Below, in pieces: positions 1 through 64,000 of a DNA stretch of 64,000 nt. The notes under the pieces are model-generated. The model ran no database searches, was not told where the DNA came from, and was given only the letters and a program-made list of their open reading frames with translations. Source of the stretch: an uncultured cyanobacterium (lineage in GTDB: Bacteria > Cyanobacteriota > Cyanobacteriia > Leptolyngbyales > Leptolyngbyaceae); the NCBI GenBank assembly GCA_963766075.1, contig CAVYAN010000048.1, positions 52,266 through 116,265 of the forward strand, written 5' to 3'. The position numbers were made by a program, and so were the translations under genes. Every line of letters starts with the position of its first letter. Positions within the stretch are counted from its first letter, which is position 1.

Positions 1-487
1 CAAACGTGATTTTGGAACCAGGCACAAATAGCCATTGCCACACCGCAAAGCTGGTACAGAGGCAGCTCAAGCCCGTATCCCGAGACTTCTCTACCAATCC
101 ATCCTCAGCCTCTTCCCCCGACTCCCCCGACCCATTCACCCGAGCCTGAAGCCAGCGAATGAACTCGCCTTGCAGCGGGAACATATCAAAGGGGATGGTG
201 CTGGGTTTACGGCGTGGATCGTAGGTCCAGCACCAGTTGTTGATGAAATAGCTGGGGTCGTTGGCGCACTGCTCGCGGATGGATGCTTGCAGGATTGGGT
301 CATCCTCGGCGCTGTCTAGCAACGCGATGCGCCGTAGGACTGAATCGGTTGCAGGCAGAGAAGGCTTGGCCGTGACCTCTGATAATGTTTGGGCGATGCC
401 TGCCGGATACTTAGAATATTCAGGGCGATCGCTAACCTGCTGGATGTGGCGCTCTAGCTTTCGGGCGAAGTCAGCAATGCTGGCCAT
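1..487 (-). CDS. terL: Phage terminase large subunit, N-terminal part (runs off the window edge; not in ORF track)
   Basis: Hand translation from ATG at 487: MASIADFARK...CANDPSYFINNWCWTYDPRR..IPFDMFPLQGEFIRWL...DGLVEKSRDTGLS...WQWLF. The adenine-binding Q and the KSRDxG Walker A pattern match the TerL ATPase domain. Confidence 0.85.
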   Translation of the reverse strand, partial: MASIADFARKLERHIQQVSDRPEYSKYPAGIAQTLSEVTAKPSLPATDSVLRRIALLDSAEDDPILQASIREQCANDPSYFINNWCWTYDPRRKPSTIPFDMFPLQGEFIRWLQARVNGSGESGEEAEDGLVEKSRDTGLSCLCTSFAVWQWLFVPGSKITF

Positions 488-753
488 CGGTTTGAGTAAT
501 TAAAAAAAATGGCGGACCAGCTTAATCCGCCATTCATGGACATCTGCGTATCGCTAGCTTTCCCAAAAAAAAGGCAAAGCCTCAGACTTTGCCTTTTGGA
601 GAATATCAGTCGTGGTTGCAGCGCGTGACTTCTGCACTTCCCATTGTTGCGACTTAGCCCACTTCGACAACCGTATTCCTGCTGACCTCGCAGCTCATGT
701 CGGTGTAAGCCGGAAATTTTCGGTATACTTTTGGAACAAATCTGGAGAACCTA

Positions 754-1743
754 ATGAAAAACGCAATCTTGTTTCATGGACGCAAAACGTTTGACGGTCG
801 CATGGTTCACTGCCCAGACGGCATCGCTGCCGCGTGGGTTGTTCATAAATGGCTGAAATCGCAGGGGGAAGAAATTGTTTGGGTCAAGCCGTTTGACCAT
901 GGCGATCGCAATCAGGGCTTTGTGCCCAATATTGACGGCGTAGAGCGCCTGTTTGTTGTGGATTTTGTACTCACAAGAGCCACGCTAGACCTATGGGAAA
1001 GGGCGGGCGTGAAGATTGAGGTGGTTGATCATCATGAAAACAATCTTGCAATTTTAGGACTGCAAATATCTGATGTCATTGAATTGGTGACAGGCAACCT
1101 GACCATTGAATATAGCGCTGTAGAGTGCGGGGCCACGCTGGCCTGGAAGCGATATTTCCCCGAGAGTGAGCCGCCCGCATTCCTCGCCTATGTCCGCGAT
1201 CACGATATTTGGAAGAAAAAGCTTGTGTTCACGGATGAAATCTACGAGGTCATCGCACACAAGCGGTATCTTGCTACGAAAGACCTGAAGGAAGGGAAAG
1301 AAGAGGCCGTTTTTTCCTACTTTGACGAACTTGCTGAATGGGATATGGACAAGATAAAACTCCTGATGCCTCTGGAAGGGGCTCGCCTGCTTCAGATTAA
1401 GCAGGAGAAGACCGAGATGGCGGTTGCTAGGTCTACGCCGTGCGCCTACGGGCCTGCGACAATGGAGGATGGTTCAATCGCCGAATCTGTACCTGGACGG
1501 CTTGTAGCGCTGAATCCTGACGGCAGCGAGGATCGCCTCGTCAGTGACATTGGACATCTCCTGTTGCAAAAATACCCAGATATAAAGTTTGCGGCGATGA
1601 ACACAGCAGGAGGCCGATGGGAGCTGCGGTCTGAAAGAGGTGGAGGGTTCAAATGCGTGGAAATTGCTTTAGCCTACGGCGGTGGTGGGCATCCTCACGC
1701 TTGCGGTTGCCAACAGGAAATCCAGTGGCTTGATGCGGATTAA
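754..1743 (+). CDS. DHH/DHHA1-family phosphoesterase
   Basis: Motifs HCPDG, FVVDF, VVDHH and C-terminal GGGGHPHACG. Confidence 0.85.
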   Translation: MKNAILFHGRKTFDGRMVHCPDGIAAAWVVHKWLKSQGEEIVWVKPFDHGDRNQGFVPNIDGVERLFVVDFVLTRATLDLWERAGVKIEVVDHHENNLAILGLQISDVIELVTGNLTIEYSAVECGATLAWKRYFPESEPPAFLAYVRDHDIWKKKLVFTDEIYEVIAHKRYLATKDLKEGKEEAVFSYFDELAEWDMDKIKLLMPLEGARLLQIKQEKTEMAVARSTPCAYGPATMEDGSIAESVPGRLVALNPDGSEDRLVSDIGHLLLQKYPDIKFAAMNTAGGRWELRSERGGGFKCVEIALAYGGGGHPHACGCQQEIQWLDAD

Positions 1744-1757
1744 TTCCTTAATTCAGT

Positions 1758-1779
1758 TTGATTAGCGTACAAAAATCAA
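1758..1779. promoter_or_regulatory. Isolated copy of the TTGATT-N2-YGTACA-N2-AATCAA palindrome
   Basis: TTGATTAGCGTACAAAAATCAA, matching the four sites at 9460-9594. Confidence 0.5.
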
Positions 1780-2414
1780 CGAATGAATGGATTCCGAAAA
1801 TTTCGTATAGCAGGCTGACCCTGCTTAAAATCGCCACACAGTGTGGGCGTTTCTGGGCCACTGGGCCTAACTGCGCACATGATTGGAGTTGTGGACCCAC
1901 TTCTATCTAGATTCCGATATTGGCACTCTAGACAAACCGGAGGCGGAACGGAAGCGCTTGAAAAGGGCGATCGCCGCATAGAATTCCAGTGCGGCGATCG
2001 CCAAAAACCCAACGAGTGCAGATTTTTAAGAAGGCTTGCGATTTGCAGTGTTGCCCCGATGGCAGCGCGATCGCGATCGTAATCCCCCCACACTGAAATG
2101 CCCTCTAGGATTGGGATAATTCCCATCGCCAGGAAATGAAGTGGTAGCAATTCTGGCCCGCCGAATTCAAGCGTCTGAACCGAAAGCAAGTAACTCAGGC
2201 CGGTTGAATTCAACCGATGACAAAACTGAACCATCAGACGGTCAGGGAGTACAGACATCCGGCTGCTGATCAGCACGTTGTAAAAAGGCGCGTTAAAGTC
2301 CAGTGTAAGCGGCTTGGAGAAATCAAGCATGTCTGGCACATCTTCGGGCGGATTTAGAATAATCGCCTCAATTTCTGTGGTCAGGTATTCTCTGAGCTGG
2401 ATTCTTAAGGTCAT
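1776..2414 (-). CDS. Hypothetical protein with C-terminal Cys cluster (CxxC...CAVRPSGP...C)
   Basis: ORF track; ATG at 2414 lies just after the upstream stop. The Cys motif resembles small cyanobacterial DUF6464-like domains. Confidence 0.55.
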   Translation of the reverse strand: MTLRIQLREYLTTEIEAIILNPPEDVPDMLDFSKPLTLDFNAPFYNVLISSRMSVLPDRLMVQFCHRLNSTGLSYLLSVQTLEFGGPELLPLHFLAMGIIPILEGISVWGDYDRDRAAIGATLQIASLLKNLHSLGFWRSPHWNSMRRSPFSSASVPPPVCLECQYRNLDRSGSTTPIMCAVRPSGPETPTLCGDFKQGQPAIRNFRNPFIR

Positions 2415-2416
2415 TT

Positions 2417-3211
2417 TTACTCCAGATCGGGGCATGGCCCGGATTCGTAGCCGTAGGGGTGCATCGCGCAGACCAGAAGCTCATCCCCATATCTTCGCCC
2501 GTGAAAGTTTTTGCAGCCCCTGCATTGTTTGAGTGTAGATTGCTCGGCAGGCTGCTGCTCAAACTGTATAGGCTCATCCTGAAGTATTCGCAAGTCCATG
2601 CGTCGGAGTTGGCGAGCAATGTCCTGGTAAACCTCCCGCATCCTGGCTGTGTCTATGTTGATTCGGGGCACGATGTCGGGCATTTCATATCGCCGTATTC
2701 TCCCCTCTCCCAAATCTTCCCAAGGTGCTGACGGATTGGCGCGGCCCTCCGCCCTAACACCCCGTAAAGCCTGTCCCCGTAGGGCTATGTGATCCGCCCT
2801 AGGCTGTTCAAAAACCTGATCGATTTGAAACGTTATGACGGCAGCGGTTCGCAGTGCATTCAAGGCTTCTTGGGCTGATTCTGGTGCTGATGCAATAGCG
2901 TCTTGCAGCGCATCCAAGGCTTCTTGCGTCGGAGCCGAAACAAACACAGCGGAAGGGTCGATCCCACTTAGGGCTTCCTGAATGTCGCGTGCAAGCTGTC
3001 TTTGCATCGAAATGCGATCGCGATACCTTGTTATGGGATGTTGCGGGGGAAGGACGGGGAACAGTGTCGAGAAATTTGGCAGACGGTCTTTAAGACCGCT
3101 CGCAGCTTCGATGACGTGGTTTATGGCCTGCGCCACAGAAGAGATGGCGCAGACGGGTTGGGGCTCGCTGGGGCTTGTGGGTTCTTCAATGGGCGTGAGT
3201 TCTTCGGTCAT
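2417..3211 (-). CDS. Hypothetical protein with C-terminal CxxCxxxHG...CAMHPYG...CPD motif
   Basis: ATG at 3211 overlaps the upstream stop (ATGA); cyanobacterial-type Cys/His motif. Confidence 0.6.
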   Translation of the reverse strand: MTEELTPIEEPTSPSEPQPVCAISSVAQAINHVIEAASGLKDRLPNFSTLFPVLPPQHPITRYRDRISMQRQLARDIQEALSGIDPSAVFVSAPTQEALDALQDAIASAPESAQEALNALRTAAVITFQIDQVFEQPRADHIALRGQALRGVRAEGRANPSAPWEDLGEGRIRRYEMPDIVPRINIDTARMREVYQDIARQLRRMDLRILQDEPIQFEQQPAEQSTLKQCRGCKNFHGRRYGDELLVCAMHPYGYESGPCPDLE

Positions 3212-3981
3212 GATTCTTCCAGCTCCAACGGTTTTAACAAGTGGTTGGCGAAGATGGCTTGAACATTTCCCTTGACCGGGCTGACAGCTCCGTAAATTGC
3301 TGCGACCATATCGTCGGGTAACCATCCGGCATTGAACAATAATTTTACCGCTTCCATCTCATCGATCTGCGGAACATCCAGCCCCCGAATCCGCCGAATT
3401 TGATCGATAGCAGCACCGTTGGCGGTGAGCAAGCTTTGGAGCGCTCGCGGGTCTGGCAGTCGCCCTGTGTCCAGGTTCGGATCAAACTGGGTGTCGAGGT
3501 ACTCACCGATCACTTCCAGCGCTTTGCGGGCGTTGTACAACCCGCTCTCCATGTCGGCAATATCCTGGCTTACGGCTTCGTCAATGGCCTGGTCGATGCG
3601 TGCCTTGAGGCCAGTACGCGATCGGGGTACGCGATCGCTCCGATCCCCCCGATCGCGTACTTCCTCAGCCTGCGCAATCTCGCCCGATCCCCGCCCTGCA
3701 ACGCTTCCCCCTGCGGACAGCGATCGCGTATTTTTCTGCGGCGATCGCGCATTTTGGCCGCGATCGGCCTTAGAGCTACTTTGAGGTACCACTTCAGCGC
3801 CACTGAAATGGGCGTTAACCCGCCCCCGCTTCACCGCCGCTGCATCGCGTGACCAGTTGAGCTGCGTGGCCTTCTTGCGGATGCTGCCCTCGCTAATGCC
3901 ATGCATCTTAGCCAGCGCTCTGTTTGAGGCTGTGTTGGCACGATACGCTACCTCAATACTGTTCCAATCGACATCCTTCAC
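3208..3981 (-). CDS. Putative terminase small subunit-like HTH protein
   Basis: N-terminal DWNSIEVAYRA...RALAKMHGISEGSIRKKATQLNW is the HTH pattern seen in phage packaging proteins; co-oriented upstream of terL. Confidence 0.6.
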   Translation of the reverse strand: MKDVDWNSIEVAYRANTASNRALAKMHGISEGSIRKKATQLNWSRDAAAVKRGRVNAHFSGAEVVPQSSSKADRGQNARSPQKNTRSLSAGGSVAGRGSGEIAQAEEVRDRGDRSDRVPRSRTGLKARIDQAIDEAVSQDIADMESGLYNARKALEVIGEYLDTQFDPNLDTGRLPDPRALQSLLTANGAAIDQIRRIRGLDVPQIDEMEAVKLLFNAGWLPDDMVAAIYGAVSPVKGNVQAIFANHLLKPLELEES

Positions 3982-4004
3982 GGCTCATCCCCTAGCAACT
4001 GAGC

Positions 4005-4220
4005 CTAGAGTTCCCCACGTCGCCGCCGCCAGCGATTCAGGAGGGCGCTGGCGGCGGCTTCTTTGCTCAGGATGTTGTGGGCCTGCAAGGGGGACTCGCC
4101 CACAAGCGCAATCCAAAATTCAGGGACAAACACCTTGGGCTGAATGACAATGCCCACTGGAGCATCCTCCCAGTAGAGCCGCCATCCGCTCTCAGTCCGC
4201 CGAAGGTCAAAGCTGCGCAT
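4005..4220 (-). CDS. Hypothetical protein
   Basis: Fills the gap in the - strand operon. Confidence 0.45.
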   Translation of the reverse strand: MRSFDLRRTESGWRLYWEDAPVGIVIQPKVFVPEFWIALVGESPLQAHNILSKEAAASALLNRWRRRRGEL

Positions 4221-4223
4221 AGG

Positions 4224-4814
4224 TCAGAGAAAGGAAAGCTGGATAGGGGATTGAACTTCGGGCACTCTCTTTCTAATTCTCCCTGCGGAAGCTTGCGGGG
4301 GCAACTCAAAGCGCGGAATGCGCTTGAAGACGGGTTCAATGAACATCTCTGGGCTTGGATTATCCCCCGTGGGCACACAGGCAAGCTGTCCGAGCCTTTC
4401 CCTGCGGGAATACAGCCTGGAGGCGCGAATCAGTCCTCGGATGCGATTGTCCAGGCGCAAGTGACAGACAACGCAGAGCGCTCGCAGGTTGTCGTCATCG
4501 TTCCGGCCAGGATTTTGGTCAAGGTGGGCTACGGTGAGCACGTAGCGCGTGGGCGATTCGAGCAAGTCCCAGTAGTTTGGGTGCAAAAGTTGCTGGCTCT
4601 TCACGCGGGCAAAAAATGCCTCGTCTGACTCATTGATGGGCGGCAGTGGCTTCCGTGCTCGCCCATGGCTCAGGCGCGTGACAAAATCAACAAGCGACTC
4701 ATTTGCCGCTCTGCACGGGCGTTTGCAGTGTTCGCAGACCCACCCTTTTTGACTTTTTAGGGTTTTGGATATTTTGTTCCAGTCAGGTGGATACAAAGCT
4801 TTTTGAATTGGCAT
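4224..4814 (-). CDS. HNH endonuclease-like protein
   Basis: MPIQKALYPPDW..IS...WVCEHC ... VLTVAHLDQNP..NDDDNLRALCVVCHLRLD. Confidence 0.8.
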   Translation of the reverse strand: MPIQKALYPPDWNKISKTLKSQKGWVCEHCKRPCRAANESLVDFVTRLSHGRARKPLPPINESDEAFFARVKSQQLLHPNYWDLLESPTRYVLTVAHLDQNPGRNDDDNLRALCVVCHLRLDNRIRGLIRASRLYSRRERLGQLACVPTGDNPSPEMFIEPVFKRIPRFELPPQASAGRIRKRVPEVQSPIQLSFL

Positions 4815-4888
4815 ATCCCCTCTTTTGCTTGCCACAGCGCCATTTCATGATTTTTATTGTACAATTTCTCGGGAAATGTTGTTAGCTC

Positions 4889-5194
4889 ATGGAGAACACC
4901 AAAATGAATAAGGGTGAATTGGTTGACGCCATTGCGGAAAAAACTGGCTGGTCAAAAAAAGATACGGAAACGTTTGTGACAGCTTTCACGGAAGTTGTCA
5001 CCGAAGCCCTGGCAAGTGCGACCAAGGTAACCTTGGTCGGGTTTGGGACATTTGAACCCAGACTTGCGAAGGCGCGGACAGCGAGAAACCCCCAGACGGG
5101 GGCTGAAATCACCGTACCAGCAAGCTATCGGGCGGTTTTTTCCGCAGGCAAGGTGTTGAAGGATAAGGTTCGGGAGCTGCTCGTCGCCGCGTAG
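4889..5194 (+). CDS. hup: HU family DNA-binding protein
   Basis: MNKGELVDAIAEK...VTLVGFGTFEPR...RTARNPQTG..I.VPA...FSAGK.LKD.V. Confidence 0.95.
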   Translation: MENTKMNKGELVDAIAEKTGWSKKDTETFVTAFTEVVTEALASATKVTLVGFGTFEPRLAKARTARNPQTGAEITVPASYRAVFSAGKVLKDKVRELLVAA

Positions 5195-5341
5195 CGATCG
5201 CAGCGATCGCCGCCCAGGTCCATCATCAACCGACCATGGATGGATGGGTGAGCGTGCCCCCTTAGATTCCCTTTGGAGGGGTGCTGCGGCCTTGCTGTGG
5301 TGCCCCTCCCTCGTTTTTTGCACAATCCCCTGGAGAGTTGA

Positions 5342-5773
5342 ATGACCGAACCCAATCCGCACGATCGCTGGCCAGGACCGGCGCTAGTTCAAGCGTTAAT
5401 CGCCTTGCAGCCTGACTTACACGGTTTCATTGAGGCACCCAGAGCCGACATCAGCCCCGCCTACCTGGTGGCAGACTTGGTTCACGAAGTGTTGGGCATG
5501 ACCTCATCGGTGAAGATTTGCGAATACTTGACGAGGCGAATCAAGTCCGAGGCTGCCGTTGCCGAGGCGTTGATGAGCAAAATCCCGGCCAATGACGCGA
5601 TCGTAGACTGTGAGCTGATCCACTTTCGGATTATTGACGGCGTAAAATTCATCACACTGACCGGAATTATTTCCGCGATCGGCAGGGCTTTGGGGGATCC
5701 AATCATTTCATGCTATGACGGAACCGGCCAGCGAATTATCCGCTTTCAAGCCCTGTCCCAGGTAGACACTTAA
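5342..5773 (+). CDS. Hypothetical protein
   Basis: 143-aa ORF with GGAG ribosome-binding site (RBS). Confidence 0.55.
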   Translation: MTEPNPHDRWPGPALVQALIALQPDLHGFIEAPRADISPAYLVADLVHEVLGMTSSVKICEYLTRRIKSEAAVAEALMSKIPANDAIVDCELIHFRIIDGVKFITLTGIISAIGRALGDPIISCYDGTGQRIIRFQALSQVDT

Positions 5774-5777
5774 GCCC

Positions 5778-6107
5778 ATGGAAATCATTTTTTCAAGTGA
5801 GTCCCCTGACTTGGTTGTCTCCAGCCAGGGTCAGGAAATCTTAGTCAAGGTTACTAAGCGGGGTCGGGACTGGGCTCGCAAAGACGGACAGCCCCAAGGC
5901 TCGGCGCGATGCCATGGGTCGAAAGTTCACTTGATGAATGCCGTGGTTAGCGTCGGCCTGATCGACAAAAAGTCGGGATGGAGCCCAGCGCTTTGCGGGG
6001 AGCAGCCGCAGGGCGACGGCGGATGGGGGCTGCGATCGGACAAGACTATTGTGACGTGCAGGAAATGCCTGCGGCTTGACCTAACCGGGGGAAAAAGATT
6101 TGAATAG
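5778..6107 (+). CDS. Hypothetical protein, possible Zn-binding (H..ALCG...VTCRKC)
   Basis: Operon-like packing; Cys/His motif. Confidence 0.55.
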   Translation: MEIIFSSESPDLVVSSQGQEILVKVTKRGRDWARKDGQPQGSARCHGSKVHLMNAVVSVGLIDKKSGWSPALCGEQPQGDGGWGLRSDKTIVTCRKCLRLDLTGGKRFE

Positions 6108-6408
6108 CGCCTCCATACGATTCATCAAAAACAACTGGAGGCTGCTACTGCATCCGAGCGCCAAAGATTTTGCGCCGCTCTTTGAGAGATCGGTGTTCAA
6201 TTCTGTGATGTTGATAGTGGACGCTCTCAGTAAGGATGACTGGTTGACGATCGGAGAGTTGTCAGAGGACACGGGCCTAGGGCCAGACAGCATTAGTCAG
6301 GTCACGTCAGCGCTGCCAGAACTGTTTGAAAAATTCCCATGCCCCGAGGAGAAGCGCGGGCGCGAGGTTGCGATCAGGCTTAGGGTTGCGATTCCAGCGC
6401 TGCGGTGA
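6100..6408 (+). CDS. Hypothetical winged-HTH protein
   Basis: LTIGELSEDTGLGPDSISQV HTH-like segment. Confidence 0.5.
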   Translation: MNSASIRFIKNNWRLLLHPSAKDFAPLFERSVFNSVMLIVDALSKDDWLTIGELSEDTGLGPDSISQVTSALPELFEKFPCPEEKRGREVAIRLRVAIPALR

Positions 6409-7516
6409 CGCCCGTTTCGGAACTTTCTCTAGAGGGTGAGTGGGTGCGATCGCGGCTCGGAATACGAAACCTGGGCTCTGGCAATTTTTGAACGGCGGCC
6501 AGCTTGACTTCATCCGCCCGCTTGTCGTATCGCATGGTGGTGGCTGGGTTGGAGTGCCTCATCAGCCGCTGGATGGTTGGCGTATCTACACCGGCGCGAT
6601 ACAAATTTGTGGCAAAAGTTCGCCGCAGATCGTGAGGACTGAAGGGTGCGATCGCTACTTTGCCCGCCGCCGCGTTTGCTTCGGCAGCTCTCTGTTGCAG
6701 GATGGCGTAGACCGACTGGGGAGTTAGCCGCCGAAATTCGATATGCCCACCTTTGCGGAAGGGGAGAAGGAAAGGCCCGGATGAATTGCCTCGCAGTTTA
6801 ACCCAGGATTTAGCGCACTCCAGAGCCGAGCCTTGGACATAGGAGTTCCCTGATTTTCCTCCCTTTCCGTAACGAACGGCAATCTCTCCCGTTTCAAAAT
6901 TAATGTCCTCTAAATCCACGCTCACCACTTCTTCCCGGCGAAGCCCAGCGTGGAGTAAAGCCAGCATGGCCAAATCGCGATCGCCCATGGCTGACAAATC
7001 GGCAGCGCAGGTTTGCCACAGTATGGTCATCTCGCGATCGCTGAGTGCTCGGCCAGAATCGGGCGAACTTCCTTTGATCGGCTTCAGGTCGATCGCCCGC
7101 TCATACTCATCGGCGGACATGAGCCGAAGTTTCCAACACTCTTTCAAAACGCCGCGCAGATGGGCCAACATTTGATTCGCCGTCGAGGGGCTGTAACCCA
7201 AGGTGCGATCGCGCCGTTTCTCCTCAACTTTTTCAGACAGCAGCGCCCGCAGCACCGAGGTGTGTGCGTACCGCAGTTGCGCCCACGGGAACGTCGCAGG
7301 TGTGTAATTGTGTTGCCCCAACAGTTTGAGGATGGATGTGAGTGAGTTGAGGGCAACCCGCTGGGAGGAATGTCCCAGGTTGGCGATGTAGGACAGGGCG
7401 GGCTGCGTACCCGCCGCCGAACCACCCTCTAGAGAAAGTTCACCGGGGGCGTCAAAGACGGGCTGGGCTTGGACGGTGATTGTAATGGCGTCGGCGTCGG
7501 CGGAAGATTTTGGCAT
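6380..7516 (-). CDS. Tyrosine recombinase (Cre/XerC-like resolvase/integrase)
   Basis: Catalytic R (GLRREE), K (GKGGK), HDLRRT, MRH and RYD; N-terminal SAM-like domain. Confidence 0.92.
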   Translation of the reverse strand: MPKSSADADAITITVQAQPVFDAPGELSLEGGSAAGTQPALSYIANLGHSSQRVALNSLTSILKLLGQHNYTPATFPWAQLRYAHTSVLRALLSEKVEEKRRDRTLGYSPSTANQMLAHLRGVLKECWKLRLMSADEYERAIDLKPIKGSSPDSGRALSDREMTILWQTCAADLSAMGDRDLAMLALLHAGLRREEVVSVDLEDINFETGEIAVRYGKGGKSGNSYVQGSALECAKSWVKLRGNSSGPFLLPFRKGGHIEFRRLTPQSVYAILQQRAAEANAAAGKVAIAPFSPHDLRRTFATNLYRAGVDTPTIQRLMRHSNPATTMRYDKRADEVKLAAVQKLPEPRFRIPSRDRTHSPSRESSETGVTAALESQP

Positions 7517-7547
7517 GGATTTTTCTGGAAATGGGCGGTACGCACTA

Positions 7548-7583
7548 AATAGCTTTTGAAAATCATCATTTTCATAAGCTATT
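7548..7583. other. lox/dif-like inverted repeat upstream of the recombinase
   Basis: AATAGCTTTTGAAAAT-CATC-ATTTTCATAAGCTATT; the arms match at 15/16 positions. Confidence 0.55.
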
Positions 7584-7829
7584 CGCGCATGTGTGAATTT
7601 GCAAGCGGGTGGGACCGTTTTGTTCTGCCAACAGTGCCCAAAAAGTTGCGCGTGCGATCGCCTGAGCTGATTTGAAAAGGACGTGCTATAAACTAATTGA
7701 GTTTCGAGGCTTCCGAACTCTCAGCACATGGGCGAAAGTTGTACCCCCACGCCGGGACTGGCTAGCTCCCGGTTTTTTCTTATTCAGCCGTTCGGTATAT
7801 ACTTGAAGTATTCATTATAAAGCCGACCA

Positions 7830-8159
7830 ATGAGTAATGCATACGGGTTAGCAATGCGCCTGATTCGGGTGCGCTTTAACCTATCTCAAGCTGAATTCGC
7901 TGAAAAAACAGGACTTCCGGGGAAAACAATTCCCGACTTAGAGTGTGGGAACACGCCGCTCTCTCTTGAGCGATTAGATGCGATCGCAAAAATGTTGGGC
8001 ATCGGCTCACCCAATCTTCTGGCATTCATCAAGGCGCTGGAAGAAACAGACTTTTTGATTCCTCCTCTGGTTTCAGAGTCCAAAAAAATGCCGTCTGTCA
8101 GCGCAAAGCGGATCCCGCGAATTGAAAAGATTAGGGATCGGAGCAGGAGGGCGAAGTGA
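7830..8159 (+). CDS. XRE-family HTH transcriptional regulator
   Basis: IRVRFNLSQAEFAEKTGLPGKTIPDLECGNTPLSLERL..IA..LGI. Confidence 0.85.
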   Translation: MSNAYGLAMRLIRVRFNLSQAEFAEKTGLPGKTIPDLECGNTPLSLERLDAIAKMLGIGSPNLLAFIKALEETDFLIPPLVSESKKMPSVSAKRIPRIEKIRDRSRRAK

Positions 8160-9133
8160 TGGGCGGTGGCCTTGAGAAACGGTTGAGAGCCTTAAGCCAA
8201 AAATTTCCGCCTCAAGTCTTGGAACTCACGGAGCGACGGCAGCACAGAATCCCCAAGGGTTATCCATCGGGACGTTTCGTCTGCGATGCCATGGGCATGA
8301 TTTTGCTCTCCAGCTTTGCCCCAGCGCATATTCAGGATGACGTGGATCGGGAAGCCGCAGGGATTATAGCTCTGTGGTGTTCGGGGCCAAATCCGGTTTA
8401 TTGCATCCAGCGCGACATGCTGGAGGACTGCAAAAAAATTGCACTGCCGAGCACAGTGGGCCTGCTGGATGACTTCGACCAGAGCTTGAATCGGTTTGTG
8501 ATTTGCTTCCCCGAGGGGTCAATGCCGACTCCAGAGGGCAACAGTCTGGAGTTCGTCGTTGTGTCTTTTTCGTGCCGTGACACGCTGGGGGATTCAACGA
8601 CTGTCGGCGGGTTCATTCTGGAAGTTCACCCAGAAAGGTTTGACGATCTCGCGGTGTCTTGGTGCGGTGTGGATTCACTAGGTGTCATCTGGATCGGCCA
8701 AGTTTCAGCAAACAAAGGCGAGGCGGTGAAGCCAAAAAAAGGCAACTTGCGCGGCCTGACTCTTGACGACGGCGATCGTAAATTCATTGCCGATATTGAC
8801 CGGATCATTCTGCTCTGTATGCTCTCGCTGAACTTTGAGCCGGAGCTGATTGAGGAGGCGACGGCGGGAGGCTTTAGCCAAGGGGTTGGGTTCGGTTCTC
8901 CAAAGGCTCGGGCGGCTCAGTCGGATGCTGATCGGCTGATTCCGGCTCGCTGGATTGGGCGGAAATATAAGCCTATGCCGACAGTGAAGACTCCTCACCA
9001 GGGGGGAACCCACCGAAGGCCCAAGGCTCACTATCGAGGCCCGCACGCTCGGCGCGTGGCGATTGGGAAGGGGCGCACGGGTCGGAAATGGATTCGGGTA
9101 CCGGGGCGGATTATCAATAGGGGGATAGAGTAA
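8156..9133 (+). CDS. Hypothetical phage protein with basic C-terminal tail; paralogue of 45327-46172
   Basis: Shared P.YC and P.WIG motifs; tail THRRPKAHYRGPHARRV..GKGR..RKWI. Confidence 0.65.
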   Translation: MMGGGLEKRLRALSQKFPPQVLELTERRQHRIPKGYPSGRFVCDAMGMILLSSFAPAHIQDDVDREAAGIIALWCSGPNPVYCIQRDMLEDCKKIALPSTVGLLDDFDQSLNRFVICFPEGSMPTPEGNSLEFVVVSFSCRDTLGDSTTVGGFILEVHPERFDDLAVSWCGVDSLGVIWIGQVSANKGEAVKPKKGNLRGLTLDDGDRKFIADIDRIILLCMLSLNFEPELIEEATAGGFSQGVGFGSPKARAAQSDADRLIPARWIGRKYKPMPTVKTPHQGGTHRRPKAHYRGPHARRVAIGKGRTGRKWIRVPGRIINRGIE

Positions 9134-9534
9134 TGGGCCAACTGAGTTTGTTTGATTGCATAGCGGAAGCAGTACCAGAGGTGGCCGCGCCGAAGCCAGC
9201 GCTGAAGGTTGAGGTGACCGTGGTTCCAGTGCCGAAGCCAGAGCCAGAGGTGGCCGTGATGCGCACGCCGCAGCCGAAGTTCAACCGGAATTTAGTAAGC
9301 TATTTGGACACTAAGGCATCTGTTCTTTTGAAACTAATGCTCACCGTGCAAGGCTCGAATCGGGATTCAGAGTATAGGCGGCATGAGATCACGCGCATTT
9401 TCAGGCAGCGGCGGCAAGTGTTGGCCCAGATAGAGATCGCCCGCTACGGACCTATCAACTTGATTCCTGTACAGAAATCAAACATCAGCCAAATTATTGA
9501 TTTGTGTACATTAATCAAACTTTGGCCAGACTGA
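9133..9534 (+). CDS. Hypothetical protein
   Basis: TAATG coupling to the previous gene; MGQLSLFD start. Confidence 0.5.
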   Translation: MGQLSLFDCIAEAVPEVAAPKPALKVEVTVVPVPKPEPEVAVMRTPQPKFNRNLVSYLDTKASVLLKLMLTVQGSNRDSEYRRHEITRIFRQRRQVLAQIEIARYGPINLIPVQKSNISQIIDLCTLIKLWPD

Positions 9535-9594
9535 TTTCTGTACAAAAATCAAACGTGAGTGAAACGGGCCTTTTGATTTTTGTACAATAATCAA
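9460..9594. repeat. Four 22-bp palindromic sites TTGATT-N2-TGTACA-N2-AATCAA
   Basis: Copies start at 9460, 9497, 9531 and 9573, directly upstream of ORF 9621. Confidence 0.85.
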
Positions 9595-9620
9595 CCATGA
9601 ACAAATGGAGCTGGGGATAG

Positions 9621-10181
9621 ATGGGAAGAACAATATGCGCATCGTTCACCCCAGAGCTGAAGGCGGTGATTGAGGAAAGGGCGTTCCCTGGAGAGACATT
9701 GACTCAAACTGTGCGCAGGCTGAGTGCGATCGCACTCCCCGCCCTTGCCGGGGATCCGCCTCAAGAAGTGGCGCAGGCTGTTTGGAAAATGGGCGGGCCT
9801 GGAGCGGAGGAATTGACACTACGCATTCCTGACAGTGTGGCGTCTGGAGTAGCCCACTTGTCTCAAAGCTTTTGCAAGGGGAAAGAGGGTCGGGCTTTTG
9901 TGCGCCTGGTGGTCTACGGATTGTGCCTCCCTGCTGAGACTCCCTTGAAAAATGTTCAGGAGTTTGAAAAGTTTTTGCGTGAAAATTTCACCAGCGCTGA
10001 GAGGCAGAGCCTACGGCACACTCTGGAAGAGTTGGATCTCCATTGCAGCAGAGTCGCTTCAGAGGGTTGGCTACTGAAGCTTCAGGAGCGAAAGGTAATT
10101 AGGTTGTTCAGCACTCCGACCAACGAGTTCAGCAGTGTCTACGTGGGTGGAAAGCCTTTCTTCTCCTGGGTGTGGAAGTGA
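9621..10181 (+). CDS. Hypothetical DNA-binding protein (possible ribbon-helix-helix)
   Basis: RTICASFTPELKAVIEERA...TLTQTVRRL and a second LTLRIPD segment. Confidence 0.5.
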   Translation: MGRTICASFTPELKAVIEERAFPGETLTQTVRRLSAIALPALAGDPPQEVAQAVWKMGGPGAEELTLRIPDSVASGVAHLSQSFCKGKEGRAFVRLVVYGLCLPAETPLKNVQEFEKFLRENFTSAERQSLRHTLEELDLHCSRVASEGWLLKLQERKVIRLFSTPTNEFSSVYVGGKPFFSWVWK

Positions 10182-10223
10182 TCTCAAAACAGTGATCTCT
10201 GATCTCTGATCTCACTGATCTCA
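10179..10223. repeat. Five short TGATCTC repeats (GATC cluster)
   Basis: gtgatctcaaaacagtgatctctgatctctgatctcactgatctca. Confidence 0.65.
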
Positions 10224-10700
10224 TTTTTGTTTGATTTTTCTAGGGGTTTGAGATCGCCTAGAAATGAGTTCATTTGTACCACCTAGAGCGGGGTAGTACA
10301 CAATTTAATTTCTTGATAAAGTATTAGTACTCACTGTAAAGAGTGTGTAAAGTTTTCAGTAATTAATACGAATTAGACAAGGGAATTAGTAATATAGGGA
10401 TTCCCACGGCTAAGGCTAGGGGCGAACAAATCTGTATATTTTTTGGTCATGGCTTAAAAATAACAGCATAGCTGAAACGGTTAGTAACCGTTGTGAGGAT
10501 CGCTATACAGTCACGGCTGTTTAGCCGCTCACAGGCATCATGCGATCTGCTATTGGCGCATGTATCTATATAGAACCTAGGGATTAGGCGGCATTTAGAT
10601 ACAGCGGGAATCGATACCCGCGATCGCGATTCCGGATCCTATATATGTATCCGGATATTCCAACCAAGTACACCAAGTGAAAACCAAAGGACAAAAAGCA

Positions 10701-11423
<723 letters not shown>

Positions 11424-11432
11424 TCCTCTGAT

Positions 11433-11470
11433 AGCGCTAGGGATAAGAGGATCCCTAGCGCTTAATCTTT
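11433..11470 (+). terminator. Hairpin, probable terminator
   Basis: AGCGCTAGGGAT-6nt-ATCCCTAGCGCT followed by a T-rich tract. Confidence 0.55.
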
Positions 11471-11496
11471 TATTAAAACTAACTAGAGTAACTATC

Positions 11497-12405
11497 ATGT
11501 CTTTATTTGCAGAACTCTTCCAATCAGTGGCTAAACCAGAAATAGAAACGGAAATACAAGCAAACAAGCAATCAAACAAGCAATCAAATATAACAGCTAG
11601 GTTGCAAGCCGATCACGAAGCTCTATCCTACCAAAGGATGTTAAACGCTAGGGATCGCGCTATGCCTAGCTCTGCTAAGGGGAAACCGTGGCAAGTATCC
11701 CACGGTTTGATGTCTATCCGCCTAGTCCCATTTGGATTCAGAGGCGATCCTAAAGTCGCCTTAATTCAGTATCGCTTAATTCCTAAAGGGATAATTCATA
11801 ATCCCTTTATCGGGGATTTTTGGAGAAAGTTATTTAATACCGGACTAGATGAAAGCATGATCGCATTGTGGGCGATCATGCTGTCAGATATATCTGACAG
11901 TGAGTATCAGGCCATCCAGGATCGGCTGAATACTCGCGAGTGGCAACACTTGGGACATTTAGAAATTATGGGAGAAGGGATAAAGGTTATAGCTCGCTGT
12001 ACGGAATACCCTAGGCTAGATAGGGGCATTAGAGAACACGCGATCGCGCTACTGCGATCCATTGGGATTGTATCCGGGGATTGTCTTAAAAGTAGTTTAA
12101 TCCCTAACAGAGGGAAATCGATTTTTCTGGATCCGCTTGTGGCGGATCATTTGAGGATCCAGATCTCAAATGAGGGGGATCATAATTATCCCTACTCAAT
12201 AAAATATGACGGTAGGGATCGGCATCCTACTGAATTAATGCAACCTGGGATCTCAACATATCGCCCGTCAAGGCAATCTGACAGATCAACTGTTAAAAAA
12301 CTACGGAAAAAAGTTAGACAACAATCCAGAGAATTGGATCAGTTACATGGAAAAGTTTCTGATCAGAATAAAAAGCTTGCAAAGCTTAGACAATACGATT
12401 TTTAA
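11497..12405 (+). CDS. Hypothetical protein with C-terminal coiled coil
   Basis: 302-aa ORF, AT-rich. Confidence 0.65.
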   Translation: MSLFAELFQSVAKPEIETEIQANKQSNKQSNITARLQADHEALSYQRMLNARDRAMPSSAKGKPWQVSHGLMSIRLVPFGFRGDPKVALIQYRLIPKGIIHNPFIGDFWRKLFNTGLDESMIALWAIMLSDISDSEYQAIQDRLNTREWQHLGHLEIMGEGIKVIARCTEYPRLDRGIREHAIALLRSIGIVSGDCLKSSLIPNRGKSIFLDPLVADHLRIQISNEGDHNYPYSIKYDGRDRHPTELMQPGISTYRPSRQSDRSTVKKLRKKVRQQSRELDQLHGKVSDQNKKLAKLRQYDF

Positions 12406-12422
12406 GACTTTGCAAGCCACAC

Positions 12423-12696
12423 AACAAAACCCTAGGCTATTTCCCTATAGCCTAGGGTTTTGTTGTTTCTAGGCGGCATAGCGCTTTGCTAATAGCGCTT
12501 TACAGGATACGTGTATCTATAGCCTAATAACAAAACCCTAGGCTATTTCCCTATAGCCTAGGGTTTTGTTGTTTCTAGGCGGCATAGCGCTTTGCTAATA
12601 GCGCTTTGCTAATAGCGCTTTACAGGATACGTGTATCTATAGCCTAATAACAAAACCCTAGGCTATTTCCCTATAGCCTAGGGTTTTGTTGTTTCT
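12423..12696 (+). repeat. Triplicated hairpin unit (periods 106 and 120 bp)
   Basis: AACAAAACCCTAGGCTAT-ttccct-ATAGCCTAGGGTTTTGTT at 12423, 12529 and 12649; the linkers contain AGCGCT and GATAC..GTATC mini-palindromes. Confidence 0.85.
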
Positions 12697-12934
12697 GGGT
12701 GCCCTAACACTGGAGAGGATCGACAGGATCGATCTGTCTGTACTCTGCAATCCATGCAACAAAGCGCGATGCGGTTACCCTACGGAATAGGGTAGTTTCG
12801 TCGTAGTTTTTGCCGTTGATCGTGACATACTGTAGTTAAAAAGGAGTAGCTATGTACTTGCGACCAGAGCCATTCCTCTCCGGCAGGCAAGCCGATCTAC
12901 CGTTGTAAAAAATGTAAAAAATGAGGAAGGGAAG

Positions 12935-13177
12935 ATGAAGCTCATAAAATTTCACCCTCAGAGCTTCTGTCACGAGTACAGAAGAAAGGGGGACTTGCGC
13001 ACATCTCTGGGGTTCGGTGACACTCCGGAGAGTGCTAGGCGGAATGCCGTGTACGGTCCTCACGATGAGGACAACACTGCCAGGGATCATCCCCTAGGAT
13101 TTGGGGACTGGGAGCTGCGGGAAGATAGGGACGGCGATCACCATGCACGCAAAAGAGGCATTGCCTTGCCTGATTAA
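12935..13177 (+). CDS. Hypothetical protein
   Basis: GAGGAAGG RBS before ATG. Confidence 0.4.
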   Translation: MKLIKFHPQSFCHEYRRKGDLRTSLGFGDTPESARRNAVYGPHDEDNTARDHPLGFGDWELREDRDGDHHARKRGIALPD

Positions 13178-13241
13178 TAACGTCCCCGCTGACTGGGGAA
13201 GCAAATCATTCAACAAATAACAAATAAGGAAGGACAAACAA

Positions 13242-14141
13242 ATGGAAACCACCACCATGACCGTCAAGACCGCGATCGCTCAACTGGCCGAAACACTCGG
13301 GGAAACTCAGTGGGTCAGCCATACGCTGCCCTTTCCCGACCCTGAGTCATACAAGCAGTGGGCGTTCTCGCGTGAGCAGTTCCTGCTCGCGCAGAAGATT
13401 GTGTCTGGGGCAAATCTTGGCCCCGATCTGGAAGGGTCGATCAGTTTCTTGGAGGCGCGGCGCGATCGCCTTCACGAGCAGGCTCAAGGAAACTGGGAGG
13501 ATTACGGAGTTTACCAATTGGGCAATAGTTATTGCCAAAGTGGATGGCAAGAATACACCGATGATGAAGGGGAGGAATTCCTCTTCTTTTGGTATGAAAC
13601 TACGAGTGGAACCCTCTTGTTCCACCAGGTTTCGGAGCAGCAAGAAAACTGGGGGATCTACCTCCCCAAAAGTCGGAAAGGGGGACTGCACGATCGCGAG
13701 CTGACTCGCGTGCAGCTCGGGATGACCAGTGAGCAATACCAGCGGTGGTACAACTCGGACTGCTTGGGGGATGACAAAATCCCCGACTACTCGGAGTGGG
13801 CTAAGTGGCACAACGAGCACATGGTGCCCGAGGGGTGGCCACCCATGCTCAATGGGGAGCAATTCCTTTTGGATCGGCGGATCCATCGAATCCTCATGGA
13901 TGTCCATGGGGACTGGGCGGAAGAGTTCGGCATCGGGAAGGCGATCAAAAGCCTGATTAATTTTTGCCCCAATTGCGAGGGCATGGGAACTCCCCCGAAA
14001 GGGAGCGATCGCCTGCGGTTCGCAAAAAGCGTTCTCAAAGATTTAGAGGACACCGCCACTCGATGGCGAAACCTTATGGCCGAATGGAAGGAGGAACCTG
14101 ACGAGGTTGACTATGACGGGCCGGAAGAAGATTACCTGTAA
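13242..14141 (+). CDS. Hypothetical protein
   Basis: AAGGA RBS; first gene of the long + strand run. Confidence 0.75.
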   Translation: METTTMTVKTAIAQLAETLGETQWVSHTLPFPDPESYKQWAFSREQFLLAQKIVSGANLGPDLEGSISFLEARRDRLHEQAQGNWEDYGVYQLGNSYCQSGWQEYTDDEGEEFLFFWYETTSGTLLFHQVSEQQENWGIYLPKSRKGGLHDRELTRVQLGMTSEQYQRWYNSDCLGDDKIPDYSEWAKWHNEHMVPEGWPPMLNGEQFLLDRRIHRILMDVHGDWAEEFGIGKAIKSLINFCPNCEGMGTPPKGSDRLRFAKSVLKDLEDTATRWRNLMAEWKEEPDEVDYDGPEEDYL

Positions 14142-14156
14142 CAGGAGGATTGAACA

Positions 14157-14894
14157 ATGCGCTACACCATCGCGTCTGACCCCGCGACAGTTCTACATTT
14201 ACTGGAACTGATCGCGCTTGTCAAAGCTCGGACTGCCGCCGATCAGGGTGACGACTATGGCCGTTTAGCCAAACAGTTCGTCCCCTTTGAGGACAAGGCG
14301 ACGGCGGTTGCTGCCGTTGAGGCGATCGCCGCTCTGACAGACGAACAAAGGGGAGACTTGTCCTACCTGGTCCTTATGGATCGGCAGGATTTGTTAAATC
14401 GCCCTAGCTTCCTCTGGGATTTGCGGAATGGCGAGATCCCAGACACGGGAACCCCTGGCGAACATGGGGTTGTTGGACACTACGCCATCCCCCTTGCTCC
14501 AGGGCGGGATTATTTTTCCCAGTTTATTCCACAAGGGGACTGCTCCCCCCTTGTGGCAGAGGGGTGGGCAGCCTTCTATTACTCGGAGTCGGCCTGCCAT
14601 GCCACGGCAAAGCAGATCCAGCGGCTCTTAGGGTCGGGTTGGACCATGACAGCAAAGCGACTACTCAGAGAGCAGGGCGTGCCCATCTGTTACTCGCTGC
14701 GCTTCACGAGCACGGTGGCCAACCTGGTAGAACTGTCCTTCACCTTGGTCGGACAAGGGCAGATACTCATTGGCTCGATCACAACCCTAGAGCACATGGC
14801 AAAGGGGGCGAAGTTTTTCAACGTTCTCGACACTGACAGCGGGCGGCTTCGCTCCGGCTCTGACTGCCGAGGAGGAGTATGGCAATATCCATAA
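14157..14894 (+). CDS. Hypothetical protein
   Basis: AGGAGG RBS. Confidence 0.75.
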   Translation: MRYTIASDPATVLHLLELIALVKARTAADQGDDYGRLAKQFVPFEDKATAVAAVEAIAALTDEQRGDLSYLVLMDRQDLLNRPSFLWDLRNGEIPDTGTPGEHGVVGHYAIPLAPGRDYFSQFIPQGDCSPLVAEGWAAFYYSESACHATAKQIQRLLGSGWTMTAKRLLREQGVPICYSLRFTSTVANLVELSFTLVGQGQILIGSITTLEHMAKGAKFFNVLDTDSGRLRSGSDCRGGVWQYP

Positions 14895-15418
14895 TGTCCG
14901 AAGAGGCTTGGCTTTGCACCAAGCGCAAGCTGGTCAAAATTGTGCCCGTAAAACAGTCCTGCGGGGGCTTCATCATTGAAGCCAACCCTCCGACAAGTCT
15001 TTCTCAGCACCCCATCAAGGGGCGGTTTTTGACCGAGGCAGATTGTGAGGCTGCGATCGCCCAGTGGATCGCAGAAACGTTTGACTATCAAGTCTATCTG
15101 GCGGCTTGCCAGAAGCGGGCGGAATTGTTGCAGAAACGAGCCACGCTAACCGGGCTCAAATATCTGACCACTGAGCCTGGTTACTGGCTCAACCGCCTGC
15201 CAAATAACTGGGAGTGTGTCGGGCGCAGCAACGGCAATGGCGTGGCTACGCTCTACCTCGCGGGCACTGGACAGCCGCCCAATTGGTCGGAGGATATCCC
15301 CACCAGTGGCTTCCGCGATTGGACGGGTGAATGGACTCAATTCATTACATCGGTCCCCGAGGAGAGCAAGGTGGCTCTGTCCTTCTGGGACCGCCATGTA
15401 GGACTAGACAAATACTAG
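14894..15418 (+). CDS. Hypothetical protein
   Basis: TAATG coupling. Confidence 0.7.
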   Translation: MSEEAWLCTKRKLVKIVPVKQSCGGFIIEANPPTSLSQHPIKGRFLTEADCEAAIAQWIAETFDYQVYLAACQKRAELLQKRATLTGLKYLTTEPGYWLNRLPNNWECVGRSNGNGVATLYLAGTGQPPNWSEDIPTSGFRDWTGEWTQFITSVPEESKVALSFWDRHVGLDKY

Positions 15419-15426
15419 GAGAAAAC

Positions 15427-16230
15427 ATGCCAACAACAACACAAGTGGCGGCAATGGTGCAAGCCGCTATCGGGGAACTAGACCCCCTGGAATTCGAGTT
15501 TGAAGGGTTGGACCTTCAGTATCATCCCAGGCTCGGCACGTCGTATGCAAAGACTGGGACTGAAGTGACCGAGGAGCTTTTCCTCGGCATTTCATGGTGG
15601 CAGTATCCCGCTATTGTCATTCGAGACAAAAAGTTGTCTGAAACTGACGATCTGGCGATCGCACTGCCCACAGATAGTCAAGAGTCTGTCACTTTGGCAG
15701 TGGCCGAATTGTGGCATCGGCACCTAACAGCTCTGACCGAAAGCTGGAATGTCAGCCCGCCAACAAAGCAAGCCCTGTGCTACTACGATGGCGATGACGT
15801 GAGGCAAGAAATCTTTGAAACGGTTCATCGTGGCGAGTTCGCCGCAGTGCCGTGGTTGACTTTTTGCGCCTTCACAAGGGCGTTTACGAGCACTCACGGG
15901 CCGGTCGAATTCCGCAAGGATTTGGCCTATCTGGACGACTCCGGGGCGTTCACAGACCGCCGCGCCTTCCTTTACGAGTGGGATCTGGCGGGCATTAGCC
16001 CGCAGGAGATAACAGTCAACCGGAAGACGGCTGACTGTGTTGACCGCATCAGACACCACTTCGGACACTGGGAGGGGTTTGAGCAGCAAACCGCGCTCTT
16101 CTGGTTTAAGAGCTGTAATGGAAACTGTCTGGTGGCGCTTTCCAAACCAGAAGAAAACTGTGTTCGGATCCACGTATCTAATCCGGACAGCAATTACGCA
16201 AAATGGATAAAAGACCATGGAAACAATTGA
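15427..16230 (+). CDS. Hypothetical protein
   Basis: AGGAG RBS before ATG at 15427. Confidence 0.7.
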   Translation: MPTTTQVAAMVQAAIGELDPLEFEFEGLDLQYHPRLGTSYAKTGTEVTEELFLGISWWQYPAIVIRDKKLSETDDLAIALPTDSQESVTLAVAELWHRHLTALTESWNVSPPTKQALCYYDGDDVRQEIFETVHRGEFAAVPWLTFCAFTRAFTSTHGPVEFRKDLAYLDDSGAFTDRRAFLYEWDLAGISPQEITVNRKTADCVDRIRHHFGHWEGFEQQTALFWFKSCNGNCLVALSKPEENCVRIHVSNPDSNYAKWIKDHGNN

Positions 16231-17071
16231 CCCTGAATTGTCCCAACTTTTGAACAAGCACCCGAACGTCCAGAGGGCGAGCGCGGGCGGGTGCTTGTTC
16301 ATTGCGTCCGACCTTGACCCAAACCAGCGCGATCGCAAGGTTGTCCTGAACTTTGAATCCTGGGCGGAAACATTGATGTTCCTGCGCCGCCTGGACACCA
16401 GCCCATCCGTTGACCTAACCAAGGTCGATCGCATGGTTGCCAAGGTGGAACGAACCGGTCTAGACATGGCTGTTTCGGGTCTTGCTGAAGATCGGTGGGG
16501 CGATCCTCTGCCCCTTCGTGACGCGGACCTTGCCGACTGGCTGATGGAAAGCATTGTCGATGCCGCCAGCAAGGAGTTTGACCCCGACTGTTTTGTTCTC
16601 ACGCTGGAACAAAACAACATCTGCGGGGACTGCCTTCAGCCCCAAGAGGAAGGATGTCTTTTGCTCCACGATTTTGTGGAGGATGATGAAAAAGAAGTCC
16701 TTTTAGGCAAAAAATCGCAATGGGCAAATGTGTGGGGCGTTGACTCCGAATCGGTTGAGGCCATCTTGGCCCTACAGGAGTTGTGCCACAACGAAGATGT
16801 GTCCGCCGTATGGCCGGATAAGGCTTTCGTCCACTACGTCCTACGTGCAGGGGTTTGGCTGCGTCCGGTCCCTGAAGCGCTGCCCATCTTCGCCCGACTA
16901 AGGGCGGCAAAATATCAAAAACTGGCTCAGGTTGAGCCGTCAGTGGTTCTGGCGTGGCTGTCCGCAGTAGCGGCTTACATCCAGTCGGAATTGGATGGCG
17001 GCTTTATGGAGCAGAGTGCTGCCGATGCAGCGATCGCGGAAGTTGAGAAAAACAGGGAGATTTACAAATGA
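16217..17071 (+). CDS. Hypothetical protein
   Basis: Overlapping operon packing. Confidence 0.7.
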   Translation: METIDPELSQLLNKHPNVQRASAGGCLFIASDLDPNQRDRKVVLNFESWAETLMFLRRLDTSPSVDLTKVDRMVAKVERTGLDMAVSGLAEDRWGDPLPLRDADLADWLMESIVDAASKEFDPDCFVLTLEQNNICGDCLQPQEEGCLLLHDFVEDDEKEVLLGKKSQWANVWGVDSESVEAILALQELCHNEDVSAVWPDKAFVHYVLRAGVWLRPVPEALPIFARLRAAKYQKLAQVEPSVVLAWLSAVAAYIQSELDGGFMEQSAADAAIAEVEKNREIYK

Positions 17072-17289
17072 TTGACAAAAATCCCAAGACTCCCATGGAG
17101 GGATGGGGCATCCTCTACGTGAAGGAGGGAACCGTTCACGTAGTCGCGACGTATTCGCGACAAACCGATGCGGAGGCAAACGCCGCAAGCCTGAGACGCA
17201 AAATCAAGAAGGGCTGCGCAACTGGAACCTTGACCGTGTTTAGTTGGGCCGAATATCAGGAGCGGCAGAAACAGGAGGCAGTAGCGTAA
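17068..17289 (+). CDS. Hypothetical protein
   Basis: ATGA coupling, GGGAG RBS. Confidence 0.6.
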   Translation: MIDKNPKTPMEGWGILYVKEGTVHVVATYSRQTDAEANAASLRRKIKKGCATGTLTVFSWAEYQERQKQEAVA

Positions 17290-17633
17290 TGTGGACTTTG
17301 CGGAATGTAATTGAAAAGGATTACATGGATCGGCTTGTCCGATCGGAGTTTGATGTGTCGGTTGTCGAAGAAAGAGGCGAGTTCTTCGTCAAGAGTGTGG
17401 AGGTCTACGGACAAGACAGATCCGTAACCTTCTACATAGAAGAAGGTGGGATCGTAGAGCAGCGATGCTCTAACCTCTACCTGTGGGAAGGGAGAGGGTT
17501 CCCATCGTATGAGTTGGCAAAAGAATTTGCCGTTAGATTCTTCGGAATTAAGAAGGCGAAGGGGGCGGGGCAGTACTTGCACCGGAAACCCGTTTATGTG
17601 GCATGTGGGGCAATGGTTGGAGGTAGGAGATGA
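17289..17633 (+). CDS. Hypothetical protein
   Basis: TAATG coupling, GGAGG RBS. Confidence 0.6.
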   Translation: MWTLRNVIEKDYMDRLVRSEFDVSVVEERGEFFVKSVEVYGQDRSVTFYIEEGGIVEQRCSNLYLWEGRGFPSYELAKEFAVRFFGIKKAKGAGQYLHRKPVYVACGAMVGGRR

Positions 17634-17947
17634 TTACTGTCAAAGAGTCGGAGCAACAGGAAGAATTCCTGTGCGCTGTAGAGGATAGGTTTGAGAAGAT
17701 CCCTTTTCAGGTGTCTTACGCCAGATTCAGGCGGATGGTTGACTACACGAAAAGTAACCCAAAGTCCTTCCGTGTCATTCGTAACGCTTGGCGATACGAA
17801 TGTGCGAATGAAGCCAAGACTGTGCGGGACAGCCTTGAACGGCTTCTTGCCGTGATTGAATCTGAATTCAGTCATCCTGGCTTTAACTGGGAAATGGTTC
17901 TAAAAATCATCTCCCTAAAAATCCAGGGAGGGTCAGAATCATGCTGA
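17630..17947 (+). CDS. Hypothetical protein
   Basis: ATGA coupling. Confidence 0.6.
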   Translation: MITVKESEQQEEFLCAVEDRFEKIPFQVSYARFRRMVDYTKSNPKSFRVIRNAWRYECANEAKTVRDSLERLLAVIESEFSHPGFNWEMVLKIISLKIQGGSESC

Positions 17948-18243
17948 CCATAACCCGCTCAGGCGGGAGGATAGGCGATCGCAGCCAAAAGCTCTGCTGC
18001 GTCAAGGTCGATGCCGACAACACGGTTAATCCGGCAGTGTTCGCGGCGGAAGTGGCCAACGCTCAAGGGCGGCTCACTGGACCATTCCTGGTCGCCATCT
18101 CAGGGCATTGCCCCACTTGGGGTTACGCTCTCCTGGTTCATGCAGCCCATGCTAGTCAAGGCGTGGCGGTGTTTGATCCCAAGTGGGGATATGTCGTAGT
18201 TCAGTCCCACGTCCCTGGATTAACTGTGGGGTCAACTTTCTAA
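17941..18243 (+). CDS. csx3: Csx3/Crn3-like cyclic oligoadenylate ring nuclease, stand-alone
   Basis: 100 aa; VAISGHCPTWGYALLVHAAHASQGVAVFDPKWGYVVVQSH.PG..VG matches the Csx3 signature (SGRxPxWLY..L.H..H....VA.YDPRLG.VVV.SH). Confidence 0.8.
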   Translation: MLTITRSGGRIGDRSQKLCCVKVDADNTVNPAVFAAEVANAQGRLTGPFLVAISGHCPTWGYALLVHAAHASQGVAVFDPKWGYVVVQSHVPGLTVGSTF

Positions 18244-18262
18244 TACACAACCTGGAGGCGTT

Positions 18263-18418
18263 ATGAAATTCGACATAGGCGATGAAGTATATCGTCGCGA
18301 GGCTCCCCACAAAACGGGAGTCATCTGCGAGATCGATAAAGCAACTCGCAGATACCGCGTGAAATGGCCCAGGAACAGGACTTGGAATCGGGAGGAATTC
18401 TTAGTAAAAGTGGGCTAA
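18263..18418 (+). CDS. Small SH3-like hypothetical protein (51 aa, below ORF track cutoff)
   Basis: GGAGG RBS; MKFDIGDEVYRREAPHKTGVICEID...YRVKW. Confidence 0.55.
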   Translation: MKFDIGDEVYRREAPHKTGVICEIDKATRRYRVKWPRNRTWNREEFLVKVG

Positions 18419-18433
18419 CTAATCTCAACCCAA

Positions 18434-18482
18434 TACCCAAACAAAAGCGTCAGGGCTCTGTCCTGGCGCTTTTGTTTGGGTA
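18434..18482. terminator. Long hairpin, probable bidirectional terminator
   Basis: TACCCAAACAAAAGCGTCAGG ... CCTGGCGCTTTTGTTTGGGTA. Confidence 0.65.
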
Positions 18483-18501
18483 AAACTCACCCAGGAGGGG
18501 T

Positions 18502-18855
18502 ATGGCCGACAAAGAACTAATCAGAGAGCGCCGCAAAACCCGCGCATCCCATTACGAGTGCATCCTCGAATACTGGGGCGACACAAAGGAGTTTTGGGTC
18601 AAAGTTGCGCTGCTGATAAACCTTGATACCAACGACAACCCATCTGGCGGGAGTCGGTTCAAGACCGATGTGAAAGCGTCGAAGTCTCACAAACTTCAGA
18701 TCGCTGTCACTCGGTACAACAAAAAGCTCGCCCAGGAAGCAATGCAACAGTTTCCAGATGTTGTAGAGCGCCTGATCCGAGCGTTTGAGCACAGCGATGG
18801 TCCCAGTTATTCTGAAGCCGTCAAAATACCATCAACAGGAGAATGTCATGGATAG
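18502..18855 (+). CDS. Hypothetical protein (tandem paralogue 1)
   Basis: Shares IRERRKT..Y.C.L.Y...I.VTRY..KLA..A...FPD.VE.LI..FE..DGPS with the next gene. Confidence 0.75.
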   Translation: MADKELIRERRKTRASHYECILEYWGDTKEFWVKVALLINLDTNDNPSGGSRFKTDVKASKSHKLQIAVTRYNKKLAQEAMQQFPDVVERLIRAFEHSDGPSYSEAVKIPSTGECHG

Positions 18856-19177
18856 AACAATCATTAGAGAGCGCCGCAAAACCCAATCAGGAGAGCAATA
18901 CGACTGCTCCCTGTACTACTTTAGTAAGTACAAAAAGTTTGCGGCCAACGTGACGAAATTAGAGTCCGGATGCGGGCCGAATGATTGTAGATTTCTGTCT
19001 ACAAACATAAGAAGCCAGAACCTTGCAATCTCTGTCACTCGGTACAGTCCAAAGCTGGCCAAACAGGCGGAAGGGTTATTCCCAGACGCCGTGGAGGCGC
19101 TGATTTGCAAGTTTGAAGGAATTGACGGCCCCAGTAACTCTGAGGTCGTCAAATCGTCAGTGAAAGGAGTGGACTAA
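18848..19177 (+). CDS. Hypothetical protein (tandem paralogue 2)
   Basis: AGGAG RBS before ATG at 18848; paralogous to the previous gene. Confidence 0.75.
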   Translation: MDRTIIRERRKTQSGEQYDCSLYYFSKYKKFAANVTKLESGCGPNDCRFLSTNIRSQNLAISVTRYSPKLAKQAEGLFPDAVEALICKFEGIDGPSNSEVVKSSVKGVD

Positions 19178-19180
19178 ACC

Positions 19181-19624
19181 CTAGGAAGCTACGCCAAAAT
19201 AGGCACTGCCTGGAGCAGGAGCGGGCGGAAGGAGGTCAGTATCAGCGCTGGAGCTTTCGAGTTGATTCAAGATTGAATCTAAATTGTCCAGCTCCTGCGT
19301 CAGTTGGCCATCTTCCGTTTCGTCCTGATTTCGGTAGGAATCAAAGGCGGCTTGAATTTCAACCTGCGCGGCTTGTGCGGCGGCTACTTGAGCGAGGGCA
19401 ACCTGCTCGCCTTGCCGAGCTTGTTCAGCAGCGTGTACATTCACAGCCGCCGTTTCATGGGCTGCGATCAGTTCTTGTGTGAGGCGCAAAATCTCACCCG
19501 ATTTTGCAACATCTGAATCAGCAAGGCTTTTTACTTGAGCTTCTAGCGCGACTAGGCGGGCGGTGTAGGTCGTAAACACAGCGGCGACACGCCGTAATTT
19601 GTCAACAATTTGGCTTACAGACAT
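19181..19624 (-). CDS. Coiled-coil hypothetical protein
   Basis: A/Q/E-rich heptads. Confidence 0.6.
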   Translation of the reverse strand: MSVSQIVDKLRRVAAVFTTYTARLVALEAQVKSLADSDVAKSGEILRLTQELIAAHETAAVNVHAAEQARQGEQVALAQVAAAQAAQVEIQAAFDSYRNQDETEDGQLTQELDNLDSILNQLESSSADTDLLPPAPAPGSAYFGVAS

Positions 19625-19801
19625 AGTTCTCGTTGGTTCTCGATTGTAGAAAAAGATGTAGTGAATCTGGCCGGATTCACCCTCTTAGTAATCCCCTTGC
19701 ACGAGAACAAGGCCCACCTTTTTTAGTGGCGTTTTATTCCACTCTGAAAAGGTCTTTTGCAAATTGTTTTGTTTTGTAAAGTTGATTATTGTGAGGCTGA
19801 T

Positions 19802-20494
19802 ATGTATTTACGTGACGCGGCGTGCGGGGACAAGCCAACTAATGCCCGCATAGATTTTGATGCCAGCACCGATCTCTTAGTCGGAATGGTCGCCCAACTG
19901 GCAGCGATCGGACATGAGGCAGCTCGGGAAATAGTCACAGCATTAGCCGGAGGCGGCGATCCAAAAGCCGCGCTCCGACAGGCGAGCTATGAGGAGCTGC
20001 TAAGCCTTGGATTGACGGAGGAGCAAGCGCTCTGCTTGCTGGCAGCTATTTATTTGGGCAAATGTCTTTATTTGCCGCCTACAATTTCGCGGAAAACCGC
20101 GCTTGATACACCCTATGAGGCCGCAGCTTTTTTCTATCCTGAGCTAGCTTTCCAGTCAGTCGAAAAAGCTGCGGTTGTGGTGATGAATAACAAACATCAT
20201 GTCCTTGGCATGTGGGTTGTCAGCCAGGGAGACGTGCAGGAGACACTTCTGAGCCCAAGGCTCGTCTTCAATCACGCGATAAGGCTTTCGGGTGCTGCGG
20301 TGATTATTGCTCACAATCATCCTTCGGGGGTGGTGAACCCGAGTGAGGAAGACTTGGAACTAACCAAAGGTCTTCTAGCAGCTTCCAACATTGTCGGCAT
20401 CCAACTGCTGGATCACTTAATCATCGGCAACGGGACGTATCGTTCAATCAGGGAATCCACAGGCTTGTGGCCTAGCGACTGGAGCGCCGCCTGA
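19802..20494 (+). CDS. radC: RadC/JAB (UPF0758) domain protein
   Basis: E.....MNNKH.V...VVSQG...TLLSPR.VF..AI...AAVIIAHNHPSG...PSEED..LT......GIQLLDHLIIG. Confidence 0.9.
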   Translation: MYLRDAACGDKPTNARIDFDASTDLLVGMVAQLAAIGHEAAREIVTALAGGGDPKAALRQASYEELLSLGLTEEQALCLLAAIYLGKCLYLPPTISRKTALDTPYEAAAFFYPELAFQSVEKAAVVVMNNKHHVLGMWVVSQGDVQETLLSPRLVFNHAIRLSGAAVIIAHNHPSGVVNPSEEDLELTKGLLAASNIVGIQLLDHLIIGNGTYRSIRESTGLWPSDWSAA

Positions 20495-21002
20495 GCCACC
20501 ACGAGCCGAGCCAATCGGCGATCGAATGACTCATGGCCCCCAGCTCCAAACCGCCAAAGGTAGAGAGCCAATATGTTGGTGGCCACCCTCTAGAGAATTC
20601 GTCAAAAGACTGGAGCGCCGACAGTGCAGGGCTGAAATCTACCTCTTGCCCCTGAGCGATCGCCGCCCCCGCGATCGCCACTAATGTCGCAGTGCCCAGA
20701 AGCGATAGGACTATGGCGAGATAAATGCAGCGGCCCACCGTGCCGAAAAGGAAGCCGTGGGACCAAAGCGATCGGTGTCGAAGACTGCGCCGATAGGGGA
20801 TCCAAATCCAAGACAAAATGCCCCATCGGCGGCTCTGCACTGACACGATGTCAAGGTCAGGGCCAAACATGAGGCCCGCAAACAAAAAGCTGCCTGAAAA
20901 AATCAGGGATGTTGCCAAATCCTGATTTTTTGCGTACATCGCGATGACAGCGATCGGGGTGCAAATCAGGGTAATTCTGTCGTGAGTTTTGCCGCTAGGC
21001 AT
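20472..21002 (-). CDS. DUF2227-like putative metal-binding membrane protein
   Basis: MPSGKTHDRITL...FGPDLDI.S....RWG.L.WIW.PY...HRS.WSHG...GT...GLELGAMSH..AD. Confidence 0.8.
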   Translation of the reverse strand: MPSGKTHDRITLICTPIAVIAMYAKNQDLATSLIFSGSFLFAGLMFGPDLDIVSVQSRRWGILSWIWIPYRRSLRHRSLWSHGFLFGTVGRCIYLAIVLSLLGTATLVAIAGAAIAQGQEVDFSPALSALQSFDEFSRGWPPTYWLSTFGGLELGAMSHSIADWLGSWWLRRRSSR

Positions 21003-21063
21003 TGCTTTTTGTCGTTGGTTGGTTCGCTCATACTATCATAAGGAAGTCAAGGGAGTTTCACGG

Positions 21064-21669
21064 ATGGACAGAAAGACTCGGGCGATTTTTCGCAGAAGGG
21101 AGGTCATTTTTGAAACCTTCACCGTCCCCGTGGTGGGCGATTTTGTCGTTTTTACCGACGATGTGACCCACCGGATTTGTCACGTCTGGCCTGATTCTGT
21201 CCAGCCAGCCGAGGGAGGGAAATTTTACCTCTCAGCGCGGGGAGTTATGGAGTTTGAGGGAGCGCTGGGCGATCGCACCAGCAGGCAACATCTCCGGCTC
21301 CTGCCCAAGCGCTGGAAAGGGGTGGCGTGGATCCACCGTGAGGGCGTGTTTGGAAGCAAGGAAGCTTCTGGGCAAGTGTTTTGTCGCGTTTGGCAAAGTA
21401 GTTTGGCTTCACAACTAAGGAGGGAGAAAGTAATGCCGTATAAGACGGAGGGCGTTAATTACGTCACGCTCTGGCACGATGGGTTTGCCCGCGTATGGCA
21501 CATCCGAAGATGTGTGACTTCAGGCAAAGGGGGCTGCGCTTGGTGCGGTTGCACTAGGAAGCATGGCGGTTTGTTCCAATATGGAACACTTTCAGAGAGC
21601 TATGGGGCAAGCCCCAATTGGGAGACAAAAAGCTTTTGTTCAAAAGGCTGTAGGAGTAGCCACGCATGA
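21064..21669 (+). CDS. Hypothetical protein (apparent fusion; internal RBS+ATG at 21433)
   Basis: PVVGDFVVF.D....R..H.W...Q...GG.FYL; C-terminal Cys-rich module. Confidence 0.6.
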   Translation: MDRKTRAIFRRREVIFETFTVPVVGDFVVFTDDVTHRICHVWPDSVQPAEGGKFYLSARGVMEFEGALGDRTSRQHLRLLPKRWKGVAWIHREGVFGSKEASGQVFCRVWQSSLASQLRREKVMPYKTEGVNYVTLWHDGFARVWHIRRCVTSGKGGCAWCGCTRKHGGLFQYGTLSESYGASPNWETKSFCSKGCRSSHA

Positions 21670-23150
21670 GCAGTATGAAAAACATAGACCGATCGACTAT
21701 TTACCGGCGTCGTCAAGCCTTCTTTGCCCAATACGATGCGCTGTGTGCGGAAAACGTGGAAACAGGCTCCGGCCTCGAAAAGCATGAGATTTTGAGCCTG
21801 TTGATGGTGAAAAAGGGCGAGGGCTTTGACCTTGCTCACATAGCGGAAAACACGGGCCTGAGTGTACAACAAGTAGAAGCATTGGGAGAGGCTACTGACT
21901 GCCTGGATGTGTACATTCAGACGCTACGTCCCCTGCCTTCAGTGCAGGGGGTTTCGTCCTTGCCAGTGGGGCTCCGGATGTTCATTGCAACGGACCCTCT
22001 GCTCATGGCGGCGCACATCGACGAATTGATTGTGGATAACTGTGCTGTCTTGGAGCAGCTTGCTCGAAATATAAGGCTCTCCAAGGCGCATATCGACACA
22101 CTTTTATCTTTCCAGGATGTTCATGTTTTGCGTGTTCTGGCAGAGCATCCGAACCTCACGGCGAGCCAAATTAATGAGCTAATCGACGATGGGGATGAAG
22201 AGCTACTAGAAATAGTGGCTAGGCATCCAAATTTAACGAATCAAAACATTAACAAACTTCTGGAACTGGAGGATCTTCGTGTTTTGTGGGCTTTGGCAGA
22301 GCATCCAAGCCTCACGACAGAACCCTATAGCTATAGCCACATCGATTGGCTTATCGATGTGGAGGATGAGGAGCTACTAAAAATAGTGGCTAAGCATCCG
22401 AGCCTTACGCCGCGACTCCTCAGTCGGCTTATCGATGATGAGGATATGGACTTGCTGGAGATAGTGGCTAGGCATCCGAACTTAACGACTGAGAACATTG
22501 ACGAAATCCTGAAGCTTCACGATGACATTATCGTCTTGAGGATTCTGGCAGCGCATCCGAACCTCACGGCAGCGCACATCAATCAACTCATCGACGGCGG
22601 GGATGAAGAGCTACTAGAAATAGTGGCGAAGCGTTCGGACCTCACAGAGGCTCACATAGATCGCATCCTCAAGGCTGGGTCCGTAAATGCCCGCTACGCT
22701 CTAATTAGAAACCCGAACCTCACACAAAAGCACATGGATCGCCTTTTGGAGGATGAAGATTACGGCGTCGCAACTGGCATGGGCGGGCATTGTGCGGCAG
22801 CTCTCGTGGCAAAAAACTCGAAAAAAGGAGAATCTTCTATGTCTAAGAAAGTCTGTACTGGGCTGGACGGCAACGAATATGTTTTCGATCAAGACAGATC
22901 GCAGCAGTGGCCGGAAGATACCGTCTTTGACGGAAACAGCCACGTCTCCTGCGCGACGGGCTCTCAGTGGACCCATGAGGGTCTGTATCTGACGGCGGGT
23001 GGGAGATGGATCAAGGAGTCATGGGGCTCTAGCGGAGAGGGGAGCAGTTTCAATGAGATTACCGCCAAAGACGCGGTAATTTGGTTTGTCAAAAACAATG
23101 CCGAAATTCCCGATGAATTGCAGGCGGCGCTCAAAGAGGTAGAGATTTAA
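21666..23150 (+). CDS. LRV/HEAT-like repeat protein plus C-terminal module (internal RBS+ATG at 22839)
   Basis: About 9 copies of an approximately 24-aa A.HPNLT...I..L..D.D.E....V unit. Confidence 0.75.
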   Translation: MSSMKNIDRSTIYRRRQAFFAQYDALCAENVETGSGLEKHEILSLLMVKKGEGFDLAHIAENTGLSVQQVEALGEATDCLDVYIQTLRPLPSVQGVSSLPVGLRMFIATDPLLMAAHIDELIVDNCAVLEQLARNIRLSKAHIDTLLSFQDVHVLRVLAEHPNLTASQINELIDDGDEELLEIVARHPNLTNQNINKLLELEDLRVLWALAEHPSLTTEPYSYSHIDWLIDVEDEELLKIVAKHPSLTPRLLSRLIDDEDMDLLEIVARHPNLTTENIDEILKLHDDIIVLRILAAHPNLTAAHINQLIDGGDEELLEIVAKRSDLTEAHIDRILKAGSVNARYALIRNPNLTQKHMDRLLEDEDYGVATGMGGHCAAALVAKNSKKGESSMSKKVCTGLDGNEYVFDQDRSQQWPEDTVFDGNSHVSCATGSQWTHEGLYLTAGGRWIKESWGSSGEGSSFNEITAKDAVIWFVKNNAEIPDELQAALKEVEI

Positions 23151-23341
23151 TGGAGGTTTATATCGAAGTCCGCTGGGGCGAAAAGTGCAATAGCACTAGA
23201 TGCTGGATGCGGTGCTACTACGCGATCACATCTTTAGAAACTCGCATGGATGTGGTTCAGCCGTGGAGCGATTCAAGGCGGGCAGCGATCGCCCTGGCGA
23301 AAGACCTCAATTACACGGTCGTTAAAAAGCCTCGGCGGTGA
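23150..23341 (+). CDS. Hypothetical protein
   Basis: TAATG coupling. Confidence 0.5.
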   Translation: MEVYIEVRWGEKCNSTRCWMRCYYAITSLETRMDVVQPWSDSRRAAIALAKDLNYTVVKKPRR

Positions 23342-23463
23342 CAGATTTGCTGTCGTCAATGACAGATTAGTGTCACCAGTGACAGATTCGCTGTCGTCAA
23401 TAACGAATTAGCGTCATCAGTGACAGATTCGCTGTCGTTCAGTGACAGTAATTTGTCACCAAT
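23338..23463. repeat. Six 20-22-bp quasi-palindromic tandem units (TGACAGA..TGTC(G/A)YCA)
   Basis: gtgacagatttgctgtcgtcaa / tgacagattagtgtcacca / gtgacagattcgctgtcgtcaa / taacgaattagcgtcatca / gtgacagattcgctgtcgttca / gtgacagtaatttgtcacca. Confidence 0.8.
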
Positions 23464-23478
23464 AGTAGGGGTTTCAAC

Positions 23479-23784
23479 ATGGGTTTCAATAAACACGATC
23501 TGACCGACAAAATTAGCTGCATGAACCAGCAGTTAAAGGAAGCAGGGCACGACATCCGCTTTGTTTCCAGCGGGGAAAACGGGCGGCAAGTTGTGAACGC
23601 CTGGTCAGTGACGATTGACGGAGACGAATTCAGCACAATTCAGTACCAAGTCTGCTGCGGTTCGCCGCGTGAGTGCTCTGAGAAGGCATGGGCCAAGATG
23701 CACCAGCTTTTGCATGAGCATTACAAGGATTTGTATGAAAAGTTTGTTCACAAAAAAGGAGGACACAATGTCCAGATTCACTGA
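23479..23784 (+). CDS. Hypothetical protein (triplet paralogue 1)
   Basis: Shared F.K.DL...I..IN..L..AG.D.RF.....GRQ...C.G.PRECS...W...H.LL..HYK.LY.K. Confidence 0.75.
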   Translation: MGFNKHDLTDKISCMNQQLKEAGHDIRFVSSGENGRQVVNAWSVTIDGDEFSTIQYQVCCGSPRECSEKAWAKMHQLLHEHYKDLYEKFVHKKGGHNVQIH

Positions 23785-24139
23785 AAAAGACTTGCTTGAA
23801 GAAATCGGGCGGATAAATGCAGAATTTGAGAAGGCGGGGCATGACACCCGCTTTATTGTCAGACCTGGATATGGACGCCAGTACATCTACACCCAGTCAA
23901 TAAAAAGTGTTGAATCTGGCTCCACTGCTCATGGCCCTACAATTTGCTCTGGGACGCCAAGCGAGTGTTCCGCTGTGGCCTGGTGGAGGATGCACGCCAT
24001 CCTGCACGATCACTACAAAGAGTTGTATGAGAAAACCTACAGCATGTTGCAACAAAAAGCTGCTGAAGCTACGCAGTACAAACACTACAAAGCTCTGTAT
24101 GAGCAGCTCGCCCAAAGTCAGGGGGGAAACGATGCTTAG
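23768..24139 (+). CDS. Hypothetical protein (triplet paralogue 2)
   Basis: AGGAGG RBS; paralogous to its neighbours. Confidence 0.75.
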   Translation: MSRFTEKDLLEEIGRINAEFEKAGHDTRFIVRPGYGRQYIYTQSIKSVESGSTAHGPTICSGTPSECSAVAWWRMHAILHDHYKELYEKTYSMLQQKAAEATQYKHYKALYEQLAQSQGGNDA

Positions 24140-24491
24140 GTTCACTAAAAAAGACTTAGCCGAAGAGGTCAAGCAGATAAATGCAGAATTTGAGAAGGCG
24201 GGGTGTGATGCTCGCTTTGTTCTTCGTCCTGCATACGGACGACAGTACGTCTATGTCCAGTCAGTGAAAAGTGTTGAATCTGGCTCCACTAGTCAGGGCG
24301 AGAAAATCAGCGATGGGACACCACGCCAGTGTTCTGATGTCATGTGGCCGAAATATCTTCAGCTCTTGCGTCACCATTACAAAGAGCTGTACGACAAAAC
24401 TTATGCGGAGCTGGTGGTATACAAAAATCGGTGTGGGGAAATCGAAGGAGAGCTAGCACAGTTAAGGCAAAAGCAAGGTGAGAAATCATGA
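24132..24491 (+). CDS. Hypothetical protein (triplet paralogue 3)
   Basis: Paralogous to its neighbours. Confidence 0.75.
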   Translation: MLRFTKKDLAEEVKQINAEFEKAGCDARFVLRPAYGRQYVYVQSVKSVESGSTSQGEKISDGTPRQCSDVMWPKYLQLLRHHYKELYDKTYAELVVYKNRCGEIEGELAQLRQKQGEKS

Positions 24492-25432
24492 TAAATCTGA
24501 GCGAAGCTGCGAGCGAGGCATTACGATGTGCCCGCATCTCCCCCTACTCCAAAGGAGGATGGCAACTAATCGTAGACAACCCACTGTCCAAGAAGGACTA
24601 CGCCGCCCTAAAGCGCGTCATTAGCGAACTGAGAGGCACATGGAATCGGAAGGCTCAAGCGAGCCTCTTCACCTACGATCCAACGGTGGCGATCGCTAAT
24701 TACCTAAATACCGGCTACATCCCGCCAAAGAACCCGCATCATTTGTTCATCACGCAGCCAGACGAGATAGGCATCATGCTTGACGACATGATTGTCGGCC
24801 TGCGGGAGTTCAAACGGATGCTGGAGCCCAATGCAGGCACAGGGGCGATCGCAGACGCGCTGCGGCTACGGTGCCCAGATGCGGAAATCGACTGTGCGGA
24901 AATCGATGCCGAGCTTAGAGCTGCCTTGGCCGAACGGTTTAACATCATTGGGGATGATTTCCTGAAGGTGACCCCAACAGGGGATTATGACTTGGTTGTC
25001 ATGAATCCGCCGTTCCATGGCGTGACCTACCAGAAGCATGTTCGCCATGCTTGGAAATTTTTACGGGAAGCAGGGGAGCTGTTGTCTATCGTCCCTTCCG
25101 CCTTTTTGTTTGACGACAAGTTCAGAAACTTTGTCTTGCAGTGGGGATATGCCGAGTCCATCGGTTCTCCGTTTGAGGGAACTGACGTGAAGTGTCACAT
25201 CATCCACATGACGAAGTGTGAGCCTCGGACAGGAGCAGGAGTTGTCGATGCGTGGGTTCGATTCCTTGATAACTCCTACGAGTTTCACCAAGCCTTGATA
25301 GGAGCCCACCCGTCTCGGCTGCAAGCGTTGGTCGAGGAACACATGCGCCGTCTGGCAGAATCTGAGATGGGTACCTTCTACAACGAAGATACGATCTCGG
25401 GTCTGATTAAACATTGGAAAGGAGATGAGTAG
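24488..25432 (+). CDS. DNA adenine methyltransferase (motif I before motif IV)
   Basis: LEPNAGTGAI and VVMNPPF. Confidence 0.85.
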   Translation: MINLSEAASEALRCARISPYSKGGWQLIVDNPLSKKDYAALKRVISELRGTWNRKAQASLFTYDPTVAIANYLNTGYIPPKNPHHLFITQPDEIGIMLDDMIVGLREFKRMLEPNAGTGAIADALRLRCPDAEIDCAEIDAELRAALAERFNIIGDDFLKVTPTGDYDLVVMNPPFHGVTYQKHVRHAWKFLREAGELLSIVPSAFLFDDKFRNFVLQWGYAESIGSPFEGTDVKCHIIHMTKCEPRTGAGVVDAWVRFLDNSYEFHQALIGAHPSRLQALVEEHMRRLAESEMGTFYNEDTISGLIKHWKGDE

Positions 25433-25434
25433 AG

Positions 25435-26019
25435 ATGACCACCATTACAGAACAGACCTACCGCGATCGCCGCCGACAGGTTTTGGATTGGATAAAAGCC
25501 AATCCCCAGCATTGGAACCAAGTCGATTGGCACTGCCAGACTAGCCATTGTGTCGCTGGCGTGGCTGAAATGTTTTCCTTGAACCTCGATCCCATGAGTC
25601 CGTCTGACTGCGAAACAGTCATTTACGACATGCTCAAGTCCGGTCTAAAGATTCCAACGCCTTTGCGGGCACGGGAATGGATGGGCCTGTCTGAGGCTCA
25701 AGCAGACACCCTTTTCGATGCTGACAACAGCCTCGGCTATATCGAGAAATTGTTCGGCTGCATCGATCCAATTCCAGACAGTTTTGAAAACCTCCCATCC
25801 TACTTGTTAGAGTTTATTGCCGCCTATCCCCGCTTGACGGAGGATCAGCTTGATCGGCTTGTAAAACATGAGGACTGGCAAGTGCGGGAGATCGCCGCCG
25901 CGCATCCTAATCTGACGGCCTCTAACATCGATCGGCTAATAGCCGATGAGGATTCAGATGTGCGGCTTACCGTTAGAAGGCATCCCCTCTTTAGCGGAGG
26001 CGTATGCAGCCCAACCTAA
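25435..26019 (+). CDS. Hypothetical protein with WHCxTxHCxAG motif and C-terminal LRV repeats
   Basis: WNQVDWHCQTSHCVAG; AAHPNLT...D.D.DVR. Confidence 0.65.
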   Translation: MTTITEQTYRDRRRQVLDWIKANPQHWNQVDWHCQTSHCVAGVAEMFSLNLDPMSPSDCETVIYDMLKSGLKIPTPLRAREWMGLSEAQADTLFDADNSLGYIEKLFGCIDPIPDSFENLPSYLLEFIAAYPRLTEDQLDRLVKHEDWQVREIAAAHPNLTASNIDRLIADEDSDVRLTVRRHPLFSGGVCSPT

Positions 26020-26981
26020 AAGACTACGATCGCATCCTGGTTGCGTTCAGTGGCGGCAAAGATTCAATCGCCAGCTACTTACACCTACTCGACTGCGGAG
26101 TCGATCCCAAGAAAATTGAATTGCATCACCATCTAGTGGATGGGCGCGAAGGGTCAACTTTATTCGACTGGCCTTGCACTGAAAGCTACTGCCGCGAAGT
26201 AGCCAAAATATATGGATTGCCCATTTATTTCAGTTGGCTTGAGGGCGGCCTAGAGCGGGAGATGTGCAGGGACAATCAGCCCAAGGCTCGAACCTGGTTT
26301 GAAACGCCCAATGGGCTTAAATCAACGGGTGGCAAAGGGAAGCCGGGAACCCGTCGCAAGTTCCCAGCTAAAGTACGTCAGCTCAAAGAGCGCTGGTGTA
26401 GCGCCTACGCCAAAATCGACGTAATGTCGGCAGCGATCGCGGGACAATCCCGCTTCAACCACACATGGACGCTGGTTGTCACTGGCGAGCGAGCCGAGGA
26501 AAGCCCAGGGCGGGCCAAGTATGCGGAGTTTGAGGAACACCGTTCAGACCGTCGCTCGGGCAACCTGCGCCGCCACGTTGACCACTGGCGTCCGGTTCAC
26601 AAGTGGGGTCGAAATAGGGTGTGGGAGCGCATGGCCGTTGAGGGTATCGTGGCGCATCCAGCCTATCACTTGGGGTTTGGCAGGCTGTCTTGCCAGCGGT
26701 GCATTTTTGGTTCGCCAAACCAGTGGGCCACAAATTTTCACATCTCACCCGCCGAGACGCAGCGCATGGCGAACTATGAGGATGATTTTCAGTTCACATT
26801 GGACAGAAAGTTTTCCCTGCCAGAGCTTGCCGCGAAGGGTACTGTCTATTCAGCGATCGCCCAAAACGAGGGAGCGCTTAGAGCCGCCCTGCGGAGGGAG
26901 TACGTGGATAGAATCCTCGTGTCTCCCGATGAATGGCAGATGCCTGCGGGAGCGTTCGGGGAAAACAATGGTCCAATCTAA
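26004..26981 (+). CDS. PAPS reductase (CysH)-family protein
   Basis: VAFSGGKDS PP-loop, RWCS...K, VTGERAEES..RA, WRPV..W, HPAY.LG.GRLSC..C. Confidence 0.88.
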   Translation: MQPNLKDYDRILVAFSGGKDSIASYLHLLDCGVDPKKIELHHHLVDGREGSTLFDWPCTESYCREVAKIYGLPIYFSWLEGGLEREMCRDNQPKARTWFETPNGLKSTGGKGKPGTRRKFPAKVRQLKERWCSAYAKIDVMSAAIAGQSRFNHTWTLVVTGERAEESPGRAKYAEFEEHRSDRRSGNLRRHVDHWRPVHKWGRNRVWERMAVEGIVAHPAYHLGFGRLSCQRCIFGSPNQWATNFHISPAETQRMANYEDDFQFTLDRKFSLPELAAKGTVYSAIAQNEGALRAALRREYVDRILVSPDEWQMPAGAFGENNGPI

Positions 26982-27065
26982 CGGAGATTCAATTCAATGA
27001 AAAGAATGTATGGGTTTGCCAACATAAGCGATGTGGTTTTTGAAAGTGGAGGCGGCTGAAATTTT

Positions 27066-27302
27066 ATGACTTTAATCAACTATAGGTTCACTGGGGATTC
27101 AGATGATGAAGTTTGGGAAGGCAGCTTCGATTATCCAGGTGATGTATCGTCCGTTTTAAGGCCAAATAGCTTTATTGGTGGGGCTAAAACGACAAAGGCT
27201 GCGGCGCTGGAGTCCGACATATCCAAAATGGCAAGAAAGGCGCTTCGCTCAGACCACGGACCCCAAAGCTACATCAAGCAAAAACTATGGGTTGCGCAGT
27301 AA
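27066..27302 (+). CDS. Hypothetical protein
   Basis: GGAGG RBS. Confidence 0.5.
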   Translation: MTLINYRFTGDSDDEVWEGSFDYPGDVSSVLRPNSFIGGAKTTKAAALESDISKMARKALRSDHGPQSYIKQKLWVAQ

Positions 27303-27322
27303 CAAAGATCGACAGGAGAAAG

Positions 27323-27901
27323 ATGATGCAAAGAGTCGAAATTTTTCAAGGACTTGGTGGAGATGCTACGCATGGTGATATTTCAGACTTCTATCCCAGG
27401 TACCTTGCAGCGCTCAAGCTAGCAATTGACACGGCAGAACCATTTGATACAGGCTGGTATGGCTGCAAAAAAGAAATCCAAACCGCCCGGATCTCCTGTT
27501 TGCAGGATCCAGAGAAAGTAGAGATCCAGGTGTCCTGCGGCATGGATAACACTAACGATTTGATCGATACTGCGATCTGGGAAGCTTTCGGCAAAAATGA
27601 CTATGCCGGATCTGGCTATGAGGCGATGCGGAAGCGCTACCCCGGCGCAACTGACGCGCAGATTGAAAGAGCGATTGAGCGAATCCAGGACAGGACGCAT
27701 GGTGACATTACCATGGGCGATGACAATTACGCGAAATCCGAAAAGGTAATAGAGATTGGCTCACCGGAAGAAGCGATGGAGGCGATCATGGCAACGCTTC
27801 AAGAGTTGGCGGCTTCCTCTACACGGGAACTGAAGCAGCGTTATCAGTCGCTTGTGAACATCATTCGTGACAGCATGGACAATCTGATGGAGGAAGCATG
27901 A
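27323..27901 (+). CDS. Hypothetical protein
   Basis: AGGAG RBS before ATG at 27323. Confidence 0.7.
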   Translation: MMQRVEIFQGLGGDATHGDISDFYPRYLAALKLAIDTAEPFDTGWYGCKKEIQTARISCLQDPEKVEIQVSCGMDNTNDLIDTAIWEAFGKNDYAGSGYEAMRKRYPGATDAQIERAIERIQDRTHGDITMGDDNYAKSEKVIEIGSPEEAMEAIMATLQELAASSTRELKQRYQSLVNIIRDSMDNLMEEA

Positions 27902-28218
27902 CTTTAGTTTGCCACAGCCATCCCCATCCAGTTCAGATCGGTGACAGGATCGAGGATGGTTTATTGATTTGCGACGGGCACCAAGTGCTCATGAGCCCAG
28001 AGCCAGGGCTCCCAGAAGCTTCTTTCGACGTTCTCTGGGAGGACGATGAAAAAGAGTGGTATTTTCATCTTTCTTACACATCGCCAGAATGGCTGAAGGT
28101 GCCCGAGGGCGTTGCAGTTGTTCCAATCTGGAAAACTCAGAAACAGTTGGACGATGAAAGAACTGAGGCAGAAGATTGCGACTGCTACAGGGATACAAAA
28201 TCTGTTAGATGCTACTAA
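27898..28218 (+). CDS. Hypothetical protein
   Basis: ATGA coupling. Confidence 0.6.
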   Translation: MTLVCHSHPHPVQIGDRIEDGLLICDGHQVLMSPEPGLPEASFDVLWEDDEKEWYFHLSYTSPEWLKVPEGVAVVPIWKTQKQLDDERTEAEDCDCYRDTKSVRCY

Positions 28219-28236
28219 GGGGCACATAGGAGATTT

Positions 28237-28600
28237 ATGATTAGCGAAGCCTTTCAATACAAAAGCCTTGGCCATGTCAAAGTGGTCGAAAATGTAAAAA
28301 ATGACCGCACGGGAAATCCGATCGTCCTAGTTTTTGTGGGACAAACAGAGGATTGTTTTTATCAGGAAGTTGTTGAGGGGGGGTGTTATCCGAGCGGGCG
28401 TAGAGGTTTACGGAACCTTTTACGCTTCCTACGAGCCGAGCGAGGGGAGGCGAAGCTGGGTTACGGAACATCGCTCCATGGACAGCGCCCTAGCCGCCCT
28501 GGAGGAAACCCTGGAGCTTATAAGGAGGCTAAAGAGCAGTAGCCCCTTTGGCCCGCCGCCTCTTCGGCCATGGCTCGCGCCTCAGTCTTTGGGAATTTAA
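28237..28600 (+). pseudogene. Frameshifted paralogue of 33700-34035 (G7 tract at 28377-28383)
   Basis: The N-half (ORF 28237) and C-half (ORF 28334 frame) align end to end with 33700-34035; removing one G restores the frame. Confidence 0.75.
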
Positions 28601-28617
28601 GTTTACAAAAAGGAGGA

Positions 28618-28860
28618 ATGATGAACTTTAGTGTTTTGTCAAGCGGTTTGGCCGCTCCCGTCAGGAAAAGTCTACCAGGAAGTCCAGAGGACGCCAAAGA
28701 ACGGCGATTGATGGCCATCCTGGCGATGCAAAAAACTGAGCGTAGGAAGCTGGGTTGTAGTTGTCCCCTTTTCCTGGCCAACGGTCGCTCCGAGAACCCC
28801 AGGATCGACATTGGCGATGATCGAGACTGCGAGTACTGCCACCCTATCAGGAGTTTCTGA
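28618..28860 (+). CDS. Small Cys-rich protein translationally coupled to cas8e
   Basis: AGGAGG RBS; CSC...CEYCH; TGATG overlap with the cas8e start. Confidence 0.6.
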   Translation: MMNFSVLSSGLAAPVRKSLPGSPEDAKERRLMAILAMQKTERRKLGCSCPLFLANGRSENPRIDIGDDRDCEYCHPIRSF

Positions 28861-29678
28861 TGAATTTACTAACCGATCCGTGGGTTCCGGTCCTGGAGCA
28901 AAACAATCGCCCTGGCGAGGCATCCTTGCTCCGACTGCTGACCGATGGCAGCATTTTGGATATAACTGGCCAGCCGATGACCAGGCTGGCCGTCCTGCGG
29001 CTGCTCATGGCCATGAAAGCATGGCGCGATCGCGGTGGTGATGACTTCCAGGAACAATCCTTCAGCCTGAGTACGTTCTTGCAAACTGCGTTGCCCGCAG
29101 AATGCAAGGGGCTACGCCCTGAGCTGATTATCCAAATGTCCGATAAAAACGGCGTGGCATGGTCCCCGACGCCGCGCAAGCCATCACCACCGGAGATTTT
29201 CGCTCAGGCTGTCGTCACGGCGTATTTCTGCGATCGCGGCGGACTGAAGGCCCGAGTCCCCGGCTTATCCATTTCGGGCCAAACACCGTTTCATGTAGGC
29301 ACCCAAGTCCGGATGGTGTCTGGGGAAACGGTCTTGGAGCGCCTCGACAATAATCCTGTTGATTGGGAGCCCGACGACTACCAGCCCCCGTGGGTGGGCG
29401 GCGTGAAATTTCCGGAAGGTAGCAAGCCGCGCCATGACTTAGAGCTGCTGCTCTGGCCATGGCGCAGAGTCTGCATTACGGACAATGGCGTTGTTGTCGC
29501 ACCAGGGGCGGTCATGTCCACCGAGGTGAAAGACCCTTGGGTGCTGGGGAAAGCGCTGGTGCGTCATTATCGTGACAAACCTGAGGAGGGATTTGAAATC
29601 ACAAATCTGGCCTTGCAGCAGGCGTCACCCTTGGCCTGCTGGATCTCTCGGCCCTGCAAACAAAGTGTCGTATTCTGA
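28860..29678 (+). CDS. cas8e: Truncated Cas8e (Cse1/CasA)-like subunit, 272 aa
   Basis: MNLLTDPWVPV N-terminus, RLAVLRLL, GETVLERL..N, PPW, L.WPWRRV and DPW motifs; about half the canonical length. Confidence 0.75.
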   Translation: MNLLTDPWVPVLEQNNRPGEASLLRLLTDGSILDITGQPMTRLAVLRLLMAMKAWRDRGGDDFQEQSFSLSTFLQTALPAECKGLRPELIIQMSDKNGVAWSPTPRKPSPPEIFAQAVVTAYFCDRGGLKARVPGLSISGQTPFHVGTQVRMVSGETVLERLDNNPVDWEPDDYQPPWVGGVKFPEGSKPRHDLELLLWPWRRVCITDNGVVVAPGAVMSTEVKDPWVLGKALVRHYRDKPEEGFEITNLALQQASPLACWISRPCKQSVVF

Positions 29679-29683
29679 AAACT

Positions 29684-30232
29684 ATGGAAATGGAAGCAGT
29701 TTTAACCAAAATCAGAGGAAGCCTAGGGCACAAAGCCGTCATGGCCGGTTTTGAACATTCCGAGTCCCCCACAGCCAGGGCGGATTGGAACATTTTGTTC
29801 CGGCATGACGGCGAAAATACGTTGATTCAGTCAACCGTTGCGCCGACTTACCGCCGTCCATTTGAACAAAAACCCCTCCCTCTCGATCCGATCGCGGGCG
29901 AGTCCTACTTTTTCAGGGTGGCTATTAACGCTATCTCCATTGAAAAGACCGAATCAGGACGGTCCAAGGAGGTGCGTTGTGACCCTGAAATTTGGCTGCA
30001 ATTCCAGCAGGCAAAGCGCGGCTTTGCTATAGAAAAACTCCTTTCTGCGGTTAGCGCTCCGATTGTCGAAACATCTGGAGGCCGCAGGTTTTTTGTCAAC
30101 CGTTTTCACATAGAAGGCGTTTTGATTGCTGAAAATGCCCAACTTTTGGGCAAAACGCTTCTCGAAGGACTGGGAAAATCCAGATCCTACGGATGCGGAT
30201 TGCTCTCCATCTTGCCCATTAATCAACCATAG
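29684..30232 (+). CDS. cas6e: Cas6e (Cse3/CasE) crRNA-processing endoribonuclease
   Basis: ILFR...LIQSTVAP, Y.FRV.IN, WL..Q...GF, EGVL, and the G-loop GLGKSRSYGCGLLSI. Confidence 0.9.
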   Translation: MEMEAVLTKIRGSLGHKAVMAGFEHSESPTARADWNILFRHDGENTLIQSTVAPTYRRPFEQKPLPLDPIAGESYFFRVAINAISIEKTESGRSKEVRCDPEIWLQFQQAKRGFAIEKLLSAVSAPIVETSGGRRFFVNRFHIEGVLIAENAQLLGKTLLEGLGKSRSYGCGLLSILPINQP

Positions 30233-30240
30233 GAGTTTTC

Positions 30241-31545
30241 ATGTTCGTTGCCGTTCACGCAATTCAATCCCTGCCTCCCTCCAACCCCAACCGAGGGAAA
30301 GATGGCGAGCCCAAGCACTCCCCGCTCGGTGGGGTGGTCAGAGCGTGCCTGTCCTCCCAGTCCCAGAAACATGCGGCGCGGCAGTGGTACCACGCTGCTT
30401 TTGAATCGGATCCTTCTGGATTTGCCTACCGCTCCAGAGAGTGGCATGGGCAGCTTGCAGCCCAACTTGGATGGGCTCCCGATCACCAAAAAGACAACAT
30501 AGCGAGGTTAATCCTCGCGCTGCTCAACAGCAGTCCGGCGAATTTATTCGCTAATGCGATCTCCATGCAGAACCTAATTTTTATGGGCCTTGCAGAAATG
30601 CAGGCGATCGCCATTATGTCCCAGTCATGCGCAGAAGCGCTCGGATTTCTGTCCGACGATTTTGAGGCTTACAAAGTCTGGGCTGCAAACCAAAAAACGA
30701 TCGTAGAAGAGCCTGAAGAACCCGTAGAAGAGCCTGAAGAACCCGTAGAAGATGCAGGGAAAAAGAAGGCTAAATCTAAAAAAGCGGAATTTGGGCGGCA
30801 CCCCACTCCTGCCAAGTTGAGGCCCATAATTCAATGCATCAGCAGTGCCATGGGCAGCACTGTCCCTGGCGATATAGCCCTGTTTGGGCGGATGATGGCG
30901 TCCTCCGGATTTGGCAGCACGGACGGCACGGTAGAAGTCGCCGCCGCGATCGGGGTGGGAGCCCTTGGTCGGTCTAGGTCGGATAAGGGGTGGGTGCCCG
31001 GTCAAGTTGACTTCTTCTCAGCAGCAGACGATCTCGCTCTTCCCAACACGTCTGGGGCGGCGATGCTGGGAGAAACACTGTTCGCAGCCCCAACGCTGTA
31101 CCGATACGCCAACGTGAACTGCCATGAGGCTGCAAACCTCATAGGTAATCGAGAGGCTGCTGCCGAAGCGATCAGGCGGTTCGTCAACGGGTTTCTGCGC
31201 GCCCTCCCCACGGGGCACTCTCGGCAGTTTGCCCATGGGGTTCTGCCGGAGTTTGTCCTGCTGGAAGTTTTGAAGACGGCCCCTTACGGCTACAGCCAAG
31301 CATTCCTATCACCTATCAATGGCCCTGACACTTCGGTGCCTACCGAGTTCGGAGGACTGTCGGTCAGCCAGCAGGCGGTGAACGCGCTCATGCGCCACAG
31401 GATGAACTCTATCGAGTTGTTTGGCGGGGCTCCTGAGAGCTTCGCGATAACGGCTCTATCAACCCATTGGGGGACGGAAGAGGTTCTACCCCTAGACAAA
31501 GCGATCGCCTCCGTCCTGGCTCACCCTGGCGTGCTGGAGAAATAA
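30241..31545 (+). CDS. cas7e: Cas7e (Cse4/CasC) backbone subunit
   Basis: VHAIQSLPPSNPNRGKDGEPK....GG..RA..SSQS.K.A.R; DIALFGRMMA; DFFSAADDL; GAAMLGET.F....YRYANVN; LPTG....FA. Confidence 0.93.
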   Translation: MFVAVHAIQSLPPSNPNRGKDGEPKHSPLGGVVRACLSSQSQKHAARQWYHAAFESDPSGFAYRSREWHGQLAAQLGWAPDHQKDNIARLILALLNSSPANLFANAISMQNLIFMGLAEMQAIAIMSQSCAEALGFLSDDFEAYKVWAANQKTIVEEPEEPVEEPEEPVEDAGKKKAKSKKAEFGRHPTPAKLRPIIQCISSAMGSTVPGDIALFGRMMASSGFGSTDGTVEVAAAIGVGALGRSRSDKGWVPGQVDFFSAADDLALPNTSGAAMLGETLFAAPTLYRYANVNCHEAANLIGNREAAAEAIRRFVNGFLRALPTGHSRQFAHGVLPEFVLLEVLKTAPYGYSQAFLSPINGPDTSVPTEFGGLSVSQQAVNALMRHRMNSIELFGGAPESFAITALSTHWGTEEVLPLDKAIASVLAHPGVLEK

Positions 31546-31546
31546 T

Positions 31547-31993
31547 ATGCCCTTCACAATGACCCTTTCCGGGCCAATGGGAGGCTTCGGAGATACACCC
31601 AGATTGGTGCATCGCTTTGTTCAGGAGGCTCCCCCGCGATCGGCCATCATCGGCCTAATTGCCAACGCCTATGGCCTGAGCCGCGACGATGATTTTGGGT
31701 TCCTAGATTCCCTGAGATTCAGAATCATTGAACAAAGCTCGGGTGAGGCTGTAGTTGATTTTCAGACGGTGCGGAATGCCGTCACCGTTGATGGTAAGCC
31801 GGGGCGGAATGCCATCACGTATCGGCACTATTTGCCAGACTACAAGCTGGTGTTGGAAGTTGATGGCCCGGAGGAATTGCTCAAGCAAGTGTTCCTCAAT
31901 CTGAAATATCCCCACCGACCGCTTTACATTGGACGGCGCTGTAATGTTTTAGATCGGCCTGTCGTTGCTGGGGATTTTCCAGGGATAGGATAA
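31547..31993 (+). CDS. cas5e: Short Cas5e (CasD), 148 aa
   Basis: LSGPMGGFG.....R.....PPRSAIIGLIANAYG..R; DFQTV; T.RHYL.D; L..P...LYIGRR. Confidence 0.88.
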   Translation: MPFTMTLSGPMGGFGDTPRLVHRFVQEAPPRSAIIGLIANAYGLSRDDDFGFLDSLRFRIIEQSSGEAVVDFQTVRNAVTVDGKPGRNAITYRHYLPDYKLVLEVDGPEELLKQVFLNLKYPHRPLYIGRRCNVLDRPVVAGDFPGIG

Positions 31994-31995
31994 GT

Positions 31996-33193
31996 TCTCC
32001 AAAAGTTGGAGGTTGGTCTGCATAGCATTGACTCAGCACGCTGACTCAGCACGCTCCACTCCAATCTTTGGAGGTCGATCTGGACAAGAGAGGCACTAAA
32101 TCAAGCTATTGGGAAGGCGGCAGATTACTGCACTCCAATCTTTGGAGGTCGATCTGCGCTACAGCTTATCCCTCGGCCACGCCGCCCATCTGCCCCGCCC
32201 TGCGGGGGTTGCTCTAGAATCTTGTTTCAAAATGTTTTGTGCCCCATCTACTGGGGGTTAATCGTACAAAAATTTTGATTAGATTGGGCACCGTTGCCCT
32301 ATCTAGCGGGGGTTACTCGTAAAAGCTCTACGAGGTTCAAGATGCTTTGTGCCCGCTTTGCGGGGTTCATCATGCAAAGATCGCGACCTGCCCTGAACTG
32401 TGCATTGCCCCAGCCTGGGGGGTTTTTAGGGCAACGATTTGATCGCCCCACCCCGTGGGGGTTTGTCGCAAGTAAACCGTGGACCGTGCGTTGCCCCAAA
32501 CTGTGGGGGTTTGTCGCAAGCTTACCTTAGCGCTCAGGGTTGCCCAATACCCCACCTTGTGGGGGTCCGTCCATCAGCGCGATGGAAGCCTGGGAGCGGT
32601 AAATAATTGCCCCGCACAGTGGGGGTTTATTGTACAAAGTCTCAGAGGTTCAAAATGTTTTACGCCCGCTCTGCGGGGTTTTTCAAGTAGTTCATGCGTG
32701 CTTTCACCCCACACCATGGGGGTTTATCGATGAACTCTAGTCATGCGTGCTTCCGCCCCATCTAATGGGGGTTTCTCACCGAGAACTTGGGAGAAGCCAT
32801 ATTTCCCCACCCGTGGGGGTTTATCCACCAGTCCGAACTTTTCATCCGCGATCGCCACTCCACGCCGTGGAGGTTTGTCACTCTCTGCGCTTACTGCGAT
32901 AGTGAACATTTCCCCACCTGCGGGGGTCGATCTTCTCCAGAGGGCAGCATCGCAAATAGGCTGGATTCACACCCTCTCTGAGGGGTTTTTCGTTCAACTT
33001 AACCAGCTCGAAATGGTATTGCTTGCTCCATGGCGTGGAGGTTTGTCAACAAAGTTGAGTGCGTCCCCACTTGTGGGGGTTCTTCTCTGGCCTTGGCCGT
33101 CTTTTTTCAGCCCCATGTTATGGGGGTTCTTCTCTGGTCAATAATCGACCCTCTCCACGCCGATCTGCACAGCCCCACCTATGGGGGTTAATC
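31996..33193 (+). CRISPR. Degenerate I-E-like CRISPR array, block 1 (23 repeats)
   Basis: Consensus RCCCCAC-N3-GTGGGG-GTTTRTC. Starts: 31996,32058,32132,32192,32241,32296,32351,32407,32445,32493,32549,32609,32664,32706,32755,32804,32857,32911,32971,33025,33064,33110,33172. Begins 3 nt after the cas5e stop. Confidence 0.85.
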
Positions 33194-33210
33194 CTTATCA
33201 GGAGAACTAC

Positions 33211-33483
33211 ATGGATAAAAAGCTGCTTATTTGTGTTTGTGAAAAATTCATCGACCTTGACACGGTTAGAGCACTGTTACGGGGTGATAGCGTTCGAGAT
33301 TCTTCCCTTGATCTCCTGTTTTTGCAGGAAGATTGCTTAGGCGGTAAATTTCGATTGCGAGGCGCAACAGAAGATTCAAAAACTTTTGTAGACTGCGAGT
33401 TCTCGTATCTTGAAACGAATGAAGAAGTTTATCTTGAAATAACCGCACTGAGAACCAGTCCGATCCTCGACTCCCTGCCCTGA
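33211..33483 (+). CDS. Hypothetical protein embedded between array repeats
   Basis: AGGAG RBS right after the repeat at 33172; the stop is followed by a near-identical repeat. Confidence 0.7.
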   Translation: MDKKLLICVCEKFIDLDTVRALLRGDSVRDSSLDLLFLQEDCLGGKFRLRGATEDSKTFVDCEFSYLETNEEVYLEITALRTSPILDSLP

Positions 33484-33490
33484 GAGCACA

Positions 33491-33682
33491 GCCCCACCTG
33501 TGGGGGTTTATCCATGATAGGGCTGCACATTCCTGCGGATACTTGCCCGCAATCGCGGGGTCAGTCCCGTTCCACAGGGAGGCACAATTTTTGTAGCCTG
33601 GTCACCCCGCCTTGCGGGGGTCGATCGCTTCCAGGCTAGTAGATACACTCTCTCTGAGTCTCCACTCCGTGGAGGTTTTATT
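33491..33682 (+). CRISPR. Degenerate array, block 2 (4 repeats)
   Basis: Repeats at 33491, 33545, 33604 and 33659. Confidence 0.8.
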
Positions 33683-33699
33683 CAAAACATAGGAGTCTT

Positions 33700-34035
33700 A
33701 TGCTTTACCAAGATTACGACTACGAAGCTGTTGGCGGCGTAAAAATCGCCAAAAACGCAGCAAACATACAAACGGGAAACAAAATAATGCTGGCCTTCCT
33801 AGGGCCAGATGAAGATTGCTACTACATTGAAGCCCTCCCCGATGAGGCTGGGATAATCCGCGCTGGCCGGGAAGCGGACGGCGATTACTACGCAAGCTTC
33901 GAGCCAGTGGTTGGGGAGAGCTGCTGTGTGAGGGAGCACTCCTGCATTGATGATGCCCTATCTGAACTGGAGGCTATTTTGCTCACCTTGGATCCGCCGC
34001 CGCAATGGCGATCGCCGCAAACGCTGGCGCTGTAA
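33700..34035 (+). CDS. Hypothetical protein inside the array; intact paralogue of 28237-28600
   Basis: CATAGGAG RBS directly after the repeat at 33659. Confidence 0.75.
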   Translation: MLYQDYDYEAVGGVKIAKNAANIQTGNKIMLAFLGPDEDCYYIEALPDEAGIIRAGREADGDYYASFEPVVGESCCVREHSCIDDALSELEAILLTLDPPPQWRSPQTLAL

Positions 34036-34057
34036 CTCGTGAAAATCCTAATGACCT

Positions 34058-34465
34058 ATGAAAATCCTGAACCTAGAAACGGGCGCAACAGCAACTATTG
34101 ACACCGAAAACATCCCTGAAGAAAATCGGTTAATTCCCGAGAATCCGTTAGACCTTTTGGCTTTGACTGCTTTTTGCATTCAGAGCAACTGTAATGGGGT
34201 GGTTTGGACGACGAACAGGCAAGAAGATGGCAGCATAAGCGTCATGCTTGACACCTTGGTTTTTGGATATGACGGCTTCGCCAAAACTACCGTAGGAATT
34301 CAACCTGCGGTCTTCGACCCGATGACTTTTATAGATCAGGAATCAGTTCATCTCACGTTCTGGGTTTCGTTAACCCACTGCAAACTTAAGCCAGAGGCGT
34401 TCTGGCTCACAAGCCTGCGCGGATTTCAGCAGACTAACATTGTGGGTTATCCCATCGTTTTTTAG
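34058..34465 (+). CDS. Hypothetical protein inside the array
   Basis: 135-aa ORF ending 11 nt before block 3. Confidence 0.65.
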   Translation: MKILNLETGATATIDTENIPEENRLIPENPLDLLALTAFCIQSNCNGVVWTTNRQEDGSISVMLDTLVFGYDGFAKTTVGIQPAVFDPMTFIDQESVHLTFWVSLTHCKLKPEAFWLTSLRGFQQTNIVGYPIVF

Positions 34466-34476
34466 CCCCATTTCCC

Positions 34477-34726
34477 GCCCCACTCAGTGGGGGTTTATCT
34501 CTAATGTTGACTGGAAATAAAAAGTGCTTCGCCCCACTCAGTGGGGGTTTGTCGGTAATCATCAGCGCCATAGTTCTTGCGCATCAAGCTCCACATCGTG
34601 GAGGTGCCTCGGCAAAAGCGCTAGCATGTCGGGCTGCCAGGTTGAATGCTCCACTCTGTGGAGGTGCTTCGGCAAAAGCACTGGTCGGTTGGCGATAGCT
34701 AGCGCTCCACGCCGTGGAGGTCTTTC
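34477..34726 (+). CRISPR. Degenerate array, block 3 (5 repeats)
   Basis: Repeats at 34477, 34531, 34588, 34648 and 34704 (CCCCAC/GTGGGG and CTCCAC/GTGGAG variants). Confidence 0.8.
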
Positions 34727-34772
34727 GACAACAGAAATTCAGACCGATACTTTATTCTTGGAGACTGAAATT

Positions 34773-35321
34773 ATGAAGCAACTAACATCCGTAACGCTCC
34801 CTTACGAGCAGTTTGCAGAGATCGCAAATTATGAAGTGGAGGGCTGCGTCGAGGCTGCCATTAGTCTGGGCTGTGCCGACTTCGCCAAGCGCGACATCCC
34901 AGACGGATCGGGCGCGTTCCCTGTCCACCTGAGCCTGAAAACACCAGAGGGTCGTTTTTTGGGATCGGGTGCGTATTGCGGATTCGTCCACGGCTTCGAT
35001 CAGGACATTTTAGAACGGCTTTGGCAGGCTGCTGGGGTCACCCTGGATGAGGATACTCTGTACCAGTCCTGCTTTGATGTCAACATAGGCACTCATGAAG
35101 ATAATCACGGCGCTGTCTGCGAGGACTGCCTGAGAGCGGGAGGAGGGGTCTATATCGAAGGATCGGAAGATACTCCGTGGGAGTCACTGAGCGAGCTTGA
35201 TCGCCTCGGGCTTACTTTTCGCCGTTTGCTGCCAGAGAGCGATCGCGCAGTCTGTTGGTCATGTAGGCAAATGATTGACGAGTCAATCGCGTCTGCTGCG
35301 GAAAATTGTGCCGCTGAGTGA
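34773..35321 (+). CDS. Hypothetical protein with two CxxC pairs, inside the array
   Basis: GGAG RBS before ATG at 34773; VCEDC...VCWSC. Confidence 0.7.
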   Translation: MKQLTSVTLPYEQFAEIANYEVEGCVEAAISLGCADFAKRDIPDGSGAFPVHLSLKTPEGRFLGSGAYCGFVHGFDQDILERLWQAAGVTLDEDTLYQSCFDVNIGTHEDNHGAVCEDCLRAGGGVYIEGSEDTPWESLSELDRLGLTFRRLLPESDRAVCWSCRQMIDESIASAAENCAAE

Positions 35322-35414
35322 GCCTTGACCCCAACCCAGTCGTGACAGTTCTGGAGTTAAAGAATCCCGGCAACGGGACTGGCAAAATTCATCAAAGCCA
35401 GTAAGGAGAACAAC

Positions 35415-35699
35415 GTGAACATCAAGTCTTGCGCGATCGCCATCAATAGCGGAGAGGACGCCCACGCATCCATTCTGGCCATGTGTCAGCAGCTAGACAT
35501 AGCCAATCTGCCTGAGCCTGAAGACAAAATGCGCCAACTGGCGTACACGGAAAGCGGACTAAGGGTCGCTTTGATGTTGAATCACCAATGGATTCAGGCT
35601 CGGGCGGAAAAACTGATTCAGCCTTGCTTCAATCGGATTGCTACTGAGGAGTTTGGCGTGGGTATGCGTCAAACTCGCGCAATGGTCGCACATGATTAA
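35415..35699 (+). CDS. Hypothetical protein
   Basis: AAGGAG RBS, GTG start. Confidence 0.6.
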   Translation: MNIKSCAIAINSGEDAHASILAMCQQLDIANLPEPEDKMRQLAYTESGLRVALMLNHQWIQARAEKLIQPCFNRIATEEFGVGMRQTRAMVAHD

Positions 35700-35722
35700 C
35701 CAGTGAACATAGGAGTTGAAAA

Positions 35723-36787
35723 GTGAAAATCAATCGCCCAGTTGGAGTACTACTGCCAATTCATGAAACGTATTACGGGGATATAAACCCTGGCGATCTA
35801 AACAGTTTCTTGGCTTGTGCCGGAGAAGCGTTGCGAACGTTCGGGTTCTCTCGGATCGAAACCTTAAACCCTGACACAGACCGAGAGCGGGAGCTGTGGG
35901 GCGTTGGCGAAATCTTGGTCCAGTCGGATGAGATTACGAGCTGGGATGACGGCAAAGATGTGGGGATAACGGTTGATTGGCTTGACCTAATCGACGCCGA
36001 TTCAGACGAAATATTGAAGGTTCTAGAATCCACATGGATGAAGGAACCGGCGATCGTGGCGATGAACTATCTCGAAGAAGATGGCTACAAAGACCGTGGA
36101 AACTCCGAGTTTGGAGTAGTTCGCTCCTACAGGCATCACAGTCAGGAATTTGTCCCAGGAATTCCCCTTTCTAGGTTTTTGAGCGAGGGATGGGTAAAAG
36201 AGCAGCCTAGCAGCAAGGCAAGCATCAGTGTAGCCCCTGGCGGGGGGATTCAAGTCCCGCGAGAACTTGACTTTGTTCGATGCTGGGAGCTTTTTGAACG
36301 CCAGTCGCTAGACAACCCTAGGTGTTTTGAGTATCGGCAGGTATGCCTCACTGAGGATTCTCGCTACAGAAAATGGGTAGAGCAGGGCTATCCTGCCTTT
36401 TCGGTAAACTTTTCCGACTCTCAGCGCCGTTTTGTCAACGAAGCAAAACTATCGGAAAGAGCGGCATTTGTTCACTCGATAGTAAGCCGCCCATCCGAAT
36501 TCCAAAGGCTGGTATCGGAGTTTGGGCATACCCTTGCTGTCGGCCACTCAGTCTGGATCTGCACGGATGCAGAAGGCCGCGAGGGATTTTATATGTGGCG
36601 AACCGAAGGGGGCTGGCACGGGGCTCAATTCGGAGTGCAAGAGCTGAAAAGGCTTGGAGTGAGCGATCGCTTTGAAAAGCTGAGGGAAACTTTAAGTATC
36701 GAAACGAAAGGATTTCCTGTAGCCGGAGAGGGCGTTGGCAGATACGCCGATGTGGAATTCCTCAAATCTACGGGATGGTTTGAGTAG
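35723..36787 (+). CDS. Hypothetical protein inside the array
   Basis: CATAGGAG RBS; 354 aa; stop 12 nt before block 4. Confidence 0.75.
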   Translation: MKINRPVGVLLPIHETYYGDINPGDLNSFLACAGEALRTFGFSRIETLNPDTDRERELWGVGEILVQSDEITSWDDGKDVGITVDWLDLIDADSDEILKVLESTWMKEPAIVAMNYLEEDGYKDRGNSEFGVVRSYRHHSQEFVPGIPLSRFLSEGWVKEQPSSKASISVAPGGGIQVPRELDFVRCWELFERQSLDNPRCFEYRQVCLTEDSRYRKWVEQGYPAFSVNFSDSQRRFVNEAKLSERAAFVHSIVSRPSEFQRLVSEFGHTLAVGHSVWICTDAEGREGFYMWRTEGGWHGAQFGVQELKRLGVSDRFEKLRETLSIETKGFPVAGEGVGRYADVEFLKSTGWFE

Positions 36788-36799
36788 TTGATCCTCAGC

Positions 36800-37176
36800 A
36801 CCCCACCTTGTGGGGGTTTGTCAAAGTTTATAAACGGGCTGCGGTATTTATTGGCGACTTAAAGCCTTTGCCCCACGCCGTGGGGGTTTATCAACGGTCT
36901 GCGGCAGCCTTGTGACGTAAAGCCTTCGCCCTACACTGTGTAGGGGTTTATCTTCGATCCAACTCTATTGGCTTAACGGCTCTCTTTGCCCCACGGTGTG
37001 GGGGTTTATCTTTGCTCCAACTCTACCAGCTTAACGGCTCTCTTTGCCCCACGGTGTGGGGGTTTATCAAACGGTTCTATAGCCAAATCAACCCTCACCC
37101 CGCTCAGTGGGGGTCTATCTTTACGGCAGCAAACCCCCACCGGGCTTACATCACCCCACACTGTGGGGGTGCGATC
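36800..37176 (+). CRISPR. Degenerate array, block 4 (7 repeats)
   Basis: Repeats at 36800, 36870, 36928, 36988, 37046, 37097 and 37153. Confidence 0.85.
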
Positions 37177-37250
37177 GCATCGCGCTTGAAATGATTTACA
37201 CCAAACATAGGAGGCTTATACCCGCCTTTCAGCATTCAAATAAATGTCCC

Positions 37251-37569
37251 GCCGCGATCGCCACTGGTCGCGGCTTTTTTTATGGAGAAACCCCAAAATG
37301 CAAACCAAAATCACCAAATCTAAAGCCGCCGAAATCGCCCAGAACCTGATAGAGGAAGGCGAGGAAAACACAGGAGTCTGTCTAGCCTGCGGAGAAGTCC
37401 ATGAAGGGATTGAGCCCGATGCCCGCGAGTATAAATGTGAAGCCTGCGGTCAACATAAAGTTTACGGATCAGAAGAAATTCTTCTAATGTTCGGACCTGC
37501 CAACTTCTAAAAACCACTGAATGCAGACTGCCGCGATCGCCACTGATCGCGGCTTTTTTATGGAGAAAA
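37251..37569 (+). repeat. Duplicated HIP1-containing hairpin + T-tract + RBS element (37251-37290 and 37530-37569)
   Basis: GCCGCGATCGCCACTG(G/A)TCGCGGCTTTTTT(T)ATGGAGAAA, present twice. Confidence 0.75.
37298..37510 (+). CDS. Small Zn-ribbon protein
   Basis: GVCLACGE...IEPDA..YKCEACG...VYG.EE.L. Confidence 0.75.
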   Translation: MQTKITKSKAAEIAQNLIEEGEENTGVCLACGEVHEGIEPDAREYKCEACGQHKVYGSEEILLMFGPANF

Positions 37570-37570
37570 C

Positions 37571-37819
37571 ATGCACCCTGAATCAATCGAGATTGGAGAG
37601 GAATACAGCCCTGAAGCCTGGAGTGGTGGCGACTTCTATTACAAAATCACCCGAACCCATTATGGGTACTGGGCGATGCTGTACACCCGCCTAGCGGAGA
37701 CACGAAAAGAAAACTGGCGTTTCCGGATTATCAATCCGCAGCCCTATCAAATACTAGGGCTTTTGGCAGTACGAATTGATCGATTTGTAGCAGAAATGAG
37801 GCAAAGCAATGCTAATTGA
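37571..37819 (+). CDS. Hypothetical protein
   Basis: GGAG RBS. Confidence 0.6.
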   Translation: MHPESIEIGEEYSPEAWSGGDFYYKITRTHYGYWAMLYTRLAETRKENWRFRIINPQPYQILGLLAVRIDRFVAEMRQSNAN

Positions 37820-38183
37820 TGAGGTCTTGGACATTGAATGGTTGGACAAAGTGGGTGACCCGCTCACAGTTGCCACAACCATTTGTGGAATTGTGAACGG
37901 TTCGATTTGTGCGAAAGAAATCCTAGAAAAGTCAGAGGGTGTATTCCCAAACCCAATCGACAAGCTATCTATACCTGAACAGAAGTTGTTTGCTATCAAT
38001 GATGTCATCCAAGGTTTTGGGACGGAAGCCGCTTGGCTGGACGACAGCTCAGACTATCCCAGCGCCGAGTATATCGACGTTGGAGATCCCTATGTAGCAA
38101 CCATTCTGTATGACTACCAGACTGACACCTTTCAGGTTACCTGCTTAGCAGATTGGCTTAACCCACAGGAGAAAGCAGCATGA
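37809..38183 (+). CDS. Hypothetical protein
   Basis: Y.DVGDPY.ATILYD motif; operon packing. Confidence 0.65.
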   Translation: MLIDEVLDIEWLDKVGDPLTVATTICGIVNGSICAKEILEKSEGVFPNPIDKLSIPEQKLFAINDVIQGFGTEAAWLDDSSDYPSAEYIDVGDPYVATILYDYQTDTFQVTCLADWLNPQEKAA

Positions 38184-41100
38184 TTAGCGTTGCCAGAGTC
38201 CGCGAGATTGAACAAGTACTAGAAGCAAAAGCGGATGAGTACAAAGGAATAAGTAGGATTACATTCCCAGAGATCTTAAAGTTTGTGCTCCTTAAAGAGG
38301 CAAATATTCTCGATCAGATCGATTTCGATATTGTTGAGGAATTCGTACTTGAAACATTCAACGACTTTCCTGAAGAGTTCATCGCCAAACTCAAGGAGAA
38401 ATACCCCGAAATCCTCGGACTGGAAAAGATTCTGGAAGAAGCCGATCCCAAAGACGTTCGCGCAGAGATCGAAGCCAATTCAACCCTAAACGACGAACTG
38501 GGATTAGTCCCTCAGATGGCTCGAATGCCAGAGGAAGAACTGTTCAAGCTGCTGATCGATTACGGCTTGCTTCCCAGCTTCAACCTCTACGACCTCCAAT
38601 CCAATCGCACCGACAATAAAAACCTTGAAACCCCCACAGAGCAATGCTTAACACCGCCCGCGACCACTGCAAAAACCGTCGCCGGCGACGGTGCAAAACC
38701 GCCAAACCCTCATCCAGAAAGCACCCTGGAAACAGTGCCCATGACAAACGAAGTCGTCAATTACCGTTACCGCGTAGAGGCTGCCCTAACAGCGATCTCT
38801 GCTGTCGTCAGAAACCAGGGCCAAAACTACACAGAAGCGATCGCCCAGTTTGGTGGATGGGGCTCGCTGAGCCGATTGTTCACCGAGCGGCCTGACATGC
38901 CCGAATGGGAGAAACGGGCTTGCGGCACCCTGAAGGGACTCCTAAGCCCACAGGAATACGCTTCTGCACGGAATCTGACCCTTAACAGCTTCTACACCAG
39001 TCCCGAGGTTATCAGGGCGATCTGGGCGTTCGTTTTGTCCACTGGATGGGAAGGTGGCGAAGTGCTTGATCCAGGATGCGGCACCAGGCGGTTTTGGCAG
39101 TACGCCCCAGAAGCGGCACGCCAGATCGCCACTGGCTACACAGGCGTTGAAAAGGACTACACAACCCACCTTATGGGGCTCGCCTTAACCCCTCTGGACG
39201 ACCAAGGAAAGAGTCTCAATGATTTTTCCGAGCATGGCGACTTCCTCACATGGGCCACCGATCTCCAGTATCACCTGGTGATCGGCAACTTCCCTTTTGA
39301 AGATGGCGTAACGGCAGGCGTCCCGGACCTTGGCTTTGGCCTCAAGGTGGCTTTGCATGGCCGCTTCCTGCTGCGTGCACTTAGTCATCTGCGCCCTGGC
39401 GGCTTGCTGGCCGTCATCACCAGTCCGGGCCTGATGGACGGCAGTTCAAAAGCCTACCAAGGGCTCCGAGCCCGTGTAGAAGCTATGGCGGTGTTCCTGG
39501 GGGCTGTGCGGCTCCCAGAACAGACCCACGCCAGTTCTGGTACGGAGTGCACCAGCGACCTAATCATCTTGCGCAAGCGATCGCCCGCTGACAACGCGGA
39601 TAACGAATTCACCGAGGCTAGTGTGCCGTGGCAAAAAGTTTACACATCCCCCAAACTTAATGCCTACTGGAGCGCAAACCCCACCCACCACCTTGGTCAA
39701 TTTGTGCCCAACCGCACCCGTGGCGGGCAGGGGGCGGGCGCAAGATGGACCGGCAGCTATGCCGAACTGATTTCCGCACTCAACCAAGCACTTAAATCAA
39801 TCCAGGAGAACTATATGTCCAGAATCAGAAAGACCCGTGACGACAGCCCAAAGACAGGCTGGCAGCACGTTGAGGTGACCTACAATGCCGAGCAGGATGG
39901 GGTTGAAATTCGCTTCTCAGATGCGATTCCCAAGATGATCAGCGGATTGCTGGGCTGGGCCGGATTCAAATTCCATCGCGACAAGTTCTGGTGGGTGAAG
40001 GTGTCACCAGAGGTTCAGGGTTGGTTGCAGAACTCATTTGAGGAAATCCTCCTGAACGCTGGGTACGAAGATGTCCCAGAAGACGAGCGATCGCTGACCG
40101 CCAAGGGGTTTGCCTCCTGCGAGGAATATTTTGTAATTCCCTCACTTCAGCCGCCAGTCCAAGCGGCTGACCTCCCTCCCTCCGCAGAAGAGCCGCAGAA
40201 AGCTGGCGGAATAGAACCTTGGGCCTTCAGCTCAGAGGGGGCGAAGCTACTGCGACAAACCTTTGAGAAACGCGAGTGTGTCGAGCCAGTAGTAGAAATC
40301 CCAGCACACCCTACCCCTGGATCGACCCTGCGTCAGGTTGAGCCGTATTTCGTCAGATCGCAGTTTTTTGGCGCTTACAAGCGCTCAAAGATTGAAGAGT
40401 ATGAGCGGGATCTGGTAGTAGCACTGAACAACGATCCGGCATCCATAAGGCACGAGTTGCTCAGAATCACCTACGAACTTTTGCTGCCGACTGAAGAAGA
40501 ATATCTAGCGTTCACTCAGGCGCTAACGCAAACCCGCGACTGGATGTTTCACATGGGTGGATCATCCTCCCTGCACGAGACTGATTATCCAAACTTGAGC
40601 CCTGAAGAGGAACAGGAATGGCGGAAATACCGATTTGGCGATAACTGCCTTATGGTCCGCGCACCGCAAGACATTCCGCGCCACATGGATTTTGTGGTCA
40701 ACCCCGAGGGGAACACTTACGCCAAATACGTGTACACCAGTCCCATTCCGGTCGAAGCTCCTACAAAGGAAACCTACCAATCGATTCTCCATGGCCCGAC
40801 CGAGGAAGAATGGATAGCGAAACAAACCGCTCAGGCTCAAGCCCAGGAGCCCGAGCCTGAAACACCGCCCGTCACTGGATTCGACCTTGACGACTTTTTC
40901 TCAGACATCATGGGCCTGGTCGCTGACGCAACTCCCCCTGAGCCCTGGATGAAAGATGCCGTGCAAGCACAGCTTGAGGAATTGGCGAAGCGCCCGCGCA
41001 TTCCCTCGTTTCGAGCAACCCTGACAACAAAATGGATACCTTTGCTGAACTTCCTGAACCTGGGAAGTTTGTTGGGAATGCTCACGATGGGACAAAAGCT

Positions 41101-41254
41101 TGCTGAACTAAAGCGACAATCCCCCGATATTCCTGGCCTCGATCCCTTGTCCAAAGAGATGCTTGAGATGCTAGCGCGGCTCAACATCTTCCCCGAACAG
41201 GGAGGGGCGATCTCAAAACCCGCAGGACAGGGAGGGGCGATCGCAAAAAAGTAA
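38180..41254 (+). CDS. Multidomain protein containing a DarB-type adenine methyltransferase domain
   Basis: FGGWG, L..LLSPQEYASAR..TLNSFYTSPEVI, VLDPGCGT, VIGNFPF, LRPGGLLA.ITS, FLGAVRLP, SDLIIL.KR. Confidence 0.8.
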   Translation: MISVARVREIEQVLEAKADEYKGISRITFPEILKFVLLKEANILDQIDFDIVEEFVLETFNDFPEEFIAKLKEKYPEILGLEKILEEADPKDVRAEIEANSTLNDELGLVPQMARMPEEELFKLLIDYGLLPSFNLYDLQSNRTDNKNLETPTEQCLTPPATTAKTVAGDGAKPPNPHPESTLETVPMTNEVVNYRYRVEAALTAISAVVRNQGQNYTEAIAQFGGWGSLSRLFTERPDMPEWEKRACGTLKGLLSPQEYASARNLTLNSFYTSPEVIRAIWAFVLSTGWEGGEVLDPGCGTRRFWQYAPEAARQIATGYTGVEKDYTTHLMGLALTPLDDQGKSLNDFSEHGDFLTWATDLQYHLVIGNFPFEDGVTAGVPDLGFGLKVALHGRFLLRALSHLRPGGLLAVITSPGLMDGSSKAYQGLRARVEAMAVFLGAVRLPEQTHASSGTECTSDLIILRKRSPADNADNEFTEASVPWQKVYTSPKLNAYWSANPTHHLGQFVPNRTRGGQGAGARWTGSYAELISALNQALKSIQENYMSRIRKTRDDSPKTGWQHVEVTYNAEQDGVEIRFSDAIPKMISGLLGWAGFKFHRDKFWWVKVSPEVQGWLQNSFEEILLNAGYEDVPEDERSLTAKGFASCEEYFVIPSLQPPVQAADLPPSAEEPQKAGGIEPWAFSSEGAKLLRQTFEKRECVEPVVEIPAHPTPGSTLRQVEPYFVRSQFFGAYKRSKIEEYERDLVVALNNDPASIRHELLRITYELLLPTEEEYLAFTQALTQTRDWMFHMGGSSSLHETDYPNLSPEEEQEWRKYRFGDNCLMVRAPQDIPRHMDFVVNPEGNTYAKYVYTSPIPVEAPTKETYQSILHGPTEEEWIAKQTAQAQAQEPEPETPPVTGFDLDDFFSDIMGLVADATPPEPWMKDAVQAQLEELAKRPRIPSFRATLTTKWIPLLNFLNLGSLLGMLTMGQKLAELKRQSPDIPGLDPLSKEMLEMLARLNIFPEQGGAISKPAGQGGAIAKK

Positions 41255-41445
41255 CCCCGCCGCGCCAGCCACAACAGGAGGTAACCCCTCCCGCAAGCCG
41301 CAAAAGGATTGCCAAGAAAGTTTCTCTAGAGGGTGGACAGCAAAAACAGAAGTCACCCTCTAGAGAAAAGGCCAGAAAGCAGCGTGGCGGCGCGGCGACA
41401 AAGGCTCCAACACTAGGAGATGACGCTCCTGTCTTCCTCCGAGTC

Positions 41446-42078
41446 ATGGAGTTGGTAGACACAAAATCCTACCCTGGATGCTTAGCCGTCCATGAGGGCA
41501 GGCTCGGCCTATCGTTCTATGGGTTGACCATGCCCATTGAGCTGCGGATCGGAGAGAAAACAATCACTTGCGATCGCCGCACCTTCCAGCCGCTAATCGC
41601 CTCTCCGGAGCGGATTGCCGCAACGGAGAGGCTCCTCATCATCTGGGGGCGCTGGCAACAGGTGATTCAACACGATTCAGCAAATCAGGTTGAGTCGGTC
41701 GGGCTTCGCGGCGCTTTGAACAGAGCCTATGACGACTTTGTTCAGGAGTATGGCCCTCTGGTGGAAAATCAGGCGCTACTGCGGTTTCAAAAAGTGCAGG
41801 ATCCACGGCTCGGCCTGCTTCTGGCTCTAGAGACAAAGGATGGTGAAAAAGCTGAGATTTTTTACAAGCGCGTTCACCATCCGCCGCCACGGCTCGGCGA
41901 ACAAATTTACTTCGATGCCGACATTCGCGATCGCTTATCTCAGGCATTTCCTAGGGTTTTAAGTGAGCGTGGTTCAATCGAAATCGATGAGATTGCCGCC
42001 GCGTGTGGGATTGACGCCGAAACCGCAGAGGACGAACTGGTTCAAATGGGCCTAGTCGTGCGGGAACCGCTTGTTTGA
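41446..42078 (+). CDS. Middle segment of a DarB-like methylase/helicase (frame open from 41167)
   Basis: LRGALNRAYDDFVQEYGPL...LLLALE....KAEIF.KR...L.ERG.I.I..IA...G. Confidence 0.7.
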   Translation: MELVDTKSYPGCLAVHEGRLGLSFYGLTMPIELRIGEKTITCDRRTFQPLIASPERIAATERLLIIWGRWQQVIQHDSANQVESVGLRGALNRAYDDFVQEYGPLVENQALLRFQKVQDPRLGLLLALETKDGEKAEIFYKRVHHPPPRLGEQIYFDADIRDRLSQAFPRVLSERGSIEIDEIAAACGIDAETAEDELVQMGLVVREPLV

Positions 42079-42176
42079 TTTGTTCAAATGTCCGTACACT
42101 TTCTGCCTGAATCCCATTGACAGGCTTTAGGTAGAAAGATAAATTCAAGTCAGTTCAACCAAGGAGAAGGAGACAG

Positions 42177-42821
42177 ATGGATTTTTCAAGTCTGACCAAT
42201 GACCAACTGTTGGAATTAATTAGAGCTGCGATGGCCGAAGCAGTCAGTCGCGGCATGAAGCGGATTGCGGAACAGTTCTACGAGGATGCCAAAGCAGAGG
42301 CCCAGGCGCAGGTGGAATTGGAAATGAGAGCGGCCAAGGCTGCCGCCGAGGCTGAGGCGGCTCAAGCCAAACGAGAGACTGAGCGGAAAATCAAACAACA
42401 GAAAACGGCACTGCAACAAAACAGCGGACTTTGGGCTTCCAAAGCCTCAGTGCTGAAAGCATTGAAGGCATATTCAGCTTTCAAAGAAGATGAGGAGCTG
42501 TTCCTGAACATCTGGCAGCGCGGCGGCGATGGTGAGGTGCGCGTTTACCTGAAAGGGCCGGAAGTGGGCCGCCGAAGCCACAAGTGGGAGATAGTTTTTT
42601 ACTACACTGGCAATAAGTATCATCCACCCCTCTCGGTTGAAGGCGTGGATGATGAGCTTATTCCGGCGCTAACCGAGTTCTTCAAAGTCTTGTGCAGCAC
42701 ATGGACACCTGGCCTAGACGTGAAATACAGCGCCGTCAAGGGAATCGAGCCACACCCAGAGAAGCTGAACAAATACCGCAAAGCTCTTGGACTGCCCGCA
42801 CTGGAGGCCGTAAATGTCTAA
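42177..42821 (+). CDS. Hypothetical protein with coiled coil
   Basis: AGGAG RBS. Confidence 0.7.
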   Translation: MDFSSLTNDQLLELIRAAMAEAVSRGMKRIAEQFYEDAKAEAQAQVELEMRAAKAAAEAEAAQAKRETERKIKQQKTALQQNSGLWASKASVLKALKAYSAFKEDEELFLNIWQRGGDGEVRVYLKGPEVGRRSHKWEIVFYYTGNKYHPPLSVEGVDDELIPALTEFFKVLCSTWTPGLDVKYSAVKGIEPHPEKLNKYRKALGLPALEAVNV

Positions 42822-43386
42822 TTTGACGACTCCATTTTCGGCAATCATTGCCGCCGCCGCAAAGACGCAGCCCAGCCCAGAAGTCAAGAGGAAGGTCACC
42901 CGCTTGAACACGGTGGGCCACACAAAAGTCCTGCTTCTAGACTGCTCCGACAGCATGGGCGGTTATGTCAACAGTGGGCGAAAAATCGACATCCTTAGAG
43001 GTGCGATTGGAGCGCTCACGCTGGATGAATGGCGGATTTACGCCTTCAATAGCGCAACACAATTAATCCTGCCGAATCAGATCCCAGAGCCGTGGGGCGG
43101 GACAGATTTGGGTGAGGCATTGCGGTTTATTTCCGCCGAGGATACCGTGGAAACGCTCGTTGTCAGCGACGGGGCACCCGACAGCGAGGATGACGCGCTG
43201 TCGGCGGCGGGGTTGGTGAAAGGAGTTATTTCAACCCTCTTTATAGGGAATGACTCCGATCACAGGGCTAAGGATTTTCTGCGGCGGCTGGCTTCGGCAG
43301 GCTGCGGGAAATGCTACAGCCAGACCCTAGACGCAGGGTCACTAATCTTGGCTCAGGCTATCAAGTTTTTAGGCCCAGGAAAGTGA
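42814..43386 (+). CDS. von Willebrand factor A domain protein
   Basis: MIDAS motif LLDCSDSM, GGTDL, VVSDG. Confidence 0.85.
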   Translation: MSNLTTPFSAIIAAAAKTQPSPEVKRKVTRLNTVGHTKVLLLDCSDSMGGYVNSGRKIDILRGAIGALTLDEWRIYAFNSATQLILPNQIPEPWGGTDLGEALRFISAEDTVETLVVSDGAPDSEDDALSAAGLVKGVISTLFIGNDSDHRAKDFLRRLASAGCGKCYSQTLDAGSLILAQAIKFLGPGK

Positions 43387-43387
43387 T

Positions 43388-43693
43388 ATGGCGGAAATCA
43401 ACGCTGATATTCTGCGAGCCGCCCTTGAGGATGGCTATTTCGAGCGCCCCCTCAGCGATCGCGAGCGGCTTTATCTCACGCCGTCAATCCTGACGGCGTG
43501 GGCCTTTATTGAAGCCGTTCGAGCCTCTGACGTGGGGATGACCACCAGGGGATTGGAGAGTGCCCTCGGGATCAATATCAACACGGTTAGGGTTTACGGG
43601 CGCTGGCTGCGTGAGCACAGGCTGGTTGATTGCGAAACAGCGATCGGATCAGAGGGGAGCCAATTGGTCTACAAGCCGAAGGGGGTACCGTGA
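43388..43693 (+). CDS. Winged-HTH protein
   Basis: MTTRGLESALGININTVRVYGRWL....LV. Confidence 0.6.
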   Translation: MAEINADILRAALEDGYFERPLSDRERLYLTPSILTAWAFIEAVRASDVGMTTRGLESALGININTVRVYGRWLREHRLVDCETAIGSEGSQLVYKPKGVP

Positions 43694-43938
43694 GCAAGAT
43701 GCTGCAACGGATAGCCCGCAATGCCGCTCAGTTGCCGCAGGAGGATCGGCTGATGCTGTTGGCAATCTTCATCCTGCACGCTCGCACCAAGAGCGGAAAA
43801 TCCCTGCTTGAGATTGCGTCGGATTATTTTCCACGCGGGATCAGTTTTGACTTTTACAGCGCCTTGAGTTCGCTGCCTGATGCCCCCAATCTAACGGTGG
43901 CGACTGTTAAGGAAATTGCTGCAACGCTAAACCAATAA
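43690..43938 (+). CDS. Hypothetical protein
   Basis: GTGA coupling. Confidence 0.5.
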   Translation: MSKMLQRIARNAAQLPQEDRLMLLAIFILHARTKSGKSLLEIASDYFPRGISFDFYSALSSLPDAPNLTVATVKEIAATLNQ

Positions 43939-43949
43939 CGAGGCATCCG

Positions 43950-44174
43950 ATGACAACTCAAGCCAAGGTTCTTCAAGCAATAGAAAAGACTGGTTCATAC
44001 TCAGCCAGACTCTATAAGCTCGATTGTCAAGCTGGAGTTTGCGTAAAGGGAATTAGGGAGGTCGCTCCGGCTGAAAGGCTGGTTGAGAAAGGTGTTTTAA
44101 TCCTCAAACGAGAGACTGAGGAGTTATGCATTGGGGGCAAAATCATTCACTTTACTTGGGTAAAAGCCAACTGA
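43950..44174 (+). CDS. Hypothetical protein
   Basis: GAGG RBS. Confidence 0.5.
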   Translation: MTTQAKVLQAIEKTGSYSARLYKLDCQAGVCVKGIREVAPAERLVEKGVLILKRETEELCIGGKIIHFTWVKAN

Positions 44175-44179
44175 GAACC

Positions 44180-44602
44180 ATGAAACAACCCTGTTCTAAC
44201 TGCCCGTTTCGATCAGATAGGCACTTCCCCCTAACCTCCGACACATTGGACGGGATTGTTGAAACCCTAACCCACGATCGGGCATTTCGATGCCACCAGA
44301 CAGTTGATTATTCCGGCGATGACGGAGAGGGCGTTTGGACAGACTCCACACAAATCTGTGTGGGATCAGTGCTCTTCTTGGTAGAGGCGTCGAATTCCGG
44401 CCCAATGGGGAACCTAAGCTATCGGCTAGCTGTGATGGCGGGGACTCTGCCACCCGTTGAAGAACTTAGCCGAGATGTTCCCGTGTACAAATCAATCGCA
44501 GAAATGAGGAAAGGAACCCATGACAGAATACGAAACACTCGCAATAGCGGCAATGGCCGAACAAAATCGGCTACTTGCAGAACAAAACCAGTTGATGGCT
44601 GA
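44180..44602 (+). CDS. Cys-rich phage protein (PCxxCPFR...FxCH...CxG)
   Basis: MKQPCSNCPFRSD...FRCHQT...ICVG. Confidence 0.65.
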   Translation: MKQPCSNCPFRSDRHFPLTSDTLDGIVETLTHDRAFRCHQTVDYSGDDGEGVWTDSTQICVGSVLFLVEASNSGPMGNLSYRLAVMAGTLPPVEELSRDVPVYKSIAEMRKGTHDRIRNTRNSGNGRTKSATCRTKPVDG

Positions 44603-44978
44603 ACAAAACCAGTTGATCGGGCAGCGCACTGCCTTGATGAACCGAATTGGGTTGACACTGGGGCAGACGAACAAGCAGCTTTCGCAGTTGAATGCGATCG
44701 CGGGGTTTATGGCCCTAGCTTTCGCCAATAAAACGGTCTGCCGTTTTATTGAACCATTGTCAAAGTACAGAAACTTCAATTGGGAAGCTTTGGGAGCAGA
44801 GATTGAAGCGTCTGACGATAGCGGACCCACCGCTGTTCGATGGTCGGGAGCAGTCTATACGCGCAAGACTTACCCGAGGAATGGTAAAGATATATGGTTC
44901 TCGCGGCTAATTGGCACACCGGCAGGAGGAGACAAATCAATCTACGAGATTTTGATAAAGTTCTCCCCCCCCTCGTGA
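44520..44978 (+). CDS. Putative DdrB-like ssDNA-binding protein
   Basis: Y.NFNWEALGAEI..SD..GPT.V.W.G..YTR......IWFSR..G......YE.LI.F pattern of cyanobacterial proteins so annotated. Confidence 0.5.
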   Translation: MTEYETLAIAAMAEQNRLLAEQNQLMAEQNQLIGQRTALMNRIGLTLGQTNKQLSQLNAIAGFMALAFANKTVCRFIEPLSKYRNFNWEALGAEIEASDDSGPTAVRWSGAVYTRKTYPRNGKDIWFSRLIGTPAGGDKSIYEILIKFSPPS

Positions 44979-45033
44979 AGAGGTAGAGCAGTTGCCTGCC
45001 AGTATCTCGCAGGCGGCGGGTCTGAAGTAAGCG

Positions 45034-45299
45034 ATTCTCAAATTAAGTGTCGCAAAGTCAGCGAATTCTCACATTAGGTGTCGCTAAACCTGCAATTCTC
45101 ACATTAGATGTCGCTGAATCGGAAAATTCTCAAATTAAGTGTCGTCGAGCTGAAAAATTATCACATTAGATGTCGCAAAGTCAGAGAATTCTCAAATTAA
45201 GTGTCGCAAAGTTGGGAAATTATCACATTAGATGTCGCTAAGCCTACGATTCTCAGATTAAGTGTCGCTGAATCAAGTGATTCTCACATTAGATGTCGC
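45034..45299 (+). repeat. Nine iteron-like direct repeats, 30-31-bp period
   Basis: Core ATT(C/A)TCA(A/C/G)ATTA(AG/GA/GG)TGTCG(C) at 45034,45065,45095,45126,45157,45188,45219,45249,45280. Confidence 0.9.
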
Positions 45300-45326
45300 T
45301 GAGTCAGGCAATCGCTAGGAGGGCTA

Positions 45327-46172
45327 ATGACTTTCAAGGATGTCCAGAAATTCGTGGAAGCTCACTATTCCAGCGAGCTGGCTGCTGTCCGAAATGCGAT
45401 GGCGTACAAAATCCCAAAAACCCACACTCGGTGGGAAACCCTAAGCGCACTTATCGCCTGTGCGTTGCTCCCAGTGGGCGATGGCGCTCCCCCTGATGAG
45501 GGATCTAGGCTCCATATTTATTTTTGGCATCGCTGGTATGAGAGTCGCTTTCCGATGTACTGCCTCAGCACCAATCTGTTGCGGCAGTTTGAGGCGGCGG
45601 ATACAGCGGGCCTATCGCATTTGATAACGCCCGAGTGGACGCCACCGACCTCTTTATTTTTGCTGCTGCTGCCCCAGAACGCGGTTACATCCCCTGCGGG
45701 CAACCATTGCCCCTATATCTTGGTTGGCTGCTGCCATCCTCGGATCGAGTCCATTATCAAGGGAGAATTTGAGATTCAACTCTCCATTGCCACGTCCGAC
45801 GATGCGGAAGTTACTTGGGTCAGAGGGCGCGGCATCCAAAATGGGCAAATCATAGCCGAGCGGAAAAACCTCGGGAGCAGCGCCGTGGAACAGTCTGAGC
45901 TTATCTGGCTGGACACCCTATTCAATATTGCCTTGCAAGCAATCCTGGCCCTCAGCTTTCTGCCGGAGCTTGTAGAAGCGCCGCAGTCTGAACGGTCAGG
46001 TAAATCCACCATCTTGCAGCCTGGGTGGATTGGGCGAGACTACGACAATCAGTCGAACACCACAGAGCTGCTGCTCAGGAATAGGAAGATTCACCTGTTC
46101 TGGGGCAGCGGGGCTGTGGGTAAGTCTGTGGCCATGGCTGAATCAATTCAACAAAACATAGGAGATACGTGA
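45327..46172 (+). CDS. Hypothetical protein, paralogue of 8156-9133
   Basis: AGGAGG RBS; shared motifs; lacks the basic tail. Confidence 0.7.
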   Translation: MTFKDVQKFVEAHYSSELAAVRNAMAYKIPKTHTRWETLSALIACALLPVGDGAPPDEGSRLHIYFWHRWYESRFPMYCLSTNLLRQFEAADTAGLSHLITPEWTPPTSLFLLLLPQNAVTSPAGNHCPYILVGCCHPRIESIIKGEFEIQLSIATSDDAEVTWVRGRGIQNGQIIAERKNLGSSAVEQSELIWLDTLFNIALQAILALSFLPELVEAPQSERSGKSTILQPGWIGRDYDNQSNTTELLLRNRKIHLFWGSGAVGKSVAMAESIQQNIGDT

Positions 46173-47002
46173 GCATGGACATTGAACAGAACTATTACAC
46201 CCCGCCAAGTCCTCCAACCCACACCGATGTAACTACTTTTGCGAGTAGTTACGGTAAGGAGTTGGCGATCGCTAAATTTGCCTGCAAGTTTTTTGAGCAA
46301 TTAGAGGCTGTCTATCGACTAAATAAATCGATTAGAGAGTTGCAGGCCGCAATCACGACACTGAGCGAACTGGGTTACGAAGCCGTTCTATCCGGCTATG
46401 CAGTTAACGCCAGTCTTGTCGGACTTCAACGCTTGCGGGGTGATCATGAGCGCCACTTGAGCCGACTTGAGAACTGCTTTTTCCTAGCACTGGATTCAGT
46501 CGGACCATGCCACCTAAAAATAACGTCTTCGCCATGGGACGCACGCATCATTTCTGGTTGGAGCGAAACCTCCAAAGAGTACATGCAGGATCGGTACGGC
46601 ATCCTTTGGGACCGCTGCGAACACTGGCTAGCCGTCAGTGGGGATTCAAATGAGGTTGTCTGCGAGGACAATCCTGAAACCTCTATTCTGGTGCCGTTTT
46701 ACGGTGGCACGGATGTGATGCCATTAGAAATGTGGCGATCGCTCTGGCAGTTCATTCAGGACTGTAAAGTGACAAACTGGAAGGAAAAACTTCAGGAAGG
46801 CTGGGAAAAAGCCTCCTTTTCTGGGAACCTGCAAGCGATCCGCAATCGCCCAGGATGTGGGCCTACGTGGCTGTCGAACCTAACGGAGAGCCAAATCAAG
46901 CTTTCAATTCGATTGCTGGAACACGAAGCAGGCGAAGATTTGCCAGTGATCGACTGGCCTGAGCCAGCCTGCTCCCCAACTCGTGATGAACTAGAAGGCT
47001 AA
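46169..47002 (+). CDS. Hypothetical protein
   Basis: CATAGGAG RBS. Confidence 0.65.
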   Translation: MSMDIEQNYYTPPSPPTHTDVTTFASSYGKELAIAKFACKFFEQLEAVYRLNKSIRELQAAITTLSELGYEAVLSGYAVNASLVGLQRLRGDHERHLSRLENCFFLALDSVGPCHLKITSSPWDARIISGWSETSKEYMQDRYGILWDRCEHWLAVSGDSNEVVCEDNPETSILVPFYGGTDVMPLEMWRSLWQFIQDCKVTNWKEKLQEGWEKASFSGNLQAIRNRPGCGPTWLSNLTESQIKLSIRLLEHEAGEDLPVIDWPEPACSPTRDELEG

Positions 47003-47113
47003 TTTACTTCAACCCGCCGCCAGATTGGCAGTGGGTTGAACATCTCGTCAAATCCCCTTTCAGGGATTGCGCCACACCTTAGTAAATGCCTCGGCGCAGA
47101 GCAGGAAAAAAGA

Positions 47114-47578
47114 ATGAAAACCAAAGCTAAAAGCCAGAAAGCAACATTTTGGCAATACACCGGCAATCATGTGGACGGGAAAGATCACAGTCGTGTGAAT
47201 GAATACGGCTACCCTTTGTGCCTGATTCAATACCTGAACTTCCACGGGGGGGAGGGTGTAACAAGCCAAAGCGAAGCTTCAAATGAATACGGGAGGACCG
47301 TCACCGTCAGCGCACCCCAGGATGCTTGGGAGGATGCGTGGATTAAGCTTGCATACGAGCGGGGCAGCGTATTCAGTTTTGACAATATTGAAGAAAACGA
47401 AGATGGCTTGTGGTGGGGGACGCTCTATTTGAGCGATCGCGATCAGCTCACAGAACTGTTCCACAAATGTTCCGATGAGACGACGTTGGAATTCATTCAA
47501 CGCGGCTACGTGCCCATTGCAACTCACGATGATGAGCAGCTCTGGGTGAAAGACGACGAAATCGCTAAAGGTTCGTGA
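47114..47578 (+). CDS. Hypothetical protein
   Basis: AGGA RBS before ATG at 47114. Confidence 0.6.
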   Translation: MKTKAKSQKATFWQYTGNHVDGKDHSRVNEYGYPLCLIQYLNFHGGEGVTSQSEASNEYGRTVTVSAPQDAWEDAWIKLAYERGSVFSFDNIEENEDGLWWGTLYLSDRDQLTELFHKCSDETTLEFIQRGYVPIATHDDEQLWVKDDEIAKGS

Positions 47579-47588
47579 GGGAATTTAC

Positions 47589-48008
47589 ATGAAAACAATC
47601 ACTTTGCAGCAAGCGCAAGACATCGTTAACGATCCAGAAGCCGTCAAACGGGGCTACATAACACCCCAAACATTACTGGACGCCGAAGAATTGGCAAAGG
47701 AAATAATCTCACTGCCAACATTCTGCAAGCTGGGATTTTTGCATCAGCAAATAGGCCGCCCCGATGATTGGTGGCGTGCCAATAGCAGTGTGTACTGTCG
47801 GCTAAGCAGCGAGCCGCTCTACCAGAGAGCCAGGAATTTTTCACATCTCCTGCTGATAGCTGACCATCTGACTTCAGACGCTCGCATAGAGACTTTAGAA
47901 AGTCGATTGGCCGCCCTCAAGACAATGCGGAAGGCTTTAAGCGCTTCAGAATTTGCTGAATTTGAGGAAGAATTCAGAGCTATTTCAGGGCTTCTAGCCG
48001 TGCTTTAG
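47589..48008 (+). CDS. Hypothetical protein
   Basis: GAGG RBS. Confidence 0.6.
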   Translation: MKTITLQQAQDIVNDPEAVKRGYITPQTLLDAEELAKEIISLPTFCKLGFLHQQIGRPDDWWRANSSVYCRLSSEPLYQRARNFSHLLLIADHLTSDARIETLESRLAALKTMRKALSASEFAEFEEEFRAISGLLAVL

Positions 48009-48110
48009 ACGCTTCAGAATATCACTCGAAATGTTTCCGCCCCTGCTCGCCAGGGGCTTTTTTGTGCCCACTTTGGGCTTTTTTGTGCCCACTTTACCCA
48101 CTTTCAACCA

Positions 48111-51100
48111 ATGACTATCGCTTATAGACTGGTTCCCGCTCCCCTTTACTACAGTGGCGATGTTCGCGAAAAGCTGGAGAAAGCCCAAGCCGCAGCCGAA
48201 CAAGATGAGCGCTTCAAAGCAAATGTAGAACAACTTCTGGCAGTCCAGCCGCCGATGATTGGACTGGCCAATATCGAAGTCGGGTTCAACGCGCTCTGGA
48301 TACCGACCATTCTTCTAGAAAGGTTCATCTGGGACACACTCGGAGTGTCCGCAACGGTGAACCGATGCAGTGTTGCATCGGCCACCGAAATCGAAATTAA
48401 GAATCATCCCAGAACCTACGAAAACACGACGCAGTACGGCATTCGATGGGAAGACCAAAAGTCGGACAAGAATGGTCGCTTGCAGACGGTTGAATGTAGC
48501 CTGACAGGGGTGGAACTCATTGAGATGTCCGCCAACTTTAAGCACCCCAAAATCACGCAGAACACCCCGATTGGACGCCAACTCAACCCAGCCCTGACCG
48601 CTGGGGCGCGGCAAATCCAGATGAACCTAGAGGTAGCGTGGCGCGAATGGCTCAATGCCGACTCAGAGCGCCGCTGGAAGCTTGAGGAACTCTACAATCG
48701 GAGCTACAACGCCTTCAAGCTAGTCGATTGGTCCGGCGAGCATCTCACTTTGCCGGGGATGTCCGAAACGTGGCGGCGGCGGATGCGCCTGTGTCAGCTC
48801 GGGGCAATTTACCAGGGCACGCTGGGGAATGTCGGAGTCTTTCATGAGGTTGGCCTAGGGAAAACCGTCATCGGGGCTGCGATCGCCATGGAGCGAAAGC
48901 GGCTAGACCCCACCACGAAGACGGTGATCGTCGTCAAAAAGTCTACTTTGCTCCAGTACCCGCAGAAGTTTCGGGCGGCATACCCAAATGCCAATCTGCT
49001 GGTGGCCACGATGGATGACTGCAACGCGGGCAATCGCCAACTGTTCCTTGCCCGTGCGGCCACGGGGAGCTATGACGCGATCGTCATGACTCATCAGACT
49101 TTTGAGAAAATCGCCGTGAAGACGGAAACCTTGGTCAATGTGATCGAGCAACGCCTTGACCTCATCCAACGGGCAATGGAAGCGCATGAAAAACGGCGCA
49201 AAGAAGAAGGCAAGCGCGGGCGGAAGACTGCTGTGATGAAAGCGCTGGAGCGCAAGCGCAATCGCCTAGAGGCCAAGTTGGAATGGGCACAGGGCAAGAA
49301 AGATGTGGGCCTGACCTTCGAGGATTTAGGGATCAACCTGATTATTGCCGACGAAGCCGATGTGTACATCAACGGCGACATCGAAACAAAACTGACGGAC
49401 GTGAAGGGGCTGAACTTCTCCGACTGCGCGATCGCCGACGACTTCCAGCTAAAGTGCGACATTTTACGCGAGAGATATGGCTCGGGCCGCATCATCCTGA
49501 TGACCGGCACCTTCTACCGCAACGGCTTAGCTGATTTGTACGTGATGCAGCGCCTGCTGCAAGCAGATTTACTCAAAGACTGCGGGATTAACTGCTTTGA
49601 CGACTGGCTAAGCCTGTTTGGCAAAGTTCAGACCGCCCCAGAGATTGGCATTACGGGGCAAATCGCGATGACCAGCCGCCTCAACGACTTCACGAACTTG
49701 CCAGAGCTGATGCAGATGTTCACGCAGACGGCGAACATCAAGCGCTATGAGCAAGTGGCCGGGGCCGACATGAAGCGGCCTACACCCCGGTATGTAGACG
49801 TGGCTTGTCCCATGTCTGACTACCAACTGAGCTACATGGAGGCGCTGGTACGGCGGGCCGATGCCGTGAAGAGGGGTAATCCTGCCATTCTGGGCACCCG
49901 CAGGCTACCCGATGGCACAATCGTGGACAAGTACGACTGCCTGTTTTTGATCAGCACCGATGGTCGAAAGGTCAGCCTGCATGAGGAAATGGTCCAGCAC
50001 AACCACCCCATTGGCCGCAATGCTGGGTCAAAGCTGCGGCAATGCGCAGAGAACGTTTTCAAGCACTGGCAGGAAACTCACGCGGACCTCGGCACACAGC
50101 TTATCTTCCTCGATATGGGCACGCCAGGGGGTAAGGGCTTCGACACCTACAAGGATCTGAAAGTGCAGCTCATGGTGATGGGCATCCCCGCCGAACAGAT
50201 TCAGTTCATGCAGTCCTACAAGTCGGACGATGACAAGAGTGCATTGTTTGCCCGAGTCAACGCGGGCGAAGTGCGGGTGTTGATCGGCAGCACCGAAACC
50301 ATGGGCATCGGTGTGGATGTGCAGGATCGGATTTGTGCGATGCATCACCTCGATTGCCCGTGGAACCCAGCCAAACTGGAGCAGCGTGAAGGGCGAGGGA
50401 TTCGCAGTGGCAACCGCTTCGATATAGTCAGCATCTACCGCTATGTGACCCAAGGGCGCTCCGGCGCTGGGGCGCATAACTGCGGATTCGACAGTTTCAT
50501 GTGGCAAGTCGTTCAGAACAAGTTGCACATACTGAAACGCCTACTGCAAGGCGATCCCAAGATTCGGCGGCTCTCCGAGCAAGAAGACGCGCCGGTCTTC
50601 AGCGCCTCGGAAATCAAAGCCTTGGCCACAGGCGATCCCCGAATCATGCAGTACGTCGCGCTGGAGGATGAACTTGCGCAGGCAGAGCGGCTCTACAGCT
50701 CTGTGCAGAACGACCTCAACATGCTGGAGGACGGCAGAAACGGAATCAAGTTCACAACCGTCAAGATGCAACGGGACAAAGAAAAGCTTGCGGAATACAC
50801 GGCAGATTATGAATACGTGGTAAAACATGAGCAGCGTCAGCCCAAGATTGTCATCCTTGGAAACGAGTACTACGACGTCAAAGCGGCAGCGATCGCCCTC
50901 GCCAAGAATTGCGTGGAGCCGCTTTCAGAAAGTGAAGATCCCCCAGAATGGCGGAAAGTAGGCGACTACCAAGGATTCAAAATCCTGGTTTACGCCGCAA
51001 AAGGCTACAGGAGTCAAGTCTATCTAGAGAGTCCTACAGGCAACTCCTACGAGGTAGGGTTTTACAAAACCCCCGAGGTCATGGCTAGCCGCATGAAGGA

Positions 51101-51305
51101 GGCATTTCTATATGTCAAGGGCTTGTATAAAACGTATTCGGGATTTCTGACAAGTTCTAGAGAAACCCTTGACAAACTCAAGGTGGATCAGAAACGTAAA
51201 CTAGAAGAATTGCACTCAATGCAATTAAGCTTGCAAAATCTTCGATTACGGAAAGAACAAATGGAAGAACTTCTTGGCCTAAGTTCCGAAAAGAACGCGG
51301 CCTAA
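48111..51305 (+). CDS. SNF2-family helicase, C-terminal portion of a DarB-like protein
   Basis: YYSGDVREKL...NVEQL..VQP...I...F.A.WIP; HEVGLGKT; IADEAD; MTGT; VRVLIGSTETMGIGVDVQ; HHLDCPW.P..LEQREGRGIR.GN. Confidence 0.88.
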   Translation: MTIAYRLVPAPLYYSGDVREKLEKAQAAAEQDERFKANVEQLLAVQPPMIGLANIEVGFNALWIPTILLERFIWDTLGVSATVNRCSVASATEIEIKNHPRTYENTTQYGIRWEDQKSDKNGRLQTVECSLTGVELIEMSANFKHPKITQNTPIGRQLNPALTAGARQIQMNLEVAWREWLNADSERRWKLEELYNRSYNAFKLVDWSGEHLTLPGMSETWRRRMRLCQLGAIYQGTLGNVGVFHEVGLGKTVIGAAIAMERKRLDPTTKTVIVVKKSTLLQYPQKFRAAYPNANLLVATMDDCNAGNRQLFLARAATGSYDAIVMTHQTFEKIAVKTETLVNVIEQRLDLIQRAMEAHEKRRKEEGKRGRKTAVMKALERKRNRLEAKLEWAQGKKDVGLTFEDLGINLIIADEADVYINGDIETKLTDVKGLNFSDCAIADDFQLKCDILRERYGSGRIILMTGTFYRNGLADLYVMQRLLQADLLKDCGINCFDDWLSLFGKVQTAPEIGITGQIAMTSRLNDFTNLPELMQMFTQTANIKRYEQVAGADMKRPTPRYVDVACPMSDYQLSYMEALVRRADAVKRGNPAILGTRRLPDGTIVDKYDCLFLISTDGRKVSLHEEMVQHNHPIGRNAGSKLRQCAENVFKHWQETHADLGTQLIFLDMGTPGGKGFDTYKDLKVQLMVMGIPAEQIQFMQSYKSDDDKSALFARVNAGEVRVLIGSTETMGIGVDVQDRICAMHHLDCPWNPAKLEQREGRGIRSGNRFDIVSIYRYVTQGRSGAGAHNCGFDSFMWQVVQNKLHILKRLLQGDPKIRRLSEQEDAPVFSASEIKALATGDPRIMQYVALEDELAQAERLYSSVQNDLNMLEDGRNGIKFTTVKMQRDKEKLAEYTADYEYVVKHEQRQPKIVILGNEYYDVKAAAIALAKNCVEPLSESEDPPEWRKVGDYQGFKILVYAAKGYRSQVYLESPTGNSYEVGFYKTPEVMASRMKEAFLYVKGLYKTYSGFLTSSRETLDKLKVDQKRKLEELHSMQLSLQNLRLRKEQMEELLGLSSEKNAA

Positions 51306-51312
51306 AACCCTC

Positions 51313-51339
51313 TATACGGGCGACAATCCCGCCCGTATA
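51313..51339 (+). terminator. Hairpin after the helicase gene
   Basis: TATACGGGCG-acaatcc-CGCCCGTATA. Confidence 0.5.
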
Positions 51340-51363
51340 AGGTAAAATAAAAAATCTCATTTT

Positions 51364-52050
51364 ATGATTATGGATATGAACTTATCAACGACAGAGTTGG
51401 CACTAATCACCGGATTAGACACTAACCGGATAAGCTATTTAATTCGGTCTAAGAAAGATTTTCCCGCCAATATTGGCGGGAATTGGAAATCTTATGATTG
51501 CCAGTCTTTCTTGGATTGGTGCAATAGAAACGACATTTTTTATGACAAAACCGCTCTGGAAAAACTTCAGCAAGAGCGGCGGTTTTACATGACTGCCAAA
51601 GAAGTTCTGGAGGCGTTGGGGCGCTCCTACGGCAACAGGAGTGACGTGGCCTACCTCTATGCGGCGATCAAGGCCGGTAATTTTCCTCCTGCGAGCAAGG
51701 AGTCTCTCGGCAAGCGTCAACTCTGGAGTCGGCACGCGATCGCATCCTTCCTGAGACGCCGCCTCCCAGAGATTACGGAAAACCATTTTTCAAGAGAGGC
51801 TGTCGTTGCGGCGCTTAACGCGGTCACGGAGCGTTCGGTTACGCCAAACCTGCTATCCCAGTGGGTCCGGAACGGCTCATTTCCTCAGCCGAGCATTGAG
51901 TCAAAGGTTGGCCCGCGCCGCCCTGGACAGCGCAGTCGCCCGGTCGCTGATGTCCAGCACTGGCACGCGGGCGACCTCCAGGATCACCCATTGGGGGCCG
52001 AAGTCTTGGCGTGGCTGACCCGTAAAGGGGAGTGGGCTCAGGCGGGCTGA
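51364..52050 (+). CDS. Multi-repeat AlpA/excisionase-like HTH protein
   Basis: Three units each ending in ...FP.....W (KDFPA, GNFPP, GSFPQ). Confidence 0.6.
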   Translation: MIMDMNLSTTELALITGLDTNRISYLIRSKKDFPANIGGNWKSYDCQSFLDWCNRNDIFYDKTALEKLQQERRFYMTAKEVLEALGRSYGNRSDVAYLYAAIKAGNFPPASKESLGKRQLWSRHAIASFLRRRLPEITENHFSREAVVAALNAVTERSVTPNLLSQWVRNGSFPQPSIESKVGPRRPGQRSRPVADVQHWHAGDLQDHPLGAEVLAWLTRKGEWAQAG

Positions 52051-52082
52051 ATTGCCTCTGTCCGGGGTAGCACCTAGGAATC

Positions 52083-52135
52083 TGGCGGTGGTGGCGGGCA
52101 TTCTCAGGTGGAGTACATGCCCGCCACCACCGCCA
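52083..52135 (+). promoter_or_regulatory. Perfect 19-bp inverted repeat over the start region of the next gene
   Basis: TGGCGGTGGTGGCGGGCAT-15nt-ATGCCCGCCACCACCGCCA. Confidence 0.6.
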
Positions 52136-53145
52136 TGACAGACCCACGCGAGTTAACCCATGATCTGAGAGGACTGGGAAGTTTATCCCTGTCAGACCAA
52201 TCTGTTTTAGAGAGCTACATTATTTCCGAGCTTTGTTCCCGCTTTGAATTCCTACATTTCTGCCATGTCGAATTTTCCGGAGAAACCTGTTACATCAACA
52301 CGCCAAGTCCAGATGTTTCAGAGCTGATCGCAATTGATTTTTTAGAAATAAACTCTTGCGTTATGCTGTTGGCAGGAACATCAGCAACATATTTAATGCT
52401 GCAAGAAGATGTTCTTGAATTTATTGAAGAGGACAGCAGCATGTTAGCAGTAGCGGAACCGGGCGCGAGCGTACAAAACAGAAACGGAACTGGAACTTTA
52501 GTTGTCGATAGTCCTTCTGAACTATCAGGGGATGAGACAAACATTCGGATCGAGGATGTGCCAACCCTCCTAAACCGAATCGGCTTCACTGATGAAGGAA
52601 TGCAGCGGGAAGTGCTGGATCGGCTGCAAATTCCGCAAAGCGTTTTGCGGTCAGCAATAGATGCCACACTGACATCGCGCATGAACCGAACGCCAGCGCC
52701 TGCTCAATCAATTCAGGCTCAACCCGATCCAACGCCGACACCCACAGCGGCAACTCCGTCGCGTCGTCGTGGAGCACCGGCAGCAGCGAGCAAAACACCC
52801 GCAAAGGCAGCGAGCAAAACACCCGCAAAGGCAGGCAAAGCGCCGACAGCGAGCAAAGCACCCGTAAAAGCAGGCAAAGCACCAACAGCGAGCAAAGCAC
52901 CTACAAGAGCGGGAAAAAATCCGTTCAAGGGACTCAAGGTGAACGCCCGGAGTACACCGCTCACCCTGAAAGCGGCGCTGGAAATGGTGGCCCCCGACCT
53001 TGACGCCCAAAAGGAGCTGGCCACGCAGATGCTCAACCCCGACAATGAGCTTCGGAAAAGCTACCTGGCAATCCACACGGCTTGTAAGGCAACCATTTTG
53101 GACAAAAACCTGAGAGCGTTTGCAGAGGGCAAGACGGAAGGCTAG
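52108..53145 (+). CDS. Hypothetical protein with histone-H1-like A/K/P repeats (true start uncertain: 52108, 52117 or 52135)
   Basis: (ASKTPAKA) and (GKAPTASKAP) repeats. Confidence 0.65.
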   Translation: MEYMPATTAMTDPRELTHDLRGLGSLSLSDQSVLESYIISELCSRFEFLHFCHVEFSGETCYINTPSPDVSELIAIDFLEINSCVMLLAGTSATYLMLQEDVLEFIEEDSSMLAVAEPGASVQNRNGTGTLVVDSPSELSGDETNIRIEDVPTLLNRIGFTDEGMQREVLDRLQIPQSVLRSAIDATLTSRMNRTPAPAQSIQAQPDPTPTPTAATPSRRRGAPAAASKTPAKAASKTPAKAGKAPTASKAPVKAGKAPTASKAPTRAGKNPFKGLKVNARSTPLTLKAALEMVAPDLDAQKELATQMLNPDNELRKSYLAIHTACKATILDKNLRAFAEGKTEG

Positions 53146-53156
53146 GCGAAGCTTAA

Positions 53157-53212
53157 CAATTTAAAACAAGGGCGATCCAGGAAAATTCCCGGATCGCCCT
53201 TGTTTTAATTGT
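53157..53212. terminator. Long hairpin, probable terminator
   Basis: TAAAACAAGGGCGATCC..GGATCGCCCTTGTTTTA. Confidence 0.65.
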
Positions 53213-53396
53213 CTTTACAATGTAATATTTATTCCAATGGCAAAGAGCCGCGAGTCTGCCACAACTCACGGCTCTTCTGAAATTCGGCTTTGGGGGTGGC
53301 TAAACCAAACCAAGGCCCGGTATGAAGCGCTCCTTGCCATGCGTCTGCACCAGCAGGCGGCGCGTTTGTTGACCAATCACGATCACTCAGAATTAT

Positions 53397-54746
53397 ATGG
53401 TTTTCACAGCAACGGCGCAAGACTCTGGCGCTCCAATGGTAGCGCTTCGCCAAGAGTATTCAAGTCTAGTCGATTCCCTCATCACCTCGAACGCTTTTGT
53501 AGAGAGGGTTTTGGAGAACAGGGGTAGGGTGACCAAGGGAGTGCGGAAGTGTGCCGCCATCCTGATTAACGTACTAAACAGGCTTATTGCCTGGAAGGCG
53601 GGAAAAGACGGCACAGCTCCAGAAGAAACATGGTTCTGGCTGCCGCAGTACTCCACCGCCGACGCTGCGAAGCAGGAAGTGGCCAAAAAGTTTTCCCTCT
53701 ACCGAGAAATCCAGGGACTGTTCGCCCGCGATACGATTCGCTGGGCTCTACGGTTTCTCCAGGAGGTGATCGTGGGTTACGACGAGGGCCGTCCTCTCTA
53801 CCTGCTGGAGGCAACGCAGAACCCCACGCGGACTATCGACCAAACCTACTGGTACAGGCTAAGACCGCTGGATCTTGGTGTGACGCCCATTGCCGATATT
53901 TATCGACTCAATGCCGATAAATCTAGTTCCAGTGCCGACGAATCGGCAATATCCTCAGATCCATTCTCAGTTCCCTTCCTCAATATGGATCTTGAGAGAG
54001 AGTCAGCGAACCTTTCAAGGAAAGAGTCCGGAACGGGCACCCTGGACAGAGAAGATGTTTGGTGCCTGACTATGTTTGAGGCCGAATTTTCCGGACTGCG
54101 AGAGCGCCTGACGCCGCTCGGGATAGAACCGAATTTGCCGATCCAGAGACTGTTACGGGCGCACCCTGAGCGCGTCGAAGACGCGATCGCCTACGTCGCT
54201 GCCGCAACCTGGGCGAACAACCCTTCAGCCCTGTTTGTGACTGCGCTGAGAGAAGGCCGCAAGCCGCAGCCGAAGGCCGCAGCGATCGCCCCCGCGCCTA
54301 AAACGGTGGAGGATTTTCCGCCAGGGTTTTTAGAGCACCGAGCTGGACTGTGGAAAACGGGCGACACGCCGAAGTCGAAGGCATTTGCTCAGATGTCTGA
54401 GCCAGACCTAAAGGCGCTGATCGTGCAGTTTTACGCTAGGCATTCAGACGCTCTACCCCTTGATTTGCGGGCATTTCAGGAGTTTCAGGCTTCAAGAGCC
54501 AGACTGCCTGAGCCCGCCCCACTGGCGGCGGCAGAAGCTCCCGCCGTTGCAGCGCCGGATTTGTCAATACAAGCCACTGTCGATAGACGGGTGAATTTCC
54601 TGAGCGGCTTGACCCCTAACTTAAAAGTTGCCCAACTCCAATCCTGGGTGACAAGGGGAGAGGGCGAGATTGTTCAGCGGATTATTGAAGTGCTCAATGC
54701 GGCGGGGTTCAACGTCCGACTCAACAATGGATTAGTGGAGAGATAG
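53397..54746 (+). CDS. Putative replication initiator-like protein
   Basis: N-terminal wHTH-like region; C-terminal V.DAIAY.....A.NP.ALFV.ALREG.KP motif seen in cyanobacterial plasmid/phage Rep proteins. Confidence 0.5.
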   Translation: MVFTATAQDSGAPMVALRQEYSSLVDSLITSNAFVERVLENRGRVTKGVRKCAAILINVLNRLIAWKAGKDGTAPEETWFWLPQYSTADAAKQEVAKKFSLYREIQGLFARDTIRWALRFLQEVIVGYDEGRPLYLLEATQNPTRTIDQTYWYRLRPLDLGVTPIADIYRLNADKSSSSADESAISSDPFSVPFLNMDLERESANLSRKESGTGTLDREDVWCLTMFEAEFSGLRERLTPLGIEPNLPIQRLLRAHPERVEDAIAYVAAATWANNPSALFVTALREGRKPQPKAAAIAPAPKTVEDFPPGFLEHRAGLWKTGDTPKSKAFAQMSEPDLKALIVQFYARHSDALPLDLRAFQEFQASRARLPEPAPLAAAEAPAVAAPDLSIQATVDRRVNFLSGLTPNLKVAQLQSWVTRGEGEIVQRIIEVLNAAGFNVRLNNGLVER

Positions 54747-54751
54747 CCGCC

Positions 54752-55204
54752 ATGAACTATCGCGTAATCCACCCGTACCAAGGCGAGCAGCTTGTTCTCT
54801 TTACAGAAGAAGTTCAGATCGCGAGAGGGTACGATCTCCCGCCATTCACTCAACTTTCTCTAGAGGGTAGCTACCCTCTAGAGAAAGTTCCCGAGGTTGA
54901 GGAGTCGGAACCCGAGCCTGAGGAACAGGCTAATAAGCGCATTGCCCATGGCTGGCTCTTTTGGCGGGATCGCGTCAAGGTATCGCGCCCCGAAAACGGC
55001 GAGTCGAAAACCTACTACTGGCGCGAGCTTTGGTTTGGCTGGGAGCCAAAGAACCACCATGAGAGAAGCGTTTATGTGCCGGTCAAGCGGCAGAAGCGAG
55101 TGATTGAATCGGTCACTGCTGGCCGCTCGGTGGAGGATACCCTAGCCGCTATGGGTAAATCGGATCTTTTGCACAAAAGGAAAAACAAAAGTGCCAAAAA
55201 ATAA
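54752..55204 (+). CDS. Hypothetical protein
   Basis: Operon packing; contains a 38-bp palindrome. Confidence 0.6.
   Translation: MNYRVIHPYQGEQLVLFTEEVQIARGYDLPPFTQLSLEGSYPLEKVPEVEESEPEPEEQANKRIAHGWLFWRDRVKVSRPENGESKTYYWRELWFGWEPKNHHERSVYVPVKRQKRVIESVTAGRSVEDTLAAMGKSDLLHKRKNKSAKK
54852..54889. repeat. Perfect 38-bp palindrome built from two copies of the dispersed motif
   Basis: AACTTTCTCTAGAGGGTAG|CTACCCTCTAGAGAAAGTT. Confidence 0.85.
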
Positions 55205-55883
55205 CGTGATCCTGAGCCAGCTTGATGCGATCGCATGGCTCAGAACCCTACCAGACCAGTCTGTTGACCTGCTGATTACCGATCCGCCCTACGCCTCCCT
55301 GGAGAAGCACCGCAAGCGCGGAACTACGACACGATTGACTGTGAGCAAGGGTTCAAACAACCCCTGGTTCCCGGTTTTGCAAAACTATTATTTCCCGGAT
55401 TTTTTCACCGAGGTCTTCCGAGTCCTGAAGCTGAATCGGCATTTTTATTGTTTTTGTGACCAAGAAACCATGTTCGCGTTTAAGCCCATGGCCGAAGCCT
55501 GCGGCTTCAAATTCTGGAAGCCCTTGGTCTGGGATAAATGCGCCGTAGGAATGGGTTACCACTACCGAGCAAGGCACGAGTTCATTTTGTTTTTTGAAAA
55601 AGGTAGTTTGCGAGTGAACAACAATTCAGTGCCAGACATTTTGGCCTGCAAGAGGGTTCATCAGGGGTACCCGACCGAAAAGCCTGTGCCCTTGCTCAAA
55701 ACGTTGATTGAGCAGAGCAGTCAGTCCGATTGGGTTGTTGCCGATCCGTTCATGGGTTCAGGCAGCACGGGATCAGCCGCTCTGGCTTTGGGCCGTCATT
55801 TCTGGGGGAATGATATTTCAGATTCCGCTCTTGAACTTAGCTCCCAAAGACTAGATGATGGAGCGGAAGTCATAGGAGCTTGA
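55191..55883 (+). CDS. Beta-class N4/N6 DNA methyltransferase
   Basis: LLITDPPY ... YPTEKP..L ... DPFMGSGST. Confidence 0.92.
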   Translation: MPKNNVILSQLDAIAWLRTLPDQSVDLLITDPPYASLEKHRKRGTTTRLTVSKGSNNPWFPVLQNYYFPDFFTEVFRVLKLNRHFYCFCDQETMFAFKPMAEACGFKFWKPLVWDKCAVGMGYHYRARHEFILFFEKGSLRVNNNSVPDILACKRVHQGYPTEKPVPLLKTLIEQSSQSDWVVADPFMGSGSTGSAALALGRHFWGNDISDSALELSSQRLDDGAEVIGA

Positions 55884-55887
55884 GATC

Positions 55888-56403
55888 ATGATCACGGACC
55901 AATTCATACAGAAGATACTTGCCCAAAAGGGGCTGGTATCAATCGAAGCAAAAATCAGTGTTACGTCCGCTGACACTGGCTACAGCTATCACGTCACGAT
56001 CTGTGATTTGGATGGCAATAACCTAACGTTTCAGTCGGGCGAGTCCCTACAACAGACGATTCAGGGGTGTTATGAGCGCTGGCAGATTGCTCGCGAAGGC
56101 ATTCAATCGTTCATTCAGAAGATTTTTGCCCAGCAGGGACTGGTCAAGCTTGATACGCAAGTTGATCGGACGACAAACCGTACCGAACACCTCTACCACG
56201 TCACTATCTGTGACTTGAATGGCCAGAATATGACATTTCAGTTGGGCGAGTCCCTTCAACAGGCGGCAGAGCGGTGTTATGAGCGCTGGCAAGCTGCTCG
56301 TGCAGGGGTCGCTCTGGAACCTCTGGAACCCGAACCGCCGAAACCCGCCTTAGTGGCCGAGGTTGCTGTGGAAGTTCTGGGCACAATAAGCCCGATCAAC
56401 TGA
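55888..56403 (+). CDS. Hypothetical protein with an internal two-domain duplication
   Basis: FIQKI.AQ.GLV...YHVTICDL.G.N.TFQ.GESLQQ....CYERWQ.AR.G occurs twice. Confidence 0.7.
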   Translation: MITDQFIQKILAQKGLVSIEAKISVTSADTGYSYHVTICDLDGNNLTFQSGESLQQTIQGCYERWQIAREGIQSFIQKIFAQQGLVKLDTQVDRTTNRTEHLYHVTICDLNGQNMTFQLGESLQQAAERCYERWQAARAGVALEPLEPEPPKPALVAEVAVEVLGTISPIN

Positions 56404-56752
56404 TAACAGGGAAGCTGCTAAGCGATCGCACGACAGCCGTGCGATCGCTTTTTATTGGGCGCGGTTCAACCCAAAATCCTTTGTTGAGCGGGCGAGTCTT
56501 CACCTCCCAGTAGCCCAGTAGCTCTGAGACAAACAAATAATCCTGTGGCTTGATGCAGGGCACGCCCAGGGCGTAGCTCGCCAGGAGTCGATACTCTTGT
56601 CTGACGCTGACTCGGGGGTATCCGGCAATGAGCTTGAAAATATTTATGCCGTGGCACAGCATTCTTGAGGCGATTGGATGCTGCCACTTTTCCATTAGGT
56701 CAAGCTGGGCAATGCGGGCAAGCAAGGCGGATTGGTCAGAATTTAAGAGCAT
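56396..56752 (-). CDS. Hypothetical protein
   Basis: ORF converging on the + strand run. Confidence 0.45.
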   Translation of the reverse strand: MLLNSDQSALLARIAQLDLMEKWQHPIASRMLCHGINIFKLIAGYPRVSVRQEYRLLASYALGVPCIKPQDYLFVSELLGYWEVKTRPLNKGFWVEPRPIKSDRTAVVRSLSSFPVIS

Positions 56753-56845
56753 TGCAAACCCGTGTAGTCAGGAAAATTTTCCTCTACATTGTTGCTCAAA
56801 ATTTGGAATATATCGGTATCAATTTTGTTTATTGGGCGCAACAAA

Positions 56846-57310
56846 TTACGCCGCTGGCACTGACAAAAAGCACGTTTTGGGGAAATGGCAGTCTGTTAGC
56901 AAATTGTTCCACCCTGCTCGCGTCTCGCCTGAAAGCGGATGCCCTGCTTCAGAAAGTAGCCAGTCCAAGTGCGCGATCGCTGCTGCCAGCGTCTGCACAG
57001 ACTGCAATTGCGGCGTGCTTAGCACTGTTTTCACATTGTTCCAATGATCCTGAGCGGCATATCCCGCTGCTGCCACTTGTCCCAGCACCGCTGAATACAA
57101 GGGATTTCCAGGAAATTGAAACTCACTCACCAGTTTGTGCCAGTCTGGCGGAAATGTCGGCGCGAAATTTTCGACAATAGCTAGGGCAGCCTGTCTCTGT
57201 TCCTCCGTCGCTTCTTCCTGGAAATCAATGGAGTATCCGTCTTCCCCTGCGGACACCCCATTGATTGGAATTCCCGCTGCTGCAATTTGGTCGTGTAGTT
57301 GAATTAGCAT
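56846..57310 (-). CDS. Hypothetical protein downstream of the tail fibre (possible assembly chaperone)
   Basis: Position; I.GVS......IDF...AT.EQ..AA..I motif. Confidence 0.55.
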   Translation of the reverse strand: MLIQLHDQIAAAGIPINGVSAGEDGYSIDFQEEATEEQRQAALAIVENFAPTFPPDWHKLVSEFQFPGNPLYSAVLGQVAAAGYAAQDHWNNVKTVLSTPQLQSVQTLAAAIAHLDWLLSEAGHPLSGETRAGWNNLLTDCHFPKTCFLSVPAA

Positions 57311-57337
57311 GGCTTTGCCTCTAGGTATCACAGAATC

Positions 57338-60300
57338 CTAACTCGACACCTCCACGGCCTGTATTCTGGCCACCCAGCGAATTGTTTTGCTCGCTTCGCC
57401 CTGCACTACGATCGACAGGGCTCCGTTTGTCGTATCGGCACTAAGCGAGACAGCCCACGGCAAGCCGTTGGCCTGGTTGTCCGCGATCTCCCCTGGTACT
57501 ATTGCCGTCGCCGCCGCGTTAGCACCCCGATAGATTTTGCCGCGCCGCCAGAATGTGGCTTGTTCGGCAATGTTTGTGGTGGAGTGGGCGGAAATGCAGA
57601 TGTCGTAGGCAAAGCTGGAATTATTGTTTAGCAGAATCCTCACGCCAGAGCCGTCTAGCAGCAGGTTAGCAGTCGAGGCGTTGGTGGTGATATTTCGAGC
57701 GATGAGAGTGGAGATTTGAGCATCACCGTTGCTGCTAAATCGCCCAGCGGAAAACGCCTGCTGCCCATACCTCCAAGCAGAAGCCCGCTGCCCTCCCGCG
57801 ACCGCCGAGAAGTCGCCGTTACTGGCATTTTGATAGCCTCCGCAGATCGAAGCAAAAATATTGGCTTGGTTGCCATCGCCTCCGCCAACAAAAGAGTTAT
57901 ACCCCACAGCCGCATTGCTGATCCCACCGCCGACAACGGATAAATTGCCAGCAGTCCGATTGCTTGCGCCGCCGCAAATCACGCTGTTTGGTCCAGCGGC
58001 TACCTGCGTGGCCGCATCCCGCTGGACTTGCAGATCTACCGCTCCCGCCCCTCTAGCGTTGCCCACCACTGTTCCGATTCCAGTTCCGAGGGTTTGGATA
58101 ATCCCTGTGGCGCTGATGCTAAGCCCTGGATTAGATAGGGAGCCGAGGATCGTCATTGCGTTGGACGAATCGACCCGGATTTTTTGAGCACCGTCGCCAC
58201 TGGCAAGGATCAAGTTGTTTGTTAATGCAGGATCCAGACCCGTGACGTTCGCTCCAATAACCGTGTTACCATCGCCTGTTGTCACACCGCCCATTGTGTT
58301 GGCACCAATTGCCACCCAGTTAGAACCAGTCGAAATATTAGGCGCTGAATTTCGGCCAATTGAAATCCAGTTAGAACCAGTCGTGCTAGGTTTGCCTGCA
58401 AACCACCCTAGAGCCACCCAATCGTTTCCGCTAGTATTGTCGGATCCAGCAAAATAGCCTACCGCTGTAAATCGCTGTCCGCTGACGTTACCTGCTGCTG
58501 CTGTAGCCCCAAGCACTACAAATTGCCCCGTTGCATTGGTGTTGGCGTTGGCGGCATTAGCACCGATAGCTATCCAATTCGATGCGGAAACATTGGAAGC
58601 TCCAGTATTTGGACCAATCGCTATCCAAGTGGATCCAGTTTGATTGGCTGCTCCAGCATTCGTCCCGAGCGCTACCCATCCATTGCCAGAGGTGTTTACC
58701 GCGCCAGCCGACAACCCAGCGGCAAACCAGTTCCCTCCTGTGGTGCTGGCTAAGGCGGCATTGTTATTGCCTAGGGCTACCCACCCCGTTCCTGTGGAAC
58801 TAGCAACAGAACCTAATGCCATCGCGCTGGATGTAGCCGTGCGCTGCATGGCTATGCCATTGATGAACGTCCCGGCTACAGTGCTTGGAGTGGCAGCGCC
58901 GATAGTAGTCCCGTTAATTGCACCTCCAGTAACCGCAACGGCGGAAGCATTTTGGGTGCTCAGGGTGCCCAGTCCGGTGATCGTGGTATTGGCCTGCGTC
59001 CCAGTGTGGGTGCTTCTATCCCGCAGTTGGGCATCGGTGCTGTTGGCGGTGGCCCCGGTGGCGATGCCCGCGAGCTTGGTGAAATCAGCGCTGGACATAA
59101 AGCCAGCGGCAGCGCCGGAGGCATTGCTATGTGAGTGCCCACTTGCCGCAAACCCCGCCAAAGCGGCATCCAGACCCGTGATGGTAGAAGTGGCCTGCGA
59201 CCCTGTATGGGTGCTTCTATCCCGCAGTTGAGCATCGGTGCTGTTGGCGGTGGCCCCGGTGGCGATGCCCGCGAGCTTGGTGAAATCAGCGCTGGACATA
59301 AAGCCAGCGGCAGCGCCGGAGGCATTGCTATGTGAGTGCCCACTTGCCGCAAACCCCGCCAAAGCGGCATCCAGACCCGTGATGGTAGAAGTGGCCTGCG
59401 ACCCTGTATGGGTGCTTCTATCCCGCAGTTGAGCATCGGTGCTGTTGGCGGTGGCCCCGGTGGCGATGCCCGCGAGCTTGGTGAAATCAGCGCTGGACAT
59501 AAAGCCAGCGGCAGCGCCGGAGGCATTGCTATGTGAGTGCCCACTTGCCGCAAACCCCGCCAAAGCGGCATCCAGACCCGTGATGGTAGAAGTAGCCTGC
59601 GACCCTGTGTGGGTGCTTCTATCCCGCAGTTGAGCATCAGTGCTGTTGGCGGTGGCCCCGGTGGCGATGCCCGCGAGCTTGGTGAAGTCAACAATCGACA
59701 TGAACCCAGCGGTGGATCCAGAGGCATTACTGTGGGAGTGTCCACTTGCCGCAAACCCCGCTAGGGCGGTATCTAGCCCAGTAATGGTAGAAGTAGCCTG
59801 CGACCCTGTGTGGGTGCTTCTATCCCGCAGTTGAGCATCAGTGCTGTTGGCGGTGGCCCCGGTGGCGATGCCCGCGAGCTTGGTGAAGTCAACAATCGAC
59901 ATGAACCCAGCGGTGGATCCAGAGGCATTACTGTGGGAGTGTCCACTTACCGCAAACCCCGCTAGGGCGGTATCTAGCCCAGTAATGGTGGATGTGGCCT
60001 GCGACCCGGTGTGGGTGGAACGGTCCCTTAACTGAGCATCAGTGCTGTTGGCGGTGGCCCCGGTGGCGATGCCCGCGAGCTTGGAGCGCTCTGCACTGGT
60101 GAATGAGAGAAAAGGCCCAGTCCATGCACTGGAAACATTGAGCCAGTACTCGCCGGAGGTTGAGTTGAAAAACACTCTTCGCCCTGAACTGGGCGAGGCC
60201 ACAGGCGCTTGATTTGAAATTTCAACCTCTGGCAAATCAACCAAGCTGGATAGGTCGATCGTGGTTGTAGAGCCAGAAGCCAGAGTAAAAGTTACGACTT

Positions 60301-61537
60301 GAGTTGAGGGATTGTAAGCAACGCTTTGGAACAAATTTTCAATCGGAGTGTCGATCGTCTGGCTTGATCCGTCTGCCCATGTGAAGGTGAATTGCCCCAG
60401 GCTGCTGTTGTACGAAACGCTGGATGGGCGTGATTGAGCAGCAGGCACTCGTCCTGACGAGTCGAGAGCTGCAACGCCGTTGGCAGCTCCCCTGGCTGAT
60501 GCAGCGATCGCCCCCACATCTGCGGCTACTGCACCAGCCTTGTTGACCTTACCCCAAGCGATCGCCGCATCAGGGGCCACCTTGGCATTGGTCACCGTGC
60601 CATCGGTCGGTGTGCGCGTGTCAGTCAGTCGGGAATCGGTGGATGCTACCGCCCCCACATCTGCGGCTACTGCACCAGCCTTGTTGACCTTACCCCAAGC
60701 GATCGCCGCATCAGGGGCCACCTTGGCATTGGTCACCGTGCCATCGGTCGGTGTGCGCGTGTCAGTCAACCGGGAATCGGTGGATGCTACGGCACCAATT
60801 TGGTCAACTGTGACCTCATGGGGATTGTTCCCATCGGCAATGTGAGCTGCCACCGTTGCCAAGTCTGTGGCGGGAGAATCAAACCAGTTCGTTGTACCCG
60901 TGATCACCTTAATCCGCCCAGCCACCCAGCTCAGGAGTTGATTGAGCGTGCCGGTATTGGTCGGATTGGCCAGCGCCGGGTTGACCGTGAACCGTGGAAT
61001 AAAGCTGTCAGTGGGATTGATTGGGCTGCTGGGGGTTACGTCCCCGGTGCCGCTAATGCTCGGAGCGTACAGCTCAAAGTCATCCAGCTCGCTCAGTAAG
61101 CCCAGCCGGATCGAAAATTTGCAGACAGCCAGCCAGCTTTTGTTCTCAGCGCGGGCGATCGCCACGCTGCTGGTCAACTTTAAGGTGTCCGGCGCTAGCT
61201 CATTGCCCAGCAGGCAAGGCAGCTCGTGCTCTAGATAGACTTCCAGCTCTAAAAGCTTTGCTTCAAGTGTTCCGCGTGGGATTTGGTTGTAGCTGTAATA
61301 AGAGCCAAATTGGTACAGAATTTGAAAAGGGAACGTCGCAGTTACGATGACCGGATGGGGCGAGCTTTGCCCTGGCAACGACCCTTCCCGCGTAAAAGTG
61401 GCTGGCTCATCCAACCCAATGGAGGCGGGCCGCTCGGGGTTGTCTTCGTTCTCGGGCATGTTCACGCCCCATCCGTCGATCCGAATGCGGCTAGCAACAA
61501 GATTTTTCAGCTCTTCGCGGAGTTCAGCGACGTTCAT
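57338..61537 (-). CDS. Phage tail fibre / receptor-binding protein
   Basis: H.AD.NNPH.VT..QIG and ANGVA.LD..G.VP.AQ motifs; 2x47-aa and 5x67-aa repeats with HSH/THT; about 14-aa AIG beta-roll repeats. Confidence 0.8.
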   Translation of the reverse strand: MNVAELREELKNLVASRIRIDGWGVNMPENEDNPERPASIGLDEPATFTREGSLPGQSSPHPVIVTATFPFQILYQFGSYYSYNQIPRGTLEAKLLELEVYLEHELPCLLGNELAPDTLKLTSSVAIARAENKSWLAVCKFSIRLGLLSELDDFELYAPSISGTGDVTPSSPINPTDSFIPRFTVNPALANPTNTGTLNQLLSWVAGRIKVITGTTNWFDSPATDLATVAAHIADGNNPHEVTVDQIGAVASTDSRLTDTRTPTDGTVTNAKVAPDAAIAWGKVNKAGAVAADVGAVASTDSRLTDTRTPTDGTVTNAKVAPDAAIAWGKVNKAGAVAADVGAIAASARGAANGVAALDSSGRVPAAQSRPSSVSYNSSLGQFTFTWADGSSQTIDTPIENLFQSVAYNPSTQVVTFTLASGSTTTIDLSSLVDLPEVEISNQAPVASPSSGRRVFFNSTSGEYWLNVSSAWTGPFLSFTSAERSKLAGIATGATANSTDAQLRDRSTHTGSQATSTITGLDTALAGFAVSGHSHSNASGSTAGFMSIVDFTKLAGIATGATANSTDAQLRDRSTHTGSQATSTITGLDTALAGFAASGHSHSNASGSTAGFMSIVDFTKLAGIATGATANSTDAQLRDRSTHTGSQATSTITGLDAALAGFAASGHSHSNASGAAAGFMSSADFTKLAGIATGATANSTDAQLRDRSTHTGSQATSTITGLDAALAGFAASGHSHSNASGAAAGFMSSADFTKLAGIATGATANSTDAQLRDRSTHTGSQATSTITGLDAALAGFAASGHSHSNASGAAAGFMSSADFTKLAGIATGATANSTDAQLRDRSTHTGTQANTTITGLGTLSTQNASAVAVTGGAINGTTIGAATPSTVAGTFINGIAMQRTATSSAMALGSVASSTGTGWVALGNNNAALASTTGGNWFAAGLSAGAVNTSGNGWVALGTNAGAANQTGSTWIAIGPNTGASNVSASNWIAIGANAANANTNATGQFVVLGATAAAGNVSGQRFTAVGYFAGSDNTSGNDWVALGWFAGKPSTTGSNWISIGRNSAPNISTGSNWVAIGANTMGGVTTGDGNTVIGANVTGLDPALTNNLILASGDGAQKIRVDSSNAMTILGSLSNPGLSISATGIIQTLGTGIGTVVGNARGAGAVDLQVQRDAATQVAAGPNSVICGGASNRTAGNLSVVGGGISNAAVGYNSFVGGGDGNQANIFASICGGYQNASNGDFSAVAGGQRASAWRYGQQAFSAGRFSSNGDAQISTLIARNITTNASTANLLLDGSGVRILLNNNSSFAYDICISAHSTTNIAEQATFWRRGKIYRGANAAATAIVPGEIADNQANGLPWAVSLSADTTNGALSIVVQGEASKTIRWVARIQAVEVSS
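58990..60085 (-). repeat. 201-bp tandem repeats (5 periods, 6 core copies) inside the tail fibre
   Basis: KLAGIATGATANSTDAQLRDRSTHTG core recurs every 201 bp. Confidence 0.9.
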
Positions 61538-61566
61538 GTCTTTCTCTAGAGGGTGGCAGCACTGGC

Positions 61567-61950
61567 TTAGCTGCGGCTCTCAATGTCGGAAAGGTCAGTG
61601 TCGCGAGCCTGTGGCACCGACAGGCTGTTGACTCCCACCATGCCCGCCATGGCTGTAGCAGTAACGCCAATGAGTAACCTCTCCAAAGTTCCCCGACTCT
61701 CCTCGGAAAACTCGTATTTACTGAGGAGAGTGGCCCCAAGAGCGACGATGGCGAAGATTTGCAGCCAGCGCTGCTGGGTTCGGAGCAGGGCGGTCTGAGC
61801 GCGATCGCTCTTCTGAATCTGCCGGACCTCAGAAGTCAGCAGAACTAAATCGCCGGTAATTTTTTCCAGTTCGGATTTGTCCACGGTTCCTCGTTGGTTT
61901 TTGGGGTTGCAAGACGTGATCGGGAGAAATTGACTTTTGGGCGCAAACAT
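61567..61950 (-). CDS. Small membrane protein, holin-like
   Basis: Coiled coil followed by two hydrophobic segments. Confidence 0.45.
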   Translation of the reverse strand: MFAPKSQFLPITSCNPKNQRGTVDKSELEKITGDLVLLTSEVRQIQKSDRAQTALLRTQQRWLQIFAIVALGATLLSKYEFSEESRGTLERLLIGVTATAMAGMVGVNSLSVPQARDTDLSDIESRS

Positions 61951-62563
61951 TCAGGCATTTAAGCCAGTCTGTATTTGTCACGATCGCATCCCAGTTGGGC
62001 TGTCCGTCCGTCGCTTTTAGTGTCTGTAGAGCGACGATTTTGGTACATTGGATTGCATAGCGATCGCCTGCGATTGCGCCCAGAACACCTTGGAAATCAG
62101 CAACAAAACAGTGAACAATCCGAACGTCTCGTTTAGGATTAACCCCATGCTCTGCTGGACTAATTGGCAACCAAGCCAGGATCCACAGATGTGAACCATC
62201 AACCTGCCTCTGGCCTTCAAGCTGTAGCGAAAGTTGTCTGGAGATATTTGAGCGATCGCGCTCAGATCGGACGTTAATCTGTCCGCCAGCAAGCAGCTCG
62301 GACTGTGCCTGTTTATAAGCAGAGAGGTTGACGACGAAGATCGCGAGGTCTGGCAAAAATTCTTGGGACTTGAGGCGGCAGTATCGCCATACTTCGATGC
62401 ATCCAGGGATGCGATCGTAGTATCGGATTCGGTGCAAAACTGCTCTTTTCCCATAAAAACTCTCGTGAATTTCAATCGTGTCAACGCCCGCATTGCCCGA
62501 TATAAAATTTCGGAAACTGGTGAGCAATTCGCCCAGCCAGACCCGTAAACCAATCTGTCCCAT
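61829..62563 (-). CDS. Hypothetical protein
   Basis: Longest ORF in the interval, co-oriented with neighbours. Confidence 0.45.
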   Translation of the reverse strand: MGQIGLRVWLGELLTSFRNFISGNAGVDTIEIHESFYGKRAVLHRIRYYDRIPGCIEVWRYCRLKSQEFLPDLAIFVVNLSAYKQAQSELLAGGQINVRSERDRSNISRQLSLQLEGQRQVDGSHLWILAWLPISPAEHGVNPKRDVRIVHCFVADFQGVLGAIAGDRYAIQCTKIVALQTLKATDGQPNWDAIVTNTDWLKCLNVCAQKSISPDHVLQPQKPTRNRGQIRTGKNYRRFSSADF

Positions 62564-62632
62564 TACGTTTTTTTATAGGCGTATCCGTAGTGTTCCCCAG
62601 GATTCAAACCCATCCACCCTCTAGAGAAAACC

Positions 62633-63097
62633 ATGGTTAAGACAGTTCAGTTCCCCGCGTGGCTCAAGGGCGCTAGTCTGGTCCTTCATGAACCCACGTC
62701 CACCTTCTTCCAGCCCCAGCCTGGGGCAAAGCGCGATCCTGAAGACCAGCAGATCTACCTGAGAGATTCCAACGAAGACTTGTACCCGCTCCGTGAGTGC
62801 GCGGAAGTTCGCACCGATCGCCTGAAGCGCGGGCCTTACTGGCTGGTCCTGGAGGGGAAAGGCCCGCTGGTGGTCAATTTTCAGGGCGAGTTTTTGGAAG
62901 TGCGGGGTGGGAAGCTTGTGGCGAGGGTGTCCCTGTTGCCGGAGACGGATATAGAGCCTCCAGTGCAGTATGAGCATGATGCGGCACTGGAGGGTGCCAA
63001 GGGCTTGGCCCAGTTCTTCAACGGGGTGGTGTTCACCCTGGACGATGCAGCGATCGCACCCCATCTAACGCGGGTGGTAGGAGATGCCGATCAATAA
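62633..63097 (+). CDS. Hypothetical protein
   Basis: 154-aa ORF with GC-rich third codon positions. Confidence 0.55.
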   Translation: MVKTVQFPAWLKGASLVLHEPTSTFFQPQPGAKRDPEDQQIYLRDSNEDLYPLRECAEVRTDRLKRGPYWLVLEGKGPLVVNFQGEFLEVRGGKLVARVSLLPETDIEPPVQYEHDAALEGAKGLAQFFNGVVFTLDDAAIAPHLTRVVGDADQ

Positions 63098-63994
63098 GGG
63101 ATTAGAGCTTTCCATTTGGATGGGAAAAACGGGGACTTCCATCCTCTTAGACGCGCCAGTAACTAGGTTCAAAGACTTCACAACAGCCTTAGATTTATTT
63201 CTGAATTTAGTCAAATCAGGAACATTTTCTACTTCGTATAGGTTGTTTCCTACCAGATTCCAGTAGGAAGACGCGATGTCACAATAACTGGAATTGAGGT
63301 AGTCAAACACTCCTGTTGGACCTGAAATGGTGAACCCGTTGATCCGCGATCGCGAAGATGTAAAGGTTTCGTCAATCAACGTTTTTACTTCTCTTTTGCC
63401 CTCTGGGCCTACAAAAAATATCCTTTTTATTAGAGTCGTGGCGCTGTAAATGCCGTATCCCCCTAATATTGTGAACTCTTCATAGACGGCGCTTTTGCCG
63501 TCTGTTGAGGAAATTAAGGGCACAATCGTTCTAGTAGTTTTTCTATTCACATAGGCTGGAGGAGGCAAAGTGGGCTGCGAGTGCGGCCACGATCCAAAAT
63601 CTTCTAAGAATTGGAAGCTCAACTGAGAGGTTTCAAACTCTGGCCCATTAGGTTTAACAACAACTGGCAGGGTCGAATTAGTGGATGTAGCAGTGATCAT
63701 TGAATCGTTTCCGCCGTATACCACTTTGCTCCGCATGAAGTGTGAGTAGGTCCACGAACCGGCAGGAGCGTACTTTAGTTCGTCCTCCCAAACATAGGCA
63801 GCAACAGGAGTAAAGTTCCAATTGCCATTACTACTCGCGGATGACCCCGACGCATCTTCGGTGTAAGTCGTTGAACTGCCGCCGCCGCCAGGGAAAGGCC
63901 CGTTATAAGATGCCGAGTACGGGCCGGTCGTAATTATGCCAGGTGGGGAGCTACTGGAAAAGCCCTCCATTAGTTCTTGATTGGCGGTATTCAA
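63065..63994 (-). CDS. Hypothetical, possibly structural protein (may start outside the window)
   Basis: S/T/G-rich 309-aa ORF. Confidence 0.55.
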   Translation of the reverse strand: MNTANQELMEGFSSSSPPGIITTGPYSASYNGPFPGGGGSSTTYTEDASGSSASSNGNWNFTPVAAYVWEDELKYAPAGSWTYSHFMRSKVVYGGNDSMITATSTNSTLPVVVKPNGPEFETSQLSFQFLEDFGSWPHSQPTLPPPAYVNRKTTRTIVPLISSTDGKSAVYEEFTILGGYGIYSATTLIKRIFFVGPEGKREVKTLIDETFTSSRSRINGFTISGPTGVFDYLNSSYCDIASSYWNLVGNNLYEVENVPDLTKFRNKSKAVVKSLNLVTGASKRMEVPVFPIQMESSNPLLIGISYHPR

Positions 63995-64000
63995 ATGGTT

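Follow-up and report, generated by a model that had tools for sequence, protein, structure and literature searches.

The locus spans positions 28618 to 37176 of the window, which is the whole stretch of DNA that was analysed (64,000 nucleotides). It comprises four intact, tightly packed cas genes on the + strand in the order cas8-cas6-cas7-cas5, preceded by a short orphan reading frame and followed by hairpin units, with acidic reading frames lying within and between the hairpin blocks. The features are listed below.

28618-28860, + strand: 80-aa Cys-rich orphan ORF with an AAGGAGG ribosome-binding site before its ATG
28860-29678, + strand: short cas8e, 272 aa, with a Pfam Cse1 match
29684-30232, + strand: cas6e, 182 aa, PF08798 (E 6e-19)
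30241-31545, + strand: long cas7e, 434 aa, backbone subunit, PF09344 (E 1.8e-54)
31547-31993, + strand: short cas5e, 148 aa, Cas5 PF09704 (E 1e-20; profile positions 6-155 of 217)
31996-33683, + strand: hairpin block A, 27 units
33211-33483, + strand: 90-aa acidic ORF inside block A, between units 23 and 24
33700-34465, + strand: two acidic ORFs of 111 and 135 aa (pI 4.1 and 4.5) between blocks A and B
34478-34727, + strand: hairpin block B, 5 units, three with a compensated CTCCAC/GTGGAG stem
34773-36787, + strand: three acidic ORFs of about 182, 94 and 354 aa between blocks B and C
36801-37176, + strand: hairpin block C, 7 units spaced by 51-70 nt, the last with a degenerate handle
37251-37280, + strand: strong intrinsic-terminator-like hairpin of 10 bp followed by a T-run

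The four cas genes

The first-pass annotation named the proteins Cas8e (272 aa), Cas6e, Cas7e and Cas5e (148 aa), and both sizes and identities are confirmed, the latter by Pfam, NCBIfam and PADLOC. The I-E assignment is common to NCBIfam and PADLOC; among the NCBIfam models, TIGR01868 (Cas5e) reaches 69.3 bits, over its cut-off of 68.95, and TIGR01869, TIGR01907 and TIGR02547 score under their own cut-offs. Type IV signal is limited to secondary Cas6 matches in PADLOC (5.6e-09 and 2.6e-06), and I-E is the best-scoring type for the proteins. The 80-aa ORF, whose ATG is at 28618, is translationally coupled to cas8 through the overlap of its TGA with the cas8 ATG; it has no Pfam or PHROG match and no homologue among 5.8 billion clusters.

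The Pfam Cse1 match of Cas8 (E 1.9e-12) covers residues 2-52 only, corresponding to profile positions 1-53 of 450, and a profile of 13 short-Cas8 family members aligns to residues 7-281 of T. thermophilus CasA. With the AlphaFold2 model of Cas8 (pLDDT 86.9), every Foldseek match at E <= 0.001 is a Cse1 chain, and VIA-align (Z 21.9) pairs model residues 1-267 with Cse1 residues 8-403, 7-361 and 1-367. As modelled, the short Cas8 corresponds to the N-terminal domain of Cse1 alone, and the C-terminal four-helix bundle is missing. In I-E systems this bundle helps Cas3 docking.

Cas6e is presumed from its sequence to be the pre-crRNA endoribonuclease with His16 as the catalytic residue, and all nine aligned Cas6e proteins, four of which come from canonical cyanobacterial loci, keep both His16 and the GxGxxxxYGCGLL loop unchanged. 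Residues 2-93 and 211-363 of Cas7e align with residues 3-93 and 166-308 of T. fusca Cse4, respectively, and about 45 extra residues lie between residues 94 and 210. Cas5e aligns to residues 4-147 of the 254 in T. fusca Cas5e and has about 100 fewer C-terminal residues than canonical Cas5e.

Hairpin blocks, guides and embedded reading frames

Each hairpin unit consists of a 6-bp stem followed by GTNNNTC. The earlier count of about 39 repeats is matched by 34 strict and 5 imperfect units. Its single array directly after the operon is indeed leaderless and begins 3 nt past the cas5e stop, but it is divided into three blocks reaching 37176, with ORFs between and within them. A strict scan of the 64-kb window (stem of at least 5 bp directly before GTNNNTC) gives 40 matches on the + strand, namely 34 array units (31996-37119), one doubtful match within an ORF and five elsewhere, and 8 matches on the - strand. 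Across the assembly, the only cluster of at least three units lies at positions 84277-89378 of the replicon C48 (window 32012-37113), and it holds 33 of the 130 relaxed-motif matches.

The gaps between hairpins range from 22 to 59 nt (median 41; n = 35 gaps), and several leave a guide of just 9-20 nt or so, below normal Cascade needs. Mean column identity over the 39 units is 65%. Stem cells are paired in 86.8% of cases against 37-66% in slid controls, and changes on both sides affect 21 cells, where shuffles give 6.6 +/- 2.1 such cells and none of the 500 reaches 21. This covariation indicates that the hairpins are held by selection with compensatory changes.

Near-identical repeats, a regular period and unique spacers, as strictly expected of a CRISPR array, are seen in the relative L038 and not in the window hairpins, and Rfam CRISPR-DR has no match in the hairpin blocks. 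L038 carries a regular 29-nt repeat with a period of 56-66 nt on both sides of its cas genes, with a stem and handle like those of the window. The window units agree with three canonical cyanobacterial I-E repeats in the stem CCCCAC/GTGGGG and in a handle that starts with GT; the handle ends in TC(N) in the window and in CCG in these repeats. Because the stem recurs in L038 and in the cyanobacterial I-E repeats, with the handle pattern in the former and its GT start in the latter, sequence comparison indicates that the window hairpins descend from a real CRISPR array.

Array growth through tandem duplication is seen in repeat families D3, D8, D9 and D13, near-identical units at 33173 and 33492 bracket the 90-aa ORF (family D6), and two adjacent 'spacers' of block C share 90% identity over 31 nt. 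Copies of duplicated 'spacers' are now 73-90% identical, a divergence that speaks against the guides being under strong selection. Searches of the host assembly, of 89 further genomes from its family, of 400 other cyanobacterial genomes (where the cas genes are also unmatched) and, at megablast sensitivity, of PLSDB plasmids gave no guide match above the chance level; nor did a search of GenBank phages with the block A guides. With no guide target found, the previously suggested repression of host genes or sabotage of host CRISPR gains no support.

Two of the three ORFs between blocks B and C have AGGAG-type ribosome-binding sites. The ORFs between the blocks belong to no known family in Pfam, NCBIfam, PHROGs and PADLOC (the 111- and 135-aa pair) or in PHROGs and PADLOC (the trio between B and C), and an atlas search with the 354-aa ORF returned no usable match. 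Searches of the array-embedded ORFs against Pfam, NCBIfam, PHROGs, PADLOC and the atlas found no nuclease signature. Judged by its sequence, the hairpin at 37251-37280 is likely the end of the cas-array transcript, and a 97% identical copy of it lies at 37530-37559 (family D12).

Replicon, absent genes and the short-Cas8 family

The replicon contig is about 115.7 kb long, has overlapping ends and appears complete; the source assembly is a 5-Mb MAG that is 85% complete. Terminase, portal, protease, major head protein and tail-fibre-like genes are present on the replicon together with ParA/ParB and an integrase, and counter-defence genes, including a Csx3 ring-nuclease homologue and DarB-like antirestriction genes, are abundant near the cas locus. 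Two of the genes within the window are placed as follows.

6380-7516: tyrosine integrase
48111-51305: SNF2 helicase, a member of the DarB-like antirestriction set

These genes and the viral relatives described below agree with the phage or phage-plasmid setting that was first proposed. As part of the overall explanation given in the next section, and with the same slight leaning in its favour, the carrier would be a temperate phage or phage-plasmid of about 115.7 kb.

The absence of cas3, cas11, cas1 and cas2, first noted for 64 kb, extends to the replicon and the MAG. In the whole assembly, Cas1 (PF01867) and Cas3_HD have no match, and two helicase matches to cas3_core, on contigs outside the replicon, stay below its cut-off of 102.45 bits with 38.9 and 30.2 bits. 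I-E Cas2 (PF09707) and Cse2 (PF09485) are likewise without a match in the assembly, in searches whose controls were positive in Thermus only and not in E. coli. Run with --max on the six-frame translation, an HMM from five cyanobacterial Cse2 proteins reached no better E than 5. At 85% completeness, no I-E system could be found in the assembled host. Tn7-like tnsA/B/C, tniQ and transposase genes are absent from the window ORFs (75 searched with Pfam, 72 with PHROGs), as is a DinG or Mu partner, and of such mobility genes the window has only the tyrosine integrase.

Relatives with the same short-Cas8 operon were found elsewhere. They form a rare family with short Cas8, short Cas5 and long Cas7, and its members include three IMG/VR viral contigs. 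Twelve short Cas8 relatives are 252-291 aa long, with 96-99% query coverage in 11 of them and 27 invariant columns, and a library of 1.84 billion proteins holds 17 representatives at E <= 1e-30. The short Cas5 relatives are 144-155 aa, and two natural fusions of short Cas8 and short Cas5 occur in the family. The long Cas7e proteins group into 19 clusters, of which 18 measure 388-437 aa and one 271 aa, and this clade stands apart from the canonical proteins of 353-361 aa. Pairwise dN/dS is 0.077-0.205 in all 15 comparisons, which were made among three viral relatives for five genes; the window cas genes retain the invariant residues of the family. Because this short-Cas8, short-Cas5 and long-Cas7 family is conserved under purifying selection, the sequences favour streamlining over decay as the origin of the small window genes, as had been suggested.

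In the sister loci the arrays are regular and their spacers turn over. Hairpin units also sit between cas genes in L041 and L035, and the hairpin spacing of the viral relative L035 is irregular, as it is in the window. In sister loci L035-L041, a fifth protein of 214-242 aa with a conserved E..D..ExK..Q stands beside the four cas genes. The D..ExK motif is kept in six of the seven members, and L041 has V for the K of ExK. The fifth protein shows weak matches to the SfsA restriction-endonuclease domain in three of the seven members, no detected likeness to cyanobacterial Cse2 (hhalign probability 0.2) that would point to a Cas11 part, and a poor fold model (pLDDT 44.7). The window and the assembly yield no such gene with an HMM of this protein (best E 2.4).

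Relation to known systems and proposed action

The Cas6e, Cas7e and Cas5e of the window and its Cse1 N-terminal domain have homologues in canonical I-E systems. On the other hand, the window lacks the Cse1 C-terminal bundle, Cse2, Cas3, Cas1 and Cas2 of canonical I-E, its cas8-cas6-cas7-cas5 order also sets it apart, its Cas5e is about 100 C-terminal residues shorter, its Cas7e about 45 residues longer, and its array is leaderless and irregular with diversified repeats. A rare I-E variant with a PD-(D/E)xK nuclease fused to Cas11, first noted as VRR-NUC-Cas11 in PMC10910872, goes by two names in PMC12669027, I-E3 in the main text and I-E4 in Supplementary Table 1. The D..ExK signature listed for this variant in PMC12669027 matches the fifth protein of L035-L041, the comparison being one of signatures, and the fusion gene is missing from the window operon. 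Sister loci with a PD-(D/E)xK-like fifth gene and turning-over arrays therefore make an overlap of the family with the published variant probable at the sequence level. The window copy is probably a further-reduced derivative within this lineage, and the earlier idea of an undescribed system would hold only in part. Because the sister loci retain a nuclease-like D..ExK fifth gene, the ancestral mode of the family may have been cleavage, and the loss of the fifth gene in the window could be recent.

Among nuclease-free class 1 derivatives, type IV-A/B and inactivated type I systems offer an analogy with the window as Cas3-less, acquisition-less effectors of mobile elements for which binding is expected. 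The window differs from them in being I-E-derived, with Cas8 reduced to its N-terminal domain and without Tn7, Mu or DinG. The type IV-A Csf-type proteins and DinG are not matched by the window, and the Tn7-like genes of CRISPR-associated transposons (I-F3, I-B2, I-D2, V-K) do not adjoin its effector. The 'inactivated' type I variants listed in Supplementary Table 1 of PMC12669027 are I-B2, I-C2, I-D2 and I-F3, and that list contains no I-E member. I-F2, without Cas8 and Cas11, is likewise reduced in its large and small subunits and belongs to a different subtype lineage, and the compact phage I-F (PMC10161043) has the phage setting in common with the window but is of another subtype; as described, both still recruit Cas3 or cleave, and the window has no recognisable nuclease. 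The incomplete, Cas3-less I-C 'DNA binder' with a Cas8-Cas5 fusion described in PMC10910872 resembles the two fusion proteins of the family.

The locus would best be explained, with a chance somewhat better than even, as a streamlined effector that still works, derived from cyanobacterial type I-E and acting as a nuclease-free RNA-guided binder. For transcription, processing, assembly, binding without cleavage and biological target, we infer the following course. The operon (orf80, the Cas8e N-terminal domain, cas6e, long cas7e and short cas5e) would be transcribed straight into the hairpin blocks, and Cas6e would cleave each hairpin at its 3' base. The resulting crRNA would have a 5' handle of 7-8 nt (G-U-N-N-N-U-C) capped by Cas5e, a guide of variable length covered by Cas7e, and a 3' hairpin that remains with Cas6e. 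The Cas8 N-terminal domain would sit on Cas5e and open matching DNA. Because the Cas8 C-terminal bundle, Cas11, Cas3 and any other recognisable nuclease are absent, the complex would bind without cutting and keep a competing element or other target from being transcribed or replicated. In this it would be like type IV-A, type V-M and the Cas3-less type I derivatives; according to PMC12669027, type IV-A and V-M down-regulate plasmid genes when plasmids compete. For I-E silencing in E. coli, Cas11 is reported in PMC12235044 to be dispensable. Since the replicon lacks Cas1-Cas2 and the assembled host an I-E system, the guide set would be inherited, growing by tandem duplication and drifting while selection retains the hairpin and the handle ends.

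An unrecognised nuclease that still destroys the targets, whether encoded by an embedded ORF, by another phage gene or as the Cas3 of I-E-bearing hosts, is unlikely but keeps an appreciable share of probability. The weakly SfsA-like fifth protein of the relatives, the seven family-less ORFs of the transcription unit (six in 33211-36787 and the 80-aa ORF), and the I-E Cas7e found in 30 of the 400 other sampled cyanobacterial genomes, with a repeat stem common to both, all speak for it. In contrast, the fifth gene is missing from the assembly, no Cas3 HD or above-threshold Cas3 core is found, the Cas8 C-terminal bundle is gone, and the embedded ORFs carry no nuclease signature. Loss of the fifth gene, together with irregular gaps, some guides that are too short, diverged repeats, ORFs inserted between the blocks and the lack of guide targets, would also suit a five-gene system that was recently disabled, with its array eroding and its cas genes intact for want of time. 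This explanation is improbable, since the four frames are intact, close-packed and complete in their invariant residues, and L035 is irregular too yet has cas dN/dS of 0.08-0.2. Moreover, the double changes in the stems lie far above the shuffled expectation, and such compensation needed continued selection while loops and spacers drifted.

The position of several units, which bracket the 90-aa ORF and stand before 33700 and after 34465 and 36787, would agree with hairpins that serve as Cas6e processing or stability sites punctuating a phage operon of cas and acidic, anti-defence-like genes, with inter-hairpin sequences that are not guides. The hairpins between cas genes in L041 and L035 and the drift of duplicated guides point the same way. 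Such a role as the whole explanation has only a slim chance, as most units (block A to 33186, blocks B and C) border ORF-less segments of 22-59 nt, and Cas7, Cas5 and Cas8 would be superfluous, yet they are conserved. In I-E systems the handle ends are read by Cas5 and Cas7 and not by Cas6e, so the conserved ends (G, T ... T, C) are not a Cas6e-read feature. The slimmest chance is given to an anti-CRISPR decoy, in which the phage complex or its repeat-like RNAs titrate or misdirect host I-E components. RNA anti-CRISPRs made of repeat mimics exist, and the stem is identical to that of host-type cyanobacterial I-E repeats in a neighbourhood rich in counter-defence genes. Phage mini-arrays that repress host cas genes are described in the supplementary text of PMC12669027. 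However, the assembled host is without any I-E system, a complete conserved Cas5-Cas7-Cas8-Cas6 set is not required for a decoy, and no spacer matches the cas genes of the 400 other sampled cyanobacteria.

Within the preferred reading of a nuclease-free binder, a more far-reaching version is tentative and rather doubtful. The locus could be the first nuclease-free ('inactivated') I-E lineage, a four-protein mini-Cascade of 1,036 aa on a phage-plasmid with inherited, hard-wired guides in place of acquired ones, a duplication-grown array and diversified repeats. Its repeats would be free to diversify because no integrase requires them to be identical, and compensatory selection would act only on the Cas6e hairpins and the Cas5 handle ends. 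Its hairpins would also punctuate acidic, possibly anti-defence genes, one transcript giving both guides and mRNAs, and it would silence a rival element or host locus by binding.

The operon and its trimmed subunits

The plus-strand cas operon at 28860-31993 of the window comprises four closely packed genes, preceded by a small ORF that is translationally coupled to cas8.

28618 (start), plus strand: cysteine-rich orphan ORF of 80 aa
Operon, plus strand: Cse1/Cas8e, 272 aa; Pfam E 1.9e-12, the match covering residues 2-52 only
Operon, plus strand: Cas6e, 182 aa; Pfam E 6e-19
Operon, plus strand: Cas7e, 434 aa; Pfam E 1.8e-54
Operon, plus strand: Cas5, 148 aa; Pfam E 1e-20

The position 28618, at which the first-pass annotation began the system, is the start of the 80-aa ORF, for which no homologues were found. 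The effector genes together take up about 3.1 kb of DNA. NCBIfam and PADLOC also assign the operon to subtype I-E. Of the four, Cas5e alone scores above its NCBIfam threshold (69.3 versus 68.95 bits), while Cas8e, Cas6e, and Cas7e fall under theirs and therefore represent a divergent I-E lineage.

The AlphaFold2 model of the short Cas8 has a pLDDT of 86.9 and a pTM of 0.89. All of its Foldseek matches with E ≤ 0.001 are Cse1 chains, and VIA-align superposes it on Cse1 with a Z of 21.9 and an rmsd of 3.1 Å over 266 residues. Pfam, Foldseek, and VIA-align thus agree on the Cse1 identity that had been proposed. Residues 1-267 of the model align with residues 8-403 of T. fusca Cse1, 7-361 of T. 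thermophilus CasA, and 1-367 of the E. coli protein. Because the alignment stops at Cse1 residues ~361-403, the short Cas8 is, as modelled, a trimmed Cse1 N-terminal domain from which the C-terminal four-helix bundle is gone. Cas5e is alignable to residues 4-147 of the 254 in T. fusca Cas5e, and Cas7e carries ~45 additional residues between its two conserved blocks. In Cas6e, the glycine-rich loop and His16, which we take from I-E structures to be the catalytic histidine, are invariant in all nine aligned sequences.

Twelve proteins of 252-291 aa are related to the short Cas8 at 33-48% identity, 11 of them spanning 96-99% of the query. Their alignment has 27 columns that never vary, FCDRGGLKAR-like and WPWRR motifs among them. 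When 1.84 billion representatives were searched with the profile, 17 proteins scored E ≤ 1e-30, and the canonical ~500-aa Cse1 appeared only from E 1e-9 upward. Two metagenomic proteins, P0140 (450 aa) and P0143 (445 aa), are fusions of a short Cas8 (~4-275) with a short Cas5 (~298-439), and their sequences support a direct partnership of both trimmed subunits. The window Cas7e has 19 relatives at E ≤ 3.6e-55 (18 of 388-437 aa, one of 271 aa; the nearest 85% identical), a clade set off by a gap from the canonical Cas7e of 353-361 aa (E ~1e-33). The profile search of genome contigs with the short Cas8 yielded one spurious 22-residue match, and viral contigs searched with the window Cas7e contained no close relative.

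Relatives of the short-Cas8 operon, which the first-pass annotation had suggested looking for in other elements, were found at seven sister loci, three on IMG/VR viral contigs (72-78 kb) and four on metagenome contigs, one of which is 109 kb long and encodes ParA/ParB. They hold the same four genes (cas5e was not seen in L039, a contig that ends inside cas7e), but a fifth gene is added, and cas8-short is oriented away from cas6e-cas7e-cas5e in all seven. All 15 gene-pair comparisons between the three viral contigs give dN/dS values of 0.077-0.205. The idea that the short Cas8 is a truncated pseudogene was rejected, as the full-length coverage and the 27 invariant columns in 13 proteins argue against it. 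Streamlining had been preferred to decay from the window, and the conserved short-Cas8 family, the fusions, and the low dN/dS among viral relatives uphold that preference; judged by sequence, this is a conserved family and not decay.

The replicon and the missing cas genes

The window covers positions 52266-116265 of contig C48, in a MAG of 126 contigs that is 85% complete and has 53.5% G+C. HIP1 sites occur at 1.37 per kb in the MAG and at a similar density in C48, which is consistent with a cyanobacterial host for the contig. The last 514 nt of C48 (window 63487-64000) are a near-copy of its first 514 nt, with 509 positions identical, and because the ends repeat, it is probably a complete circular or terminally redundant genome of ~115.75 kb. 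Head and packaging functions are represented by genes for terminase subunits, a head protease, a portal protein, and a major head protein. Also encoded are a tail-fibre-like protein, an FtsK-like protein, ParA/ParB, Cro/CI-type regulators, an integrase, and DNA methylases. The phage or phage-plasmid setting proposed from the window is supported by the head and packaging genes together with ParA/ParB and the integrase.

No Cas1, Cas3 HD domain, Cse2, or I-E Cas2 was detected in the whole 85%-complete assembly, where cas3_core gave two sub-threshold helicase matches only, on other contigs. The Pfam controls for Cse2 and Cas2 were positive in Thermus only, and the Cse2 search was for that reason repeated at full sensitivity with an HMM built from five cyanobacterial Cse2 proteins, giving a best E of 5. 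The absence of cas3, cas11, cas1, and cas2 claimed for the window thus extends to the whole replicon and the 85%-complete MAG.

Genes related to counter-defence lie on either side of the operon.

17941-18243, plus strand: Cas_csx3, 100-aa ORF, Pfam E 1e-14
38180-41254, plus strand: part of a split DarB-like antirestriction set
41446-42078, plus strand: part of the same set
48111-51305, plus strand: part of the same set

The DarB-like ORFs match successive parts of the PHROG family "DarB-like antirestriction" (the methylase part, the middle part, and the SNF2 helicase part; E down to 1.2e-172). Since this split set lies just 3' of the array, the downstream region resembles a counter-defence island. 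The supplement of PMC12669027 places Csx3/Crn3 among the ring nucleases that degrade cA4, and the phage-borne ORF in the window is a candidate for inhibiting type III CRISPR signalling. Elsewhere, at 12443-12800, copies of a ~106-120 nt unit occur (TRF: 120-nt period, 1.8 copies, 100% matches, 12478-12696), each with a CCCTA..TAGGG hairpin, a T-rich run after it, and a 14-nt sub-repeat; these copies may be either iterons or terminators.

Hairpin units in the window and in related loci

The first hairpin unit lies 3 bases past the cas5e stop, and there are 39 units in all (34 strict and 5 imperfect), in three ORF-separated blocks of 27, 5, and 7 units. In each unit, a G+C-rich stem of 5-7 bp (most commonly CCCCAC/GTGGGG) encloses a loop of 3-6 nt and is followed by G-T-N-N-N-T-C. 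A strict motif scan finds 34 units at 31996-37119 plus one doubtful match within an ORF, against 5 matches in the remaining ~59 kb of the plus strand and 8 on the minus strand; in the 5.05 Mb assembly, the motif clusters at the window array only. The Rfam scan returned no CRISPR-DR and no other credible family. A strong terminator-like hairpin follows the blocks at 37251. Plain intrinsic terminators were rejected as an explanation of the units themselves, which lack T-runs, stand 39 in tandem, and have the same stem as the true arrays of relatives.

In the 39-unit alignment, standard pairing holds in 86.8% of cells, compared to 37-66% after the partners are shifted by 1-3 columns. Double-sided changes occur in 21 cells versus 6.6 ± 2.1 in shuffles (none of 500 reaches 21), although these cells are not independent events because the units are related by duplication. 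For example, 9 units carry U-A in place of C-G, and 5 carry C-G or G-C in place of A-U; at least three different stem pairs have switched. The hairpin stem is best read as being under selection. Gaps between hairpins are 22-59 nt (median 41), and subtraction of an 8-nt handle and a 5' repeat remnant of ~5 nt implies guides of ~9-46 nt, mostly 25-32 nt, some of them too short. Neighbouring units are paralogous, as in a 58-nt unit pair at 88% identity, a 79-nt two-unit block at 73%, and several spacer ends in common (repeat families D3, D8, D9, and D13); two guides are 90% identical across 31 nt. As adaptation genes are missing and neighbouring units are paralogous, the array seems to expand through tandem duplication with subsequent drift, the stem and handle ends being retained by selection.

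Related loci show both regular and irregular arrays. L038 has textbook arrays on both sides of its cas genes, with a 29-nt repeat, a period of 56-66 nt, the same stem as the window units, and a GTGAGTCG-type handle. The L041 array keeps a 62-63 nt period with almost every loop different, and the L035 array is irregular, as in the window. Units also lie between cas genes (cas7e/cas5e; fifth gene/cas6e) at 6824-7289 and 9098-9195 of L041 and 8518-8673 of L035, so the cas mRNA itself is predicted to be cut by Cas6e. In sister arrays (L035 versus L037; L038 versus L040), cas-distal spacers are common and cas-proximal ends different, a pattern that matches polarised acquisition. The stretches of these loci that were examined showed no cas1 or cas2. 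It is plausible that the relatives use a host I-E adaptation module in trans, since their stem and the GT at the start of their handle recur in canonical cyanobacterial I-E repeats.

The fifth gene lies 5' of cas6e in all seven relatives and encodes 214-242 aa with a conserved H..RD..E..D..ExK..Q; it is not in the window. Three of the seven proteins weakly match the SfsA restriction-endonuclease domain (best E 3.5e-4), the family profile matched nothing among PDB sequences, and the fold model (pLDDT 44.7) is unusable. PMC10910872 and PMC12669027 describe a rare variant of I-E in which Cas11 is fused to a PD-(D/E)xK nuclease with a D..ExK signature. The signature of the fifth protein is in keeping with that variant, whereas a Cas11 part was not detected in comparison with Cse2 (probability 0.2).

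9198-9914 of L041, minus strand: fifth protein with E-V-V in place of the E-x-K of the six other members

The nuclease-like motif may thus be inactivated in L041, a lineage with a "frozen" array. Together with the window, these loci form a series in which the array goes from regular to frozen to hairpins that lie scattered, and D..ExK goes from intact to a lost lysine to loss of the gene; the series offers a testable path of reduction. The window array would be what an array becomes once acquisition ceases yet processing stays selected, and its drift in loop, stem, and spacing, with pairing and handle ends persisting, would be a natural read-out of Cas6e and Cas5e requirements.

Six plus-strand ORFs lie among the hairpin blocks.

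33211-33483, plus strand: interleaved ORF
33700-34035, plus strand: interleaved ORF
34058-34465, plus strand: interleaved ORF
34773-35321, plus strand: interleaved ORF
35415-35699, plus strand: interleaved ORF
35723-36787, plus strand: interleaved ORF

Five of their products are acidic (pI 4.1-5.0) and one has a pI of 5.9, and four ORFs have AGGAG-type ribosome-binding sites. None belongs to a known family in PHROGs or PADLOC, and the atlas gave nothing; they are candidate anti-defence or early genes. Since the same hairpins flank them, Cas6e may also separate their mRNAs.

Proposed binding without cleavage

The whole mechanism that we infer runs from transcript to binding without cutting. Read-through from the cas operon would give a single long transcript with the hairpins, Cas6e would cut 3' of every hairpin, Cas5e would cap the handle, Cas7e would coat the guide, and the Cas8 N-terminal domain would read the PAM and open the DNA. 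The outcome would be binding and blockage and not cleavage, because the Cas8 C-terminal domain is missing, as are Cas11, Cas3, and any other recognisable nuclease. In E. coli, Cascade retains gene silencing when Cas11 is removed (PMC12235044).

Several observations count against the binder mechanism: no targets were found, some guides are too short, and duplicated guides diverge freely; the loss of the fifth gene in the window may also be recent. The 35 inter-hairpin segments gave 16-17 nt exact matches at best in the host assembly, not beyond chance. The whole array region reached a best E of 1.7e-4 per genome in 400 other cyanobacterial genomes, again not beyond chance and with most matches in its ORF parts; in 89 further genomes from the family of the host, it had no match at E ≤ 0.001. 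Block A matched no GenBank phage in distant mode at E ≤ 1, and 28000-38200 matched nothing in PLSDB by megablast. One L038 array gave a 31-nt phage match (E 0.07) that overlaps the repeat and was taken as chance; the second gave nothing. The 96 spacers from the window and six relatives (L039 gave none), compared with each other's loci and the host assembly, matched only between the common spacers of sister arrays.

Class 1 effectors on mobile elements that are devoid of Cas3 and acquisition genes are already known (type IV-A/B, I-F3, I-B2, I-C2, I-D2). Supplementary Table 1 of the 2025 classification (PMC12669027) gives I-B2, I-C2, I-D2, and I-F3 as inactivated, with no I-E variant in that table. 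The literature search found no I-E system that lacks Cas11 and Cas3 and retains just the N-terminal domain of Cas8, and an earlier description is possible. If the binder mechanism is true, I-E would be one more type I subtype converted by mobile elements into a nuclease-free RNA-guided binder. The compact effector, as it keeps the predicted PAM-reading Cas8 domain in ~3.1 kb, is a candidate small type I silencing scaffold.

Two loci from cyanobacterial genomes, L029 (G390:C75) and L030 (G076:C27), have a WYL/HTH regulator followed by Cas7e of 428-430 aa, Cas5 of 210 aa, and Cas6e of 198-200 aa, with no cse1 or cse2 in the ~1.5 kb 5' stretch examined. They may represent another non-canonical I-E arrangement.

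Follow-up and report, generated by a model that had tools for sequence, protein, structure and literature searches.

The window, the whole 64,000-nt stretch of DNA analysed here, carries a phage-borne type I-E Cascade that is predicted to be nuclease-free. Six phage genes are interspersed in its guide array, so that a single RNA probably gives both guides and messages. The window is part of a complete temperate cyanophage of ~115.7 kb. The phage contig has a 514-nt terminal repeat (509 nt identical) and matches to head, portal, protease, tape measure, and ParAB, as well as to an integrase; the contig itself is complete, and the genome bin that contains it (G000) is 85% complete. The match of one spacer to bubB is a new lead. 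In the literature searched, which left most subscription journals and supplements outside, neither this clade nor genes processed out of an array were described; such loci may already be listed in classification papers or supplementary tables, e.g., those of PMC7162821. The features of the locus are as follows (positions in the window).

28237-28597, + strand: ORF B paralog with a frameshift; shares the 9-nt RBS motif of ORF B, flanking repeats absent
28860-29678, + strand: short cas8e (272 aa); Pfam Cse1, E 1.9e-12; PADLOC Cas8e
29684-30232, + strand: cas6e (182 aa); Pfam, PADLOC; His16 and Gly-rich loop retained
30241-31545, + strand: cas7e (434 aa); Pfam match; belongs to a clade associated with phages, the sister group being chromosomal cyanobacterial I-E Cas7
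31547-31993, + strand: short cas5e (148 aa); Pfam, PADLOC; stop 3 nt before the first hairpin
31997-33194, + strand: array block 1, units 1-23, degenerate; hairpin search
33211-33483, + strand: ORF A (90 aa), flanked by units 23 and 24, which are nearly identical; ORF list, bracket scores; predicted 319-nt Cas6 product
33486-33682, + strand: array block 2, units 24-27, unit 27 without the T6/C7 handle signature; hairpin search, handle comparison
33568-33599, + strand: spacer 25; match on the minus strand of contig C103 of G000 (3175-3206), within bubB (Prok-E2_E), with AAG before it
33700-34035, + strand: ORF B (111 aa); homolog elsewhere at 78%, and a paralog with a frameshift ahead of cas8
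34058-34465, + strand: ORF C (135 aa); singleton at 90% clustering, without a clear RBS
34478-34727, + strand: array block 3, units 28-32; hairpin search
34773-35321, + strand: ORF D (182 aa), member of a Cys-rich family in which CxxC and CWSC are invariant; structure model of good confidence, without a fold match
35415-35699, + strand: ORF E (94 aa); 93-94% homologs
35723-36787, + strand: ORF F (354 aa); 72% full-length homolog
36801-37176, + strand: array block 4, units 33-39; handle signature lost in the last unit (39); hairpin search, handle comparison

The type I-E set of Cas8e, Cas7e, Cas5e, and Cas6e is present in full according to Pfam and PADLOC, and all four genes are intact, with Cas8 and Cas5 shortened. 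The Cas8e profiles match only the N-terminal ~52 aa of the cas8e product, and the clade has full-length homologs of the short Cas8 of ~300 aa. The invariant His16 and the Gly-rich loop are conserved in Cas6e, and cleavage of the repeats is predicted from them. Cas3-HD (PF18019) was found neither in G000 nor in three relatives (G388-390; 0/3). Cas11/Cse2 (PF09485) was found in none of these four genomes, with a profile that detected only 1 of 14 controls; the cas8-cas6 interval is too small for Cas11, and a 96-aa gene precedes cas8. Searches of G000 revealed no Cas1 (PF01867) and no second cas7, and there was no Cas2 among the 72 window ORFs scanned.

The array comprises 39 degenerate type I-E-like hairpin units (31997-37168). 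Repeat identity averages 0.59-0.64, the hairpin and handle pattern is present, and the stem positions co-vary. The 35 ordinary spacers are 11-46 nt long, and several are copies of one another. Type I-E arrays typically have nearly identical hairpin repeats of ~28 nt, an 8-nt handle, and spacers of ~32 nt. Given a genome-wide background of 0.09 sites per kb and the absence of a second array from G000 in the same hairpin search, the array is not due to chance. An Rfam search gave no matches at E 0.1, and BLAST of the array against phages and plasmids gave chance-level matches only. Position 6 of the handle is T in 37 of the 39 repeats, that is, in 35/35 internal handles vs. 2/4 block-ending ones. 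The handle signature of the relatives was likewise retained in 153 of 157 internal repeats vs. 8 of 36 block-ending repeats. Handles conserved before spacers and decayed at block ends indicate selection mainly on guides.

The six ORFs that the preliminary description placed at three interruptions of the array were confirmed at the coordinates listed above, after units 23, 27, and 32. The copies bracketing ORF A (33167-33194 and 33486-33513) are also as described there, 26 of 28 nt being identical by eye, and near-identical brackets are restricted to this ORF. Repeats do resume closely behind the stops, but the stop-to-hairpin distances measured were 8, 12, and 13 nt rather than 7-12 nt. The predicted cut-to-ATG distances are 24 nt for ORF A, 25 nt for ORF B, and 53 nt for ORF D. 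Full-length homologs of five of the six ORFs were recorded on contigs of the same sizes as those of a sister Cas7 (JGI contigs of 117,082, 119,846, and 8623 nt), and the repeat context of ORF A appears to be retained there. None of ORFs A-F had a Pfam or PHROG match, and Atlas searches for their function yielded no usable family. The model of ORF D (pLDDT 87) had no Foldseek match at E 0.001 (best Z 3.8), and the missing fold match is no demonstration of a new fold. The structure model of ORF F was discarded (pLDDT 35).

The same layout recurs in related phages. The 22 Cas7 rows of the clade form one side of a branch with an SH-aLRT of 100, a support taken from a quick tree; in this clade, repeats occur just past stops, between cas genes, and within cas coding sequences. 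At handle position 6, 144 of 155 repeats of the clade have T, whereas 725 of 729 host I-E repeats have C. Across the clade, 26 of 57 repeat clusters begin at most 16 nt from a co-oriented stop (3-6% in the null), or 20 of 51 after dropping four clusters of the window and two inside cas6; these counts are not independent, since G388-390 are closely related. Canonical cyanobacterial I-E arrays also start near stops (≤30 nt in 24/31, ≤16 nt in 1/31), so operon read-through is ancestral rather than new. In the relatives, repeats also lie 24-45 nt ahead of the starts of cas5, cas6, and cas7, and three lineages have sense-strand repeats within cas6, cas8, and a neighbouring gene, an arrangement that looks like Cas6 autoregulation.

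The best reading of the locus is that the phage-encoded Cas6e releases guides from a polycistronic mRNA, the gene-bearing pieces being co-products. The upstream operon is closely packed right up to the array, which would have no leader and would be transcribed within a long phage mRNA that also carries ORFs A-F. Cas6e would cut at the 3' base of every hairpin and release guides of ~40-75 nt for Cascade; the same cuts would give three gene-bearing pieces of 319 nt (A), 818 nt (B and C), and 2096 nt (D, E, and F), each with a terminal Cas6-bound hairpin. Cutting of phage T7 mRNAs by RNase III is a comparable process. ORFs A-F would be ordinary phage accessory genes merely lodged in the guide transcript, the cuts thus being retained mainly for guides, and stabilizing or dosing of the messages would be a secondary benefit, if any. 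Since there is no Cas3, Cascade would bind DNA without cutting and block transcription, and guide 25 would silence bubB, a gene of a Bub operon with a putative antiphage role. The explanation as a whole, in which the array is the guide part of a nuclease-free I-E Cascade, borne on a shared phage mRNA, released by Cas6e, and directed at bubB, seems to us slightly on the probable side. Cutting of the transcript by Cas6e, as the preliminary description had suggested, is likely in view of the Cas6e residues, the operon packing, the promoter scans, and the placement of repeats in relatives, all of them read from DNA. That description took promoters of the ORFs' own as an argument against such processing. 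In relatives this part of the argument applies to some genes behind repeats, which have their own promoter. Before ORFs A, B, or D, none above background was found by promoter scans, which are weak tests; two of the window's top promoter scores fall within the array or ORF C. A wider reading is tentative and more doubtful than not: in this clade, type I-E may have become an RNA programme that is self-contained and orthogonal to the host, in which Cas6e sites punctuate phage mRNAs (after stops, before RBSs, and inside cas genes) and a single enzyme, besides maturing and dosing messages and controlling its own operon, frees guides for a Cascade without Cas3 and Cas11 that silences non-CRISPR host defence such as Bub.

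The proposed target was evaluated for spacer 25. It agrees with bubB at 23 of 27 positions, with an AAG PAM, in the same genome bin. The binomial expectation of such a match is 4.5e-4 with AAG and 0.17 without the PAM and without the free sixth positions. The score was 43, compared with maxima of 35 for 195 shuffled spacers and 34.5 for 13 other PAMs, and the pattern was present in 1 of 301 genomes. Guide 25 would pair with the non-template strand, an orientation in which transcription is blocked; this strand is the effective one for Cascade silencing in the available text of PMC4288209, and Cas11 is dispensable for silencing according to that of PMC12235044. The operon on C103 encodes Multi_ubiq, Prok-E2_E, Prok-JAB+ThiF, DUF6527, HTH_3, and Peptidase_M78/capP. 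It agrees with the definition of a type I Bub operon (Ubl and E2, a JAB-E1 fusion, DUF6527, often CapH and CapP; PMC11601596), is CapH/CapP-linked, and has Ubl and E2 as separate ORFs; bubA reads as frameshifted. The antiphage activity of Bub operons was inferred from context only (PMC11601596). The contig is 5.5 kb long and may be mobile or misbinned, as its HIP1 density is the lowest among 126 contigs. Spacer 25 did not match bubB of seven other Prok-E2_E loci. A viral exact-pattern scan gave one match, in an unrelated-looking phage, which pairs poorly past the pattern and was attributed to chance.

Dedicated post-transcriptional control, with ORF-adjacent repeats kept for expression through RNase III-like maturation and stabilization or through Cascade covering the RBS of mRNAs that bear a 5' handle, is a possible but rather unlikely alternative. 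Units 23 and 32, before ORFs A and D, retain intact handles 24 and 53 nt ahead of the ATG, and the repeats of relatives before cas5, cas6, and cas7 and in sense orientation inside genes would fit such a role. However, most block-ending handles have decayed, including those before ORF B, cas5 of one relative (L012), and cas7 of G388-390; the paralog of ORF B shares its RBS motif but has no repeat, and the hairpins flanking the ORFs are no stronger than the remaining ones. The earlier suggestion that Cascade loads onto RBS-bearing 5' ends is weakened by this loss of handles, although intact ones precede A and D. A distinctly unlikely role of the repeats is that of integration or recombination points for capture and exchange of gene cassettes, ORF A having recently been inserted like a giant spacer, with duplication of the repeat. 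The ORF A brackets score 0.93, joint second among 38 adjacent pairs and in a range (at least 0.90) reached by 0 of 666 non-adjacent pairs; a read-through peptide of a sister phage implies the same ORF A context with the loop base of the downstream copy, and homologs of ORF A share 94-100% identity with it, vs. 85% for Cas7 and 72% for ORF F. Yet scores are 0.62 for both the B-C and the D-F brackets, and as much similarity as at ORF A is seen in two spacer-only neighbour pairs (0.97 and 0.93), so local duplication also accounts for the ORF A brackets. Cas1 was not found in G000, and cassette gain or loss between repeats was not seen in three related phages: among their 49 variable segments, seven had both ends near a repeat, three of these contained genes (two events), and on inspection neither was a gene bounded by two repeats. 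Repeats as recombination points are thus poorly supported, perhaps except at ORF A.

We give still less weight to a decaying array with neutrally inserted morons under their own promoters, in which Cas6 cutting would not matter for the ORFs and the bubB match would be a relic or due to chance; this is improbable. The very degenerate repeats, the duplicate spacers, and the 38 of 39 spacers without a target point that way, as does a promoter-gene-terminator moron immediately 3' of a repeat in G388 and G389. T6 in all internal handles, the co-varying hairpins, the four intact cas genes, and the failure to find a promoter above background before A, B, and D speak against it. Least probable of all, in our judgment, is that the hairpins are intrinsic terminators or attenuators, or Racr-like decoys for host I-E proteins, rather than guides for the phage complex. 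Many units have terminator-like scores (31 found vs. 12.3 expected), and one deletion in G390 fuses a terminator to a repeat, but only 2-6 T occur in the 8 nt 3' of the stem, handle position 6 is unlike that of host I-E, and no other cas7 was found in the bin.

Several known systems can be compared with the locus. Huge-phage CRISPR-Cas loci, in the accessible part of their description (Al-Shayeb et al. 2020, PMC7162821), are effector-only with compact arrays (median six repeats). Similarly to the present locus, they are phage-borne, lack Cas1/Cas2 and in many cases an interference nuclease, and were proposed to repress host genes; unlike them, the phage studied is a ~116-kb temperate one with an I-E-derived four-gene complex, 39 degenerate units, and a defence-gene target, and the genes found here within the array are not described in that part of PMC7162821. 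Chromosomal cyanobacterial I-E systems share the sister Cas7 clade, the hairpin type, and an array just past the last cas gene, and differ in that cas3, cas11, and cas1 were not found here, Cas8 and Cas5 are short, T6 replaces C6, and repeats are dispersed among genes. Degenerate repeats, short spacers, partial pairing, the AAG PAM of the one target, and the proposed anti-defence silencing by phage RNAs resemble Cracr/CreR as covered in the consulted sections of 10.1101/2024.10.29.618823 and PMC10120712. According to the same sections, Cracrs use host Cas proteins and target cas or creT promoters, whereas the phage brings its own Cascade and the target lies inside a non-CRISPR defence gene. 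No clear spacer match to a cas or creT promoter was found in the phage, and it has its own Cascade genes and T6 vs. host C6. In the available text of PMC11656645, ICP1 type I-F is likewise an MGE-encoded CRISPR system against host defence and plasmid type IV-A a nuclease-free transcriptional repressor; the former has adaptation and cleaves, the latter uses its own effector genes and DinG, and array-internal genes are described there for neither. The derived Streptomyces module cas5-6-7-8 has the same four genes without cas3, and, unlike the phage locus, a STAND NTPase and no array, as far as the seen part of PMC8730458 goes; two actinobacterial Cas7 rows in the tree, which may or may not belong to that module, lie outside the phage clade. 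Engineered Csy4/Cas6 mRNA processing (PMC4604432, PMC13478208) is similar in that a Cas6 hairpin in a message leads to its cutting and alters its fate; the phage locus would differ in being natural and coupled to guide production.

If true, the proposed mechanism would provide a natural example of protein-coding transcripts that contain guides and of Cas6 acting on messages. To our knowledge, such action is so far known mainly from engineering. The very compact four-gene Cascade, with a handle unlike that of the host, could then become a useful orthogonal silencer in cyanobacteria, and a phage guide silencing bubB would give independent evidence for an antiphage role of Bub operons.

The remaining 38 guides could, on the same premise, point to more defence genes once host strains are sequenced. 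In G000, a clear target was found for only one of the 39 spacers. When the 109 unique spacers of relatives were compared with G000, AAG was not clearly in excess, and three spacers of one relative (L119) matched only themselves in its own MAG. Among 152 weak spacer matches, AAG occurred 6 times vs. 2.1 expected, which is close to shuffle noise. Self-targets within the phage scored at most 30.5, the sole match with seed and AAG lying at position 24464 of the window, 4.4 kb upstream of cas8. The match of spacer 10 (GAG, amidohydrolase gene) did not exceed controls and was rejected. The best AAG match of spacer 21 is in capP of the same Bub operon; its score (27.5) is at background level, and the co-location (p about 0.04) is a hint only.

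Contig C48 of the Leptolyngbyaceae bin (G000, assembly GCA_963766075.1) is a complete temperate phage of ~115.7 kb. It has a terminal repeat of 514 nt (509 positions identical) and genes for the major head protein, portal, maturation protease, tape measure, tail fibre, and ParA/ParB, and it further encodes an integrase, RadC, methylases, an SNF2 helicase, and a Csx3 homolog, which might inhibit type III CRISPR signalling as a ring nuclease. The HIP1 density of the contig (1.4 per kb) equals the median of the bin, and the phage Cas7 groups beside cyanobacterial sequences in the tree. The cas8e (272 aa), cas6e, cas7e, and cas5e (148 aa) genes lie upstream of the array. Profile searches of G000 (85% complete) returned no matches for Cas1, Cas3-HD, or Cas11, the last profile being insensitive. 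The system is derived from type I-E, yet it is an incomplete member, with no Cas3 or Cas1 found.

A search for the hairpin pattern C(C/T)C...G(G/A)G followed by GT identified 39 units at 31997-37168 with periods of 38-74 nt, against a genome-wide background of 0.09 sites per kb; the same search detected no second array in G000. The array breaks after units 23, 27, and 32, with gaps of 305, 803, and 2081 nt, respectively. The six interrupting ORFs were correctly placed in the preliminary description. The features are as follows (window coordinates unless a contig is named):

G000:C48:52266-116265, position of the window
17941-18243, Csx3 homolog (Pfam and PADLOC)
33211-33483, ORF A
33700-34035, ORF B
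34058-34465, ORF C
34773-35321, ORF D
35415-35699, ORF E
35723-36787, ORF F

ORFs A-F are real genes, and in all six the second codon position is the poorest in GC. Homologs were found for A, D, and E (92-100% identity), B (78%), and F (72% over the full length), C being a singleton cluster at 90%; 12 matches place D in a broader Cys-rich family. By the records, the homologs lie on JGI contigs of 119,846, 117,082, or 8,623 nt, and a Cas7 of an 85%-identical cluster is likewise recorded on JGI contigs of equal length, which points to sister phages. In one sister, a longer gene call for ORF A extends through units 22-23, so the repeat context is the same there.

Ahead of A, B, and D, promoter scores peaked at 6.0, 5.2, and 6.3, between the background median and the 90th percentile, and the two genes behind the array scored 8.7 and 8.3, the weights being approximate. 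A consensus promoter scan gave 4 sites against 7.1 expected, and gaps in the operon upstream of the array do not exceed 137 nt. This layout fits one transcript for the array and the ORFs. Own promoters of the ORFs, named earlier as an argument against processing, were thus not seen above background before A, B, and D, whereas in two related phages (G388 and G389) some genes behind repeats have their own promoter and terminator. According to the reading that we favor, if by a narrow margin over doubt, a single phage transcript would hold the accessory genes together with the cas genes and the guides, Cas6e would cut at every hairpin, and a nuclease-free Cascade loaded with the guides would silence genes of host defence. 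Guide cutting would leave the ORFs on pieces of 319, 818, and 2096 nt as co-products. The 3' hairpin and the 5' end of a Cas6-cut piece may stabilise RNA, and this may extend to the ORF-bearing pieces.

The arrangement recurs in a clade of 20 Cas7 proteins set apart at 37-100% identity, whose loci share a short Cas8 and a short Cas5. In a quick tree of 50 rows, a branch with SH-aLRT 100 separated the 22 clade rows from the rest, with chromosomal cyanobacterial I-E as their sister group. Three IMG/VR phages within the clade (G388-390), close kin and to be weighed as such in the clade counts, each show 23-29 exact matches to the motif, spread over scattered clusters. Repeat clusters started at most 16 nt from a co-oriented stop codon in 26 of 57 cases (expected 3-6%), a count including four window clusters and two inside cas6; 20 of 51 remained without these, many starting 6-7 nt from the stop and behind non-cas genes. 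Canonical cyanobacterial I-E arrays start within 30 nt of a stop codon in 24/31 cases and within 16 nt in 1/31, so array transcription from the operon is ancestral. Repeats precede cas6 in locus L012, with an array between cas7 and cas5, and in G388-390 they lie between cas6/cas7 and after cas5. Sense-strand repeats occur within cas6 (L013:1481, L015:2476), cas8 (L119:4913-4946), an upstream gene (L018; L050:1152), and a coding sequence of a clade cas operon (L086:~1600); these suggest Cas6 autoregulation via cutting of its own mRNA. Upstream of cas6 and divergent from cas8, a 215-240-aa gene recurs:

L012:8604-9320
L013:782-1465
L093:8603-9247

One copy has a weak SfsA restriction-domain match. 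The gene was not found in G000 and may encode a nuclease partner absent from the window's phage.

The 8-nt repeat tail (handle) bears on the alternatives. Position 6 is T in 144/155 clade repeats and 37/39 window units and C in 725/729 host repeats, positions 6-7 being outside the search pattern. The T6/C7 signature was kept in 153/157 internal repeats of relatives vs 8/36 block-ending ones, and T6 in 35/35 internal window units vs 2/4 block-ending ones (exceptions: unit 27, before ORF B, and unit 39). A handle matters only where a guide follows, and therefore the degenerate spacers probably are loaded guides; block-ending repeats would mostly be the closing hairpin of the preceding guide. Neutral decay of the array, for which one might cite the lack of a clear target for 38 of its 39 spacers, is quite improbable beside these internal handles, and hairpins acting as terminators or decoys can be given very little credence. 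Dedicated regulation of the ORFs is unlikely, though the least so of the rivals. The decay of block-ending handles speaks against a general loading of Cascade on RBS-bearing 5' ends, proposed previously, though such loading may occur at A and D, where the handles are intact. A frameshifted ORF B paralog before cas8 (28237-28597) shares a 9-nt RBS motif and has no repeats, so genes of this family can do without them. Its frameshift is near a run of G and is possibly phase-variable or an assembly error.

In cassette capture, also proposed previously, repeats would serve as recombination points. Near-identical brackets were confirmed for ORF A (0.93 identity), those of B-C and D-F reaching only 0.62; no non-adjacent pair of units (0/666) reached 0.90, and two further neighbouring pairs scored 0.97 and 0.93. 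A recent insertion that duplicated the repeat is suggested by the looks of ORF A alone. Among 49 variable segments of G388-390, both ends were near a repeat in seven; four look like spacer-content changes by size and repeat count, and the other three represent two inspected events: in one, a slot for a promoter-gene-terminator moron lies immediately behind one repeat, and in the other, a deletion runs from a terminator to a repeat. Neither was a gene bounded by two repeats, and we regard capture as improbable.

Silencing under the favored reading has one candidate target. Spacer 25 (33568-33599) matched G000:C103:3175-3206 at 23/27 non-sixth positions behind AAG, the canonical I-E PAM (PMC10120712). 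It scored 43, whereas none of 195 shuffled spacers exceeded 35 and the real spacers peaked at 34.5 when 13 other trinucleotides were asked for; the binomial expectation was 4.5e-4 with AAG, 0.033 without it, and 0.17 with all 32 positions counted and no PAM required. The pattern occurred in 1/301 genomes and was absent from seven other Prok-E2_E loci. The site is within bubB of an operon (Ubl, E2, JAB-E1, DUF6527, and a CapH/CapP-type pair) matching Type I Bub, whose antiphage function was inferred from context (PMC11601596); Ubl and E2 are separate ORFs here, unlike the described fused BubAB. The match is tempered by the contig itself: bubA (C103, ~2990) reads as frameshifted, and in HIP1 density C103 ranks last within the bin. 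Pairing of the guide is to the non-template strand, where binding by I-E Cascade stops transcription (PMC4288209), and silencing in E. coli is possible without Cas11 (PMC12235044).

Relatives' spacers gave no clear targeting signal. The L013:3798 spacer of a related element matched a conserved HAD-family gene (G000:C61:26100; AAG, first 15 nt perfect) with a score of 36.5 (control maximum 35), a hint of host-gene targeting. In G388-390, a late main-array spacer matches a site ~200 nt downstream, behind AAA, where the integrase gene of that phage has its 3' end, possibly for self-regulation of integration:

L092:8711 to 8913, score 42
L093:13644 to 13847, score 28
L094:6421 to 6624, score 38.5

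The mode of action resembles that of effector-only systems of phages, for which repression of host genes was proposed (PMC7162821), and Cracr RNAs (10.1101/2024.10.29.618823) serve a similar purpose; the window phage differs in encoding a Cascade itself and in having a target outside CRISPR. Since a type V system of a phage aims at other mobile elements (10.64898/2026.04.20.719267), the untraced guides might also be used in conflict between elements. The literature covered, outside subscription journals and supplements, described neither this clade nor genes that are processed out of an array.

Likely anti-defence cargo (an N6 methylase with a DarB-like match, SNF2 helicase, RadC/JAB protein, and PAPS-reductase-like protein) lies at 38180-42078, 48111-51305, 19757-20494, and 26004-26981. 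Intergenic repeat families at 9461-9606, 12372-12711, and 45034-45303 (4 x 33, 3 x 114, and 3 x 116 nt) are candidate operators, origin, or repeated promoters. A 1399-aa protein (57338-61537, minus strand), whose gene contains a 201-nt repeat five times and a 141-nt one twice, is probably structural, its family matches being weak and below the cut-off. After the array, two hairpins that are nearly identical, contain HIP1, and have a T run (37251-37274 and 37530-37553) each precede a small gene, and these consecutive genes carry the same RBS.
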